Shown piece by piece: positions 1-64,000 of a stretch of 64,000 nt of DNA. The notes beneath the pieces were generated by a model. The model was given only the letters and a program-made list of their open reading frames with translations, was not told the origin of the DNA and did not search any database. The translations under genes and the position numbers were made by a program. The stretch lies in the NCBI GenBank assembly GCA_964187785.1, contig OZ076409.1, forward strand, positions 77,564,001-77,628,000. The letters run 5' to 3'. Every line of letters starts with the position of its first letter. Positions within the stretch are counted from its first letter, which is position 1. Source of the stretch: Amphiscolops sp. MND2022. Its lineage: Eukaryota.

Positions 1-3000
1 TGAAAGTATTAGAAAATTGCCGCTATGATGGCAACTTCGACCAGGACACTGCATTCTAAACTCCAAATTTTAGTGTTTTCTGTTAAAGATGAATATTTTG
101 AACCTTTCTCGGAACGACTTGAAGCTCGGCTTCAAATCCTCAAGCTAAGAAGTGTTTTGTTGGACACTGGAACCTTGCCCGCAACAGAAGCCGAAAACTT
201 TGCCGGTTGTGTAAAACTGGTTTAGATTGTGTTTTACACGCTGAAAACACGCGTGTAAAAACACGCTGAAAGTGTAAAACCGAATCGGGTTAACGTTTAG
301 ATAAGAACACGTTAAGTCTAATAAAATGCATAACACCGAATGAGACTGCAGCTTGGCGTGATTTCCAAAATTTTTCAAGAGCGAAACAAGACAGCGCATT
401 CATCAACTTTTGAACAAGTTGACAAACTTGACCCTCGATTAAAGTGAAAGTATTCGTGACTACCTAGTCAGACCTGAGGAACTTCAGCTAAATTTGAGCA
501 AATTGAACGAAAACGTAAATCACCAAATGCTTTGTTCGGTAGTTTTGAAAGACCTTTCACAACAGTTGGCTAATTTTGTCACTGCTTTCAAGTGTTCGCC
601 CGAGCTAAAGTCTTTCTAGATTTGAAGAGAGATCTACTGAATTTTGATTGCGAATACAACCTAAAAAGTACGGATCATGCTTCGAGTTCACAATTCAATA
701 AAGTTGTGAAGTGTTTCAAATACGGCAAGCTTCCGATTGTTTGTTATAAATGTAAGGAGAAAGGTCACAAGGTTAATGCATGTCCCAATGCTTAAAAGAA
801 GCCGTTTGAGAAGCGAACTAAGGAAACACGAAAAAACGTTTTTCAGGAAACGGAACGAAGGCAACTTGACAACCGAACTCAACGATACGGACATGTTTAT
901 TTTCACGCGCCTGATAAACGTGAACAGGACTCTCTTTTCGAAATTTCGAAAGACAGTGGCTGCACAAGTCACATGATAGAAGACTAGAGCTATTCAGTTA
1001 TCTAAAAGCGTCCCAGAAAAGAAAAGTATCTTGTGCTAACAGCACTGAGTCTGTTGTTCAAGGTGGAAGTCAAGTAGAGTTTTTCGCCGAAAACAGTCGA
1101 GGAACATTACAGACGTAGCTCTCGAAAATGCTCTACATGTCCTCCGAAATTCGAAAAACTTAAACTCAATCGAAAGATTGAACGTTGCATCGGCGAAAAA
1201 AATATTTGATGAGAAACCCAGGATTGAGATTGAAAATAAAATTCTAAGTATGCAGCAGTGTTGAAGATACACTGCAGATATGGCATGAACGTTTAGTAAT
1301 AACAATAGTATAGACCTTCGGAAATTATCAGAACAGGCATAAAGGTTGAATTTTCTGGACAGAGACGACGAGTGTGATGTCTGTAACACTCAAAAAGTGA
1401 GACGAAGCCATATATGCAAACCTGTAGGTACACGAGAGTCGAGGCCACTAGAAATAATTCTTGTAGGCATTTCGCCCAAGCCAATTGAATCAGTCGACGG
1501 ATTCATATATGCTTTAGCCTTTGTTGATAGTTTTTGTGGGTAAGATGCAGTCTATTTGCTGAAAAGTAAAGACGAAGTTGCATCGAAACTAGAGTTTTTT
1601 CTTGCTGAGCTAGTGAAGTCGCGTAAATATGAGAGCGATAACGCAAAAGAATTCAAGTTTGGTAAGTTTGCAGAAGTTTGTTTGAGAAACCATTTCGCCA
1701 AGAGATTACCGCTACGTACACTCCAGAAGAAACTGGAAATGTTGAAAGAAAATGGAGTACCATCGGCGCGATGGTGAGATGTATGTTAAAATCTGCGACA
1801 TTAAAAGAAACGTTTTAATCTTTACAACTAGAACTGCCTTCCACATAAAAACAAGTGCAATCACTCCTCACATGGTAAGACACCATTCGAAGTTTTTTAC
1901 TTTAAGAGATTTTTCGACATGATTTTTGTATTCAAAGGGAGCAAATGTGATTCTTGCCTGATTTTTAGACATCGTAAGGGTGTCATTGATTACGTTGCAG
2001 GCTGCGTAGACAATCTAGTTTACTGCAGCAGTAATTTTACGAAGATTTGGAGCTAGCCCTGTGTACATTGATTTTTTGGTGAGCGACGTTAGTGATCTCA
2101 ATTGGTTTCCAAGGATGCAAATCAGAAAAGATGCTAACAAAATTGAAATCTCACAAGAAAGTTACATAAAGAAACATCTAGAAAATTTTGGCATGAGTGA
2201 TGGGAAAAGCGCTTCAACGCCAGCTTTAGAAAAAGTCCCTATCATCAGTGTTCATTTTCCTTCGAAGGGCAGTAATGAAAAGGAAATGAAGTGTTGTAAT
2301 GACAGAGGTTTTATTGATAGTCTCAACTACTTAGGTACTTAGCCAACACTTCAAGGCCTGACATAGCTATTGTCGTAAGACCTTTGAGTGAGGTTGAGTA
2401 AGAAGGCAGCATTGGAATCAAGCCAAGCACGTTTTGTGATAATTTAAGGCGACGAAGGAAAGGGAGTTAATTTACGAGGAAGCGGACAAAATGAGAATTG
2501 TAGTCTAAAGCGATGCTGACCAGGCTAGTTAAAGGATTCAAGAAAATCAACTAATGGCTCCTGTGTTTTTCCTAAATGAGTCGTCAGGTGCTTTCAGTTG
2601 GAACTCAAAGCTGCAATCAACAGTATCAACATCTACCGCAGAAGTTGAAGCGGATACTCTTTTTGCCGCAACAACAGATTTGATGTTTCTGAGAGAACAA
2701 TTGTGCAGAGCTTTGTATTAGCAAGCTAATTCCGAGTTCTTTCTTCGTTGGCAATCAGAAATGTCTAGAAACGCTGTCAACTCCCAAAAATATAAACATT
2801 TCGCTATCAAGCTGCATTTTTTGCAAGAGAAATTACAAGGTTTTAGAAGTTACGTTCTGTCCGATTGAAAATATGACAGTGGACATTTTGACCAAAGCCT
2901 TAGGGAGGGTCAAGTTTCAAAGGTTCAGCAAGGAAATAGCTGGTGATATATCAACCCAGATGGAACCGTAATTTAAATCGTTAGACATTTGTTCCTATTT

Positions 3001-3022
3001 ACAGCTCATGAAAAAGGGGAGT
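1..3022 (+). mobile_element. Decayed Ty1/copia LTR retrotransposon, internal region
   Basis: Copia order gag-PR-IN-RT-RH in broken frames: zinc knuckle CYKCKEKGHKVNAC (~740-785), protease DSGCTSHM (~952-975), integrase pieces (CDVC, FVDSF, ESDNAKEF), RT piece (ISQESYIKKHLENFGM), RNase H pieces (SDAD, KHFAIKLHF), purine tract AAAAAGGGGGAG at 3011-3022. Many stops and frameshifts; no LTR pair identified. Confidence 0.85.
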
Positions 3023-4519
3023 ATTCAGTATTTATTTTCTTGAGCTAGAAGTCAAAGCATGTATGTCTTCTACTTTTATCGAGATTTCTGCTTCCATTAA
3101 ATGTATGAACTGCTCTCGAAATATCTCTTCCCTGCTTTGGCGCCAAATAATTGATTACTACTTCACTGTAAAACTTTTTAATATTCTTTGTTGTTTTTCA
3201 TCAAAAACAGTTCACTTTCAAAGAACAAAACAACGTTTTTGGAAATCAAGAAAGTTTGAGGCAGACTATCAAAAGCATTCAATGAGGGTTTTTTTATACA
3301 AACGTGGGTTTTCTCTTCATTTGTGCTAAACAAGACCTATTTGGTGAATTTAACGCCTGTAGAATCGTTTGCTTCCGATATGAAATCAACAGATAGGAAA
3401 TAGGTCCAAAACTTTGCTTTGGAGAAAAAAGCTACGGAAGAAATTAAAGTTCATTGCCTTACTAATAAACCTAAAAAAGATGATGAGAAAAAAGATTGAT
3501 CAAGTCAGATGTGAATTGATGATCCTATTTTGAACAAAAGTGAGACACACAATTTTGAAATTACGTTATTGAAGTTCTTAAATAATCAAATGATGAATAC
3601 AATTTCAGGAAATTGGCAAGAAATCCGACTGATGGACACGACAGTTCGAATCAGATAGAAACAGTACTTAGCTCCCTAATTGGATCTGTTTTAATTGTAA
3701 AGTACAAGTTTTCCGAAAATAAAACATTTCCCTTTTCTGAAACTTTTTGGCTGATGGAGCGGCCTGGTCCGCGGTTGAAACAATCATAGCTAGAATTGAG
3801 ACCCATATTGGGCCGCCATAAACCCAGACGTTCGAATATTGAAATTTCGAAAGAAACAAAGACTTTTTGTACCTTTGCACCAAAAAAGGTGTCCTTACAA
3901 AAGCAACACTTCGATTGTCATGTAACTAATTACCAAGTAACAAACCTGCAAACATTTCAACCTGTTAGTCTCAGCTTCTTCCAGACTTGATCGTCATTCT
4001 CCTGTCAGCGCAGTCCATGATTCTACAACTAAAAGGCATTTTGCTTCTTTGGAGGAGAAATAATTGTGGCTTCCCCATATAGTTTGAGCTTTATCATTAC
4101 CTCCTGAAATGTCGGATACTGATAAAGTCACTTAATACGATGATTCTTTAAAATCTTCTTTCTCGTCAAAAAGAGAAGGAAGTTCCACGTTTGAAGGAAT
4201 ATTTCTCAATTCATCAAGTAGCAGATATTGAACTCAAGTCATCAGTTATTGCTTAGGAGCAACGAAGCAGCATTAAAGCCTTATCTCAAAATACAAGAAG
4301 TCCCAGCAAGAAAGCCTCTCAAAGGAAAAGAAGATTAGAGAAGAGTTTAAAGCAAAGTTTGGAAACAAATTAACGATAAAAGTATATATTTAATCCTGTG
4401 AGTTGAGTTCGGTGTGGTCACTAAATTAGATCATCGGTGGCCTATCCGACATGACTTTGAGGATTATTTACTATATTTGTTTATCGTTTGCGCTAGTGTT
4501 GTGTAGTATTTCAGAAAAA

Positions 4520-7500
4520 TGTCTGTAATTGAAAGTGGTTCCACACAACCAGCCAACGTTGACAGAATACTATCCCTCATCAGAGGTGGTTGCAAAGAGG
4601 TTTTCACTAGATTAGACCAAAAAGTTGATGAATTTAGGTTCACTGCCATTGACTTTTTAAGTGAATTGTTTTAGGAAGAAGCTTTGCTAAAGATATTCCC
4701 AGATAGAAGTAATCCAGAACAGCAAACCGAGTTCCATGTGTCTGTTAGAGTTACCATTGCTAAGTTGTCTGCATTGATTAGAACTTATAAAAAAGAACGA
4801 GATCTACATCCGTGTGAGGTTTCAACAGACCTTTTTTCATCAAATGCTACTACATCGATTAAAATGAAGCTTTCGAAACTTCAGTTGCCACCATTAATTG
4901 GATCATCACTGCCTGAATGAGTGTTTTCTCTCTATTTAAGGCATCCGTTGATTTTAATTCCCATCTCTCCAATTCAGAAAAACTGAATTTTTCGAAAGAC
5001 TGTGTAAATGGCGAAGCAGCGATATTATTTGGTTCAATAACGGTAACTGACGCAAGTTACAATATTGCATTGAAATTGTTTAAAGATCAAAATAAAAGCA
5101 AAGGAGCACCATTCAAGCTCGTTTGCAAGCAAAATGGTCGCGGCCGGGTTTAAAAACCGAGTCTGCTCGTGACATGAGGAAACACTTGTAACTCATAAAG
5201 TAGCATTAACGATCACTTTTTCATCTTGGTCAACCAGTAGGGCATTGTAATGCTATTTTCGTCTTTGTTGTGACCAATGATGATGAATCCAGAGTCACGC
5301 AAGCTGTGGCAATTAAGTAATCCCGGCAATGATTTTTTTGAGCTGACATTGTTATCAAAATTCCTTGACACGAGGAGCCATGCACTCAAATCGTGTCGCA
5401 CAAAAGTCACACCGCAACCAAGTTTGACACCTCTCCGCAATAAAGAAACCGAACTCTGACAAAAACGTTCAGAATTATGCCGTTCAAGGCCCATCGTATC
5501 AAAATTGCCATGACGCTTTATCGCCTTGACGCTTGTTCACATTTCAAAAAATGTTTCTTACTGATAGATATAATTTCGTTAAAGACAATAAACTCTGTTT
5601 TAACTGCTACCTATCAGGCCACTCGTCGAATGCGTGTCCATCAAAGTATGAGTTCAGCCCCCAACATAATGAAATCTTCGAAGCACTTCACTACAGAGCA
5701 CTTTAGTGTTGCCAAGTAATTGAAAACTGTTCCTCTCTCTGTATTACTTGTTACCATTCGAAATTCATTGAGTTTTCTTAATTTCTGGTTCATACGCCAG
5801 TTTCATAACTGAAGATGTAGCAATGGCGCTCATGCTGGCAACTCAGGGCAGCCAAATCAATGCTTGAACCATCGGTTCTTCCAACTTTCAAAAGACTCGA
5901 GGATTTTTGGTTGTGAAGTTGAATGACACGTCGATGTTAATCTTCATCTCATACCAAGAATCTCAAATACGATTCCCTACAATAAACCAACGTTTCGAAA
6001 TGCACCATGTTAACAAACAACGTTCCCTTAAAGTTGGTCTCTTGCTAGGTGCAGATGTTATATGAGATATTTTGCTTGACAACAATATAAAGATATTTCT
6101 TGTGAATTCGCTATTCCATTTTTCAGTTGAGTAGTTTCGGGTCCTGTGTAATCGACTGCCAATTACAAGGTTGTATCTCACATGACTGCAACTTCACATT
6201 GTGACTCGAAAAACCCTTTTGAAATTTTGGAAACTAGAAAGTGTCCCTGAAACTAGGCACTTAATTGTGGATTAGCGTAGTTGTGAAAAGCACTCCGATA
6301 GCACTACAAGACGCAATGAAGACGACCGTTTTATAGTCAAATGCCATCTAACGAAGAACCACAATGGAGCGTTCAAATGTCTTGAATACACTATATGATC
6401 TTTTTAAAATGTGTTCAGCCTTTACTTAAGACCTTATTGTACATGGACACTCGGATTTGGTCCAACCCGGGCCATAAGAATTCGCCAAACAACTTGCCTC
6501 ATCATTGCGTGCTGAAGGAAGATTGGTGAACCACCAAGTTGCTGTTGTTTTTGACGCTAGCACTAAAACGACAAAAGGCTTTTCACTTGAAACTACAAAT
6601 GATTTTCACTGAATGGTTGTTTGCTAGTTGGCCCCAAACTTCGAGATGAATTGTTAAATAGGCTCGAACGATTCCGTTTCATCCATGTTGCTCTTTCAGT
6701 TGATTAAGCGACGATATATCAGCAAGTTGAGCTGGATAAAGCCAATCGAGACTTTCATTGGATTCTTTGGAGATTAACAGGTGAAGGGCCGGTTGATATT
6801 TCACACATGACCCAACTTACATATGCGGTAGCTTCCTCATCGTATCACTCAATCCGGTCTTTGCAAGAATGTGCCAAATCTTTCTTAGGTATCCACTGAG
6901 GTTCAAAGGGTTGTTATGGGAGATGTTTATGTTGATGATATTCTCACTGGAACCAATTCGATTGAAAAAGCTTGAATACTCCAAAAGCACTTTTTAGAAA
7001 CTTTTGAACCGAGAAGATTGGACCTCCACAAGTAGATTTCGAATAAATAAGGCATCATTTTAGACCTCCAGCCGGAGTACCGCAAAGCAAATGACAATTT
7101 GGAATTTTTAGAAAAAACCCATACAAAAAAAATCTTGTTACCGTTTGGCAACAAAGCGAAGATTGTTTCGTTTTTAAGCTTCCCCACATCAAAAATGATA
7201 ACTTTGAAAGAAATGTTTTAACCAAAAGACAAATGCTTATGACCCTTGATCTTGGTTATCACCATGTACCTTTTCCCTGAAACCGTTAACGCAATGTAAT
7301 TTATGGGATTATCAACTTCCTTCCGAACTTTCGAAGTGGAGAACGAAATTGATCTCTTTAAAGGACGTGGATATAAAACTATTCGTATTGCTTCTTATAT
7401 TCTCGGACAAAATTGAGTCGCACCTCTCCTGTGATTCTTCAGATAGGGCTTATGCCGATGGCATTTTTATTGTGGCGACTGATTCGCATGACAGGCGGAA

Positions 7501-8940
7501 GTCTTTATTGCTTTTTGCCAAAACATTGTTTGTTGCTCGTGTGGAAACAAAGTGTTCCAAGATTGGAATTATGTGCTGCTAGCAACTAGGTTCTTTCAAC
7601 CTTCTATTTTTTTAAGTCCTTTGATCAAACGTCAGTTGTTATTGAAGCACTCTTGGGTTGGACTGATCAAACAAAAGTTCTGAGTTGGTGGTTAAAAAGC
7701 CGTCTCGCTGGTGAACTTTTCATTCAACCATAATTAGCGAAATTCAAAGTGGAAACAAGTACAATTGGAATCAAGTCTGTTCCGACGAGAATCCTGCTGT
7801 TACTGCACATCGAGAAATCAACCCTGACAAATAAATCATTTTGACTTATGGTGGAATGACTCCAGTTAAAAACAGAACTCTCCAAATCGGGATCACTTGG
7901 TGAAACGCGTAAAAAGACAACTCCAACAATCCTCTAAAATTCTTTGATGACGTATGTCTATATTTCGCTGGTGCTATTCTCTGCAGGAAGTCTCCTAATT
8001 CTCCTTAAAAATCCGACTTTTTGTATGCTTTGCTTGTAAAGCAGTTCACCTGGAACTAGTCTCAGTACAGCAACATGTACTGCCGGGGTAAAAAGTTCAG
8101 GTCTCGAAGCTTGCACGTTCAAGTGGTTCCGTCTCCTTCCAAGGGCTCCTCACTTTGGGGGCCTCTGTGAATCAGCAATCAAGTGTGCAAAGAGACATCC
8201 CCGAAACCTAATGGGAAAAACTATCTCAGTTGAAGAATTGTGTACTCTAGTTGTCAAATTGAATCTATTTTGAATTCGATACCAATCTGCCCATTATCAT
8301 AAGATCCAAAGGACAAGTTTTTTCCGAATTTCTGCTCATTTCTGCTTGGGTGGAAAGTTGCAGAGTTTACCTTTGAGCCAGACTTCTAATGAAATTGAAA
8401 ATCCTCACGATAGTGAACATTCACCATCAGAAAAGATGCATACAAATTCAGAATATGGTCGCTCAGGATTTGGGTCAAAGAGATGGAGTTAAAAGATGGG
8501 TCAAATTTAGTACTCTCCCCACAAGAGAAACATTGATGGAGACTACAAACTTCTAACCTAAAAGTTGGTGATACTAATTTTGCAATTGACGACAGTGTTC
8601 ATCCACTTCAGTGGCCGTTTAGCAAAAACTCATCATGCCTACATTGGTCCAGACAAGTTTGTGGGATTAATAAAAGTTAAAACGCTACTGGGATCTCTAT
8701 TCGTCCGGTGAATAAATTCAAGAAAATACTCAATGCTAACTTCAATAATGATTTTATTTGACCTTGTGGGTCTCACCGATAGTTATAATCTTTTCAGCGG
8801 TGGACCAGACCACCTCGTCGCTCAGAAAAGTATTAGATGAAGAGTTTCTTTTTTTGGAAAACACGTTTAGCATGTAAACCATATAGAATGCGGGTAAACT
8901 TGAAACAAATGTGAATATTTTTACAAAAGGTGGGGAAGAA
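4520..8940 (+). mobile_element. Decayed BEL/Pao LTR retrotransposon, internal region
   Basis: BEL-type gag (KLSKLQLP, FKASVD..LSNSEKL..CVNGEAA, ESRKLWQL), RT (LPHHCVLKE, GPKLRDELL, YVDDILTG at ~6928), RNase H (CDSSDRAYA, WTD), integrase (PHFGGL..ESAIKCAK ~8150), purine tract AAAAGGTGGGGAAGAA at 8925-8940. Heavily mutated; ends approximate. Confidence 0.85.
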
Positions 8941-9380
8941 ATGTGCATCTAAGTTACAAGCATGAACTTTTACAAATTTTGAACTAATGTTTGAGCTCAT
9001 TTCTGTGAGGCAATGACTCATCAATTTCAAATGAAATTCCTTTCAGTACCTAACAAAATCTTTAACCGAAAATGGTTCAAATCAAACTGATTTTGGAAAA
9101 AATTATTTCAACGATTGTCCACGTGACTTCGTCTCTCTTGTCCGAAAGACATCGTTTTATGAAAACAAAAAAAGCAAACTTTGAGGTTTTAGGAAAGATG
9201 TAGTGAAATTACCTCAACTATTGTTAATAGTTTGAGACAACAAATTTTTTTCAGAAAAACGAAACGTTGTTACAAATGTAACTCAAGGTTCTATCTCATG
9301 TCCTTTCCTCCTCATGTTGAGCGTCGCGGATCTGCAACATTCCAATAATGATAGTAACATCGTCAAGTGCGCCAAAATAT

Positions 9381-9545
9381 TTGGGGCTCGAGCTTTGCGA
9401 GGTGCCCATATGGTGACGTTTTTGGGGCACGAGCTTTGCAAGATGCCCATATGGTGACGTTTTTGGGGCACGAGCGGAGCGAGATGCCCATATGGTGACG
9501 TTTTTGGGGCACGAGTTTTGCGAGATGCCCATATGGTGACGTTTT
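9381..9545. repeat. 41-bp minisatellite, ~4 copies
   Basis: Unit GATGCCCATATGGTGACGTTTTTGGGGCACGAG... starts at 9401, 9442, 9483, 9524. Confidence 0.95.
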
Positions 9546-12500
9546 TTTTTCGCAGGTTTCGTGACATGTGCCTATTTTTCAAACTTGTAAGGCAAATTTC
9601 TCAAAACCCAGAACAGATACGGACACCATGTTTTCGCTAAAAGTTGCGCAGGATCCAAGGCTACAATTCTGCCGAAAAAAGTTTTCGCAAAAATTTCGGC
9701 TTCATAGGTTTTTTTCAAAAGAATTTTTGAAAAAACGCTAGTTTTGACTATTTTTCATCTTTGATCCCCTATATCTCAGAAATGAGTCCAAATACAGGGT
9801 CCATGGTTTCGTAAATTGTACAAGAGTTTTATAGGCTACATTTTGGCCTAAAAATGACGTCAAAATTTTTTTCATACTTGGTGTTTTTGGGCAAAAAAGA
9901 GGACAAAAAATTTTTCGAAAATTTTTTTCTCATTCGTAGCTCATATTTCTCAAAACTGATAAAAGATACAGAAACCGTTCTCTTTCGAGAAGAACAGCAT
10001 TGATATAGGCTACTTTTTTGACCAACAAAGTTATCGTCATCAAGTTTGACGCCTTCGTTTTTCTGCCAAAAAATCTTCAATTTTTTTCAAAAAAATTTCT
10101 TGGTTCTTTTTCACTTGAGCTCGTATATCTCATGACCGAGACCAAAAATGGCGTTCATGGTTTCGTTACTTTTACGACGCTTATGTAGGTTACGTTTTAG
10201 GCTAAAGGTGATGTCGAACTTTTTTTCGGTCTGGATTTTTTTTAGCAAATAAAGTATTGAAAAAACTTTTTCTGAATTCTTTCCATTTTTTTCCAATTTG
10301 TTGCTGATATTTCTCAGAACTGAAAATAGATAAGAAAACCATTCTCCCTCACAAAGTGAGGCAAGTATGTAGGGTACTTTTTGTACTATCAAAGTTTCCG
10401 TCATGAAGTATGACGCCTTCGGGTTTCTGCCAAAAACACATTTTTTTTATTTTTCTCAAAAAAAATTTTCCTTCATCTTTTTAGTCTTTCATCAAAATAT
10501 CCTCATCTGAGACTGTATAAGTTCACGAGGTTGTGGGCGCTGGAACACAACGAATTTGTAACACCTTCTGCAGACCATTGAACGTTTCTGCTCGTGCCCA
10601 AGCGCGACATGCCGTCGCGCCTATGTTTTTTTTTCGCAGATTTCGTGACATGTGCAAATTTTTCAAACTTGTGAGACAAATTTCTCAAAACCCAGAACAG
10701 ATACGGACACCATGTTTTCGCTAAAATATGCGCAGGATCCTAGGCTACATTTTCGCCGAAAAAAGTTTCCGAAAACAATTCGGCTTCTTGGGTTTTTCTT
10801 AAAAGAATTTTTGAAAAAACGATATTTTTGACTATTTTTCATCTTTGATCCCCTATATCTCAGAACTGAGACCAAATACAGGGTCCTTGGTTTCGTAAAT
10901 TGTACAAGCGTTTTATAGGCTACATTTTGGCCTAAAAATGACGTCAAAAAATTTTTTCAAACTTGGTGTTTTTGGGCAAAAAAGAGGACGAAAAAGTTTT
11001 CGAAAAATTTTTTCTCATTCGTAGCTCATATTTCTCAAAACTGATAAAAGATACAGAAACCGTTCTCTTTCGAGAAGAACAGCATTGATATAGGCTACTT
11101 TTGGACCAACAAAGTTACCGTCATCAAGTATGACGCCTTCGTTTTTCTGCCAAAAAAACTTCAATTTTTTTCAAAAAAATTTCTGGGTTCTTTTTCATTT
11201 GAGCTCGTATATCTCATGACCGAGACCAAATATGGCGTTTGTGGTTTCATTAAATTTACGAGGCTTATGTAGGATACGTTTTAGGCTAAAAATGATGTCG
11301 AAATTTTTTTCGCTCTGGATTTTTTTAGCAAATAAAGTAGTGAAAAAATTTTACTGGAATTTTTCCATTTTTTTCCAATTTGTAACTGATTTTCCTCAGA
11401 ACTGAAAATAGATACGAAAACCATTCTCCCTTACAAAGTGAGGCAAGTATGAAGGCTACTTTCTGTACTATCAAAGTTTCCGTCATGAAGTATGACGCCT
11501 TCGGGTTTCTGTCAAAAATACAGTTTTTTATTTTTCTCAAAAAAAAATTTTCCTTCATCTTTTTTAGTTCTTTCATCAAAATATCCTCATCTGAGACTGC
11601 ATAAGTTCACAAGGTTTTGGGCCCTGGAACACAAAGAATTTGTAACACCTTCTGCAGACCAGACCTTCTGCTGTGACATGTGCCATTTTTTCAAACTTGT
11701 GAGGCAAATTTCTCAAAACCCATAACAGATACGGGCACCATGTTTCCGCCAAAAGTTGCGCAGGATCCTGGGCTACTATTTCGTCAAAAAATTTTTCGAA
11801 AAAACTTCGACTTCATGGTTTTTTTTGAAAAAAAGTTTTGAAAAAACGCAATGTCTGACTGTTTTTTATGTTTGATCGCCTATTTCTCCAAGACCAAATA
11901 CAGAGTCCATGGTTTCTTATATTGTACAAGCGTTCCATAGGCTATATTTTCGCCCAAACATGGCGTCAAAAATTTTTTCAGACTTGGTTTTTTGGGCAAA
12001 AAAAGGCATGAAAAAAAAGTCGAAAATTTTTTTCTCATTTGTAGGTCATAATTCTCAAAACTGACGAAAGATACAGGAACCCATTCTCTCTCAAGCCAAA
12101 CAGGCAGGATGTAGGCTAGTTTTTGTACCAACAAAGCTTCCGTCATCACGTATGACGCGTTCGTTTTTCTGCTAAAAATACTTACTTTTTTGAAAAATTT
12201 TCCTAAATATTTTATACTTGAGCTCCTATATCTCAGGACCGAGAACGAATACGCAGTCCATGGTTTCAGAATTTGTACCAGGGTTCAGTAGGCTGCGTTT
12301 GAACCAAAAAATGGCGTGGAATTTTTTTCGCTCTGGGTTTCTAGGCAAATAAAGGGATGAAGAAGAAATTTAAAAATTTTCCCATTTTTTCCTAATTTGT
12401 AACTGATTTTTCTCAGAACTGAAATGAGATACGAAAAACCTCTGTCCGAGCTAAAAGTTGCGCATAATCCTCAGCTACAGTTTCGTAGAAAAAAAAAATT

Positions 12501-14145
12501 TTAAAAAATCGGCTTTATGGTTTTCTTTGAAAAGAAGTTTTGAAAAAACGCAAACTTTTAGAGTTTTTCATTTTCATCCCCTATTTCTCAGAACCAAGAC
12601 CAGGTACAGGGTCCATGGTTTCGCATAATTTACAAGCATTTCATGGGCTACATTTTTGCTAAAAAATGGCGTCAACATTGTTTTCAGACTTGGTTTTTTG
12701 GGCAAAAAAGGGATGAAAAAAATTGTCGAAAACTTTTTTCTCATTCGTAGCTCATATTTCTCAAAACTGACGAAAGATACAGAAGCCATTCTCCCTCAAG
12801 GCAAACAACAAGGATGTAAGCTATAGTTTTTGTACCAATAAAGTTTCCGTCATAACGTATGACGCGTTCGTTTTTCTGCTAAAAATACTTACTTTTTTTG
12901 AAAATTTTTCTATTTATTTTATACTTGAGCTCCTATATCTCAGAACCGAGAACCAATACGCAGTCCATGGTTTCAGAATTTGTACCAGGTCTCAGTAGGC
13001 TGCGTTTGAAGCAAAAAATGGCGTGGAATTTTTTTCGCTCTGGCTTTCTAGGCAAATAAAGGATGAAGAAGAAATTTGAAAATTTTCATATTTTTTCCTA
13101 ATTTGTAACTGATTTTTCTCAGAACTCAAAAGAGATACGAAAAACCTCTGTCCGAGCTAAAAGTTGCGCATAATCCTCAGCTACAGTTTCGTAGAAAAAA
13201 ATTTTTAAAAAAATCGGCTTTATGGTTTTCTTTGAAAAGAAGTTTTGAAAAAACGCAAACTTTTAGAGTTTTTCACTTTCATCCCCTATTTCTCAGAACC
13301 AAGACCAGGTACAGGGTCCATGGTTTCGCATAATTTACAAGCATTTCATGGGCTACATTTTTGCTAAAAAAATGGCGTCAACATTGTTTTCAGACTTGGT
13401 TTTTTGGGCAAAAAAGGGATGAAAAAAATTGTCGAAAACTTTTTTCTCATTCGTAGCTCATATTTCTCAAAACTGACGAAAGATACAGAAGCCATTCTCC
13501 CTCAAGGCAAACAACAAGGATGTAAGCTATAGTTTTTGTACCAATAAAGTTTCCGTCATAACGTATGACGCGTTCGTTTTTCTGCTGAAAATACTTACTT
13601 TTTTTGAAAAAATTTTCTTAGTTCTTTTATACTTGAGCTTGTATATCTCAAGACTGAGAACGAATACGGTGTCCATGGTTTCGTAATTTGTACGAGGATT
13701 CAGTCTGCTATGTTTAATAGTAAAAATGACGTCGAACTTCTTTTCGCTCTGGTTTTATTGGGCAAATAAATGGATGAAGAAAAATTTCGAAAAAAAAATA
13801 TTTTTTCACCGAATTTTTAACTGATTTTTCTAAGTGAACGTAGATACGAAAACCATTCTCCCTCGCCGAGTTAGGCAAGGATGTAGGCTAGTTCTTGTAC
13901 TATCAAAGTTCCAGTCATCAAGTATGACGCCTACGTTTTTCTGCTAAAATTACAATTTTCGTTTTTCTCAAAATTTTTTTCATCTTTCTTTTCAGTGCTT
14001 TCATCAAAATTTTCTTGATCTGAGACTAGAGATAAGTTCACTAGGTTTTGGAACCTGGGATATGCACAATTTCCAGCACCTTTTGCAGACCATTGAACGT
14101 TTCTGCTCGAGGCCAAGCGCAACATGCCGTTGCGCCTATGTTTTT
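9545..14145. repeat. Satellite-like array, ~175-185-bp diverged monomers with ~1084-bp and ~706-bp higher-order repeats
   Basis: AGGCTAC-type motif recurs about every 175-185 bp; TTTCGTGACATGTG at 9557 and 10641; GATACGAAAAACCTCTGTCCGAGC at ~12428 and ~13134. Confidence 0.85.
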
Positions 14146-15757
14146 AATTTTTCGGCAAGAAAACGAATACTTTTGTGACTACAGACATACAAATGTTACG
14201 AGCATGGCTCGAATTGACTAATCTAACCGTTAACGTGAAGAAACGTGAGTTGATCTTTCCCCGAAAATGATAAACTGAAAAAACGTAACGATGATGTGGC
14301 AAGTACTTGAGACGAGACTACGTTTGGACAATTGCCTCGGTTTGAAAGAACCAATAGATTACATTACAAAAAAAACACTCAACTAAATAAAGTTTGCTGT
14401 CTAACTTACCCAGATTCAAACATCATATTTATCCACCATAGGACAGTCGATAAATAAATTTTCGTTTGTCGGGTGTAGTCATATAACGATCAGCAGCTGA
14501 AAAATGAAACAAAAAGAAAAAAACGAAAAAGGCGGCCGCGCAAAGCAATTTTCAATGAGAAATTCAACTAACTGCTCAGTATAGTGAGCGGGCTCTCCGG
14601 AGTGAGCTGCTCTTTATGGTAGCTTTTACGGATTTTAGAAAGTCCGGTAATTGCGGAATTTTAGTTACTGTGAACCAGGTTGTATTTCTCAATTCCGTCT
14701 TCTTTCCCCGCGAAAATCACGCTTCTGAGCTGTTGATTTTAACTTCATCTTTAATATTTTCAATTTGAACTCCTTTTCTAGAAAACAATCAATTAATTGG
14801 AATTATCGCTAAGAATTTTTCGACATTAGGCGATAATAATTATTATCACCTAACGTCGAAACATTCCTAGCGATAGTTCCAATTTGAAACAGTATACTGC
14901 GCACAGCTTTATGTTCCTGCATAAATCATCCCCGGCGCCTGAGACCACAAACTTCAAACTTCGAAGTCTGAATCGAGTTGTGGTAATTGCAGGGATCAAT
15001 GATTGTGAAATGGTGTTAAAATTTGTTGAGAATTGGAAGTTTTCCCCCTCAATTGGATGTTTCCCCCGCGAAAAACCCGCATGTGAATAAACATAACATA
15101 ACTATCATCTTTACATTGCTAATTCACATCGATTACTCATAGTTTCTCGAACGTCCAATTTGAACAATTTGAACTTCGACCGTAGAATGTTTTCTCTGGA
15201 AATTATTTTATGTCGTCAGAGTGTTCGAGAATTCCGTTTCCACATAAATATCAAACTGTTACACGATGTTATACCAACGTATGTAATGTACCTATGTATT
15301 TGGTGTTGTGCGAAAAACCTAAGTCAGCCTTCCCTCAATCTCAGCCTTCCCTCCTCCCGTTTGAGAGGAAGCGGTGTGGGAGTCTGTAAATGTGGCCATG
15401 TTCATGTAAAGTGCAATGACATATCTGTCCTCTTCGAGGACTGGCGTTACGGTTTGGTGTGCTGTTTCTGCGAAATTAAAACTCCCGAGTAGCAATGCGC
15501 ACATCCACCAATTAACACAGCAAGCATCGCCAGAAACTTCTATCAAATAATCACAACCGATAAAGCGAGTGAGTTTAATCAAATTTTCGAAGAATTAATT
15601 CATTGTTGTCCGTTCATGAAGTTGAGTAACTATAAAACCAGTCAAAAACGTGTAGATGAAGAACACAGTTCTGGATACCTCAATCAGCCGTATGAAGCCT
15701 TTTTGACCACAATGATAAGGTCTCATTTGATTATTTCACGAACCAAAAAAGAAGAAG

Positions 15758-16469
15758 TGTAACATCCACCTAGCAGCGTACATTATAGAAGTGGGATAAT
15801 GCCTAGGGTGCTTAAACAGGAGACCGTTGTCTTACTGCACCCCTATACATTAGTTCTTAATCCCGAAATGGTCTCCTAAAAGGGACTTTTTCACTGGTCT
15901 AAGGAGGCTCCTCAGTTAGACCTCCGTGGCGACGTGCCGACGCACTCAAAGTCCGGACACGTTCCACAAGCCTGTAAAAACGTATCTTAAGGTGCTAACG
16001 TTCCTGTGACTTCCTACATACTCCCGAGGTCCAAAAACAGGGGTTTAGCCAAAGTGCACTTTATTCACGAAATAACGTCTAAAACAAAGACCTAATGGGT
16101 CAAACATTATCAAGTACCTGTGAAACTACATTGATATTAACAAAATTAATCAACTAAGGTTTTTCTGGTTCTTTCATGAGGGTTTCGGAGTTCTCGATAA
16201 AGTCCATTGATGGGTTGTACGTCTTTTTCGAGTCTTCCCAGGCATTATTCGAGTTGAGATGGCACAACACTGGAATTCTCTGCCTTCTCCTTCTTCTGGG
16301 GTTCTTTTCTGCTTATTGTTTGCACATTGGGGTGGGGGAGTCCTGTGTGCTTTTTCATTGCTTCTTTTTCGTTTTTCTGAACCTGCCAGGTCGGCTATTT
16401 TGAATTGACTTATTTGATATCGCACTTTTTGAATTTCAACGAAATTTGTTCCGGCTGCCTGACGTTACA
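15758..16469 (-). mobile_element. Solo LTR (712 bp) related to the LTRs of the gypsy element at 38982-55160
   Basis: TGTAAC...GTTACA termini; 15758-15835 is the near-exact reverse complement of 55083-55160; the other end resembles 38982-39060; AAG on both flanks. Confidence 0.85.
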
Positions 16470-16589
16470 AAGATTCACAAATTTAAACCATCGTAAGCCA
16501 CATGGAGAAGTGGTCGAGAGGAAATTTGAAAGAACATCCTTGAGAAAAAACGCAAAAGCACTACAATAGAGACAGGCCAAGTAAAACCA

Positions 16590-17140
16590 AACAAGCCGAG
16601 AACGGTCAAAGTCGGCGCCATATCTAAGGCTCAAAATTTAAAAGGGGGACCCTTCGGGCTTTGTGAAACTCCAGCTGGTTGCAAAAATTTTTCAAAAAAT
16701 TGAAGGGGGGACCCTTTGGAGACATGAAAAAATTTCCCAAAAAAATTTTTTAATGAGATTTTTGAACAGTGTCACAGTGCCGAAAAATGTAAAAGGGGGG
16801 ACCCTTTGCGATTTTTTGACGTCCATTGTGTTGCAAAACATCAAAAAAATTGAAGGGGGGACCCTTTGGGGAAAAATATTCAATCCAAAAAGTTTCAAAA
16901 AGTCGCATAGTTCCGAAAAAAGTGGGGGGATCTTTAGTGTGATTTCGAGGTTGTGGACGTCTGTTTTGTTTTTTCTTTTCGTTTTGGACGCGCTTCTGAG
17001 GTTGGAGTTGTTGGGGTTTGAAGTTGTTGAAGTTTGAAGATGTTGAACAAATGAACAAAAAAGTGGACTTTTCGTGTCTAAAAAAAACTACCCACTGTAA
17101 TAGTCGGGCACATTTTCTACTAAAATGCGCCGACTAAAAA
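16590..17140. mobile_element. Non-autonomous Helentron/DINE-1-like element with internal GGGGGACCCTT repeats
   Basis: Subterminal inverted repeat AGTCGGCGC (16610-16618) / GCGCCGACT (17127-17135), terminal hairpin 17102-17135, A-run flanks, four AAGGGGG(G)ACCCTT repeats. Class assignment is inferred from structure only. Confidence 0.5.
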
Positions 17141-17499
17141 ACGAGGTCGGCAATTTAAAGGAATTTGACCATCAGATGACATCTGGAAAAGTATTCACGG
17201 CATGGCATTGATGATGCCTGTTCTTGCTACATAGAAAAGGCAGAAAAAGGCAGAATATCAATGTCCGCTCTATGTGACAAGAAAACTCGAGGCAAGCATG
17301 GACCGTCGAAACTAATGGCGACGCATTCTGAATAACTTTAGACAAACGTCCACAAATGCCGGCAAAACAAAACCAGAAGTCGCAATGCGTAAAACGACAA
17401 ACTACGTTGTTACCGATCTGAAAAAAACAATGCATGTCGTCTCATCCACCGTCAAACAAATTCAATACATTATTCGTACTCTTGAATAGTTCTTCAGAA

Positions 17500-17680
17500 A
17501 AAATGTTTCGGCATTGCAATGCTTACTCGCACTTCTATTACTGTAGAGCGTCTCTTCAGTCGTGTAAGGCTGACACTTGACGATAAAAAAACTGGTGTAG
17601 TCAATGCATTTAGAACAACACGTCTTCCTATTTGCTAACAAACGTTTATGGAATATTAAAAATGTTGATAACGTTGTTGC
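17500..17680 (+). pseudogene. hAT transposase C-terminal (dimerisation region) remnant
   Basis: Translates as TSITVERLFSRVRLTLDDKK (from 17531) and, after a frameshift, LEQHVFLFANKRLWNI, matching the hAT S..vERxFS motif. Confidence 0.6.
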
Positions 17681-17847
17681 TAAAATTCAATGAATATATT
17701 TTTTCCAAAGACAATACCTATTTTTAAAGGGTGTCATACTCAAAAAAGTATTTTTCTTCTTTTAAAAAGTATTTATTTTCCTATATTGAAGCATCCTACA
17801 GATACGTCATCATAAGGAAAGTGGACGTCCGTTTGACTACAGGAAAG

Positions 17848-19368
17848 TGTCGCATCCCCCAAGATGCGATGGTTCCGCAGTGCAACTCTAGAAAGGAACA
17901 AGTACTGGAACCTTTTCTATAGACTCACACAAACTCTAATAAACTCATTGTGAACATGTTTTTGTACGTCGTTACTTTCAAAAGGTCATGTAGATATCAT
18001 TTCTATACTTTGCTTACCATGAAGAAACACCCATTATAGTGCTAATGTACCTTGGATTCCTGATTATGAGCCCCTATTTTCATCACAAATCTGATATTTC
18101 ACCGCTTAATCATATGAACTATAAGTTTCTGATGCATCTAAATCAACTCCGTAATAATTTGTGCTTTAACATAGTACTATTATGCGGTACTATGCGGATC
18201 GAGGTGTGACGTATACTCGTCACCATACGTTTTTGGTAATGCCATTATGCGGCATTATACGTTTCAAGGCGTGATGTATATGCGGCACGAGACGTCTTTT
18301 GTAGTAACATTATGCGGCATCCTGCGGATCGAATAGGAATGATCATACGTTATTATGCGGTTTTCGCAGGACTTATTGAACAACACTAGGACGTGCTTCT
18401 AATACTATTTAGAAACCATTTTACTTGTATCTTAACGTTGTTTTAAGATATTTCCAGGGTTCTTTAGTTTCTTCCCATCAGATACTTCCCATGATGTCAT
18501 GTAAATTGTACTATTTTTGTAACATGACCTCATTTGACGTAATTCTATTTTTATGATATTTCCATATGATGACTATAGAAAAAATGAGTGTCATGGTTTT
18601 AAATATTTTTCGCTTTTGTAATAAACTGGAAGGATTATTGAATATTTTGAACCGCATCTTGAGCAGTTGCTTTTTGAACGATTGTAAACTTCTCAATTCT
18701 CGACTACTGTAAACTCTACATCTCTGTTTTATTCCGTGATAATCAAACTAATTCAAATTCTTCCCCAAAAGCCAAAATACTTTTCACTTGAGACGAAATG
18801 GGGAATAGACGTAACAGGAGATCTAGAAGACTAGAAACCCCTTCCCCAGAGCGAAGTATGGAAAGGGCTCAAGATGAAACACCAAACACAGGTAATATTA
18901 CTTTAACTAAAAATAATGTAGTTGTTCAAGAAAATTTAGGTGAAAATAGATTCGGAGAACAATTAGTTGAACCAAGCCAAATCAGCAACGAGATACAAGC
19001 TTGGACCGAAATATTTGAGCAGAAGAACAATGATAGAATAGAGAAAATGAGAGAAGAGATGGACAATAAATTAGAAGCGATTTTAAGGGAGATCAAAACT
19101 AACAAAAGCGTGTCAACAGTCACAAATCCGAGGTCAGAAACTAATGAAATGCAAGATCCTCAACCATCGGGATCCAGAACAATAAGGTCTATAGGAGTTC
19201 ATGCATCCAACAATGAGAACTCAGAACCTGAAGACGAGGATTTTCCTCTTGAGGCTTCGAAAGCAAAAGACTTAAAACAACCCGCAAAACCTATATATGA
19301 GTCAGATGTAGATGTTACAATTCATTCGGACGAAGAATCTGATGCGGAGCCAAACGAGGATTATCACA
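17848..19368 (+). repeat. 5' LTR of family A element
   Basis: TGTCGCATCC...GGATTATCACA; direct repeat of 32614-34134, with four substitutions seen by eye. Confidence 0.98.
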
Positions 19369-20480
19369 TGGTGACAGGAGCCAACCGAAAACTCCATAGA
19401 CAAAGCTCACAAAAATTAAACGACACAATTGGATCCCACGCAGACCATAGCTTGCCAAATTTGACAACACAACCTTTTGACCCAGTGAATCAAATTGCAA
19501 TTGCCATCGAGAAATTGGCGAACAAAAACCCATCACAATCACTATTTCATCCTAAAAATACTCTCACATTCAATGGAAAAAATGAGAAAAATGAAAAATT
19601 CGAATACTTCGAAGACTTGTTCCACACAACACTTCGAATGCAACCAAACCTAACAGAAGACATGAAAATTAACCATTTTCACGCCCATCTCCGAGGTTTG
19701 GCACTAAAAACATTTAAAAACATACAAAGGACACCGACAACAACTTTAGAAGACATTCTCAAAGTTTTCCGACGAAAATATGTAAAACCGGAGTCCAGCG
19801 CATCTGCCAAACACAGATTCAATAGACTCTTCTTCGATCCAGAAAATCAAAAACTCCCGGATTTCTTAGAAGAACTCCAAGAAAGTGCTGAAAAAGCGTT
19901 TGGGGAGAACGCCCACCACATGATAGAGAACTTACTCTACGCGAAAATGCCTCCCCATCTTAAGAAGTCCATCAATCAAGCATATCTTGAAAATGGTACT
20001 TACGACCAAATCGTTAAACACCTTGAACGAGAAATGGAACTCAACGGTCTAGAGGCTGACGAACCTCTCGTCAAAACCCAAATGACGGTTACTAAAAAAG
20101 AACAAACTACCGAAAAAACTAACAAAAAACAAAACGACAAAGCCAAAAAACAAACTCCCAAAACAGTACCGGATAAGACCCTCAAGAATGATCAATGCCG
20201 TTACTGCAAAGAAACAGGACACATGATGACTGATTGTCCTAAATTAGCTAAACGACGCAAACTTGAGGCTGATCCGGATGCTGAAAAATGTCAGACTTGC
20301 AACACACCAGGTCATGATGAAGAAAACTGCTACTTTGGTGCCAATATGGAGAATCGCCCACCGAAATGGAACCTGACCGAAGCACAAAAGAAAATTATAG
20401 AAGAATACAAACAAGCCAAAAAACCAATCAGACCAAAATCAGAACGATCTCAACAAACCTCATCGAAGGATTTAAACTAG
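18798..20480 (+). CDS. gag: Gag (560 aa), starting inside the 5' LTR
   Basis: Open ORF with capsid-like segment (FNGKNEKNEKFEYFEDLF...KINHFHAHLRGLA) and two CCHC knuckles (CRYCKETGHMMTDC, CQTCNTPGHDEENC); the first ~190 codons lie in the LTR. Confidence 0.93.
   Translation: MGNRRNRRSRRLETPSPERSMERAQDETPNTGNITLTKNNVVVQENLGENRFGEQLVEPSQISNEIQAWTEIFEQKNNDRIEKMREEMDNKLEAILREIKTNKSVSTVTNPRSETNEMQDPQPSGSRTIRSIGVHASNNENSEPEDEDFPLEASKAKDLKQPAKPIYESDVDVTIHSDEESDAEPNEDYHMVTGANRKLHRQSSQKLNDTIGSHADHSLPNLTTQPFDPVNQIAIAIEKLANKNPSQSLFHPKNTLTFNGKNEKNEKFEYFEDLFHTTLRMQPNLTEDMKINHFHAHLRGLALKTFKNIQRTPTTTLEDILKVFRRKYVKPESSASAKHRFNRLFFDPENQKLPDFLEELQESAEKAFGENAHHMIENLLYAKMPPHLKKSINQAYLENGTYDQIVKHLEREMELNGLEADEPLVKTQMTVTKKEQTTEKTNKKQNDKAKKQTPKTVPDKTLKNDQCRYCKETGHMMTDCPKLAKRRKLEADPDAEKCQTCNTPGHDEENCYFGANMENRPPKWNLTEAQKKIIEEYKQAKKPIRPKSERSQQTSSKDLN
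19369..19380 (+). promoter_or_regulatory. Primer-binding site, tRNA-Leu-like
   Basis: TGGTGACAGGAG directly after the LTR terminal CA; one mismatch to the TGGTGTCAGGAG tRNA-Leu complement as I recall it. tRNA identity not verified. Confidence 0.7.
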
Positions 20481-23400
20481 AAACGCCACGCCTTTACAAA
20501 AATTCTCCACAAAAACCAAACTCATCTGATGACTGGCAGCATCAGTTGAGCCCAAAACCCACAAAAGCAACACTCGTCCAAAAAGACCTGATAACAGAAA
20601 CTTCTCAACAATCATTGACCGACTACCACACTGAAGACTTATACGAACTCCTCCGTGATTCACCGGACAACTACTTCATCAAACAACAAACCCACCCCGA
20701 AATTGACTCAAAACCCGATATTCACCACAATTCCCCCGTTAAAAATTATGTCACCATAAACACTTCTTGCGATGATAAAAAACAACCTCTACTAAATGAG
20801 GATCTCTCTGAACACCTACAATTCGACAAAGAACGAAATTTGTCATATCTTCCAATTTCAACATGTTTGACACTGAAGCGAAAACGACACATGTACTACA
20901 TACCGATGGATTTCGAAAAACTCACACTTGATGGTCTTATTGATACTGGAGCTCTCACCAGTGCAATCTCCGAACAAGACCTCAACAAAATCAAGCTGCT
21001 GGCAAACGAAGCAATTAAAGAAACCGGTCCTCCACCAAACTTCCAAATTATGGTGGCAAATGGACAAGTAGAAGTCCCCATTGGTACAGTATTACTAGAA
21101 TTCGAAGTCGCAGACTTCATGTTAAAAGAAAACTTCATCATTATGAAAAACCTACCAAACCCCTTAATCGGATTATGTTTCCTTCGAAGGAACAATGCAA
21201 TTTTTGATGTCAATCAAGGCATCTTAACTTTTCCCTACCTCTCGATGCAGCTCAAGCCTGATACACAAACAGCAATACGACAAGCAACACCATTGTTTGC
21301 CGAAAATACCTATACCCTACAACCAGGGGAAACACTTGCCATAGCAAGCAAAATGCCTCATCTGATGGATCATGATGCGACAGGAATTGTCACACCATCA
21401 CAACAATTTGAAAACCACGATAGCATATTTATCACATCATCACTCAGCACAGTCAATAATAATGCTATCGGGTATCAAATCATCAATTTTTCGGAATTGC
21501 CATATACAATAACCCTTGACACCCATCTAGCGGACTTTAAAATTCTCACCCCCGAAAAAATCAAACACATCCAACCCGTAGACCCAGCAGTACTATCTTT
21601 CATGATACAACAAGAGGAAACTACGGAAGTATACATCAACGAACTCCTCAAAGTACCACAACCAAATTCTGAACAAGAATCGTACTGGTTTCCTACCCCG
21701 GAAGACCCAGGCGATCCCGCAACATATACTCCAATACAACAACGTTTATACAACGAACTCCTTGAGTTAAAAGAACTCGAAAAACTGAACCCACATGATA
21801 ATGAAACATCCAGGAAAACATTCCTCTCAAATTTCGACTGGACAGATACAACACTTAGTTCAGAAGAACGACAAGAGATTGAAGAGATTCTGGTCGAATT
21901 CCACGACATTTTCGCCAGACATCGCTTTGATATAGGGATCAACCGCGAGTTCAAAGTGAAATTAACGCCAAATGACGACAGACCAGCTTATAGTCAAAGT
22001 TTACCGACTCCCATTAACCTCAAAGATGACATCACAGTAGAACTTGCGCTCCTACATAAATATGGTATAATCACAACCTTACCATTTTCCAAATATGCAA
22101 GCCCAATTTTTGCACAGCGCAAACCTAATGGGCGCCTTAGGCTCCTTGTAGACCTCCGGAAAATTAATAATCTCATCACTGAAAATTATGCCAACAATAA
22201 CCACCCGGTAAGCACTTTATCTGATGCAGACCAACACATGGCAGGGAAAAAACTTTTCTGCAAATTGGACTGCTCTCAGGCTTACCACTGCCTTCAAATG
22301 GCAGATTACCAATCTATCCAGATGCTTGCTTTTAATTTCGCAAGCAGAACATTTGCTTATCGTCGCCTTGCTCAGGGCCTCAGCCGATCCCTTTCTGCTT
22401 TCTCAAGCTTCATGAGGGAATACCTGGACAGAGCAATCAAAGCTGACCAATGTGCCCAATATGTTGATGACATTGGCATTGCAGTAAACGACACAAAACA
22501 ATTGTACATCAACATCAAAACCGTCTTTGAATGCATCAGAAACGCTGGATTAAAACTTTCCATGTCCAAATGTCATTTTGGAGTTAAACAAGTCGATTTC
22601 CTGGGTCGCACCATCACACCAGATGGAGTTGCCCCTCAGGCCGACAAAGTAAAAGATTTCCTCGCAAAACTCAGATTTCCAAAATCAAAGAAGGCACTAC
22701 AAAGGTATATTGGATTCCTAAACTATTACCGAAACTATATACCACGCCTCTCAGAACGTCTGACCCCGTTTTTTAAACTCCTCAAAGAAACCTCTAAATT
22801 CTACGTACCAACAAATCTAGTAGAAGACTTCACCAACCTCAACAAACTCTTGGAAAATTCTTGTCAGTTAGCGCTAAAACAACCTCTAAAAGACAAACAA
22901 CTTATCGTCATGTCCGATGCAAGCTTCACAGCAGCTGGATATGCCATCATGATAGAAGATGACCCCAACCAGAAATTACAATCCAAACGTAAAACATACG
23001 CACCCATTGCGTTTGGATCAAAATCTTTCAACCCAACACAGACGAAAATGTCGATCTATGCAAAAGAATTTCTTTCCATATATTTTGCATTCGTCGAATT
23101 TGGACACCTCATGTGGGGGAGCACCTTCCCAATCATCGTGTTCACTGACAATCGATCTGTAACCCGGTTTTTTCAAACGAAAATGATTCCTCCAGCGCTT
23201 TGGAATGCATGTGATTATGTATTACAATACAATTTTGTAATCGCCCATGTAGCTGGATCGATGAACACAGCCGCCGATTTTTTATCTAGAACTGAAGTTA
23301 ACCCAACCGGGAAGCTCGAAATGACAATTCGCAACGATATTCACACAAAAGCAATTGAAGTGAATATACAATCAACTGGAATTGTCGAAGAAGAACAAAT

Positions 23401-25351
23401 TTACATCCTTCCTGATGAAGAAATTGATGAAAATCAACTTTGGGAAGAAAAACAAAACACTCGCAATCAAGCACAAAACGAAACTCACAATGACCCAGAG
23501 AACGACGTCTCTGAATTACAGCAATTTCACAAACCTACATCCGGATTGATCTCCTGCTCCTCTGGACACTTCAAGGACAATGCGAGGATACGCCTTGAAC
23601 AGAACAATGACATAGTCCTTCGAAACCTGAGAGCCAAAATAGAAGGCGAACCGTTCGATGAAAATGAATTAGCTTCCGATTTCAGATATCAACACTACTT
23701 ACAAAACATAACACGAATCGAGATTAAACACGAAGTTCTCACACGAAAATACTATACAGATACAGGAATGATCTCGCATTACCAAATCCTCTTACCAATC
23801 CAACTTCTTGAAGAACTACTTCAAGCCCTGCATGGCCATAACTCAAACCATCCAGGAATCACTAAGATGATTCAAGAAGCACGCCAAAAATATTACTACC
23901 CATGTATGGCTAAATACATCAAAAAATGGGTCAGTAATTGTCAGGTTTGCATTCAAACAAAACGCATTAATAATGACCTCCTCAGAACTGAACTCCTAAA
24001 CTGCCCTGAATGGGATCTTGGTCCGGAAGACATCCTGCAAATGGATATTTTGCCAAACCTCCCCCCAAGTAGAGGTTATGATCATATCATCACAGCAATA
24101 GATGTCTTCTCAAGATACTTGTTTGCCTATCCTGTGACCCACATTACTGCTACGGCAGTATCAAAAGTCATCATGGATATATTATGCAAACACACTTATC
24201 TTCCAACAACTATAATAACGGATCTGGGTACTCAATTCAATGCACAAATAACCCACGAAATTGCTGCAGTACTCGGAATTGAACTCAAACATGCTACAAT
24301 GAAACATGCGCAAACAATAGGTCTTCTGGAAAGAACTCATGCCTCAGTTAAAACACACCTAAAAGCCGCGACAGGCGAATTTAGGAACAACTGGCATAAA
24401 TATCTTCCTCTGGCAGTCCTAAATCACAATACTACATACCATGCATCACTCGGGTGTGAACCCTCACGAGTTTTTCATGGACGCATACCACACAATATCC
24501 TAGACTATAAACTTGGATATAATCCAAATCCAAGATATCAACCGCAAACCGACATAGCAGACGAAACACAAAAGCGCATGAGAATACTTCTAGACCAAAC
24601 TAAGAAGAACATCATGCAATCTTACCTTAAATACAAAGCCTACTATGATCGCAAAGCAAAGGCAGCACCATTAGAAACGACGGACTATTGTTACATTCTG
24701 AACCCAAAAGCAGACACACAAGCGACGAAAATCCCGTTCCGAGAATTTAGATGGTGCGGACCATATAAAGTTGAAAAAATCCTCCCAAACATAAACTACA
24801 TAGTTAGAAGACTTGGAACTAACAAAACACAACTCCTTCATAGGATTCGTTTGCGCAAATTTACTCCGCAAGCGCCCTTAGCAGACATTTTTGTTCGTGA
24901 AACTGACTGGCAAAAAGATGATCAAATGCCAATAACAAATGATGACTTATAAGCACAATCGTGGAACACGAATTTTGGATCTAGCCCGTTTGACGATGAT
25001 CCAGTAGAAAATTCACCAAATAATGATGATGCTGAATATACTCCGATTCAAATACCAGACGAAAACCGCCCTCCCTCCCCTAGTTCTTCAAAAAATAGTG
25101 GGGGGAGCCCAGTGGACCAGACCACTGAACCTGAAAAAGAAACGAATAATGAAAATTTACAAGAGACCCATGATGATGAAGTAGAAAACCCACAAAAAGA
25201 CAGAAATATAACACCCGAAATTGATGCCCAAAATACCCCAGAAATCCCTGAAAATATCCCATCGCAAGAAGAACCCATAAATACCCGTGGTGAGAAATAC
25301 AACTTACGTCCTAACCCCAACCCAAATTACTCTGACACATACAGATATTAA
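20366..25351 (+). CDS. pol: Pol polyprotein (protease, RT, RNase H, integrase) with one in-frame TAA at 24950-24952
   Basis: LIDTGA protease; YASPIF/LRLLVDLRKIN/YVDD RT; SDAS..E..FTDNRS RNase H; HGHNSNHPG..CQVC zinc finger, QMD..TDLG..LERT DDE core, WCGPYKV. ORF 25112-25351 continues in the same frame after the stop. Confidence 0.96.
20471..20477 (+). promoter_or_regulatory. Predicted -1 ribosomal frameshift slippery site T_TTA_AAC
   Basis: X_XXY_YYZ heptamer correctly phased in gag, immediately before the gag TAG; pol is in the -1 frame. Confidence 0.8.
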
Positions 25352-25578
25352 AAACAATACCTACTTCCAGACTCAAACTATCACTAAGAAAACAATTGCA
25401 GAGGAAATTTTCCTTAATACTACCCTCCCATCATGTGTAACTTAACACACGCAAGTCTCTCCTTCACTCTGAAGAACGACTTCATTTCTCGCCCAAATAA
25501 ATACATGGCGGAAAATTTACAAATCTATCATCAGCTCAAAACAAACATAAATAAACAGTTTGCAAACAGATACAACAA

Positions 25579-28500
25579 TTAGTTTTTCTTGCTTTTCAAT
25601 GTCTTGCACCGAACATCTGTTGAACCTCCTTCTTGCTCACCACTGGAGCAACGGTTGAGGGAAACATTAACCCGACTTAGAGTAGGGTCTGGCGACGGGG
25701 TACTGTTGACACTACTATGTCGGCTAACACTAGGAGTGGTGGTGGTAGAGCTAACAGCAGGCTTCTCCAGCCTCAAAACGGCCTTACGATATCCCGCTTC
25801 CAGATTGCCGACTAGCGCGGATCTTCGGGAACTGCTCCCTTTAGAAAAATTCCAGATGGAAAACTTCTTATCAGACAGCAAATCAGTCCCTCGTCCCAAC
25901 AAACGGAAGGCACGACTAATAGCCTTTGAATCTTTAAACAGACTAGAGACATGAGGCACAGTTTGGTAGGAAATTTGCAGGCTAACAACACAAGAATTAA
26001 AAGAGCTCTTATCGGATTCAAGTGTAGGCATTGGTACATCGAATACAGGTGGCACTTCCACCGTCGGTGACAAGCACAAACAAGAATATCTAAACAGTAA
26101 CAGAAGTTCCGGCCTCGACTGAATTTCGTAATGAGTAGCTATAAAGGATACCCAATCTTCATACTCAGGAATGTTTTCTGTTCTCATCTTTGAAACGAAT
26201 GACCGGTACTGACTAATCACTCTCACCTTCTCAGTAGAAGAAAGCATCCCAGCAGCCACAAAGTGGGAAGATAGCTTCTCAATAGCTGTGGCGTAAACCT
26301 CTTCAGGACTCTCAAAGACTACAGGGGAATCAAATGCGGATAAACCCCTGAGCAAATTAGATTTGACGATCTCGTGGGTCAATAACTGCTTACAAAAGGA
26401 TTTGCAGAAGCTAATTGACTGCGCAATAAATTTACTGGGTCGGGATAACTTGCTGGTGAGAACCAAACGATGATAATCTTCATTGAGCACAAATTCATCG
26501 TTGCTTTTAAAAGGCAAACTAGTAGTATCCAATTCCAGTCCGAGATAAGTATCCCAATCTGAGACGCTACCCAGAATACGATCAGGCAGGATACTCTGCA
26601 GCTGTGAGTATGTAAACACGGCAAATTGGTTGAATAACCTGAAGCCACTGTCTATCTGTTTTTGGGTCTCTGGGAAGGCTGAATTATCTGAAACAACATG
26701 AGATATTCAAAAAACGAGTGATTAAATACAATAAAATGATCTTCATGACGAGTCAAACCCTACATCAAGAAGAAATAAGTCAGATCAGACCATGACTCAT
26801 GACTGAGCTTATAGTTCGTATTATTCATTGTTATTCTCGCATCAAACAATTGTTACTGCTGGTAACACTGAATACAAGTATTAGACGTCATCCTACGGTT
26901 CGAGGTGAAGCGTATATACGTCACTCCACAGAATTGCTGAGTACATTATACGTCATTATGCGGTTCGAGGTGTGACGACTATGCGTCACTATGCGGAATT
27001 GCATAGTGGACTATGCGTCATTATGCGGTTCGAGGTCTGACGACTATGCGTCACTATGCGAAATTGCATAGTGGACTATGCGTCATTATGCGGAATTGCA
27101 AATTGGACTATACGTCACTATGCGGAATTGCAAATTGGTCTATACGTCACTATGCGGAATCGCACGTTAAGCTGATGCGTCTCTTAACAATCAATACAGC
27201 GATGTCGTTGACGTGGAAAATAATTGAATAATGCGTTGTAGTTTACACAAGCCAGAATAAATCCAACAACAGATTAATAGGATATAACAATGAAAATACA
27301 AAATGTGGTACGATCTAGCTGTGCAAATACACTAACTACATGTTAAAAGGGAGTCTTAAAGGGAATTTATCAAGACATTTTGATCCACAACCGAAATTAT
27401 GGTTCCTAACCCGCCACTAGACAAAATAAACAGTAGTCTGTATGAAAGGAAAATGACTAACAGTGATCAATAACACATCTGATGATGAATAGTCTTGCCA
27501 AGAACGCTGAGTCCAATCGGAAACACTCATCAAGTGTGTTGGGCTAGAAAAACCTCACAGTTATAACACTATCTCTTGGATAACATGACAAACTGATGGA
27601 CCCTTGTAGTCACAATCTGATAAAATAATTAAACAATAATAACCTCTTTCATGTGGAAACGGTAGGCGGGTAACCTTCCAATCTGGGTTAGGTGTTCGGT
27701 CACTTGTTCCCAATTATTCGACAAGATCTCTATGAGTTTGGAAGCTTCATCAAGTGTGTATTCCAATGAAAGGACGCACTGAAAAGGGTGGCAAAGTTTT
27801 AACGAAGATCATGTAAAAGTTGACTATAAAAGTGGTATATACTACCTTATGCAATAGAGCCAGATTTTGAAGCCAATCCCGATCCAAGGCAGTGCGAAGC
27901 TTCATAAGTAGATAATCCAAAATGCTTCTAAAGTCATGCCTCTCAATAATCTTGACTGTGGGGCTAACCAAACTGCGCTCGAATTCAGTTGGTCCATATG
28001 TCTTCACAATTGAAGCAGTTTTGGCACCAGGCAAAGAAGTAATTAAACATTCATTGAGATTGTCGCTAAATCCTGTGAGTGCAACGCAAGTTGGTACCGT
28101 TTCAAATAAACTCAGGAATGAAGCAACGAGATTGAAGATTTTCCGTGGAAGAAGCATTCCTCTTGGGGCACCTCCGATACAGACGCGGTGTAGAACATTC
28201 TCAGACCAAAAATAGAGAATGACATATGTTGCTGTAGCTGTATGTTGAACCGCGAATGAATAATAACCAGTTGTAGAAATGGCCTTGATACAGTAATCCA
28301 TCAATTCCCGGAACATGTAGACGAGAATCCCCTGTAAAAGAAATATACAATGATACAATGTTCAATTACTTTACTTCAACGGAGACAAAAAATAGTAATT
28401 GCAAGATGAAAGGAAAACAATTGCCAAACTTAATAAGGTAAAGAACCTACACGAAATATTACTTACGAAAAGCCGTTGGGGGCTCCAGTTTTGGCTAGAA

Positions 28501-29925
28501 ATCCGGCTGCTGGAGGTCAACCTCACAAGTTCCTCATATACCCCAGTCAGTAGAGAGACACTTCCCCCATGTCTTAGGCCAAATTCCAAGATGCTGATTT
28601 GGGAGAACAGCTTCTCCGTAGGGCTCGTAGTTGCACTGAAGTCTGGAATGGACTCTTGCCCAACGAGAGGTCTCAGCGAATCGAGTTGAGGAGGAATTGG
28701 GTAGGAATCCCTCGCTTTCTTCTTGGCGTCTTGTAGCGATTTCCTTTTCGTCTTTGTCAAACAGAGGCATGCCAGGGACCTCCATTCGGATCCTATGTTC
28801 TCGAACTAAATGAGAATCAGTGCGGTAGTGTGAGATAAGTTCCAAGCTCCCGCGGCTCATGAGTGACAACTCCACACGACATACTCTACACCACCATTTG
28901 TATGGTGACTTGTCTTTATCCAGAGGCCCTGTCGCTGAAAATTTGAGTACGGGGTGTCGCTTGAACATACTTCCCGTTAGGGAATATTTAGGTCTTCGGC
29001 GCTTTCCTCGCACTGTTGGGGGAGATTGCCCTGCCTCTTGTTGAATTATTCCAGTACTAACACTCGCCACCATGTTTTCCTGACTAGAAGTAGTTATAAG
29101 TGTAGTGGGTGTAATGTCATCAACCACGGCAACGGACATCGGTTGGTCTAGATTACCTTCTTCTCCAGTGATGAAGGACTGTGGGATTTTGCCCAAAAAA
29201 TTAGCCAAGAAAAGAACCTCCTGTCTGGTGATACTGATAGTGGATGAGCTGGATCCAACAACTGGCTCGTTTCCTGCGGTATCTGGTCTGGTAATGCTCC
29301 CCCATGAATCTTGTTGACTCATTCCTCCTTCCTGGACAGGATTACTGGGAATCAAAGGATTGGGTAATGAACCATCAGTCCCAGTGACGAACTGACTAAA
29401 CCTCGGCGAAAGAATACGGGATGTTCCAGGGGCGTCTAAATCAGTAAAAAACTCTTGAGCAAAACTATGGCAATCCTCATCCATGGGTTTCGAAGTAGGA
29501 GCTATCTTAAGTTGAGTTGTATCAGGCTCTAGTAACGAACTTTCCTCATTACGGAGGGTCTCCTCACGAATTATTGGAGGGTCTTCGGTCAACGCTGGCT
29601 CACTGGAGTTTTCTTTTGTAGTTCCTTCGTCAATTTGCAAGACAGGTGTGCTGGGCGATTCTTGTGGAAGAGTTCGATTCAAAGTTCGTGGTGCGGCAAC
29701 TTGTAACGCAGTATAATTTTTGTCCGGGGAACTGATAGGAGTAGCTTGAGTTGTTCCTTGTTCAACTGAAACAAGCGTTTTAAACAAGCGTTTGAAAATG
29801 AAGTAAACTTTGCAAGTGAAACCCGTTTCAATGCTTCTAGAAACCGGACGCGGGGACCGGAAGTTAAAAAAGGAACGGAAATCACTTAGAAAACTGAAAA
29901 GGAAGCGCTTCAAAAGTTTGAACAT
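25579..29925 (-). CDS. Predicted spliced antisense gene, ~1090-aa zinc-finger / hAT-transposase-like protein (exons 29925-28467, 28331-27846, 27778-27644, 27543-27462, 26687-25579; one frameshift near 28740)
   Basis: Long minus-strand ORFs (463, 129, 202, 346 aa) join in frame through GT-AG introns 28466-28332, 27845-27779, 27643-27544 and 27461-26688. Contains WWCRVCRVELSLMSRGSLELISHYRTDSH. The two small exons and the start codon are the least certain parts. Confidence 0.7.
26945..27165. repeat. Tandem array with TATGCGTCA(C/T)TATGCGG core
   Basis: Repeated CTATGCGTCACTATGCGG-type units, lying in the predicted largest intron of the antisense gene. Confidence 0.9.
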
Positions 29926-30550
29926 GGCTTTGAAAATTATCTAAGCCTTTTCAATTTTGCAGGCCTGGCCAGTCTCGCAAAAATCACAAATTCAAAACAA
30001 ATTTATCAATCTAAAACCAAAAGAAATGAGTTGGACTAACGGGAAGAAAGTTCAGGCAGTTCTTCAGGGTTCCAAAAATCATCACGTTGTAATGGATTGT
30101 AGTCCTTTCGTGATCTGCGTTTTTCGCTCTGATCGGCTTCAGAATTCGCATCCATGATGAGGCAGTCGTACCAAAACAATTGGGAACTCCCACGAGAATT
30201 ATAAAGGCAAAATAAACCGTAATGAGGAGAATACTGTAGTAAACAATGATATAATCAATCTGGGAAGAAACCCGGGAAGAGAAAGTTACTGAAAAGCTGA
30301 CTCTGCAAAGACTAAAATACTTTACTGAAACTGAGACTTAAATGTGACTCTTACGATAAAAATGATCAAGCAGTAAGGCGTGGCGTAATATAGCAAACAA
30401 AGGCAAAAAAGCAAATGAGACAGATTTGCGCAAATGTGCAAAACAAATACTATGATCTGATTGGCTAATTAAATGTCAATCACGTCTGCCAGCGTGATTG
30501 ATTGACTCATTATACAACACCAACGCATAGATGTTATTTTGGTTGAAAGT

Positions 30551-30795
30551 ATACGGCAGTATGCGGATTGCAGATACAAAGTATACGGCAGTATGCGGAT
30601 TGTGAAAAAAGAATATGCGGCAGTATGCGGGTCGAGTGAAGACGTGTATGCGGCAGTATGCGGATTGTGAAAGAAGAATATGCGGCAGTATGCGAATCGA
30701 ATGAAGACGTGTATGCGGCAGTATGCGGACTGTGAAAGAAGAGTATGCAGCAGCATGCGGATTGTGAAAGAAGAGTATGCGGCAATATGCGGTTC
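30551..30795. repeat. ~30-bp tandem array with TATGCGGCAGTATGCGG core, about 8 units
   Basis: Seen directly; lies between the divergent antisense and sense accessory ORFs. Confidence 0.92.
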
Positions 30796-31627
30796 TCGCT
30801 GCACAACTTTAATAGGATGAATTAATGCAGTTCGTGATTAGAAACGAACAGATGAAGAAGTATTACATAATACCTTGATGAAAATTAAAACATTCTCAAA
30901 AATAAACACGTGTGTTATTGTTGATGCCTAGTATACATGATACCTAGTCCTATGCAGAATTTAGCTAATTTAGTGGATTCTGAACTAATGGGGTCTTTTA
31001 GAAGTTTAGGGACAAAAACAATCGAAGTCATTGAACATCATCTGTTAAATCACCAATCCATTCACCCTTTTAAAATGCGGGACTAGATTTATTACATGTT
31101 TTTTACTTAAAATTAGTGTTTGAGCAAAATATGTAGTTAAACTAAAGGTGGAATATGTTTCATAACTTTTTTTCATCATTTCATAAAATTGGTCATGTAG
31201 AATTAAATAAATTTCCCCCCCTAAACTTTTCAATGGAAGCCGCTATGGAAGTATTTGACTACTTTGATGTCCCGTTGAGTTTTGTTTGTATATCATTTAA
31301 TTGCCTAGAAGTTGATGTATTTTCTAGTGATAAATGATGAATCGTTTAAGTGTTAAACAAAACACCTTTTATGGAAATTGTTTACGAATCATCATAAGTG
31401 AGTCTCATGACTTGATGCCTAATAAAACCCTTATAAAGGAAAAGGAGGAATTCAAAAAGCGTGACTCTCAAATTTTCCGCGGGTTTTGTCAAAAGCAAAA
31501 GGAGGAAGATCATCAATCACCATATGGTCTTTAACAATTCAAAACTCAGTCGCCTTTTGAAATAATTGATAATTTGTTACCTGAAGAAACTCACCCATCG
31601 ATTTCAATCATAACATTTTCTGACGAA

Positions 31628-32719
31628 ATGGACAAGTTACAATTTAACTTTGAAGAAGACAGCCTTTATTCACCTCTGTCCCCCGATGTGATCGATATAT
31701 CCAGTGGTTCCGAAGATGCTTTTTCGATCGCCCCTGGTAACACCCAGCAACTAGAGGAAAAATTCAGAGTAAATCCGGCAGGAAGTAACTTGATGGCTGC
31801 ATTTGTCGGGTCATCTCTGGCGACCTTGTACCCCAACTCAACTGTGCCCCAAGGGAATCATGAAACTACAGTGGCAGGAGGCTCACAAATAGAAAAGAAC
31901 CTTATGGAACTGATGAATGACCCCCGGGATGAACCCACAGATTCCCCGGCATCATTCGTCGACAGTGAGTTTGAAGAAAGTAATCTGTTTCCCTGGATGG
32001 ACAACAGAGGCTCGACCCAGGACACAAATCACTATGGTCGGCCATGCGTTAGAGTAATGCCAGTTCTAAGGGAAAACCAGGACGAGAGTGGAGTTCTGCC
32101 GACTCCAATGTCCGAACAAACACCCAATGGAGGCCCCAATCCATCGGTTATGCAGAACACACTAACAAACGACACCATGGAATATGAACCGCATGATGTC
32201 GGAGCTCGGTTGCAAATTCCGGTCTCGAGGAACATGCAGGGGTTCAGCCTGTCCCCAATGTTGTTCCCGATGCAGATAACGGACACAGCTCAAGAAATGC
32301 ACCGAACGCCATTGATTATGCAGCAAACAGCGCAGATTAGTTTTCCCTTCAATACAGTTCACAGTTCTAATGTGTTACTAATTCCGGCCAGTGAGAGACA
32401 GGGCATCCGACTTCTGCCGACAGTTATGCCGAATGTGGCGGGGTATTGTGAACTATGCGGCAAATGTTTTGACCAAGTTGCATTGGAGACCCTCGGCCAA
32501 TACTTGGTTGCCACTGAGTTTGAAGGTGAGACTGTTAAAGAAAGAAAAATAAGGTCAAAAGCCTTTATCCACGGGTTCGAGGCAGCCTTGTTCCTTTTTA
32601 AAAAATGCGGGACTGTCGCATCCCCCAAGATGCGATGGTTCCGCAGTGCAACTCTAGAAAGGAACAAGTACTGGAACCTTTTCTATAGACTCACACAAAC
32701 TCTAATAAACTCATTGTGA
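31628..32719 (+). CDS. Accessory sense ORF of unknown function, overlapping the start of the 3' LTR
   Basis: Open frame from 31574, first ATG at 31628; acidic Ser/Pro-rich N-terminus, then YCELCGKCFD and a predicted helical segment; TATAAA at ~31432 upstream; no obvious signal peptide or transmembrane run. Confidence 0.65.
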   Translation: MDKLQFNFEEDSLYSPLSPDVIDISSGSEDAFSIAPGNTQQLEEKFRVNPAGSNLMAAFVGSSLATLYPNSTVPQGNHETTVAGGSQIEKNLMELMNDPRDEPTDSPASFVDSEFEESNLFPWMDNRGSTQDTNHYGRPCVRVMPVLRENQDESGVLPTPMSEQTPNGGPNPSVMQNTLTNDTMEYEPHDVGARLQIPVSRNMQGFSLSPMLFPMQITDTAQEMHRTPLIMQQTAQISFPFNTVHSSNVLLIPASERQGIRLLPTVMPNVAGYCELCGKCFDQVALETLGQYLVATEFEGETVKERKIRSKAFIHGFEAALFLFKKCGTVASPKMRWFRSATLERNKYWNLFYRLTQTLINSL

Positions 32720-34134
32720 ACATGTTTTTGTACGTCGTTACTTTCAAAAGGTCATGTAGATATCATTTCTATACTTTGCTTACCATGAAGAAACACCCAT
32801 TATAGTGCTAATGTACCTTGGATTCCTGATTATGAGCCCCTATTTTCATCACAAGTCTGATATTTCACCGCTTAATCATATGAACTATAAGTTTCTGATG
32901 CATCTAAATCAACTCCGTAATAATTTGTGCTTTAACATAGTACTATTATGCGGTACTATGCGGATCGAGGTGTGACGTATACTCGTCACCATACGTTTTT
33001 GGTAATGCCATTATGCGGCATTATACGTTTCAAGGCGTGATGTATATGCGGCACGAGACGTCTTTTGTAGTAACATTATGCGGCATCCTGCGGATCGAAT
33101 AGGAATGATCATACGTTATTATGCGGTTTTCGCAGGACTTATTGAACAACACTAGGACGTGCTTCTAATACTATTTAGAAACCATTTTACTTGTATCTTA
33201 ACGTTGTTTTAAGATATTTCCAGGGTTCTTTAGTTTCTTCCCATCAGATACTTCCCATGATGTCATGTAAATTGTACTATTTTTGTAACATGACCTCATT
33301 TGACGTAATTCTATTTTTATGATTTTTCCATATGATGACTATAGAAAAAATGAGTGTCATGGTTTTAAATATTTTTCGCTTTTGTAATAAACTGGAAGGA
33401 TTATTGAATATTTTGAACCGCATCTTGAGCAGTTGCTTTTTGAACGATTGTAAACTTCTCAATTCTCGACTACTGTAAACTCTACATCTCTGTTTTATTC
33501 CGTGATAATCAAACTAATTCAAATTCTTCCCCAAAAGCCAAAATACTTTTCACTTGAGACGAAATGGGGAATAGACGTAACAGGAGATCTAGAAGACTAG
33601 AAACCCCTTCCCCAGAGCGAAGTATGGAAAGGGCTCAAGATGAAACACCAAACACAGGTAATATTACTTTAACTAAAAATAATGTAGTTGTTCAAGAAAA
33701 TTTAGGTGAAAATAGATTCGGAGAACAATTAGTTGAACCAAGCCAAATCAGCAACGAGATACAAGCTTGGACCGAAATATTTGAGCAGAAGAACAATGAT
33801 AGAATAGAGAAAATGAGAGAAGAGATGGACAATAAATTAGAAGCGATTTTAAGGGAGATCAAAACTAACAAAAGCGTGTCAACAGTCACAAATCCGAGGT
33901 CAGAAACTAATGAAATGCAAGATCCTCAACCATCGGGATCCAGAACAATAAGGTCTATAGGAGTTCATGCATCCAACAATGAGAACTCAGAAACTGAAGA
34001 CGAGGATTTTCCTCTTAAGGCTTCGAAAGCAAAAGACTTAAAACAACCCGCAAAACCTATATATGAGTCAGATGTAGATGTTACAATTCATTCGGACGAA
34101 GAATCTGATGCGGAGCCAAACGAGGATTATCACA
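32614..34134 (+). repeat. 3' LTR of family A element
   Basis: Direct repeat of 17848-19368, followed by the GAAAG target duplication. Confidence 0.98.
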
Positions 34135-34157
34135 GAAAGATACTAAGAACGCTGTGA
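33564..34157 (+). pseudogene. Copy of the gag N-terminus in the 3' LTR, reading out into flanking DNA
   Basis: Matches gag residues 1-190 except two substitutions, then ends RKILRTL* in the flank. Confidence 0.85.
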
Positions 34158-35057
34158 TTGGTCAAAAATTGATTGGACTATGCGTCAAGTAGACTATAGC
34201 GCTGACTAGTTTACCTTGCGCGTACTGTAATTCATTCAACGTGCGTTTTGTCGTTGTTATAAACTTTACACAATAGCACAGCTAGTAGAGATCCTGACTC
34301 TGAATATACATTTTCATATCAAACGGTGTATAAATCCAAATACAAAATACTATAAGCTTCAAGCGACCGTAGAGTTTGTTTATAGCAATACGTTTTGTTG
34401 TAGCCGGGGTGACCTCGGGTCCGGTCCAATTAGCTCTAAACTGGTAGAGTTCCTGGAGGAGGGACTGCGGTAACGTTATTAGGGTTACCTGAAAATATTT
34501 ACCGTCGCAAGTGGCAGTTTGCGACACTCCCCTGGGAATGAGAATGAAGGACACAGCCTTCATTCCATCTCAGAAAGCGTTTCTTCTTGCCATTCGTACC
34601 CGATATGTTTCTCCCTCTATGTGGGTACTTTGTAAGTACCCGATAGTGATTTCTTCTTTAACCGTGACAAAAGATCTTCCGCACACAACGTAACTTCTGT
34701 GATGAACTTCATAGGGTTGTCCGAAAATCCCACCAGTACCGATGGCATCCCCAGTAGTATGTGAACTCTGCACCCACGGGTTAACTTCATCCTCAGTCCA
34801 TTCTGCTTCCACGTAGTCAAGAGAAAGCCCACTGGTGGTTTACCTACTAACCACTCAATCAGACTGCTAGTAGCTTCAGATGCCTCATCTAACTAATTCA
34901 GTGGAACCTCTTCTCCGAATGTCCAACCACGTGGTTCAAGTCGGCTCGAGACAGACTCTTGTTTTCTCTTCTTGCTTTTGTGCGTAAAAGTTCCTTCAGA
35001 CAATGCTGTTATCGTAACACACCTCGTCTTGCGTCTTGTTGACAACATACCCCTTTA

Positions 35058-37994
35058 CAGTAGCGTTCTAAAATATCGCAACTCCAATGCTCAAAAATGC
35101 CATTTTCAAATCAAAAAATCTTGAAAACTACTAAGATTTCAAAAAATTGTCAGTCGGGAAAGTTTCTCAGATTTTACAACTTTTCAAAAATCAGAAAAAA
35201 ATGTACTCTATATTGTGTCCATGAACACTGCAACATATGTATCAAGATAGGCAATAGCAATATTGTATTTAGAAAATTGATGAATCCTATTTGAAATCGA
35301 AAAAAGTATTTCAATCAAATTATACCTGCATCCTCAGGAGATTTGAGGGCATATGATTGACTGAACAGTTTCAAAAATAATTTTTCAGCTTTGTTAAAAT
35401 CAAGAAAAAGTGCAAATTTGATATAAACTTTAAATTTCATAAAAAATTACAATTTCTAACATTTGTAATTTTTGTTGCAGACAATTCAAACAAACATTTT
35501 GGTAAACTAGATGTCACAGTCCGCTCCCGGACTGGGTTGTGGGTGTCTGAGATTCAGTTTTGGACGAGGCCATGGCTGCACCGCGAGGTTTGCGAAAACT
35601 TATTTCAACTACTAAAACTAACAGATAAAGTGTGACAAAAACAAGCCACGTCTAGATCACGCAGATTTCTAGACAATATTGAGTACTAAGGATTGAACAA
35701 ATTTGAAAATGATTTTTCACGCATTTCTGGTAAAACGTTTCAGCCACATCAAAATAGTAACATTCGCCACCTGAAAACTAAATTAAAACACGTTTTAAAA
35801 AAAAAGATAGCATAGGCTAATCTAAATGAAAACACATCCAAAATCATCTCCAAAGAGAACATCAATCAGATCTAAAATAGAAAATACATTGAGATGGCAC
35901 GCCGAAGAAATTAGGCCTTTTCTAAGAAAGGCAGCTTAATTACTCTTTCAACAGCAATTAGTGTGGTTTAGGACGACAATATTGCGTCAAGTAAACAAAT
36001 CGGTGGAAGAAATAAGAATGCATGTATATTTGTCGTCAGTAAGACGCAGACAAAATTGAATGTATTCCAATTGACGTCACTGCCTCGCCTATACGTACCA
36101 GAAAATCATTCCGATTATCCGCCTATATTAATAGCCTTACTAGAAATCATTCCAATTTACCGCCAATGTGAAGTCACTACTCCGGCAGCTAGCTAGAAAA
36201 TCATTTCTAAAATACTCGTCAGCATTGCGTCAAACTAGTCAAAATCTGAGTTCTGCTAAGAAAACTCGTCAACATGACATTGACAAGTTTATGAAATTAG
36301 ATGAATCAGGTGAATTTGCTCTATTAAGCTAAGGGAAATACGCTAGTACAACGTCAAGGATCCCTCGAAATTAGCTGTTTTAACTTTTCCAGGATGGTAA
36401 ATTGAACACCCAACTTAACGGAATTAATATGAGGAAAACGTTTGTTCTGCTCAGTTTAACCAAAAGGAATAAGGGGTAGCAAATTGCGTCCATTTCTCGT
36501 CGACAAAAATGTTATTCATCTGAAAATACAACAGGAAACGAATCCTAATCGAAATTTTTTGGTATCCGCTAAAGACAAGAGTCCAATTTATGTTCTTGTT
36601 GCTAAACAAGTAATTAAATTTATTACACGAAGTTTTTTTACACACCGATAGTGCTGTGAAATTTGGATTTGCTATTTGTTAATTTATACCAACTCATTTT
36701 AGTATGGCATTTAGTGTTATTTTATGAATATGATCATCAACACTGAAGTACATTAATATCATAACACTACATTTGAAGTTTCTTGTTATTGTTGACGTTA
36801 TTTTGTAAACTTGTCGCGCTTGGCGCGTCAGGACTAAATTGTTGGTAATGAATGTATTCAATATTGCGATTTGAATCTTATTCCCAACGCAAAGAGTGAG
36901 TCCAAATCCATTTAAAATATTGTCTTAGCATCGCTCAAGCAATCGTAACTTGGAAATTAGTCATATTTTCCTCAAATTGAAATTCACAATCAGGTATTAG
37001 TTGTTCACGTCAGCGTCATCTCAGCGTCAATTTCCCACGAACCAAAACAGTAAAACAGGGAATCATTTCCGGTTTGATAGACCGAAGTAATATGTACTTC
37101 CTGTTTGGGGGGAAACCAAAGGACGCCGGGATGAAATGATATGTTCGTGATAAGTGACTAATATCAAAAATTGTAGTCGTGTCTCAAAATTTGACGAAAT
37201 GTCGACCCGAATTTGGGATCTTAATGATTTTTTCATCGATAAAACTGGAAATGACTAATTGTTTGAGGAAAATTTGGGAAATAGTCGTGATCAAATGATG
37301 CTGGGAGGGTATAAATACGGTAGAATTTGATGATTGAAGGACTCAGTCTTCTCCAATTGTGAAAACCAGTTATTCCATAACTTGTCTATTTTCTCAATTC
37401 TCAATCTCAACTTTTGGAAACACTCTGAAAATAAATTGAATTCTTCCGAATCAATTCTCTCTACATCAAAATGTCTAACACGAGAAGCCAGAAAAGAAGA
37501 AACAACCAGCAAGAGGCTGTTGAAAATGTAAGTGAAGGTTTTGTTTCACCAGTTGTAGTGGAAGACTCTTGTCCTTTGAACCAAGAAGTAAGCGTTGCAG
37601 GCCCGTCTAATCCAAAATCTCCAAGAATCGAAGGTAGCTTCTTAGAAAGTTTAAGAGCCTCTCTAAAAGAAGAGATCACGTCCGAGATCAAGAATCGCCT
37701 TGTAGAGTCCCAAAGAGAAATGCTGACTTCTTAAACCTGAAACAAGAGAAAATGTTAAGGAAAACGTCGAAGAAGAAACGGAGAATGTAACTAGGAGTTT
37801 CTACACCCCTACAAAACCGGTTAGAATTAACTCTACCCAAAACAACGATACGAATGTAAGTCGTAACACTAGATAAAATTCTAAGGAACTTTCCTAGCTG
37901 ACAATTTTTCTGCATTTGAGACAGTTCGCGAGTTTTTTAGTTTTGAATTTTGTCATTGTGAGTAATGGAGTTGCAATATTTTAGAACGCTACTG
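35058..37994. mobile_element. Tc1/mariner-type MITE (~575 bp) interrupted by a solo LTR
   Basis: Terminal inverted repeats CAGTAGCGTTCTAAAATATCGCAACTCCA / TGGAGTTGCAATATTTTAGAACGCTACTG, with TA on both sides (35056-35057, 37995-37996). Confidence 0.9.
35512..37868 (+). mobile_element. Solo LTR (family B, 2357 bp) containing a frameshifted gag-leader ORF from 37471
   Basis: TGTCACA...CGTAACA termini; CTAGA target duplication (35507-35511, 37869-37873); TATAAATA at 37310; 3' part homologous to 61147-61956, where a PBS follows. Confidence 0.9.
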
Positions 37995-38981
37995 TATTTG
38001 TTTGCCTTACAAACAAGAAGTAAAAGAATCCAGCTCATCAGGGTCGTATGGCAAACTTCTCGCGTATACCCTGTCCAGAGTTGCTAGGACCTCCGGTGTA
38101 TCGTTCATCGGAACAATTTTTTGGCCGAGACCTTAGACCTATTCTCTCTTGAAAAGTCCTGTCATGTCCCATCTCTATGTTGAAGTCAGCAACCCCAAAG
38201 GTCGTCAGAGTTGCCCCATTTGAAACTGGAAACGTTGAGGGCTGTAGACAGCACATCACCGTCCCGTTGACCTCCAACACTCTCTTTATGGCTGCCATTA
38301 TGGTGTCGGTTATCTAAGACCCTCTTAGCGTCTGATCCATTCGCAACATGCCTGCATTAGTTACACTCATTCTGTTAAAATTCTCTGTTTTATTTCAATC
38401 CGTTTCATATCAGTCTGTTTCAATTTCATTGGCGGCTGTGTCATGTTTTAGTCAACATATTGTTTTTCTTTCGTTCACATTTCCAACCAAGTTTTGACCA
38501 ACCTCCTGACCAATGGAGTTCAGTTTGGTATTCGTCAGTCATCAACAACTCGGTCACTTTCTGGATTACTATTTCTTGTTCCTTCCACGAACAATTGTCG
38601 ACCTACTTGAGCTCCGGGGTTGCGTTCCTCCGTTTGATTATTCCTCGAAACTTTGTGATAGTGTCCTTCGTCAAAGGTCTCTACTTCCGCTCGACGTTCA
38701 GGGAAACAGATTCGGGTTTGTTCATTTTAGTTTTCTAACTCGAATTTCATCTGTGTTTTTTTCAGTTTGACTACTTGTATTTCCTCGATTGTGAAATGTG
38801 GGACATAATTCTCCTACTGTCGTCTATGCTCTCCTGAGGCCTTTTTCAAATCGGTTCTGCAGGTACCATGTGTCCTTTCTTCGTTTCTGATTGTCTGTGG
38901 GTGTTTTTTTGTCCCATAGTGGTTGGTGATCCACAAACTAAATGTGAGCAACTGCAGCAATCTGTTGTTGCGTGGACCTGT

Positions 38982-39685
38982 TGTAACGTCAAAGAGTTGG
39001 CACCAAAACCTCGAAGAAAGATCAAAAAGTGTGCGTCTCAGAATGGCCGTCCTGGCAGGTCCCTGGAGTCAGAAGAGAGAAGTAAGAAGACCGCAAAAAG
39101 AGACCCCACCCGAAAAACCCGTATAGTCAGACAACCGAAAACGTCCAGTAGCTGAAAGAAGGCAAAGCCCAATGTTGTGCAATCTGATGCAGAAATAACA
39201 AGAGTCTGACAGAAAGATGAAGAATATGCAATTCCTGTACGAATGTTACCCGAGACTCACAACTCTTTGAAAACAGTCCCGAATACCTTTTCAGTGCTAT
39301 TCTGTAGTGTTTTTATAGATTTTCAAGTGCTGGATAATGTTGGACCTTCCAGTTCGCAATTTTAGATCTTATTCATAGAATAGAATGTACTTCGGCTAAG
39401 CAGCTGTTATTGGACATCGGAGGTATGTACGAGGCTGCAGGAACGTCAGGAACCTTGGACTTTGTTTTCACAAGCTTGTGGGGCGTTTCCGGACTTTGAG
39501 AGTGCCGGCACGTGGCCTCGGAGCTCTAATTTGAGGAGCCTCCTTTGACGTATGGAAAGTCCCCCTGGGAGAACATTTTGTGACAAAAACTGATCTCTAG
39601 GGCTGTAGTAAGACAACGGTCTCATGTTTAAGCACCCTAGGCTTTATCCCACTTCTATGATGTACGCTGCTAGGTGGACGTTACA
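38982..39685 (+). repeat. 5' LTR of family D element (704 bp)
   Basis: TGTAACGTC...GACGTTACA inverted termini; 39082-39685 is repeated at 54555-55160. Confidence 0.9.
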
Positions 39686-39701
39686 TCTAGAATAGTTTCT
39701 A

Positions 39702-39718
39702 TGGCGACCACAGAGGGG
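39702..39718 (+). promoter_or_regulatory. Possible PBS, tRNA-Arg-like
   Basis: TGGCGACCACAGAGGGG, 16 nt downstream of the LTR end; resembles tRNA-Arg 3' complements from memory. Confidence 0.45.
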
Positions 39719-42097
39719 TATTTTTCATTTTTGCGTCCTGTTAGGAGTTTTTACTGCTTTCCGGCCCTGTTAGCTCCCGATCTAGGAAAACATTTTGGAG
39801 GGTCCTAGATTGCTTTTATTGCCTTAGTGAAGCCTAGTACGCTTTCTTCTAACGGAATTCCTGCGTTTCCTATGTACTTCTGAGGTCTGGAACGGAAAAT
39901 AACCGTTTAATAGCAAAGTACCGTCTTGACCCCTTTCAATCTTGTTGAAATTAACCATCCGGCTTAACTGGATCTTGTTCTAAAGGGTTGTGTAGCCTCA
40001 TTTCAGCTTATTTGTAATGTATGGGAACAGTGAGGACGCGGAGTGAAGCTCTCCACCAGTTGTGACGAAGACGTGACGACCTTCACGACTCTATCTCCCC
40101 ACACCCAATGATTGCAGCACCCACGACAGTTGCTGGGTTACCTGGTCCCTTTTCGCATTTCTTAGCTTTGAAAGCGTATTCCCAGGCCTAACTGTACCCA
40201 TACTAACTGAGACAAGTACCCAGAGGGTATTCCGATTGATTTCTGGAAAATATAGCGAGCTAGACATAACCCTTGAAATAGCTCAAATTTCGACTTAGTG
40301 GTTTTGAAAGCCTAAAATTTTTGGAGAAGGGTACGGCCAACGGGAACACAATAAAAACGTTTCATCAGACCTGTCAAGTCAGGAACAGAAAAGGTTGTTT
40401 GACTAGATTACGAAAACATTAAAAAAAGTAGCAAATTTTGTTGAAAAGTAGAAAATTTGGCCTATTGGACCAAAATTGACGAGAGCAAAGCCTCAGGCAC
40501 TTTCACCTGAGACTTTAGAGTAGTCCAAAAACCCTAATTTTGTGCTTGGTAGTACAAAACACTACTGCCAAGACGTTTTGTGGCCTTGCCCAATAGAAAA
40601 TGGAACCTTATCAACGTCTTTCTTTTGTTATACATAGACATGAGTATAGGATGCCATAGACATGAGTAGTATAACATAAAATATAATATCTGAAAAAACC
40701 GAGTGTCCAAAATGAAATTGTAACACTTTCTTATGCTACTGTTATAACAATTCGGAACGTCTGAATGCTGCGAGACTAAAATTTTTGGTGAAATTACGTT
40801 ATTTCAGAACTGTCCCGAAAGTGTAAAAAGTGTGATCTGTGAATTTTTCAAGAGATCTTAATTGGAACCTACCAGCTTTCGCGTGCCTTTTTTCTGTTAG
40901 CATAGAGTGTAACGTTACTGACGCGAAACACTGCAAGCAATTCTAACCAGTGGCGGCCGAGAAATAGCCATAAAACTTATTTTTTTTGCGACAATTTCGG
41001 AACAATGGAGTACCATTCCTGAGACAGGGCGAAATCTCTCCAAGTAGGAGCCGCTCAAAACAAAAAGCACCAACGTGTAGACCGCAAACCGTTACGTTAG
41101 TGGTGTAATTTTGGTATTGCTAGCACTACTGGTGATTGGGAAATCTTAGCCGCAGTTTCGCTCGAAAATCGTACGAAAGTGTCGAAAAAACTGAATTTCA
41201 GTTGAGCATAGTGCACTATCTCATAGACATTCCAGCACTCAAGTTTTGGCATTTTTGCACACACGGCGCTAGATCCCGACGATTTGTGCATTTTGAGCAG
41301 CTTGCTATTGTCCAAAAAAAATTGACACTTTTGTGAAATTAAACCCAAAAAATTAGTACCAAATGTACTTCATACTTTTGTCAACTCAAAATGTCGAATA
41401 TTGCCCGGGGAACCTCGCTATTTCGTTTTTCTTTTATGTGCGTGTAATTTACGCTCGCATACGAAATTTTAACTAGCTAAGACGCCAGGCAGGCGAGTTT
41501 GACAAATTTTTGCGACTTTCACAACTTAGTCAAGTTTCTTAACAACTTTGTTAAGCGACTGCGTTCATCATAGAATCCATTTTAGCGCAATCCAGGGCAA
41601 TTCCCCACGATTTCGCTAGTCTAGTACACTAGTCTCCGCCTCCACGGTCCTTCCCAGGGTGTATCCTGGTCCCAATATAACACTATCTCTCCAAGCTCCT
41701 GCTCATCGAAAAAGCGCGGTACAAATGGAGAACGACACGCCTGAAGCGCCCCACGTTGTAATAATTGGAAAGCCCTAAAAGCACAAAAGTCCAAACAATA
41801 CTCACCACAAACGCTAGCGAACATTGACTTTGGTGAGTGGGAATAACCCCCAAGATAAACCACTAGACATACAGAAAAACCCCGTGACGACAATCCACTA
41901 AGGTTCATGTTTCGATTGCCACCGATAGCAGGCCCCAGTGCCCGCATAGCCGACACATAACGAATGGAACAAACCCTGGGGTCTAGAATAAGTAGCGCGA
42001 CCGCTCCGGATTCCACCATCACAAAAGGTATAAAAGAGTCGAAGGCCAATAAAGAGGATTTTAAACACAGCCTATCCAAGCAACCGCGCTCGCTCGA

Positions 42098-45000
42098 GTG
42101 AACAATGAGCTTGCCCTGCGGGCTGATGTGATCATGAGGGACATGGACGAGATGCGCAGAGGACTCAAAGAAATACAAGCTGACGGACTTACGAGTCAAG
42201 AGAGTTTAAAAGCGTTAAAAGCCACGATCAATGATCTAATTAGACAACGTGAAAATCTAGCCGACGACCGTATGTCTGAAATGTCAACCATCATGAAGTA
42301 AAGAAGTTGTCAAGCAGAGGAACGCCTGAAACTCGTGTCAAAACTCATACAACGTCGGAGTTTTGATGCCAACAACCGTATTGTGCAGCTGATGACAATG
42401 GCAAGACCTGATCTTAGGTTTCAGAGAGGTAGTAGCACAAATCGCTGCAGCGCAGGCGCGCCCTTCACCAATACCGGTAGCACAGAATTCAGCGAGCATG
42501 CCCTTTACCAGTGCAAGCCACGAAACAAAAGGAACTCGGCCTAATGGAGAACAAGCCAAGCAGCCCCAACTGATACCGCCTGCCACTTACAAAAGAGAGC
42601 CTATGAAGGCTAACAAGATGGCGAGAGTGATGCAAGCCGAATCGCGAGACGCGGATCTGACCCAATAACAGACTTTTTGTCATTCGACCCATTGCACGCG
42701 ATGCCTCGACTACAGGAGATTACTACTCCGCGGAGAGCTGTCTGATCACAAGAAAATCAGACTACCACACTGCATTATCGGCTAGAGTGCAAATACCAAT
42801 CCACCGATAATGTCCTTCAGATAAAATCCTCCGCGGCCAGTGGCCTCTAGCACTCAGCAAAAAAATCAATGTAAAAAGAAACTTAGCCCCGAGTCAAGAC
42901 GACACAGAAGCAATGGTGGAACCAAAATACGACATTACGGGGACACGTAGATCCATGCAACGACAAGCATTAGCAGAGGCGATTTCGACGGCCATGTCCA
43001 AAACTCTAGGACCGCTACTAGCGGCCAAAGAGACAAACAACAAGCCGACAAAGTATAGAGGTACCAGGAATAGAGGTAGACGGGAATGTCGATAGTTGTA
43101 TGATGTTGATGAAGCGGCACCTAGAGAAGGCACATGCCAAAGCAGCTCCTCTCGATGAAACTTGGACGATAATCGAGTTTTTAGAGTATGAAGCGAGAGA
43201 TTACATCACCATGAAGTCAGAGGCTGAAAGGAACACCTATGAGAAAATGTTCGCATCACTCGCACGTAGGTTCGGCAAGGGATCAAGTGAAATCCACAAT
43301 CAACAACAGTTTCGTACACTCAACCAGAATGGTGACAAGGATTACATGCAATACCTCGATGCCCTCGAGGTCTTACGCAGCCAGGGTTTACCGAACGAGG
43401 AGGTAACGGTGAGACGCTGCGAAATCATGGAGAAGTCCATTGAAAGAGTGAGAAACATTTAGCTGAAACGGAACCTCGCGCTAGGGCATGCACAGGAACA
43501 AAACGTTGAAGCACCGCCAACAGTGGAAGCGCTTCGCTTCACGGTTCAGCACAACCTACGCATGTGTGGCTCTTCCCGTTCAAAATTTACCCTATATCGC
43601 GTCAGCGACAACAGCCAGCACCCGCCAACCAACAAAATCAGGTACTGGTTGCGCCCCGCCAGCGCCCAGTGCTCCGCAACTGCACCAACAGCTTGCTTGT
43701 GGCTTATAGACCGCAACCACAGAGAGCATGTTTAATTTGCGGAGACCCCTACACTTTGTAATTGGCCGCTGAAAGAACGCGCGCGGAAGCCCGTGCAGCA
43801 GCAAGTGAATTCTTGCAACACTAACTCTACTGCAGGATGGACATGTCCTTCAATACCACCTGGTATCAATTACGATGTATTCCCAGCCACGTTACCGGTG
43901 CAACGAACTTTAGCTTTTTGTATGAATTGTGATCGTACAGAGCATTTTGCATCTTCTGATTGCATCGTGCCTGAGAACGTGCAGCATAAGGATCAGGTAA
44001 GAGCGGCGTGGTACGCCCCGTCCCCCGCTCGCTTTGGCGGTGTAGAGTTGGACGAACAAGTGAGGGTAGTTTCTCTAGCCGATACTCGAGGACCATCGCG
44101 TCCAGTCATAGTGCTCACGACATTAGAAATACCAGCTCTTGATTGCACGGAAACTTTCTTTTCCATCCATGTGCTGGTATCAGCAGAACAGAAGTCGCGC
44201 CCACTAACTCTATCCCAAGTGAAGGAAGATACAAAATAGCCTCCAGGAAACCGCCAAACCTCACTAGAGACGACGAAACGTATTTGGCACCAATCGAAAA
44301 AGTAACGACAATTGCACCCGTACCGATTGCTATCAATGTCGATGGCGTTGACATGAAATTCGACGCGATAGTCGTCCTAGAAGGACAGTTGCGATGTTAC
44401 AACATTGGCGGGCAGGACGCACAAGGGGAAGGTCGCATTGACGAAAAGGCTTCCTTGGCAGTTGCCTCTGGCACAACCCTCCAGGAACCCATTCCGTTGT
44501 ATGGGATGATTAACACTGGCTCAGGAGTCTCCATTTTGTCCCTAAGAGCGTATCAGAAGATTGCTTCCTCTCATGTCCTCAGTCTCCTGCCATATGACAT
44601 CCAGCTTTATGCAGCAAATGGCAAAAGCATCAACACCGTCGGTTTTGGTGAAGACTTCAGCTTCCAACTGGGGGGCCACACGCTGAAAACGAACCATGTT
44701 TATTGTTACTGCCGACCAATTAGCTGAAGATTTTCTACTGTGCCGCAACTTTTTGCGGACGTAAAATGTTTTGGTGGACCCCACGGTAATGAGGGTAACC
44801 ATCAAGGACCACAAAGCTCTACGACAGTTTAAGCCAGTGCACAAGGTTAGTAAACCAGACCCATCCTTAGTAGTATCTACCGGATCAATTTTGCTAGCAT
44901 TACGATACATATATCGCAACGAACTAGCAAGATCTTGCTAGTTCAATTAACAGCCAAAAAACGCGTTTTGTTTCAGATACCTGTAACAAGTTTTGCTCGT

Positions 45001-48000
45001 TACACTGTGTGATTTGGCGTTACGCGTAGTAATCGAAATACAGTAAATGACTACTTTACATTCTCTACAATTACGTACTTTGACTGACTTCCACTTCACA
45101 CATGAATGGAAGCATCGTTTGGAGTTATTTTTACTCACGGTGTAAACCAAAATGTGACTGGTTTCCACTTTTCTCTAATTACGTACGCTCAGTCATCACA
45201 ATCCGCAATTTCTGATTACACTGTGCATCACAATCCATGATGAACACGGTGCACTGTTCGACTAGAATACGGTTCGCTCTCGTTTTACGGAAAAAACAGT
45301 TTACACTTGATGATAAATTCCACTTTTGCGGCATATGTATTGTAATGAGGTCCGTTCGAACGCAAACTAGTACAGGTAATATCCCAGCAAGCCAATGAAA
45401 ACCATTTTCGCAGTATGAAGATATGCCCTAGTGGCGTGCAGACAATTAGCACATTTGTTTCAGAAGACACATTGACGTCCGTCGGAGACGATGGGATAGT
45501 CTTCCACTCCCTAAAGAATGCGACTGCTACTGACAATTTCGTCGTCCAAGAACAAATCTGTCATCGGTAAAGCTGAACCAAAAACTTTTGTGTTCCAACC
45601 CACTTTTATTGAACAACGAGGTGAAGCCTCGAATATTCATTTGAACAAACTAACCGTATTCATACTGTTGACTTGAATGACACCAGCTCTGCTGAGTTTA
45701 GTTCGTTCGCTCAAAAGTTCTTGTCTTCCACTGAGATAACCGAGAAAGGCTTATCAGAAAACGAAAAACGCGCGAGAACACATCCTCCATTGCTAAACGC
45801 TATTCCTCGTCCCAGCTTTTCTCCCGTCTTTTCTTTCTGGGGGAAGAGGCAAGGCACCAACTAGCAACCGTTTTATTGAGTACGATGACTCATTTATGAA
45901 ACATAAAGCCGAGATTGGGAGATGCAAAAATTCTAAACATCGCATCGAACTAGAGCTAGAGGCTATCCTACATAATGAAGGGGCAAGGCGCATGTCTCCC
46001 GACGAGGCGGCCAAGGCGGACCAAGAAGTACACAACCTACTAGCCATAGGTCTGATACAACCTTCTTACTCGCCGTGGGCCAGTGGAATAGTCATGGTCA
46101 AAAAGAAGTCTGGCGAACTTCGCTTTTGCTATGATATCCGACCGCTAAACAATGTAACAGTAAAAAACGCTATTCCATTGCCGATGATAGATGGAAGTCT
46201 CGCGCAGGTTGGCGATGCAAAACTCTTCGCGAACATTGACTTATCATTGGCCTTCTGGGAAATACATTTGAAAAAGTGCGGTAGAAGAAAAACAGCGTTT
46301 GCCTGGGGGTTAGGTTTATTCGAATGGAAACGCATGCACTTCGCGCTGTGCAACACATCCGCAACTGCAGCACTCCATCACCAGAGCCTTACAAAAGATC
46401 AAGCAGCGACACATGAGTGTCGCCATGGCCTACATTGACGATATCATCATCGCTACGGAAACGATTGAAAATCATATAGTGAAGATAAAATGAGTGTTCA
46501 AATGTCTCAGAGATGCAAGTTTGAAGATGCGGGCAGAAAAATGGGACTTCATGCACACGGAGACCAAATATCTGGGACGAGTAGTTTCGGCTGAAGGCAT
46601 TAAGCCAGACCCGGAAGCAGTGAGCAAGGTCCAAGAGTTGTTGCCCCCAAGGAACAAAGAGGAGCTACAAAGCTTTCTGGGGTTTGCTAATTACTGCCGG
46701 GACTTCATCACGTTCCACGCTGTTAAAGTACTTCCTATGCAACACTTCTATTGGAAGGGGAAGCATCAGGAAGTGTTTGATTCCGTGAAACAAGCACTAG
46801 CTGAAGCTACTGCTTGGGCTGCACCGAACGATGAAGGACGTTTCGTTTTGGATACGGACACCAAGCACAAGAAAACAACGCAAAGACCATCTTGCGACCT
46901 ATCGTTTATGGCAGCAAGTCATTGACTCGAACGCACCTAAATTATGGCGCTCCAAAATTGGAAATATACGCAGTATTTCATTTCATTGAGAAATTCCATT
47001 CTTACCTGGAAGGCCGAGAATTCACGGTCCGCGAGCCGAGAAAACAAACTCCGCGCGTCTGGACCAATCCAACTTCGAGACAGTCCACCGACCCCGCACA
47101 CAGCATAGAAACAACGCTAACGGCCTTAGTAAAAGAACTAATGACTACGTGCATCGAGAAAAGATCATTGACACGCTACTACTCAAGAGCTTCCCACAAT
47201 ACCATACTTCGATAAACCTGGACGATTATTACTAGATCATCCAGACCTCCCGGATGAAGCTCGAGCCCGACTTCCCGTACTATACATCTTGCGGAATAAA
47301 TCAAGACAGACATCACCCGACAATCAATCTAATGATACCATCCCATGGTATCCACAAGTACAATGGGAAATAACTTCGACCCTTGACGAAGATGAAATAC
47401 CGAATTGTATAAGTTCCAAGGTGCCACCAGCATACCTGACACGACGGAAAGCGATCCAACATTACGCAGATTGCTCACTACTTGCCAAGATCCAGCAGAA
47501 GTTCTTAGAATGGTAGGGACTGAGCTACATGAACACCAGCTGACCAAGCGCGGTCTGAAAGATTTACACCTAGCTCAAAACCGAGATGTCCACCTTCTGG
47601 CACTAAAGAAGCTAATGAACAATGACACTTTACAAAATACGATCTTTCCGGAAGATGTGCAAGACTTCGCGAAACGTTACTATCATAAAAAACTTACTTT
47701 TCTTGAATCCTGATGACATTCTGTTCGTCAATTACGTTCCGCAACAATGTGTACTGCGCGTGCAATCGTGCATGATCGTCATACCTCAACTATACCAATT
47801 TGAAATCCTGTACAGAGCAAACGACAAATTTGGACATCTGGGCGTAAGGAAAGTGCCGGCGAGATTACATGAGAGACACACCTGGCCAGGCATCGAGCGT
47901 GATGTGGCAAACCACAATAAGCATTGCTTGACATGCCAACAACACAAACATTCAGCAGGGAACCCATGATATCCTCTACAAAGCATCAACAACAGCAACT

Positions 48001-48905
48001 TCAATTATCTAGTGCAGTTCGACAATCTGAAACTTTGCAAACCCGAGTCAGGAAATACAGGACTACTAGTCATTATAGACCAATTCACTAAATTTGCTGC
48101 AGTGGGTCCGTGTGCCCACAATGAATACGACGCACAAACGACAGCAAAGATCTCCATCCTAAACAAATGGTTTGCCAGGCATGGAACTCCGGCATGCAGT
48201 CTGATAACGCGACCAACTTCACGGCAGGGATAGCACAGTAACTCATGGAAGCGTCGCATATCACCAAAGTCACAACCACCCCAGCTCACAATAGAGGAAA
48301 AGGACTCACGGAACGACAAAATCGAACAATTTTCACACATTTTCGAGTCTACACATCACGCAGGATGTAAGACTGGGACGAGCACAAAGATAGAGTCTTG
48401 GGCGATAACAACTCGACTCGCCATGCAACAATTGGGTTTTCGCCCTACATGCTCCAACACGGAGCTGAAAAGATTCCAATATCGTTCATATCCACTGAGT
48501 TTGCCGCGCGAGGTTTTGATTTTAAAGAAGAGTTCGTAGCACCTATTAGCCAGACAAAATATTCACGAGCTACTCCAGAGAAATACACACCAGATATCGT
48601 TGAGACGAGAGCAAAAGTTTGATAAACACTCCAAAGCCAAAGCGCATGCCATAGGCGATGCAGTTTGTGTATTTTGCCACATAATACCAAAAGGTGGATC
48701 TCGCAAACTAATTCACGCTTGGCGCGGTCCTCACAAAGTCACCGATGTATTGCAAGATGGACGCTTATACGTGTTAGACACGGGCCAAAAGGTCCAATTC
48801 AAACTATTGGAAAAGCATGTCCCCGCAACTTGGGACTGGGCAGCACATCAGCCCTGTGGGCCGGGTCAGAACGTAGCTATAATAGCTGAACCTTACGCAC
48901 GATGA
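42098..48905 (+). pseudogene. Fragmented gag-pol of family D
   Basis: Gag piece (LEYEARDYI..LARRFG..YLDALEVL), knuckles (CLICGD, CMNCDRTEH..C), protease (INTGSGVSIL..AANG), RT (SPWASGIVMVKKKSGELRFC, AYIDD, LQSFLGFANY), RNase H (LDTD, YGSKSL..LEIYAV), integrase (GHLG..CLTC, IIDQFTK, WRGPHKV); many stops and frameshifts. Confidence 0.9.
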
Positions 48906-51900
48906 AATGCTTCTGAAATTTCACGAGATTCTTTCTTGCCGGAACAGCTTCCAGAGGCATCGTTCGAAATGGAGCCAACCAGACCAGTCCCCCGCATACC
49001 AACCAAACCCGAACGCTGACAGCTCTTGAACAAGAAATACCTCTACGGAGATTCAGTCATTTCGGATACCCCTCCGACTCGGAGTCAAATCAAGAATTGA
49101 CTGAACAGCCGATTCCAGAATCAACCCAACAGTTGGGTTTCCTTGAATTGGACGATCTAGAGCCCCTATTCTCAGACCAGGAAGAAATTCTTTCAAAAGA
49201 GTCCATGAGAAATCTATTACCCTCGACTACGGAAACGTCTCCTCCACTACTGTCAAACCCTTCTCAAACAGACACTATTAGCAAGTTTCCACTGTTCACT
49301 TCCCAAGCTTGGAACTCTGTAATTCCTGAGCCCCCTGTGGAGAACGAACACAAGGAAGGAGTTAACGAGGAAACCCGAATCCCAGATGCCAATCCGGTGC
49401 AACCTCCGACACCAGATAGAACAACACTTAGAAGAGGTAGTCCTAGAGGCCGGCCACCAAGCCGCAAAAAGAGATGCAGCCCCTCTTCGAGTAGGACCAC
49501 TACGATCTTGAGAGGACAATTTTCCAGGTCCCGAAAAAGCCCACGAACTCGAATTAGCACTAGAGCCCGTCATGAACTTTGGAACGAGCAATCACCCTAC
49601 CCAACATTCCAGAGAGACATGCCAGCCCCTGCCTGTGAACTCTTAACAATGCGAGCATCTGAACACCAACACCCGCAGCACGCAATCCTCGCTATTCAAG
49701 CGAAACGAAACAATGTCCACCACTCATTACATCATATTGTAATAACAGTGGAGAAAACATACGCAAGCATAGAAACAGGAGTAGTACCACCACTAGAAAC
49801 TACGCTGAAAGCGATGCACAACAGTTCTCCCTCCACTTGTCCTAACTATCGTTTTAATGAATGGACGCGACAAGACCAGAGCGGTCAAGAGTTTGTTTTC
49901 CGGCTGTCCTACCTCCACTACTGCCCTCGATAAAATTTGGCATAATCGATCCGGAGGATGCAGAGACGGAAATGGTTCGTTGCATCACTTCACACCAACT
50001 GTGGAAACCATATCACTTTGCCTCACCCCCAGGGGACGTATACCAGCCTACCCACGGTTTGTAGCTACAAGTCACCTCCCTAGATGAAGTATCACCAGTA
50101 TCACCCAACACGTTGTTTAATTGCCTTGAAAACTTGCCCACTTCGGTAGAATTCAACACCATTATCTGCTTTCACTTAGCGGGGTTTTTATCGCAGAAAA
50201 TTCTGTAGCCAACATTGGCTACAACTAATAGCACCTTTGTTCTGCTGGCAAGCGCGAATACGTATCTTGGACCAGCATGCCTACACCTTAGAGAAGCCAA
50301 TCACGGTGCTTGAAGCACTCTCCATAGTTCATGAAGGTCCTGCACAAACAAGGTTGAACGACCCTTGCGTTGTTTTGTATGACGAGACTGAAAGGCTATT
50401 TTCGAGCACCTGGCGTCACCATCATCCGACCACTCTAGCAACACCACGAAGAAATGGTTAATCACGCGTCCTAAGGCTAGGCGAAACTACTTGCCATGAA
50501 TATCCTATGCCGACACAGACATATTGCAGGCCTTTGGCAATAAGTTTTGTGTTTTCCTGCAGTCCTTGTATCTCACTTAGCAAGGACGCGCTATGTAATC
50601 CAAGAATATTGACAAGAGGAGATTTTTCGTCTCTATCCAACGATAGGAAAAGCCGTTCACATAGCTAGATCGCCAACCGCGCCCTGGAATAATGAGATTT
50701 TTCTATTGTTTACGCGAAATTCCAATAAACATCCCATGTGGCATGACGTTTTACATTTTGTTTAATTAACCTGATGCGCCAACTCGATGAAACATGCATC
50801 ACACGAGTCCATTTTTCCTGTTACGATCCCGAACGTTCGATCAACATACTTCCAACATGGTATGCTATGCTTAGAGACCATTTCACAGAATCGAACATCG
50901 AAATAGTACTCCACGACAGCGTTTACGTATCTATATCATCAGTAACAGTGACACATGGTACGTAACCGTTCGCGTCATTTCGAGCTTCCTGTGAGGCCAT
51001 TGGCCTCTCTTTTAAACTCCTTTAAACTCTTTTAACGTCTTTTAAATTTTTATTCATCAATTAAATAGATGCTCGTTTTATCTCTAGCTGCGTTCCTCAA
51101 TCTGTTTTCGTATCATTAAAGTTAATTTCTTTTCGTTCACGACTCTCTGTCAAAAACTTTTTGAATTTCAATTGCTGCCTGTTTTTCAGTTTAGTCCTGT
51201 TGCATTCCCTTCGCGCGGCCTTGCCCTTACTTATCATTGTCGTTATCATTCGCCTCCAGTGCTACCATCTGTACATTTATCCAACATGAAAAACTCCCGT
51301 CAAAGCATGCCCGCACTCTCCAATCAGATCACCAATCGTCAGCAGCATCCTGAACTTGGCACTACGTCTGCCACGATCTCTCCAGGAGAAATCAATGGCA
51401 GATTTGATCAATTGGCGCTTGTTCAGAACACTTTGCAGACTGGGGCTACCCAACACTAGTCGCTGGCATTGCCATACTCATTGCACAGATGCAAGCGCAA
51501 ACTGACCAGCCCGATCTAGACCTCACAGTCTGCAGGGGCCTTGGGTCGCTTGTGCGCGCCGCACGTTTCCAAAGCTGGAGTCTGGCTGGGATATGATATA
51601 ACCCACAGTATCGGAGACCCGCGATCGCGTTCGTCATATGATGAGCCTACAAGGCCTCCCATGGATCAAGAACATTCTCTAATTATGCAACCCTTAACTG
51701 CCCCACCGCCCTCTTTTCCCCATCCCCTTCCCCTCCAGCAAGGCACTTTGCCTACGCCTCCGCCTCCAACTTTGCCATAAAATTTTCAACTCTTTAGCTG
51801 TACTTTGCCTGTAATTCCACCTCCTATAGTAACCCCTACCATACTTTTGGCATCCGCTGGCATTCGACTCTCGATGCAGCCTACCTCCAACTTCATGCTT

Positions 51901-54554
51901 TCTTCAGCTTTCCAGGGGGAAGGTGTATAAGAAAACAAAGTACAAACAGACCAAACTCCTGAACACTCACAAAATGCGCTTCAAGCTTTGCAAGTTGCAA
52001 TCAACGATCCACCACCCAGGACAGTAACTTTCCAAGACTCATACGATGTAGCGAAGCCATCCACGTCTAAATACAATATCCCTAGAAGTGATCCACAACC
52101 ACTGGTAGCATACCAAAAGGATCCACAATTGAAAGAGCGCCAACGACAACAGCAACATGCTGAGAGTCAGGCTGCCAAGACCCCTATAGATCACAGAACA
52201 ATACTCAATACGAGCAAGAGGCCCAAGCAAATCGAACTCAAAACCCCTCTCCCACACAACAGCCAGAGACTACACTAGTTAGACTAAGCAGGGAGTTGCT
52301 GTCAACATCCGAGGCACAGCAATTAGACATCACATTTAGAGACGCAGAGAGTCTGCAGTGAGAGATTGCTGCCACTGCTGAGAAAAAAGCCCCGACTTGT
52401 TGAGATTTGAAACAGTGACAGGCAAGGGAGATCCGGAAGCTGTGAGGACCCTAGAAAGAAACACGATTGGTGCTCACTACATTCGTCTAGTCAAAAGGGC
52501 AGTCTTCTAACCAGATCGTTACCCGCCTTGGTTTGAAAGGTTGCGCGCTGATCTGAGAAAAGATGACTTCCCCTACATTAAACCACTACCCCGGAACATC
52601 AAACTGAGCAAGTAACAAGCTGGCCAGTATGCAGAGAGCCTGTTCCGCAACAAAGACTTCATGAAGGAACCAGTTACTCTACACCCTATGGGAAAAGAAG
52701 TACTGCAAAAAGCCAGAATCGTCTCATTTGTAGACTCAACCATGAAATCTTCCAGCAACATGAATTACACCCTCATGGACGTGCGAGTAATGAATATGCC
52801 TTGTTCTACGCTGTAAAACATGATCGAAGTGATATGCAAGATTTTCGGTCCTGCAGCAGCCGAGACCATCCCCTTTCCCTCATTCCTAGTGTACTCCAAT
52901 ATGATAGACCACCTCGCACTGCGGGGCATATTGAGATTATTTAAACCAGATTATTCTAGTTCAACCGAAGCCTTCATGACAGACGAAGCAACAGCATACG
53001 TTGAAGCCATGAAAATTGTGGTGCGTGTTGTCAAAAACAAGTAAGCAGCGGCGGTAGTCATTTTTGTCTCCCCGCCAGGTCAAATCTACTTATCCAGACC
53101 CCTGCAACAGTTCCCTTATTCCGTATTTGGTAACGGAGGCCGCTGCTGCACGCGACATTTGTTTTCACACACTGGCGCCAATTCTCGAAATCAGTGCAAA
53201 TCCGTGCCATCCTTGCGAGACGTCTTATCCAGCGTTCCTGGCGGAGGTATTGAAGGCTTTACTGGCCTATACAGGAAACAGAGGAAACAATCAGATGCTA
53301 GTCAACGAGGCCACCGCATTTGACTTTGGAATGCAGATGGCCCATAGATCGTTGGACGAAAGTGGAGTTCGCCAAGTCAGTGAACTGACCCCTTGAGAGG
53401 AAAAACGTGTTAGATATCCTCTGGCATGAGTGAAGAGATGAATCCACGCTAGACGAAAAGACTCACCAGCCACAAAGAGCTAGTAGCTTTTTTCAAAAAG
53501 ACCGAAGGAATAAGGCAGAACTGACTAGATACGACCGTCTTCCCTACAGTCACACCAGCAGTAGATGCACAAGCAGGCGCAGTCTCCCCCTCATTGGCAC
53601 TACTGGCCATAATGACACGAGACGTTGTCCGCAGAAATGAGTACTTGAGTGAAATCTTGCCATATTTGATGTCAGTTGGCCTGAGTGCCGCATACCAAGG
53701 CCCAACTCAGTTGATGAAAAGAATGGTATTAAACAAGACCAATACATGCTTTTTCAGCTTTCTAGTATTTGGAGGGAATCAAGGAATTTGGCTGCAAGCA
53801 CTGATCAACACCTTGGACCCAGCGGGTCCCTTGCAATTGAAAACACAATTGGACAACAACATAGAAGCTTTGCTCGCATGGATTTATTCCACATGTGTCA
53901 ACGTTTCAGGCATAAAGCATCCATTATGGCCTATACGATCATCAAGGATAGGAAACAGGTGGAACACAACTACTCAACGCTGATACATGCACGTGCTCAA
54001 TGCGCTGTACCCCTGCTCCTTAGAATTCCATCCGAATTGGTGGTTCTTCATCCTTCCAACCCAGAAACAGGTGGGTAAATGATTTCCCTGGCTGGGTTGT
54101 AGCGGTGATCCTGCGGATCTCAACAACAGTGATACATCGTCCATGCGGCATAGTACGGGAAAAAGCGCCCAGTGGCCAACATTATCCTTATGCATGTGAC
54201 ACCTCAAGGATGTACTGCGCAAGGGCGGAACCCTGTGTCAACACTGCCACCATCTTCTGGACAAAGCCAGAACTGGTAGACCAAGCTATTCATCAACAGT
54301 ATCAAAAGTTGAATACCGCTTTGCCTTTCATGGGACGAGAGCCTACTGTCAGGACCTTGCCAATGAGCTCGATATTCCAAAGATGGCCTTGGAGATCTTT
54401 CTCGATTTGTTCGGTCGACAGCGGGAGCGCGAAAAGCCATCGGCGCAGGTTATGCCAAAGTTGGTGCCTTCCTACTAAAAATTCGAAAAATGAAGAGTAT
54501 TACTACGCTATTGTAAATTTTTGTTGGTGGCGCACAAGGTACCACTGCAAAAAC

Positions 54555-55160
54555 GTAAGAAGACCGCAAAAAGAGGCCCCACCCCGAAAAACACCGAAAA
54601 ACTCGTATAGTCAGACACCCGAAAACGTCCAGAAGCTGAAACAAGGCAAAACCCAATGTTGTGCCATCTGATGCAGAAATAACAAGAGTCTGGCAGAAAG
54701 ATGCAATTCCTGTACGAATGTTACCCGAGACTCAGAACTTGTTAAAAACAGTCCCGAATACCTTTTCAGTGCTATTCTGTAGTGTTTTTATAAATTTTCA
54801 GGTGCTTGATAATGTTGGACCTTCCATGTCACAACTTCAGATCTTCATCATAGAATAGAATGTACTTCGGCTATGCAGCTGTTGTTGGACATCGGAGGTA
54901 TGTACGAGGCTGCAGGAACGTCAGGAACCTTATAATTTGCTTTCACAAGCTTTTGGGGCGTTTCCGGACTTTGAGAGTGCCGGCACGTGGCCTCGGAGCT
55001 CTAATTTGTGGAGCCTCCTTTGACGTATGGAAAATCCCCCTGGGAGAACATTTTGTGACAAAAACTGATCTCTAGGGCTGTAGTAAGACAACGGTCTCCT
55101 GTTTAAGCACCCTAGGCATTATCCCACTTCTATAATGTACGCTGCTAGGTGGGCGTTACA
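54555..55160 (+). repeat. 3' LTR of family D element, lacking the first ~100 bp
   Basis: Aligns by eye to 39082-39685 with scattered substitutions and small indels; ends GTTACA. Confidence 0.9.
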
Positions 55161-55471
55161 TGTCCGCTATCAACGTTCTGGCTAATTGGGTATGTTTTGT
55201 CAAAATTTCAAAATCCCATTTCGCGGTGTTTGTAGCTGAGAAATTCGTTAGTAGTCTCGCAATAAGAAAACTAGAAAAGACATTGGCTACAATTATGACA
55301 TATTCACACCCACCAATATCGGTGGTAAACTTGGCAAAAGTTCAGTTTGCGATGCAACCTGTGGACGCAAGTCCCAACCCAGTAAACTCAGCATATGACT
55401 TTATATTTTGTGACTTGTATTTTGTGAGGATAGTAACAGAAGAACAGGTTTCATCAAAGTGCCATACTTCA

Positions 55472-55566
55472 AAAAACACGATTTCCATAAGAGGGCTATA
55501 CTTAAAAAACATGGTATCCATAAAAGGGCCATACTTGAAAACATGGTTTCCATAAAAGGGCCATAC
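55472..55566. repeat. ~32-bp tandem repeat, 3 copies
   Basis: AAAACATGGTTTCCATAAAAGGGCCATACTT-like units. Confidence 0.85.
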
Positions 55567-57871
55567 AGTTATATGAATTCATGCAATCCATACAATGATC
55601 ATATATGGAAAACATTAAAGTCATAACAAGAACATAAAATCTGTAATCCGCAAGTAACCGTAACCGCATGTAACCATCCGCCAATGTCAATACTAGTTGT
55701 TGCAAACACATCGTCGTCCTATACTTGAGCAGTTTCGTTTTTGTTTACCACGGAGTCCTTCCAGTTAAAGTTCCTGAGGAACTAAGGGTGCAATTCTGAG
55801 TTGTCTCGTAGATTGACTTTTCTTGTGATTGGATTTTTTTCTCATTCCATTAGGTTTATTTTCGGTATCACTGTGTGTTCTTCTTTATTCACAGGGTCTT
55901 CTGGAAACGGAGTCCAAACTTAGTTCCTGTGGACTTGTTAGTTTTCAGGAGACTTTCATAATGATTTGCTCTTTCAGCATCATCCTATAGAAGATGCCAA
56001 GTAGACACGTGGTCCACTCGTTTAAAGTTCCTCAACTGTTAAGGTATTAGGACGGAAAAAGGGGCAAGAACAGTTCTATTTTGATTTTAAAAGAGTGAAC
56101 ATTGAAGTTATTCACATGAACACTTGTTTGGTCTTGGGTCAGAGTGGTGATGGTGGTTTCCTTGTTTTTGTAATGTGTTACTCAGTTGGAATACTCATGT
56201 AAATTTATCATCACTTCGTGCCGCAGTGTTAATTGTTTTCCTTGATCTCACTTGTGTTATAAAGTTTAGCTCCATGGCATTGATATAATAGGGATCTGTT
56301 GGTTTTGACTGCATTGATAAGAACGGGGAACTTTGTATTTCCTGTCGCATGGGTAACACCGTATGGTTTATTGTAAGGATGGCAGGCTAATTAGTAGTTT
56401 TCCCATGAGTATAAAGTTCTCGTGAACTTAGATGTCACTGACTTCCAATTTTGTTTCAACTCTGCATTTTTGAATTTCCAGCTGACCTATTGCTACCATT
56501 ATATTTCAACCAATAAACAGGTGCGGAGGCTTCGCAGAAAAATGGTCGGGTTAGACGTAGATCAATTTTGATACTGGAATTCTTACCGCTCTCGTGTCTA
56601 AAAGACTATTCAATGCTAGTTCAAGGGAATCTATGGAGCAACAGAGCATCCGTCGTTTGTATTAGAGTCCGATGATCGTTATCCGTGGAACTTGGTGGGT
56701 GTGTTTTGCCATGGCTGGGTTTTTGTTTTCGCAAGAGTCGGGAAGATGTCATTGTTCTTTTCGGTCAGAGTTAATCTCTCGCTGATGTCACTGAGCCATA
56801 GAATAATCAAAATAACTGTTCGTTTTCAAAAGTTGTTTTAAAGCATTCAAAAGGGGAATACTGTGGTTTGCATCAACTTCTTTCGAACCTGGTTCGATGG
56901 GTTTTTTGGCAAACAGGTGCCTTTCTGACATGCTTTGATGGTTCTTGCGGAAGACTTCTTCAGTTCCTTTGTTCAGTTCTCACCGAAATTCAGGCAATTT
57001 CATGGTTTTAAGGTTGAACAAACTTTTGTCATTATTGCATGACATTTTGAAAATACATGTTTTTGAGCTTGACGAAAATTGCGAGAACTTTTTGCAAGAT
57101 TCTTTCGTTTGTTCGCCGTTTTTTTTGTTTTGATACTTACTAAAATTAAACAAAACATACTTACGGAAAATTAAACAAAGCTTTGCCTGGACAGTGGTAT
57201 TTGTCCAGTAGGACGTCAAGAGCAGATTCCTAGCGTAGCACTTTTTTAAAATTAAAAGTGGCTCGTATGGTCAAGGACTCAGGAACTATTAGGGGTAGGT
57301 TTGGTATAACCACTACGTCAAAGACTTGGCCTTAATCTAGAGAGCCGTCTTTGTTATATTGATTAGGACCAGGGTTCCTTGAAACATTGTATAATCTATA
57401 ATGTGCACCCGATGACTTATAGACCTTACTTACATTAAGAGTGTCCAAAAGACTATTGGCCGCTTTTTGTAGCTGGGGATTTATCCTTTCATGAATTGCT
57501 GAACTGATAACTTTCGGTCTCCTAAAATTCATAGCGCTTCTTATTTCAATGGGCATCCGGCTAATTTGGTGGTTGTTTACGCTTGTAAAGGTTTTCATGT
57601 TCTCTCCTTACTATTCGTGTTTTCCAAAGATCTCAATTCTTCCCTGTTCATATCTTTCCTTCATTGAGTAGATTGGACGTTAGTTGATCATTCATTTCAT
57701 GAGCAGACCTTTTTTCTCGTGACCTGTACTTGATATAACGTCCAATCACTATATCTATACTTTTCGAGTCAGACATGATGTCATACTTACAAGACTTTCT
57801 TTTTTTGGCTTTTTCTCTCCTTGCTTAGGGCATTGTGATAGAGATTTTATTAAGTTCGAGATTTAAAAAAG

Positions 57872-60062
57872 TGTCACAGCCCCATCGGTGCTGTGGAGAG
57901 ATGAATCAGATGAGAACGCCTGAGGAGGAAAGCGAAGAAAGTGACCAGAATGAGACTGAAGAATTAGCATAAGAACCTGAAAGGACCAAACCAACAAACA
58001 ACAATTAAAATACAGAACAATTAAATAGTAATTTAAATAATATTAATAACTTGATCCCCGTGCAGTACCTAAAATTCATAAATATGTAAATACTTAACTA
58101 ATATTAAGTGCAGTGTGTGTGATTTGTTCACAGTAAAACGACCGGCGTGCTGATTGAAATTAATCCAACCAGCGCACCAACCAGCCTACTGCCACGATAA
58201 CAGCGGAGCTAAGCAAATCAATTTTCATTCCTATATTAATAAGCCAATCAGCGTTTAGCGCAAATCCACTGTACTAGCTGAGCGGCCGTTCTAGGCAGAT
58301 CACCACTCGACTGAAAACTGGAACGCACGCCCATTCGCGCGACTGAACTACCAATAAGGATGCTATAGATGATGAATATTTTGCACTATTTTTATGCAAC
58401 CTAAACCTAATAGAAGTTGGAATATGGAAGAATATCCATGGCAAGGTTGAAATAATCACTTATAACATGACACCGATGGATGCTTATGAATGACTCTATC
58501 ATTTTGAGTCAACCACCCAGACAACCGACTAATCAAACTATTTTGAGTCTTAAATCCCAGTTGTTGAATTTGTTAAATTGTAGATTTAATACTGTTAATA
58601 TTCAGTACACGCGAGCTTTTATGAGCTTAATTGACCTCAAGGGAACTGAAAATGAAGAACAATGCAGAATTATGACGCAAAATGTTATTTGTTAAATGTT
58701 AAGTGCGGACCACATTTAATTGAATTTGAGACAACACTCCAGTCTCCCAAATGATGATTACTACTTCCAACTATCCGTAGCACTCATAAGCCTGTTCAGT
58801 TTAAAGATGTGTGTAATTTTCATTCATTGGTGCAATATTATCCTTCTCCTTCATGTAATAACCACTTTAGTATGCCAATAATTGTTAATCGGTCCATTCG
58901 GAGTGAAATTTGTTTATGCAATTGGAGTCAACGCTCTGGTCGACCGTTTATGTCAACCTAAATTAGAACGTGCTACCAAAGGTGTGACCAGAGTATTTAA
59001 TTGTTTAGTTTGCGTGAAAATGTTAACTGTGAGCAGTGTTTAATTGACGTTTAATTGGAAAATGTTCTTACTCTATGTTTTGTAATATTTGCAGTTGGAT
59101 TGCACTTTGTTTCGATGAAAAGTTTGTTTCTTTTCCCGCGCCAGTAGCCAGGTTTATGGACTTTCTTTGCCAACTTCAAATTCAGCGTCACAAATTGGTG
59201 GGGAATGAAGGAGAAGGAACGCGGAAATGAGATTCGGCAGGAAGTCGACTCCCACTTTTAGCAGGAAGTCGACTCCCAACCGAAAGCTGAGTCTCAAGGA
59301 AGTCTTCTTTATTTGGATTTTTCCCGATTCGGATTTACGCCGAGTTGGACGAGGAGTGGGTTCACGCGTGGGATTTATCCCGCGCGTCCAGCGAAAAGTA
59401 TAAATACCTGACGCGGGTTAAGAAAAGGACAGTTGAATTTTAAATTGATACAACCCATTTAGTTTGGAATTGATCGCAGTAATTCGCTTTCCTGAATTGA
59501 TTGTTAGTACCCTTTCGGAGATTAACTTAACTGTTTGGATTGTCTTGAAATCCTGAATTATGTTCGCGTAATTCGCCACTTATTCCAACAGACTGTTCTT
59601 TTTTTGTAAAACTCTCTTTTAAGAGACTGTTCGAGAATCCTAATCTGAACCCAAGTTCAACGATTAATTCAAGTTCTTTTCAGCCTCGTTATTTTCTTCC
59701 CGCAAATGCCAGAAAAGTCTCAAAAAAGAAAGTTAAGAAGAGACCCAGCGGAGGACTCAGATCTAGTAGAGAATTCAAGTATCCCAACAGATGAGAATAA
59801 TTGTCTTTGGAACAAGATTTAGAAGAGATCTCGAGTAAGGTGGAAAACAAAGTGTCAAAACGCCTGAGAGACACAGAGCGTTGTCAAAGAGAAATCCTTA
59901 AATTGATTGAGAACCTGTCGGCTAAGGTAGATAATTTAACTAGTTCATCGTCGCTAGATCCTGGTTGTTCAAGTTCCAGAACTGAGATCCATGAAAATCT
60001 AAAAGACCTTTTGAATTCAGAATACGCCGACGTTTCTGAACAAAGAAACGTTAGTTCCAACA
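57872..60062 (+). mobile_element. Solo LTR (family C, 2191 bp) with a frameshifted leader ORF from 59706 to the LTR end
   Basis: TGTCACA...CCAACA termini; AAAAG on both flanks (57867-57871, 60063-60067); TATAAATA at 59399; ORF MPEKSQKRKLRR... then coiled-coil-like LEQDLEEISSKVENKV... Confidence 0.75.
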
Positions 60063-61056
60063 AAAAGTTCTTTGTATAAAAGGAAATAAGATAAAGTGGT
60101 GCAAAGGTGAATGAAAAAGTCAGAGTAATCAGAAGATTGTTAAAAAATTGTTGAGTTTGACCGGCAGTTTCTTGAGAAAGACAATTTTTTTTCATCAAGT
60201 CATTTTGTCAGCCTTAGCATCAGTTTAATTGATTTAAGGCCTTGTCGTTATGGCCCTATTCTGAAAATACTTCATCAGAGGATACGAGTGCCTGATGTCA
60301 TGGTGTGAGTCAGGTTCAACATCAACGTAAATATCGTTGAGAAGAGCACCTGTTCACATTTTCTAGCATATCTATAAATCTGAATATAAAAAGTTGAATT
60401 ATGTGTCAAATAAAACAAATAAAAATGATTTCAAGGTCACTTTAGTGAGTTGAATGTATGTTCTAACTAAATTAATGCTTTAAACAGATAGATAAAACAA
60501 AGTGCTAAGTGGAGGTAATATCCATAGTCCTATTCACAGTGATTAGGAATTGCGCTGTCTGATTGGTTACCGTAGTCTGGGGACCACCCGTCAACTGAGT
60601 CCAGCTTTGGAAAAATATATTGTATTAAAATATATTGACAATAAACAAAGAAAATGTATTAATTTTTAGTTTTGTACAATACAATATATTCATCCCAGTG
60701 TAAAAACTTTAGCATATCTTGATAAGAATGTAGGATATTCCTGGATTTCTTGGTAAGAATCTTGCCAAGAGTCTTACCAAGAAGTCCACGAATTTGCAAG
60801 ATCTTGCAAGATCGTGCCAAGAAATTCAAGAGATGAACTGACAAAAGTGAATGAAAACAATTAAAAATTGACCCCAATAGCAGCTTGACCAGCGTACCTA
60901 TTATGCCGCAGCTTTACGCGCTACCAACCAAGCTATCACGCTCTCAAATTCACTACACTTTTTGTTGTCCTATAGCCAATACTTCAAAGAATGATAGTGT
61001 AGCTGGTAGTGCGAACACAGAAAAATACTTGTAAACAAAATTTTATATATATATAT

Positions 61057-61956
61057 GAATAGACTCTTTAGACGCTCGTTGGCTTTGGGACCTTGTTTTT
61101 GGTCTTTTCGGGTGATTTGAGGAATCGGTTAAGACTCCTGTCACCATGTTACGACTTACGTTCGTATCGTTGTTTTGGGTAGAATTAATTCTAACTGATT
61201 TTGTAGGGGTGTAGAAACTCCTCGTTTCATTCTCCGTTTCTTCTTCGACATTTTCTCTTACGTTTTCTCTTGTTTCAGGTTTAAGAAGCCTTAGCATTTC
61301 CCTTTCAGACTCTACAAGGAAATTCTTGATTTCGGAAGTAATCTCTTCTTTTAAAGAAGCCTTAGACGTTCCAAGAAACTGTCTTCAATTCTGGTGGATT
61401 TTGGTTTAGACGGTCCCGCAACACTTACGTCCTGGTCTAAAGGACAAAAAGTTTCCACTACAACTGGTGAAAGAAAACCTTCACTTACACTTTCAATAGC
61501 TTCTTGTTTGTTGTTTCTTCTCTTTTGGCTTCTTGTAGTCGACATTTTGATGAAAAAAGATTTGTTTCAGATGAATTCAATTTATCTTCTGAGTATTTTT
61601 CAACAAAGTTGAATGATGTTAATTGAGAAAGAATTAACAAGGTATAGAGCAACTAATTTTCGCAATTAGAAAAGACTGAGTCCCTTGATCAACAAAATGC
61701 ATCGTATTTATATCCCTTTAGCATCATTTGATCACAACTACGTTCCTAATATCCTTCAAACAAGTAGTCATTTTCTGTTTTTTCGGTGAAAAAATCATTA
61801 TGTTCCCAAATTTGAGTCGACATTTTGTCAAATTTTGAGACACGGCAATCTTAATCTAGTATTAGTCATCAACCGTGATCATATCATTTCATTCCGGCGT
61901 CCTTTTGCTTCCTCCCAAGCAGGAAGTAGATATTACCTTAGTCTGTCAAACCGGAA
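61057..61956 (-). mobile_element. Family B fragment: 3' part of LTR, PBS and start of internal gag (second copy ~62723-63622)
   Basis: Reverse-complement homology to ~37065-37868; LTR end at 61147, PBS TGGTGACAGGAG at 61146-61135; ORF pieces MSTTRSQKRR... and ...NVSRNMVTGVLTD. Confidence 0.88.
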
Positions 61957-62664
61957 ATATCGTTGAGAAGAGCACCTGTTCACATTTTCTACCATATCTA
62001 TAAATCTAAATATAAAAAGTTGAATTATGTGTCAAATAAAACAAATAAAAATGATTTCAAGGTCACTTTAGTTAGTTGAATGTATGTTCTAACTAAATTA
62101 ATGCTTTAAACAGATAGATAAAACAACGTGCTAAGTGGAGGTAATATCCATAGTCCTATTCACAGTGATTAGGAATTGCGCTGTCTGATTGGTTACCGTA
62201 GTCTGGGGACCACCCTTCAACTGAGTCCAGCTTTGGAAAAATATATTGTATTAAAATATATTGACAATAAACAAAGAAAATGTATTAATTTTTAGTTTTG
62301 TACAATACAATATATTCATCCCAGTGTAAAAACTTTAGCAAATCTTGATAAGAATGTAGGATATTCCTGGATTTCTTGGTAAGAATCTTGCCAAGAGTCT
62401 TACCAAGAAGTCCACGAATTTGCAAGATCTTGCAAGATCGTGCCAAGAAATTAAAGAGATGAACTGACAAAAGTGAATGAAAACAATTAAAAACTGACCC
62501 CAATAGCAGCTTGACCAGCGTACCTATTATGCCGCAGCTTTACGCGCTACCAACCAAGCTATCACGCTCTGAAATTCACTACACTTTCTGTTGTCCTATA
62601 TCCAATACTTCAAAGAATGATAGTGTAGCTGGTAGTGCGAACACAGAAAAATACTTGTAAACAA

Positions 62665-62669
<5 letters not shown>

Positions 62670-62722
<53 letters not shown>
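62670..62722. repeat. (TA)n microsatellite
   Basis: About 26 TA units; about 6 units at the equivalent site 61044-61056. Confidence 0.95.
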
Positions 62723-62725
<3 letters not shown>

Positions 62726-64000
62726 TAGACTCTTTAGACGCTCGTTGGCTTTGGGACCTTGTTTTTGGTCTTTTCGGGTGATTTGAGGAATCGGTTAAGA
62801 CTCCTGTCACCATGTTACGACTTACGTTCGTATCGTTGTTTTGGGTAGAATTAATTCTAACTGATTTTGTAGGGGTGTAGAAACTCCTCGTTTCATTCTC
62901 CGTTTCTTCTTCGACATTTTCTCTTACGTTTTCTCTTGTTTCAGGTTTAAGAAGCCTTAGCATTTCCCTTTCAGACTCTACAAGGAAATTCTTGATTTCG
63001 GAAGTAATCTCTTCTTTTAAAGAAGCCTTAGACGTTCCAAGAAACTGTCTTCAATTCTGGTGGATTTTGGTTTAGACGGTCCCGCAACACTTACGTCCGG
63101 GTCTAAAGGACAAAAAGTTTCCACTACAACTGGTGAAAGAAAACCTTCACTTACACTTTCAATAGCTTCTTGTTTGTTGTTTCTTCTCTTTTGGCTTCTT
63201 GTAGTCGACATTTTGATGAAAAAAGATTTGTTTCAGATGAATTCAATTTATCTTCTGAGTATTTTTCAACAAAGTTGAATGATGTTAATTGAGAAAGAAT
63301 TAACAAGGTATAGAGCAACTAATTTTCGCAATTAGAAAAGACTGAGTCCCTTGATCAACAAAATGCATCGAATTTATATCCCCCTAGCATCATTTGATCA
63401 CAACTACGTTCCTAATATCCTTCAAACAAGTAGTCATTTTCTGTTTTTTCGGTGAAAAAATCATTATGTTCCCAAATTTGAGTCGACATTTTGTCAAATT
63501 TTGAGACACGGCAATCTTAATCTAGTATTAGTCATCAACCGTGATCATATCATTTCATTCCGGCGTCCTTTTGCTTCCTCCCAAGCAGGAAGTAGATATT
63601 ACCTTAGTCTGTCAAACCGGAAATATCGTTGAGAAGAGCACCTGTTCACATTTTCTACCATATCTATAAATCTAAATATAAAAAGTTGAATTATGTGTCA
63701 AATAAAACAAATAAAAATGATTTCAAGGTCACTTTAGTTAGTTGAATGTATGTTCTAACTAAATTAATGCTTTAAACAGATAGATAAAACAACGTGCTAA
63801 GTGGAGGTAATATCCATAGTCCTATTCACAGTGATTAGGAATTGCGCTGTCTGATTGGTTACCGTAGTCTGGGGACCACCCTTCAACTGAGTCCAGCTTT
63901 GGAAAACTATATTGTATTAAAATATATTGACAATAAACAAAGAAAATGTATTAATTTTTAGTTTTGTACAATACAATATATTCATCCCAGTGTAAAAAAC

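Follow-up and report, generated by a model that had tools for sequence, protein, structure and literature searches.

A gag frame that starts inside the LTR and crosses the primer-binding site in an Amphiscolops Ty3/gypsy element and, apparently, across its clade

Where does the Gag protein of an LTR retrotransposon begin when the gag frame is already open deep inside its LTR? The question is raised by an element (element A) in the window, the 64,000-nt stretch of the Amphiscolops sp. MND2022 genome analysed here (contig OZ076409.1). Passages of PMC9911081 describe acoel genomes as AT-rich and LTR-rich, with 30% of genes trans-spliced. The original prediction had the Gag of element A starting within the LTR and reading on through the LTR end and the primer-binding site (PBS). 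We find that, very probably, Gag in a Ty3/gypsy clade with a protein-coding U5 truly begins with this LTR-encoded leader, which makes up its N-terminal third.

Self-comparison of the window revealed a direct repeat with only four differences between its two copies (Table 1). Both copies start with TG and end with CA, and GAAAG is found on each outer flank, so that they can be recognized as the LTR pair of a young insertion of 16.3 kb. The pol frame contains PR (196–290), RT (600–765), RH (835–967) and IN (1159–1325) domains; both RT_RNaseH and RT_RNaseH_2 scored above the cut-off, and the best matches of the RT-RH part among solved structures were foamy virus PR-RT (E 2e-31) and Ty3 RT (E 4e-27). 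This domain order and these matches make element A a Ty3/gypsy (Metaviridae) element. An assignment to Ty1/copia (Pseudoviridae) was rejected because the integrase does not precede RT. BEL/Pao elements (Belpaoviridae) are labelled by a DUF1759 Gag domain and Pao-type Pol domains, and this assignment was rejected since Gag lacks DUF1759 and pol has no Pao-type family match. For Gag itself, zf-CCHC was above the cut-off, while Ty3_capsid (E 0.012) and Retrotrans_gag were both below it; its Atlas neighbours are retrotransposon Gags (0.91–0.93), and a Foldseek search with a low-confidence Gag model gave no match under E 0.001, the best row being the Arc capsid domain (E 0.54). The in-frame stop near the end of pol is followed by 132 open codons, despite the near identity of the two LTRs.

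Table 1. Features of element A and of family B in the window (position 1 is the first nucleotide of the window; a slash marks the LTR end)
Feature	Position	Strand	Remarks
Target-site duplication GAAAG, left, 5 bp	17843–17847	+	Identical 5-mer at 34135–34139
5′ LTR, 1,521 bp, TG...CA	17848–19368	+	99.7% identity with 32614–34134
TATGCG(G/T) repeat cluster in U3, putatively enhancer-like	18179–18360	+	Six copies
TATA-like TATAGAAAAAA at 18574 and AATAAA at 18620	18574–18625	+	Motif scan; probable cap site near 18600 and short R
gag leader in U5: basic N terminus 1–12, helix 59–105, acidic linker, ending with His190 and the A of Met191	18798–19368	+	
PBS (putative) TGGTGACAGGAG, flush with the LTR, read as (M)-V-T-G	19369–19380	+	Same 12-mer after the family B LTR end
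gag ORF, 560 aa: leader, capsid-like helical domain ~255–415, two Cys/His knuckles	18798–20480	+	zf-CCHC and model
Slippery heptamer TTTAAAC directly before the gag stop; pol in the −1 frame	20471–20477	+	Frameshifting predicted
pol frame, PR-RT-RH-IN	20321–24952	+	In-frame stop at 24950–24952
Three antisense ORFs, 375, 203 and 468 codons stop to stop	25579–29940	−	No Pfam family
3′ ORF, 363 aa, crossing the polypurine-tract position and entering the 3′ LTR by 106 nt	31628–32719	+	
3′ LTR; leader frame repeated from ATG 33564 and stopping in the flank at 34157	32614–34134	+	
Target-site duplication GAAAG, right	34135–34139	+	
Family B solo LTR, 2,357 bp, target-site duplication CTAGA	35512–37868	+	Leader frame from ATG 37471 to LTR end; frame-breaking indel near 37724
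Family B partial LTR, PBS and gag start	61064–61958	−	ATG 61545; junction N/MVTG at 61147; frame-breaking indel near 61361; repeated at 62804–63624

The gag ATG lies at LTR position 951, and the 571 LTR bases from there on are all in frame, giving 190 codons plus one base; LTR self-comparison and the ORF thus bear out the predicted start inside the LTR and the open frame up to the boundary. The PBS adjoins the LTR end of element A without a spacer, and the boundary is read in frame as TAT CAC A/TG GTG ACA GGA, with the last LTR base being the A of the junction ATG. The prediction that translation continues through LTR end and PBS therefore stands, as does its claim that one sequence serves as attachment (att) end, PBS and Gag codons, which this junction reading supports. 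Its phasing, with CAC directly followed by a whole ATG, has to be corrected, since the terminal CA supplies the last base of the His codon and the first of the Met codon. The Arg-rich start and the acidic tract that it described are both present in the translated leader. In the 3′ LTR the same 190-codon span is repeated and is followed by a stop seven codons into the flank. No stop-free leader was obtained in 20,000 mononucleotide shuffles, ruling out chance of this kind as the source of the open frame, and the other five leader frames contain 7–22 stops each (13 and 22 in the remaining two sense frames).

The window contains three copies of a PBS-junction 11-mer, two of which belong to a second family, family B. 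Its leader of ~132 codons runs from ATG 37471 (61545 in the other copy) to the LTR end, with one frame-breaking indel per copy, at different sites. The minus-strand copy is part of a tandem array (60326–64000) in which a partial LTR, the PBS and ~30 gag codons are joined to (AT)n and an unrelated spacer, with a period of 1,626–1,666 bp and 97% identity between units. Whole family B Gags exist elsewhere, as found by protein search: among the 120 matches listed, 116 contain the junction and 73 start with the same N-terminal motif. The capsids of families A and B are 51% identical, and BLASTP between their leaders found no likeness. Both families have LTRs of 1.5–2.4 kb and a TGG-type PBS. In family B, a TATA box (37310) and the last upstream ATG (37330) precede the gag start at 37471. 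The Gag of family B matched DUF1759 above the cut-off, which suggested a BEL/Pao element and hence convergence between superfamilies; this was rejected, since its capsid aligns with that of element A at 51% identity, and the match is therefore read as a cross-match of capsid domains.

Selection on the leader, a check proposed with the original prediction, could be measured in family B. Over 130 gap-free codons the two copies show 12, 8 and 35 differences at the first, second and third codon positions, corresponding to 35 synonymous and 20 non-synonymous changes and a dN/dS of 0.11 for this one pair of copies, both of which are now frame-broken. A value this low was reached in none of 2,000 random placements of the same substitutions. 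The upstream part of the same LTR gave 0.60–0.79 in three frames, with flat position counts and seven indels; the antisense frame that shares third positions gave 0.16, and all antisense frames of the leader contain stops. The in-LTR leader of family B has thus been under purifying selection. For family A the tests were at the protein level. In all of 21 rows, leader substitutions were more conservative than simulated neutral change (z 0.3–4.6, rows not independent), and none of 300 neutral runs was still open at the 35–41% identity of the most distant leaders, with the caveat that the database favours open frames. Frame conservation is partly ascertained for the same reason, because protein databases contain open frames only. 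Conservation of the leader is modest (mean pairwise 0.27–0.88 per 10 residues, versus 0.8–0.99 in the capsid). The two leader differences between the LTRs of element A are both non-synonymous; a sample of two carries no information, but it lends no support either. Free disruption of the leader in otherwise intact copies would have spoken against a coding role; the 98 cluster members listed, 14 per cluster for seven clusters, include 48 whole Gags and 12 LTR-only ORFs, and the break lies within the leader in ~16 and within the body in ~28, in line with the 190:370 length ratio, so that breaks per codon are no commoner in the leader than in the rest of Gag. The frame kept across lineages and the low dN/dS in family B support a leader that behaves like coding sequence.

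The layout, which had been treated as a quirk of one element, is found across a clade. A search with the full Gag found 2,875 proteins among 8,000 scored candidates, the best 120 of which are 60–98% identical. In 22 aligned rows, hand-picked for full length and spread, M1, G2, N3, R7, R8, R11 and H190–G194 are invariant, and indels in the leader keep the frame. With the leader alone as the query, the 120 matches listed are mostly short proteins; 102 of them fit the junction pattern (the 18 without it were left out), and while 15 of these run on into gag, 87 diverge after His190. LTR-only ORFs must end in ...CAC A plus random flank, and the residue after His190 indeed comes from a codon starting with A in 85 of these 87, compared with 41 of 86 one position further; mutated gag continuations account for three of the 87 (82 of 84 without them) and a misplaced match for one. 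The LTR end is therefore fixed family-wide without recourse to DNA. LTR-only ORFs stop at the junction also in a family of 62% identity (P0163–P0165, P0167 and P0175), and a third lineage with an unrelated leader has the same break point (P0599 versus P0448). A profile search over 1.84 billion representatives gave 1,950 matches; in the best 150, many of them family A rows, 26 of 28 junction-like internal motifs follow an H, D or N, all of them residues with xAC codons, as is to be expected from an LTR that ends in ACA. All 14 Gags with a complete N terminus that we chose over the capsid tree have leaders of 114–223 codons that begin with a basic stretch (4–7 K/R among the first 15 residues) and are net acidic thereafter, and they fall into about six groups without mutual likeness; for six distant lineages or proteins (P0452, P0455, P0460, P0493, P0568 and P0607) the LTR end is read from the motif alone. 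Judged from these sequences, the in-LTR gag start with an (H, D or N)/MVTG junction appears to be a clade-wide layout, which confirms and widens the original claim. No related loci were found in the metagenome, viral and prokaryote contigs searched.

Some members vary the junction itself. In P0498, P0452, P0456, P0460 and P0464 the motif is repeated in frame two to three times at a spacing of 11–14 residues, as if att/PBS segments had been duplicated in tandem; P0498 and P0452 show that a duplicated junction can leave the frame intact. P0607, P0446 and P0579 carry H/MAT instead of H/MVT, which suggests a different primer site within the same layout.

What kind of protein is encoded by the leader? 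No Pfam family matched it under E 0.1, and its Atlas cluster matches stayed under 0.8. AlphaFold2 leaves the leader of element A disordered except for one 47-residue helix, modelled with pLDDT 85–91 over residues 71–100 at the segment predicted to be coiled-coil-like; the family B leader was modelled with a helix at 52–86, at low confidence. Three copies of residues 50–112 were modelled as a parallel bundle with contacts at residues 62, 66, 69, 73, 77, 81, 84, 88, 92, 95 and 99 (score 0.47, best control 0.00; contacts agreeing by at least 88% between runs, pLDDT at least 73). The oligomer mark used was calibrated on two copies only: in microbes 21 of 30 solved pairs reached it, against 0 of 23 single chains, and in eukaryotes 17 of 29 against 0 of 30. 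The copy number of three was our choice, and amphipathic helices readily pass oligomer predictions. As modelled, the leader helix can self-associate. We read the leader as a candidate matrix-equivalent of Gag, in which a targeting tail and an oligomerizing helix would be followed by a linker loose enough to accommodate the att/PBS letters.

Other readings of the open frame have to be weighed against this one. Gag proper could start at the junction ATG (19368) as a Ty3-type CA-NC protein, leaving the upstream frame untranslated or as a minor long isoform. Ty3 itself gets by with a Gag that lacks a matrix-like region, database proteins beginning with MVTG do exist (8 of the 150 best representatives, and P0125, P0131 and P0132), and all 22 aligned rows have Met191. 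However, this Met is forced by the terminal A of the LTR and the TG of the PBS, so that its conservation is uninformative on initiation, and ORF callers pick it whenever the leader is broken. From 18798 to 19368 there are also 14 ATGs (four in frame, ten out of frame), the junction ATG has C at −3, there is no acceptor-like splice site near it, and the leader of family B is under purifying selection. We consider a start at the junction very unlikely, and the shorter Gag isoform that the original prediction derived from it finds no support. Somewhat different is the idea that translation of the leader yields an accessory protein of its own, for instance from LTR-only transcripts or through proteolysis within the acidic linker, with no part in the assembled Gag. 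It would agree with leaders that share no detectable sequence between lineages whose capsids are 51–69% identical, with the long linker that is disordered in the model, and with the numerous LTR-only ORFs (87 clusters among the 120 matches listed); the N-terminal domains of retroviral Gags are also normally cleaved off. A separate gene, however, needs no continuity across the junction, and the frame is continuous there in every whole Gag examined (48 of the 98 listed members), while cleavage following assembly is compatible with a leader that is part of Gag. An accessory protein is thus an unlikely reading.

The remaining two readings do without a leader protein or without a leader in the LTR. 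An open frame that is a mere by-product of an A-rich, T-poor U5, or of a constraint on the RNA, is extremely improbable: the composition of the leader (41% A, 20% T) does lower stop density, but the shuffles that preserve this composition were never open and the other two sense frames have 13 and 22 stops; the third-position excess and low dN/dS of family B argue against it too, and the junction RNA folds less stably than its shuffles (z +1.4), with no special fold at the LTR/PBS junction. That the LTR boundary was mis-called, the repeat having been lengthened by a recent duplication of gag at the 3′ end, is almost inconceivable. A coding U5 of this length is admittedly unusual, but the TG...CA ends come with a perfect target-site duplication, the same end recurs in the LTR-only ORFs (85 of 87), and the family B solo LTR, with a duplication of its own, ends at the equivalent codon.

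If the leader is indeed the start of Gag, expression may proceed as follows. The last upstream ATG (18593) comes after the TATA-like box, and the next 205 nt up to 18798 are free of ATG; box, gap and AATAAA would agree with a short R that begins at a cap near 18600 and is followed by a long, protein-coding U5. Transcription would then start behind the box, and the poly(A) signal 20-odd bases past the cap would be ignored at the 5′ LTR and used only at the 3′ LTR. The first AUG reached by the ribosome would be 18798, which stands in a strong context, and the frame read from it crosses the integrase attachment end and the PBS. These two sites fix the codons xAC-ATG-GTG-ACA-GG and hence (H, D or N)-M-V-T-G, which would fall within a linker flexible enough for the protein to accept them. 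The leader would be kept as a protein, as selection indicates for family B and as is probable for family A. Its basic tail may serve RNA, membrane or nuclear targeting, which we do not distinguish, and the modelled parallel coiled coil may aid Gag oligomerization. From LTR replication one would expect a minus-strand strong-stop DNA of ~770 nt (about 0.5–0.8 kb), and each 3′ LTR and solo LTR would carry promoter and leader ORF into host DNA. Either gag may have grown upstream into U5 or the LTR end may have moved into gag.

The PBS may resemble the 3′ end of a tRNA-Leu; the window contains no tRNA gene. Self-priming was rejected as the start of replication, as the LTR has no complement to the PBS longer than 7 nt, and Rfam gave no match in 17800–38000. 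Between pol and the 3′ LTR, the 468-codon antisense ORF ends in a Cys/His pattern that looks zinc-finger-like by eye. Arrays similar to the U3 TATGCG cluster lie upstream of the antisense ORFs (26957–27151) and between the divergent antisense and 3′ ORFs (30560–30786), suggesting internal promoters. The 3′ ORF has TATAAA ~195 nt upstream of its start, and shares with gag the 10-base start context GACGAAATGG, which occurs in the window only at 18792, 31622 and 33558. A second gypsy-like element (39082–55161), decayed and with 605-bp LTRs that are 91% identical, has the conventional layout, a TGGCGACC site being found 16 nt downstream of the 5′ LTR. Part of this LTR recurs in inverted orientation at 15758–16128. 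A satellite of ~350-bp units occupies 9380–14150, with higher-order periods near 706 and 1,084 bp and 41-bp tandem repeats before it.

How does element A compare with known systems? The GAG of Ty1 starts in the LTR, and its IN precedes RT. Passages of PMC4974528 place the Ty1 PBS within the GAG ORF from RNA nucleotide 94 on, leaving at most ~30 codons before it, and the 5′ PBS segment of Ty3 outside the ORF. The principle of a PBS inside gag is therefore already known. Element A thus resembles Ty1 in a gag ORF that covers LTR end and PBS, and differs from it, by that account, in having 190 codons before the PBS as well as in its PR-RT-RH-IN order. With Ty3 and typical Ty3/gypsy elements it shares this order, the CCHC knuckle, the RT-RH similarity and the gag-pol frameshift layout; in contrast to the noncoding 5′ PBS given for Ty3 in those passages, its U5, att end and PBS are all coding, and it has four extra ORFs. 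Arc and foamy virus Gag carry an N-terminal coiled coil ahead of the capsid, in a domain that is not known to be LTR-encoded. The order coiled coil, linker, capsid recurs in element A, where the coiled coil is modelled, but its leader is LTR-encoded and has no likeness to any Pfam family or Atlas cluster. HIV nef and MMTV sag are accessory genes overlapping U3; the 3′ ORF of element A is nef-like in crossing the polypurine-tract position into U3, whereas neither of these overlaps is a U5-encoded part of Gag. A literature search found no long in-LTR gag start in a gypsy element, which is weak evidence of absence given literal phrase matching and the older or subscription papers and supplementary repeat tables outside its reach. 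What differs here is the scale (114–223 codons), a modelled folded segment under selection, the persistence of the layout in a clade despite turnover of the leader, and the consequence for solo LTRs.

Taken together, the cis signals of these LTRs are heavily overprinted with protein: a third of Gag lies in U5, and integrase end and PBS serve as codons, while element A also has its polypurine tract and U3 start inside a second ORF. For annotation this means that hundreds of orphan genes will be predicted from LTR-only ORFs and that Gags will be cut short, with the junction Met as their start; a DUF1759 match can also place relatives wrongly in BEL/Pao. Repression by 3′-tRNA fragments is reported in passages of PMC12853362 as validated at 5′ UTR sites, and a coding PBS might give shelter from it. 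A solo LTR in such a genome would be a promoter with about 110–220 codons, not a promoter alone. It is possible, though doubtful, that 3′ LTRs and solo LTRs act as expression cassettes for a basic-tailed, self-associating Gag fragment with a host-flank tail; since the coiled coil is kept and capsid and nucleocapsid are absent, such a fragment could join the assembling Gag and poison it. The p22 of Ty1 is a Gag fragment that acts as a copy-number brake, and the leader fragment would be its N-terminal counterpart. If this is true, the brake would grow with each insertion and each solo LTR, and the host would gain a very large supply of promoter plus N-terminus modules for chimeric genes.

Follow-up and report, generated by a model that had tools for sequence, protein, structure and literature searches.

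As far as the available portions of the sources go, plant Retand elements carry antisense TRP28 ORFs, whose origin and function are left open, along with tandem repeats, and no TRP28 similarity outside TEs is reported (PMC11963269). Gypsy-borne plant mobile domains have been described (PMC5418596), VANC of VANDAL elements binds tandem targets and removes silencing (PMC5735166), TnpA of Spm is reported to be transposase-derived (bioRxiv 10.64898/2026.08.24.746577) and Hermes requires D180, D248 and E572 (PMC2533014). We found no report of a hAT-derived gene carried by an LTR element in the literature searched, which left most subscription papers, Repbase entries and supplements outside, and an earlier annotation of such a gene may exist. 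The window studied here (the whole stretch of DNA analysed, 64,000 nucleotides) contains a Ty3/Gypsy element with a real, selected and clade-wide antisense gene that probably encodes a catalytically dead hAT-derived protein.

The carrier element and the predicted antisense gene

The carrier has TG...CA LTRs, a target-site duplication, gag and a pol in the order PR-RT-RH-IN, all as in Ty3/Gypsy elements (Table 1). The in-frame stop late in pol may have arisen by mutation or by an error in the assembly. Because gag starts inside the LTR, its first ~190 codons are repeated in the 3' LTR (18792-19368, 33558-34134), as in all groups examined. Between pol and the 3' LTR lies a minus-strand gene followed by the divergent ORF3 on the plus strand. 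Just outside the 3' LTR, 34540-34686 on the minus strand weakly matches the ORF3 C-terminus (39%, E 6e-5). Elsewhere, elements form head-to-tail arrays, apparently with common LTRs (the C9, C12 and C13 pairs, 14-15 kb apart; also L046 and L082).

The window holds other repeats. Direct repeats at 39082-39686 and 54555-55161, 91% identical and 15.5 kb apart, surround a degenerate Gypsy-like pol (46067-46736), and the antisense profiles gave no match to this repeat-enclosed element (39082-55161). Tandem arrays at 9380-14145 and 60326-63998 have 41-bp and ~354-bp units and three ~1.65-kb units 97-98% identical, with an inverted relative at 37065-37868.

Table 1. Features of the carrier element and of the antisense gene, in window coordinates.
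Feature	Position	Strand	Remarks
Target-site duplication GAAAG	17843..17847	+	second copy 34135-34139
Ty3/Gypsy element	17848-34134		16.3-kb; carrier of antisense gene
5' LTR	17848..19368	+	1521 bp, TG...CA; holds first ~190 gag codons and a TATGCGG cluster
gag	18792..20480	+	CCHC knuckle; weak Ty3 capsid match
pol	20321..25351	+	PR-RT-RH-IN; in-frame stop 24950-24952, frame runs on to 25351
Exon E5	25579..26687	-	helical region aligned to Hermes 365-609
TATGCGG tandem array	26957..27157	+	32-33 bp units; last intron of antisense gene
Exon E4	27462..27543	-	27 codons
Exon E3	27644..27778	-	45 codons
Exon E2	27846..28331	-	162 codons; predicted RNase H-like fold
Q29 and G87 in E2	28247-28245; 28073-28071	-	inferred positions of first two catalytic aspartates
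Exon E1	28467..29765	-	long low-complexity N-terminus, basic patch, zinc finger, helical region
Zinc finger	28810..28896	-	C-x2-C-x16-H-x5-H; BED-like by Atlas lead
Basic patch GKRRRPK	28987..29007	-	just beyond the span of the sequence-only reading; possible nuclear localisation signal
Exon E0	30041..30155	-	predicted start codon 30155; start, donor and acceptor kept in 16-18/18 group I copies
TATGCGG tandem array	30560..30792	+	between antisense gene start and ORF3
ORF3	31535..32719	+	divergent from antisense gene; C-terminal CxxC; 3' end enters 3' LTR
3' LTR	32614..34134	+	4 differences from 5' LTR; TATGCGG cluster 32947-33126

The alignment of group I copies (groups are defined below) predicts six exons with about 1,075 codons. 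The sequence-only reading had given the protein a span of 25579..28930; the motifs are indeed present, but the gene start is 30155 instead of 28930, and the small exons at 27778-27644 and 27543-27462 and the 5' exon at 30155-30041 had been overlooked. A start at 29925 was rejected on account of a conserved acceptor at 29766 and the conserved upstream start. Conservation suggests that the gene is spliced. GT donors are present in 19/19 group I copies at three introns and in 19/20 and 16/18 at the others, and AG acceptors in 17/19, 18/19, 17/19, 20/20 and 18/18. In the group I copies, E3 and E4 are identical to the window copy at 0.71-0.93 of codon positions 1-2 and at 0.40-0.42 of position 3, and intron identity is 0.35. 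E2 is free of indels over its 162 codons in most of the 50 aligned rows, at identities of 12-98%. In group IV, E2 and E3 form one open frame and E4 and E5 another (in detail for L116), and these fused frames independently support the E2/E3 and E4/E5 junctions. Near 28737, in E1, the frame of the window copy is broken, either by mutation or by an error in the assembly; the corresponding stretch is a single open frame in 21 of the 22 closest copies.

Short non-coding blocks in the first intron (~29850-29975) are strongly conserved in group I and are candidate promoter or packaging elements; some of them, in our judgement, resemble ETS-type sites. Group IV (L112-L121) is without two of the introns found in L031-L111, an intron gain or loss that happened within a retroelement. 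Tandem internal duplications were also seen: E3-E5 is present three times in L100:941-6689, and the finger plus E2 twice in L118:5576-7791.

Predicted fold and inferred catalytic positions of the antisense protein

All motifs quoted in the sequence-only reading were recovered on the minus strand, YYSFAVQHTATATYVILYFW at 28265-28206 and the FCKQLL...RYSCLCL stretch in the last exon among them, and the conservation of ligands, reading frame length, splice sites and codon positions argues against chance. The WWCRVC finger is real, with a spacing of x16-H-x5-H; the x15 given before was wrong. Its four zinc ligands are retained in 57-58 of 59 copies, and the finger region is the best-conserved antisense part across groups. 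Atlas rows for BED and Spin-doc score 0.82-0.84 for the finger, which we take as a lead only; zf-BED had no Pfam match in the scanned window ORFs and relatives.

The predicted domain order is zinc finger, helical domain, RNase H-like core, helical insertion and hAT C-terminal region. The RNase H-like catalytic fold appeared in the predicted structure of E2. For the E5 model, Hermes was the only pointer among the 50 structural matches listed. The Hermes-colinear ranges are 153-265 and 365-609, and the gap between them is about the size of the intervening coding sequence. Beyond its Hermes-aligned region E5 continues with ~60 more ordered residues and then a Ser-rich basic tail. The Atlas neighbours of both E5 and the finger are hAT-associated families. 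Nothing clear came from a second VIA run or from comparing the E5 model with PDB and viral libraries by Foldseek.

The proposal of a hAT transposase is partly supported, by predicted fold and order but not by sequence profile searches, none of which was significant. Pfam scans of the window ORFs, 73 aligned E5 relatives and 37 + 17 further proteins returned no hAT or BED match, and PDB sequence searches returned no match. Against two home-made hAT profiles, hhalign was not significant (E2 local score 19.75, shuffled maximum 17.7), and E5 scored 16.4 against a hAT profile, below the shuffled maximum of 19.9 and the reversed of 21.3. With three antisense profiles as queries, hmmsearch reached a best i-E of 0.11-0.19 on 49 hAT loci and 120 hAT proteins. 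A PF14291 search of the own genome gave no match, and its control was equally silent. Several hAT families whose open frames are long and whose catalytic motifs are canonical (L071-L076, L078) occur in the genome, none detectably similar to the antisense gene. No locus among the 49 hAT loci examined looks like the antisense gene.

We take D180, D248 and E572 to be the Hermes catalytic triad. The placement of D180 at E2 column 29 and of D248 at column 87 follows from the VIA ranges together with the Hermes sequence and a single HMM alignment that was not significant (i-E 0.19), and not from a residue-level superposition. At these inferred registers the Hermes DDE triad is missing. Column 29 is Q in 21/21 group I rows, E in 9/9 group III rows and mixed elsewhere; it is D in 0 of 53 rows. 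Column 87 is G in 43/53 rows and D in 4/53. After the CLCL motif in E5, no acidic column is family-wide (54 rows), although group I retains LESD there and group II a D. The one near-invariant E2 acid, D133 (98%), is not in a core strand but opens a helix that comes later. No conserved C-x2-H column pair, as expected for the CxxH after the second aspartate, was found in the E2 alignment; column 114 is H in 5/14 group II, 5/9 group III and 0/21 group I rows, and the idea that group III keeps the CxxH Cys in register was rejected, the Cys being at column 109. Given these inferred registers, it is very unlikely that the protein of any group is catalytically active. A search for flanking terminal inverted repeats with an 8-bp target duplication was negative: of 64 inverted pairs, the 25 longest were inspected and none encloses the gene. 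With neither triad nor CxxH at the inferred registers and no terminal repeats found, the antisense protein does not qualify as a hAT transposase.

Distribution, probable exchange and repeated sites

We searched the 1.07-Gb genome assembly with E2, which gave 5,133 first-look candidates, 150 of them scored; these figures are not copy numbers. From four ranked lists, 60 loci were hand-picked for spread of identity and frame length, a non-random sample. The earlier question of whether homologues always sit within Gypsy elements was answered in the affirmative for 60/60 sampled loci. The gene is located between pol and the 3' LTR in the sampled copies, with a convergent pol adjoining it in 19/20, 19/20 and 20/20 of three sets of loci. 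L045 is without pol, yet retains ORF3 and the 3' LTR; L090 is interrupted by another element, presumably BEL/Pao-like by its motifs, with E3, E5, pol and gag on the far side.

The loci form four groups, and a single branch separates each of them from the rest in the integrase tree as well as in a quick E5 tree (35 rows with all three regions; both unrooted). The median identities of group I to groups II, III and IV are 84, 64 and 57% for integrase, 38, 18 and 17% for E2, 37, 19 and 18% for E5, and 58, 31 and 25% for the finger region. Since the sample has no Gypsy outgroup missing the gene, the capture point and the direction of intron change are unrooted. Public collections yielded 325 relatives at E up to 0.001 with identities down to 21%; because some of these are only 29-49% identical to their best match in the present genome, the family probably extends to other species. 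A metagenome scan gave 80 pattern matches, of which 0 were confirmed.

The dN/dS is 0.06-0.13 for E2 (15 of 373 pairs with dS 0.2-2) and 0.09-0.14 for E5 (18 of 362, same dS range), most remaining pairs being saturated at synonymous sites, and 0.03-0.04 for integrase. Judged by these ratios, the antisense gene is under purifying selection. In 32 of 189 pairs within groups I-III, the four-fold-site distance is <0.35 in integrase and >0.55 (saturated) in E5, as in L039/L050 with 0.02 versus 0.61. The reverse pattern, E5 <0.2 with integrase >0.35, was found in 0/189 within-group pairs. We infer that the antisense cassette has been swapped between pol backbones by recombination.

The window contains 34 copies of TATGCGG where 3.1 are expected by chance, a count reached in 0/100 shuffles. 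Thirty of the 34 are inside the element, all on one strand, and they cluster in each LTR, in the last intron and between the genes. Arrays are present in 9/9 group I-II elements (4-30 copies) and absent (0-1) in 12/12 group III-IV elements, on which ground TATGCGG was rejected as a family-wide target. Group II keeps TATGCGG, adds ACAGCAT (25-39 copies) and has its array in a different intron from group I, the large repeat-bearing intron being the last one in group I and that after E2 in group II. ORF3 is a low-complexity protein with a C-terminal cysteine cluster; it had no Pfam match and has a divergent counterpart in all four groups. At about 31688-31708, near its N-terminus, it carries a hydrophobic-plus-serine/acidic motif found in 16/21 elements from all groups, which we take to be of the SUMO-interaction type.

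Proposed role and comparison with known systems

On balance we lean towards the reading that the conserved, likely spliced antisense gene encodes a predicted full-length hAT-type transposase with its triad likely lost, which likely binds DNA sequence-specifically and regulates the element that carries it, most probably by promoting expression against host silencing. A regulatory function is plausible. A hAT element or hAT-derived (host) gene would have been captured once, in reverse orientation, in the 3' region of an ancestral Gypsy. Introns on the strand opposite the packaged RNA survive reverse transcription, an established principle, and those of the captured gene may have lasted in this way. 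Antisense transcription would start from a bidirectional region common to ORF3, the basic patch would direct nuclear import, and the finger would bind repeats that the element itself carries in its LTR, intron and promoter region (in groups I-II, the TATGCGG arrays). ORF3 would engage SUMO-linked chromatin machinery. Finger conservation, TATGCGG clustering with its retention in group II, and the ORF3 motif are circumstantial support for these steps; the lack of TATGCGG arrays in group III and IV elements (12/12) counts against them. A fuller version, which we hold tentatively and with some doubt, is an exchangeable two-gene counter-silencing cassette: an ancient Gypsy clade would have domesticated a whole class II transposase as a spliced antisense gene and paired it with a SUMO-interacting ORF; the dead transposase would read its own repeats, the partner would divert SUMO-dependent silencing, and cassettes would be swapped between pol backbones as specificity types.

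The anatomy would also fit a self-limiting repressor or competitor-exclusion factor that damps related elements or the family to which it belongs. Repression is a frequent role of domesticated hAT proteins, and SIM motifs can recruit silencing factors as well as divert them. However, the fast divergence between groups (antisense 15-38% versus integrase 53-84% identity) and the cassette exchange look more like host conflict, and the family is very abundant; we consider repression unlikely. We give similarly little credence to a role of the dead hAT-derived protein at integration, binding cDNA ends or target chromatin and guiding or protecting the intasome. Transposases natively bind element ends and target DNA, TATGCGG clusters are present in both LTRs and the entire fold is conserved, beyond the finger alone; yet the motif arrays are internal too, and a tight integrase partnership is argued against by the exchange of cassettes between integrase backbones (32/189 pairs, 0 in reverse).

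As to ancestry, a donor from another DDE family with a helical insertion (MULE/IS256, P element) instead of hAT seems improbable, since E5 points to Hermes alone among the 50 matches listed, the Atlas matches of E5 and the finger are hAT-associated, and the two ranges are colinear with a gap of fitting size. That the protein is an orphan RNase H-like protein without transposase ancestry, its Hermes matches reflecting common folds, is highly improbable: two exons, each folded on its own, agree with two Atlas queries in pointing to hAT, the family that had been named in advance, and do so in the right order.

If a hAT-derived regulator is the true reading, a domesticated transposase has been kept through four deep clades of an abundant family. 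The locus would then show a route by which an intron-bearing gene can ride in a retroelement, and it would make LTR-element counter-silencing testable by offering a candidate DNA-binding domain, candidate sites and natural recombinants. Compared with Hermes/hAT (PDB 8edg, 8sjd, 2bw3) and hAT-derived FAM200/GTF2IRD2-like proteins, the antisense protein has the same predicted domain order, colinear ranges and Atlas neighbours. In contrast to Hermes/hAT, it is without D/D/E and CxxH, its beta1-beta2 loop is about 5 residues shorter, its N-terminus is longer by about 290 low-complexity residues, and its C-terminus is extended as well; no terminal inverted repeats were found, and the gene travels as retrotransposon cargo.

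As in Retand/Tat elements (TRP28, PF04195), at least in the available text of PMC11963269, a conserved antisense ORF lies between pol and the 3' LTR, family-specific tandem repeats are found nearby, and a regulatory role is proposed. PF04195 had no match in the window ORFs or scanned relatives, and, unlike the Retand ORFs, for which that text mentions no introns, the cargo here is a whole transposase-like fold with five predicted introns. If true, our reading would supply an origin for a retrotransposon antisense accessory gene, an open question for the plant Retand ORFs. Like VANC and TnpA, as the accessible parts of their sources describe them, the antisense protein is a TE-encoded, fast-evolving accessory factor with tandem-repeat targets, here candidate sites. 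VANC and TnpA belong to DNA transposons and act within their own superfamily, as shown experimentally, whereas in the present case a class I element would be using a class II protein, in a function that is proposed. Transposase domestication is known for hosts and for DNA transposons; if the reading is true, it was here carried out by a different class of parasite.
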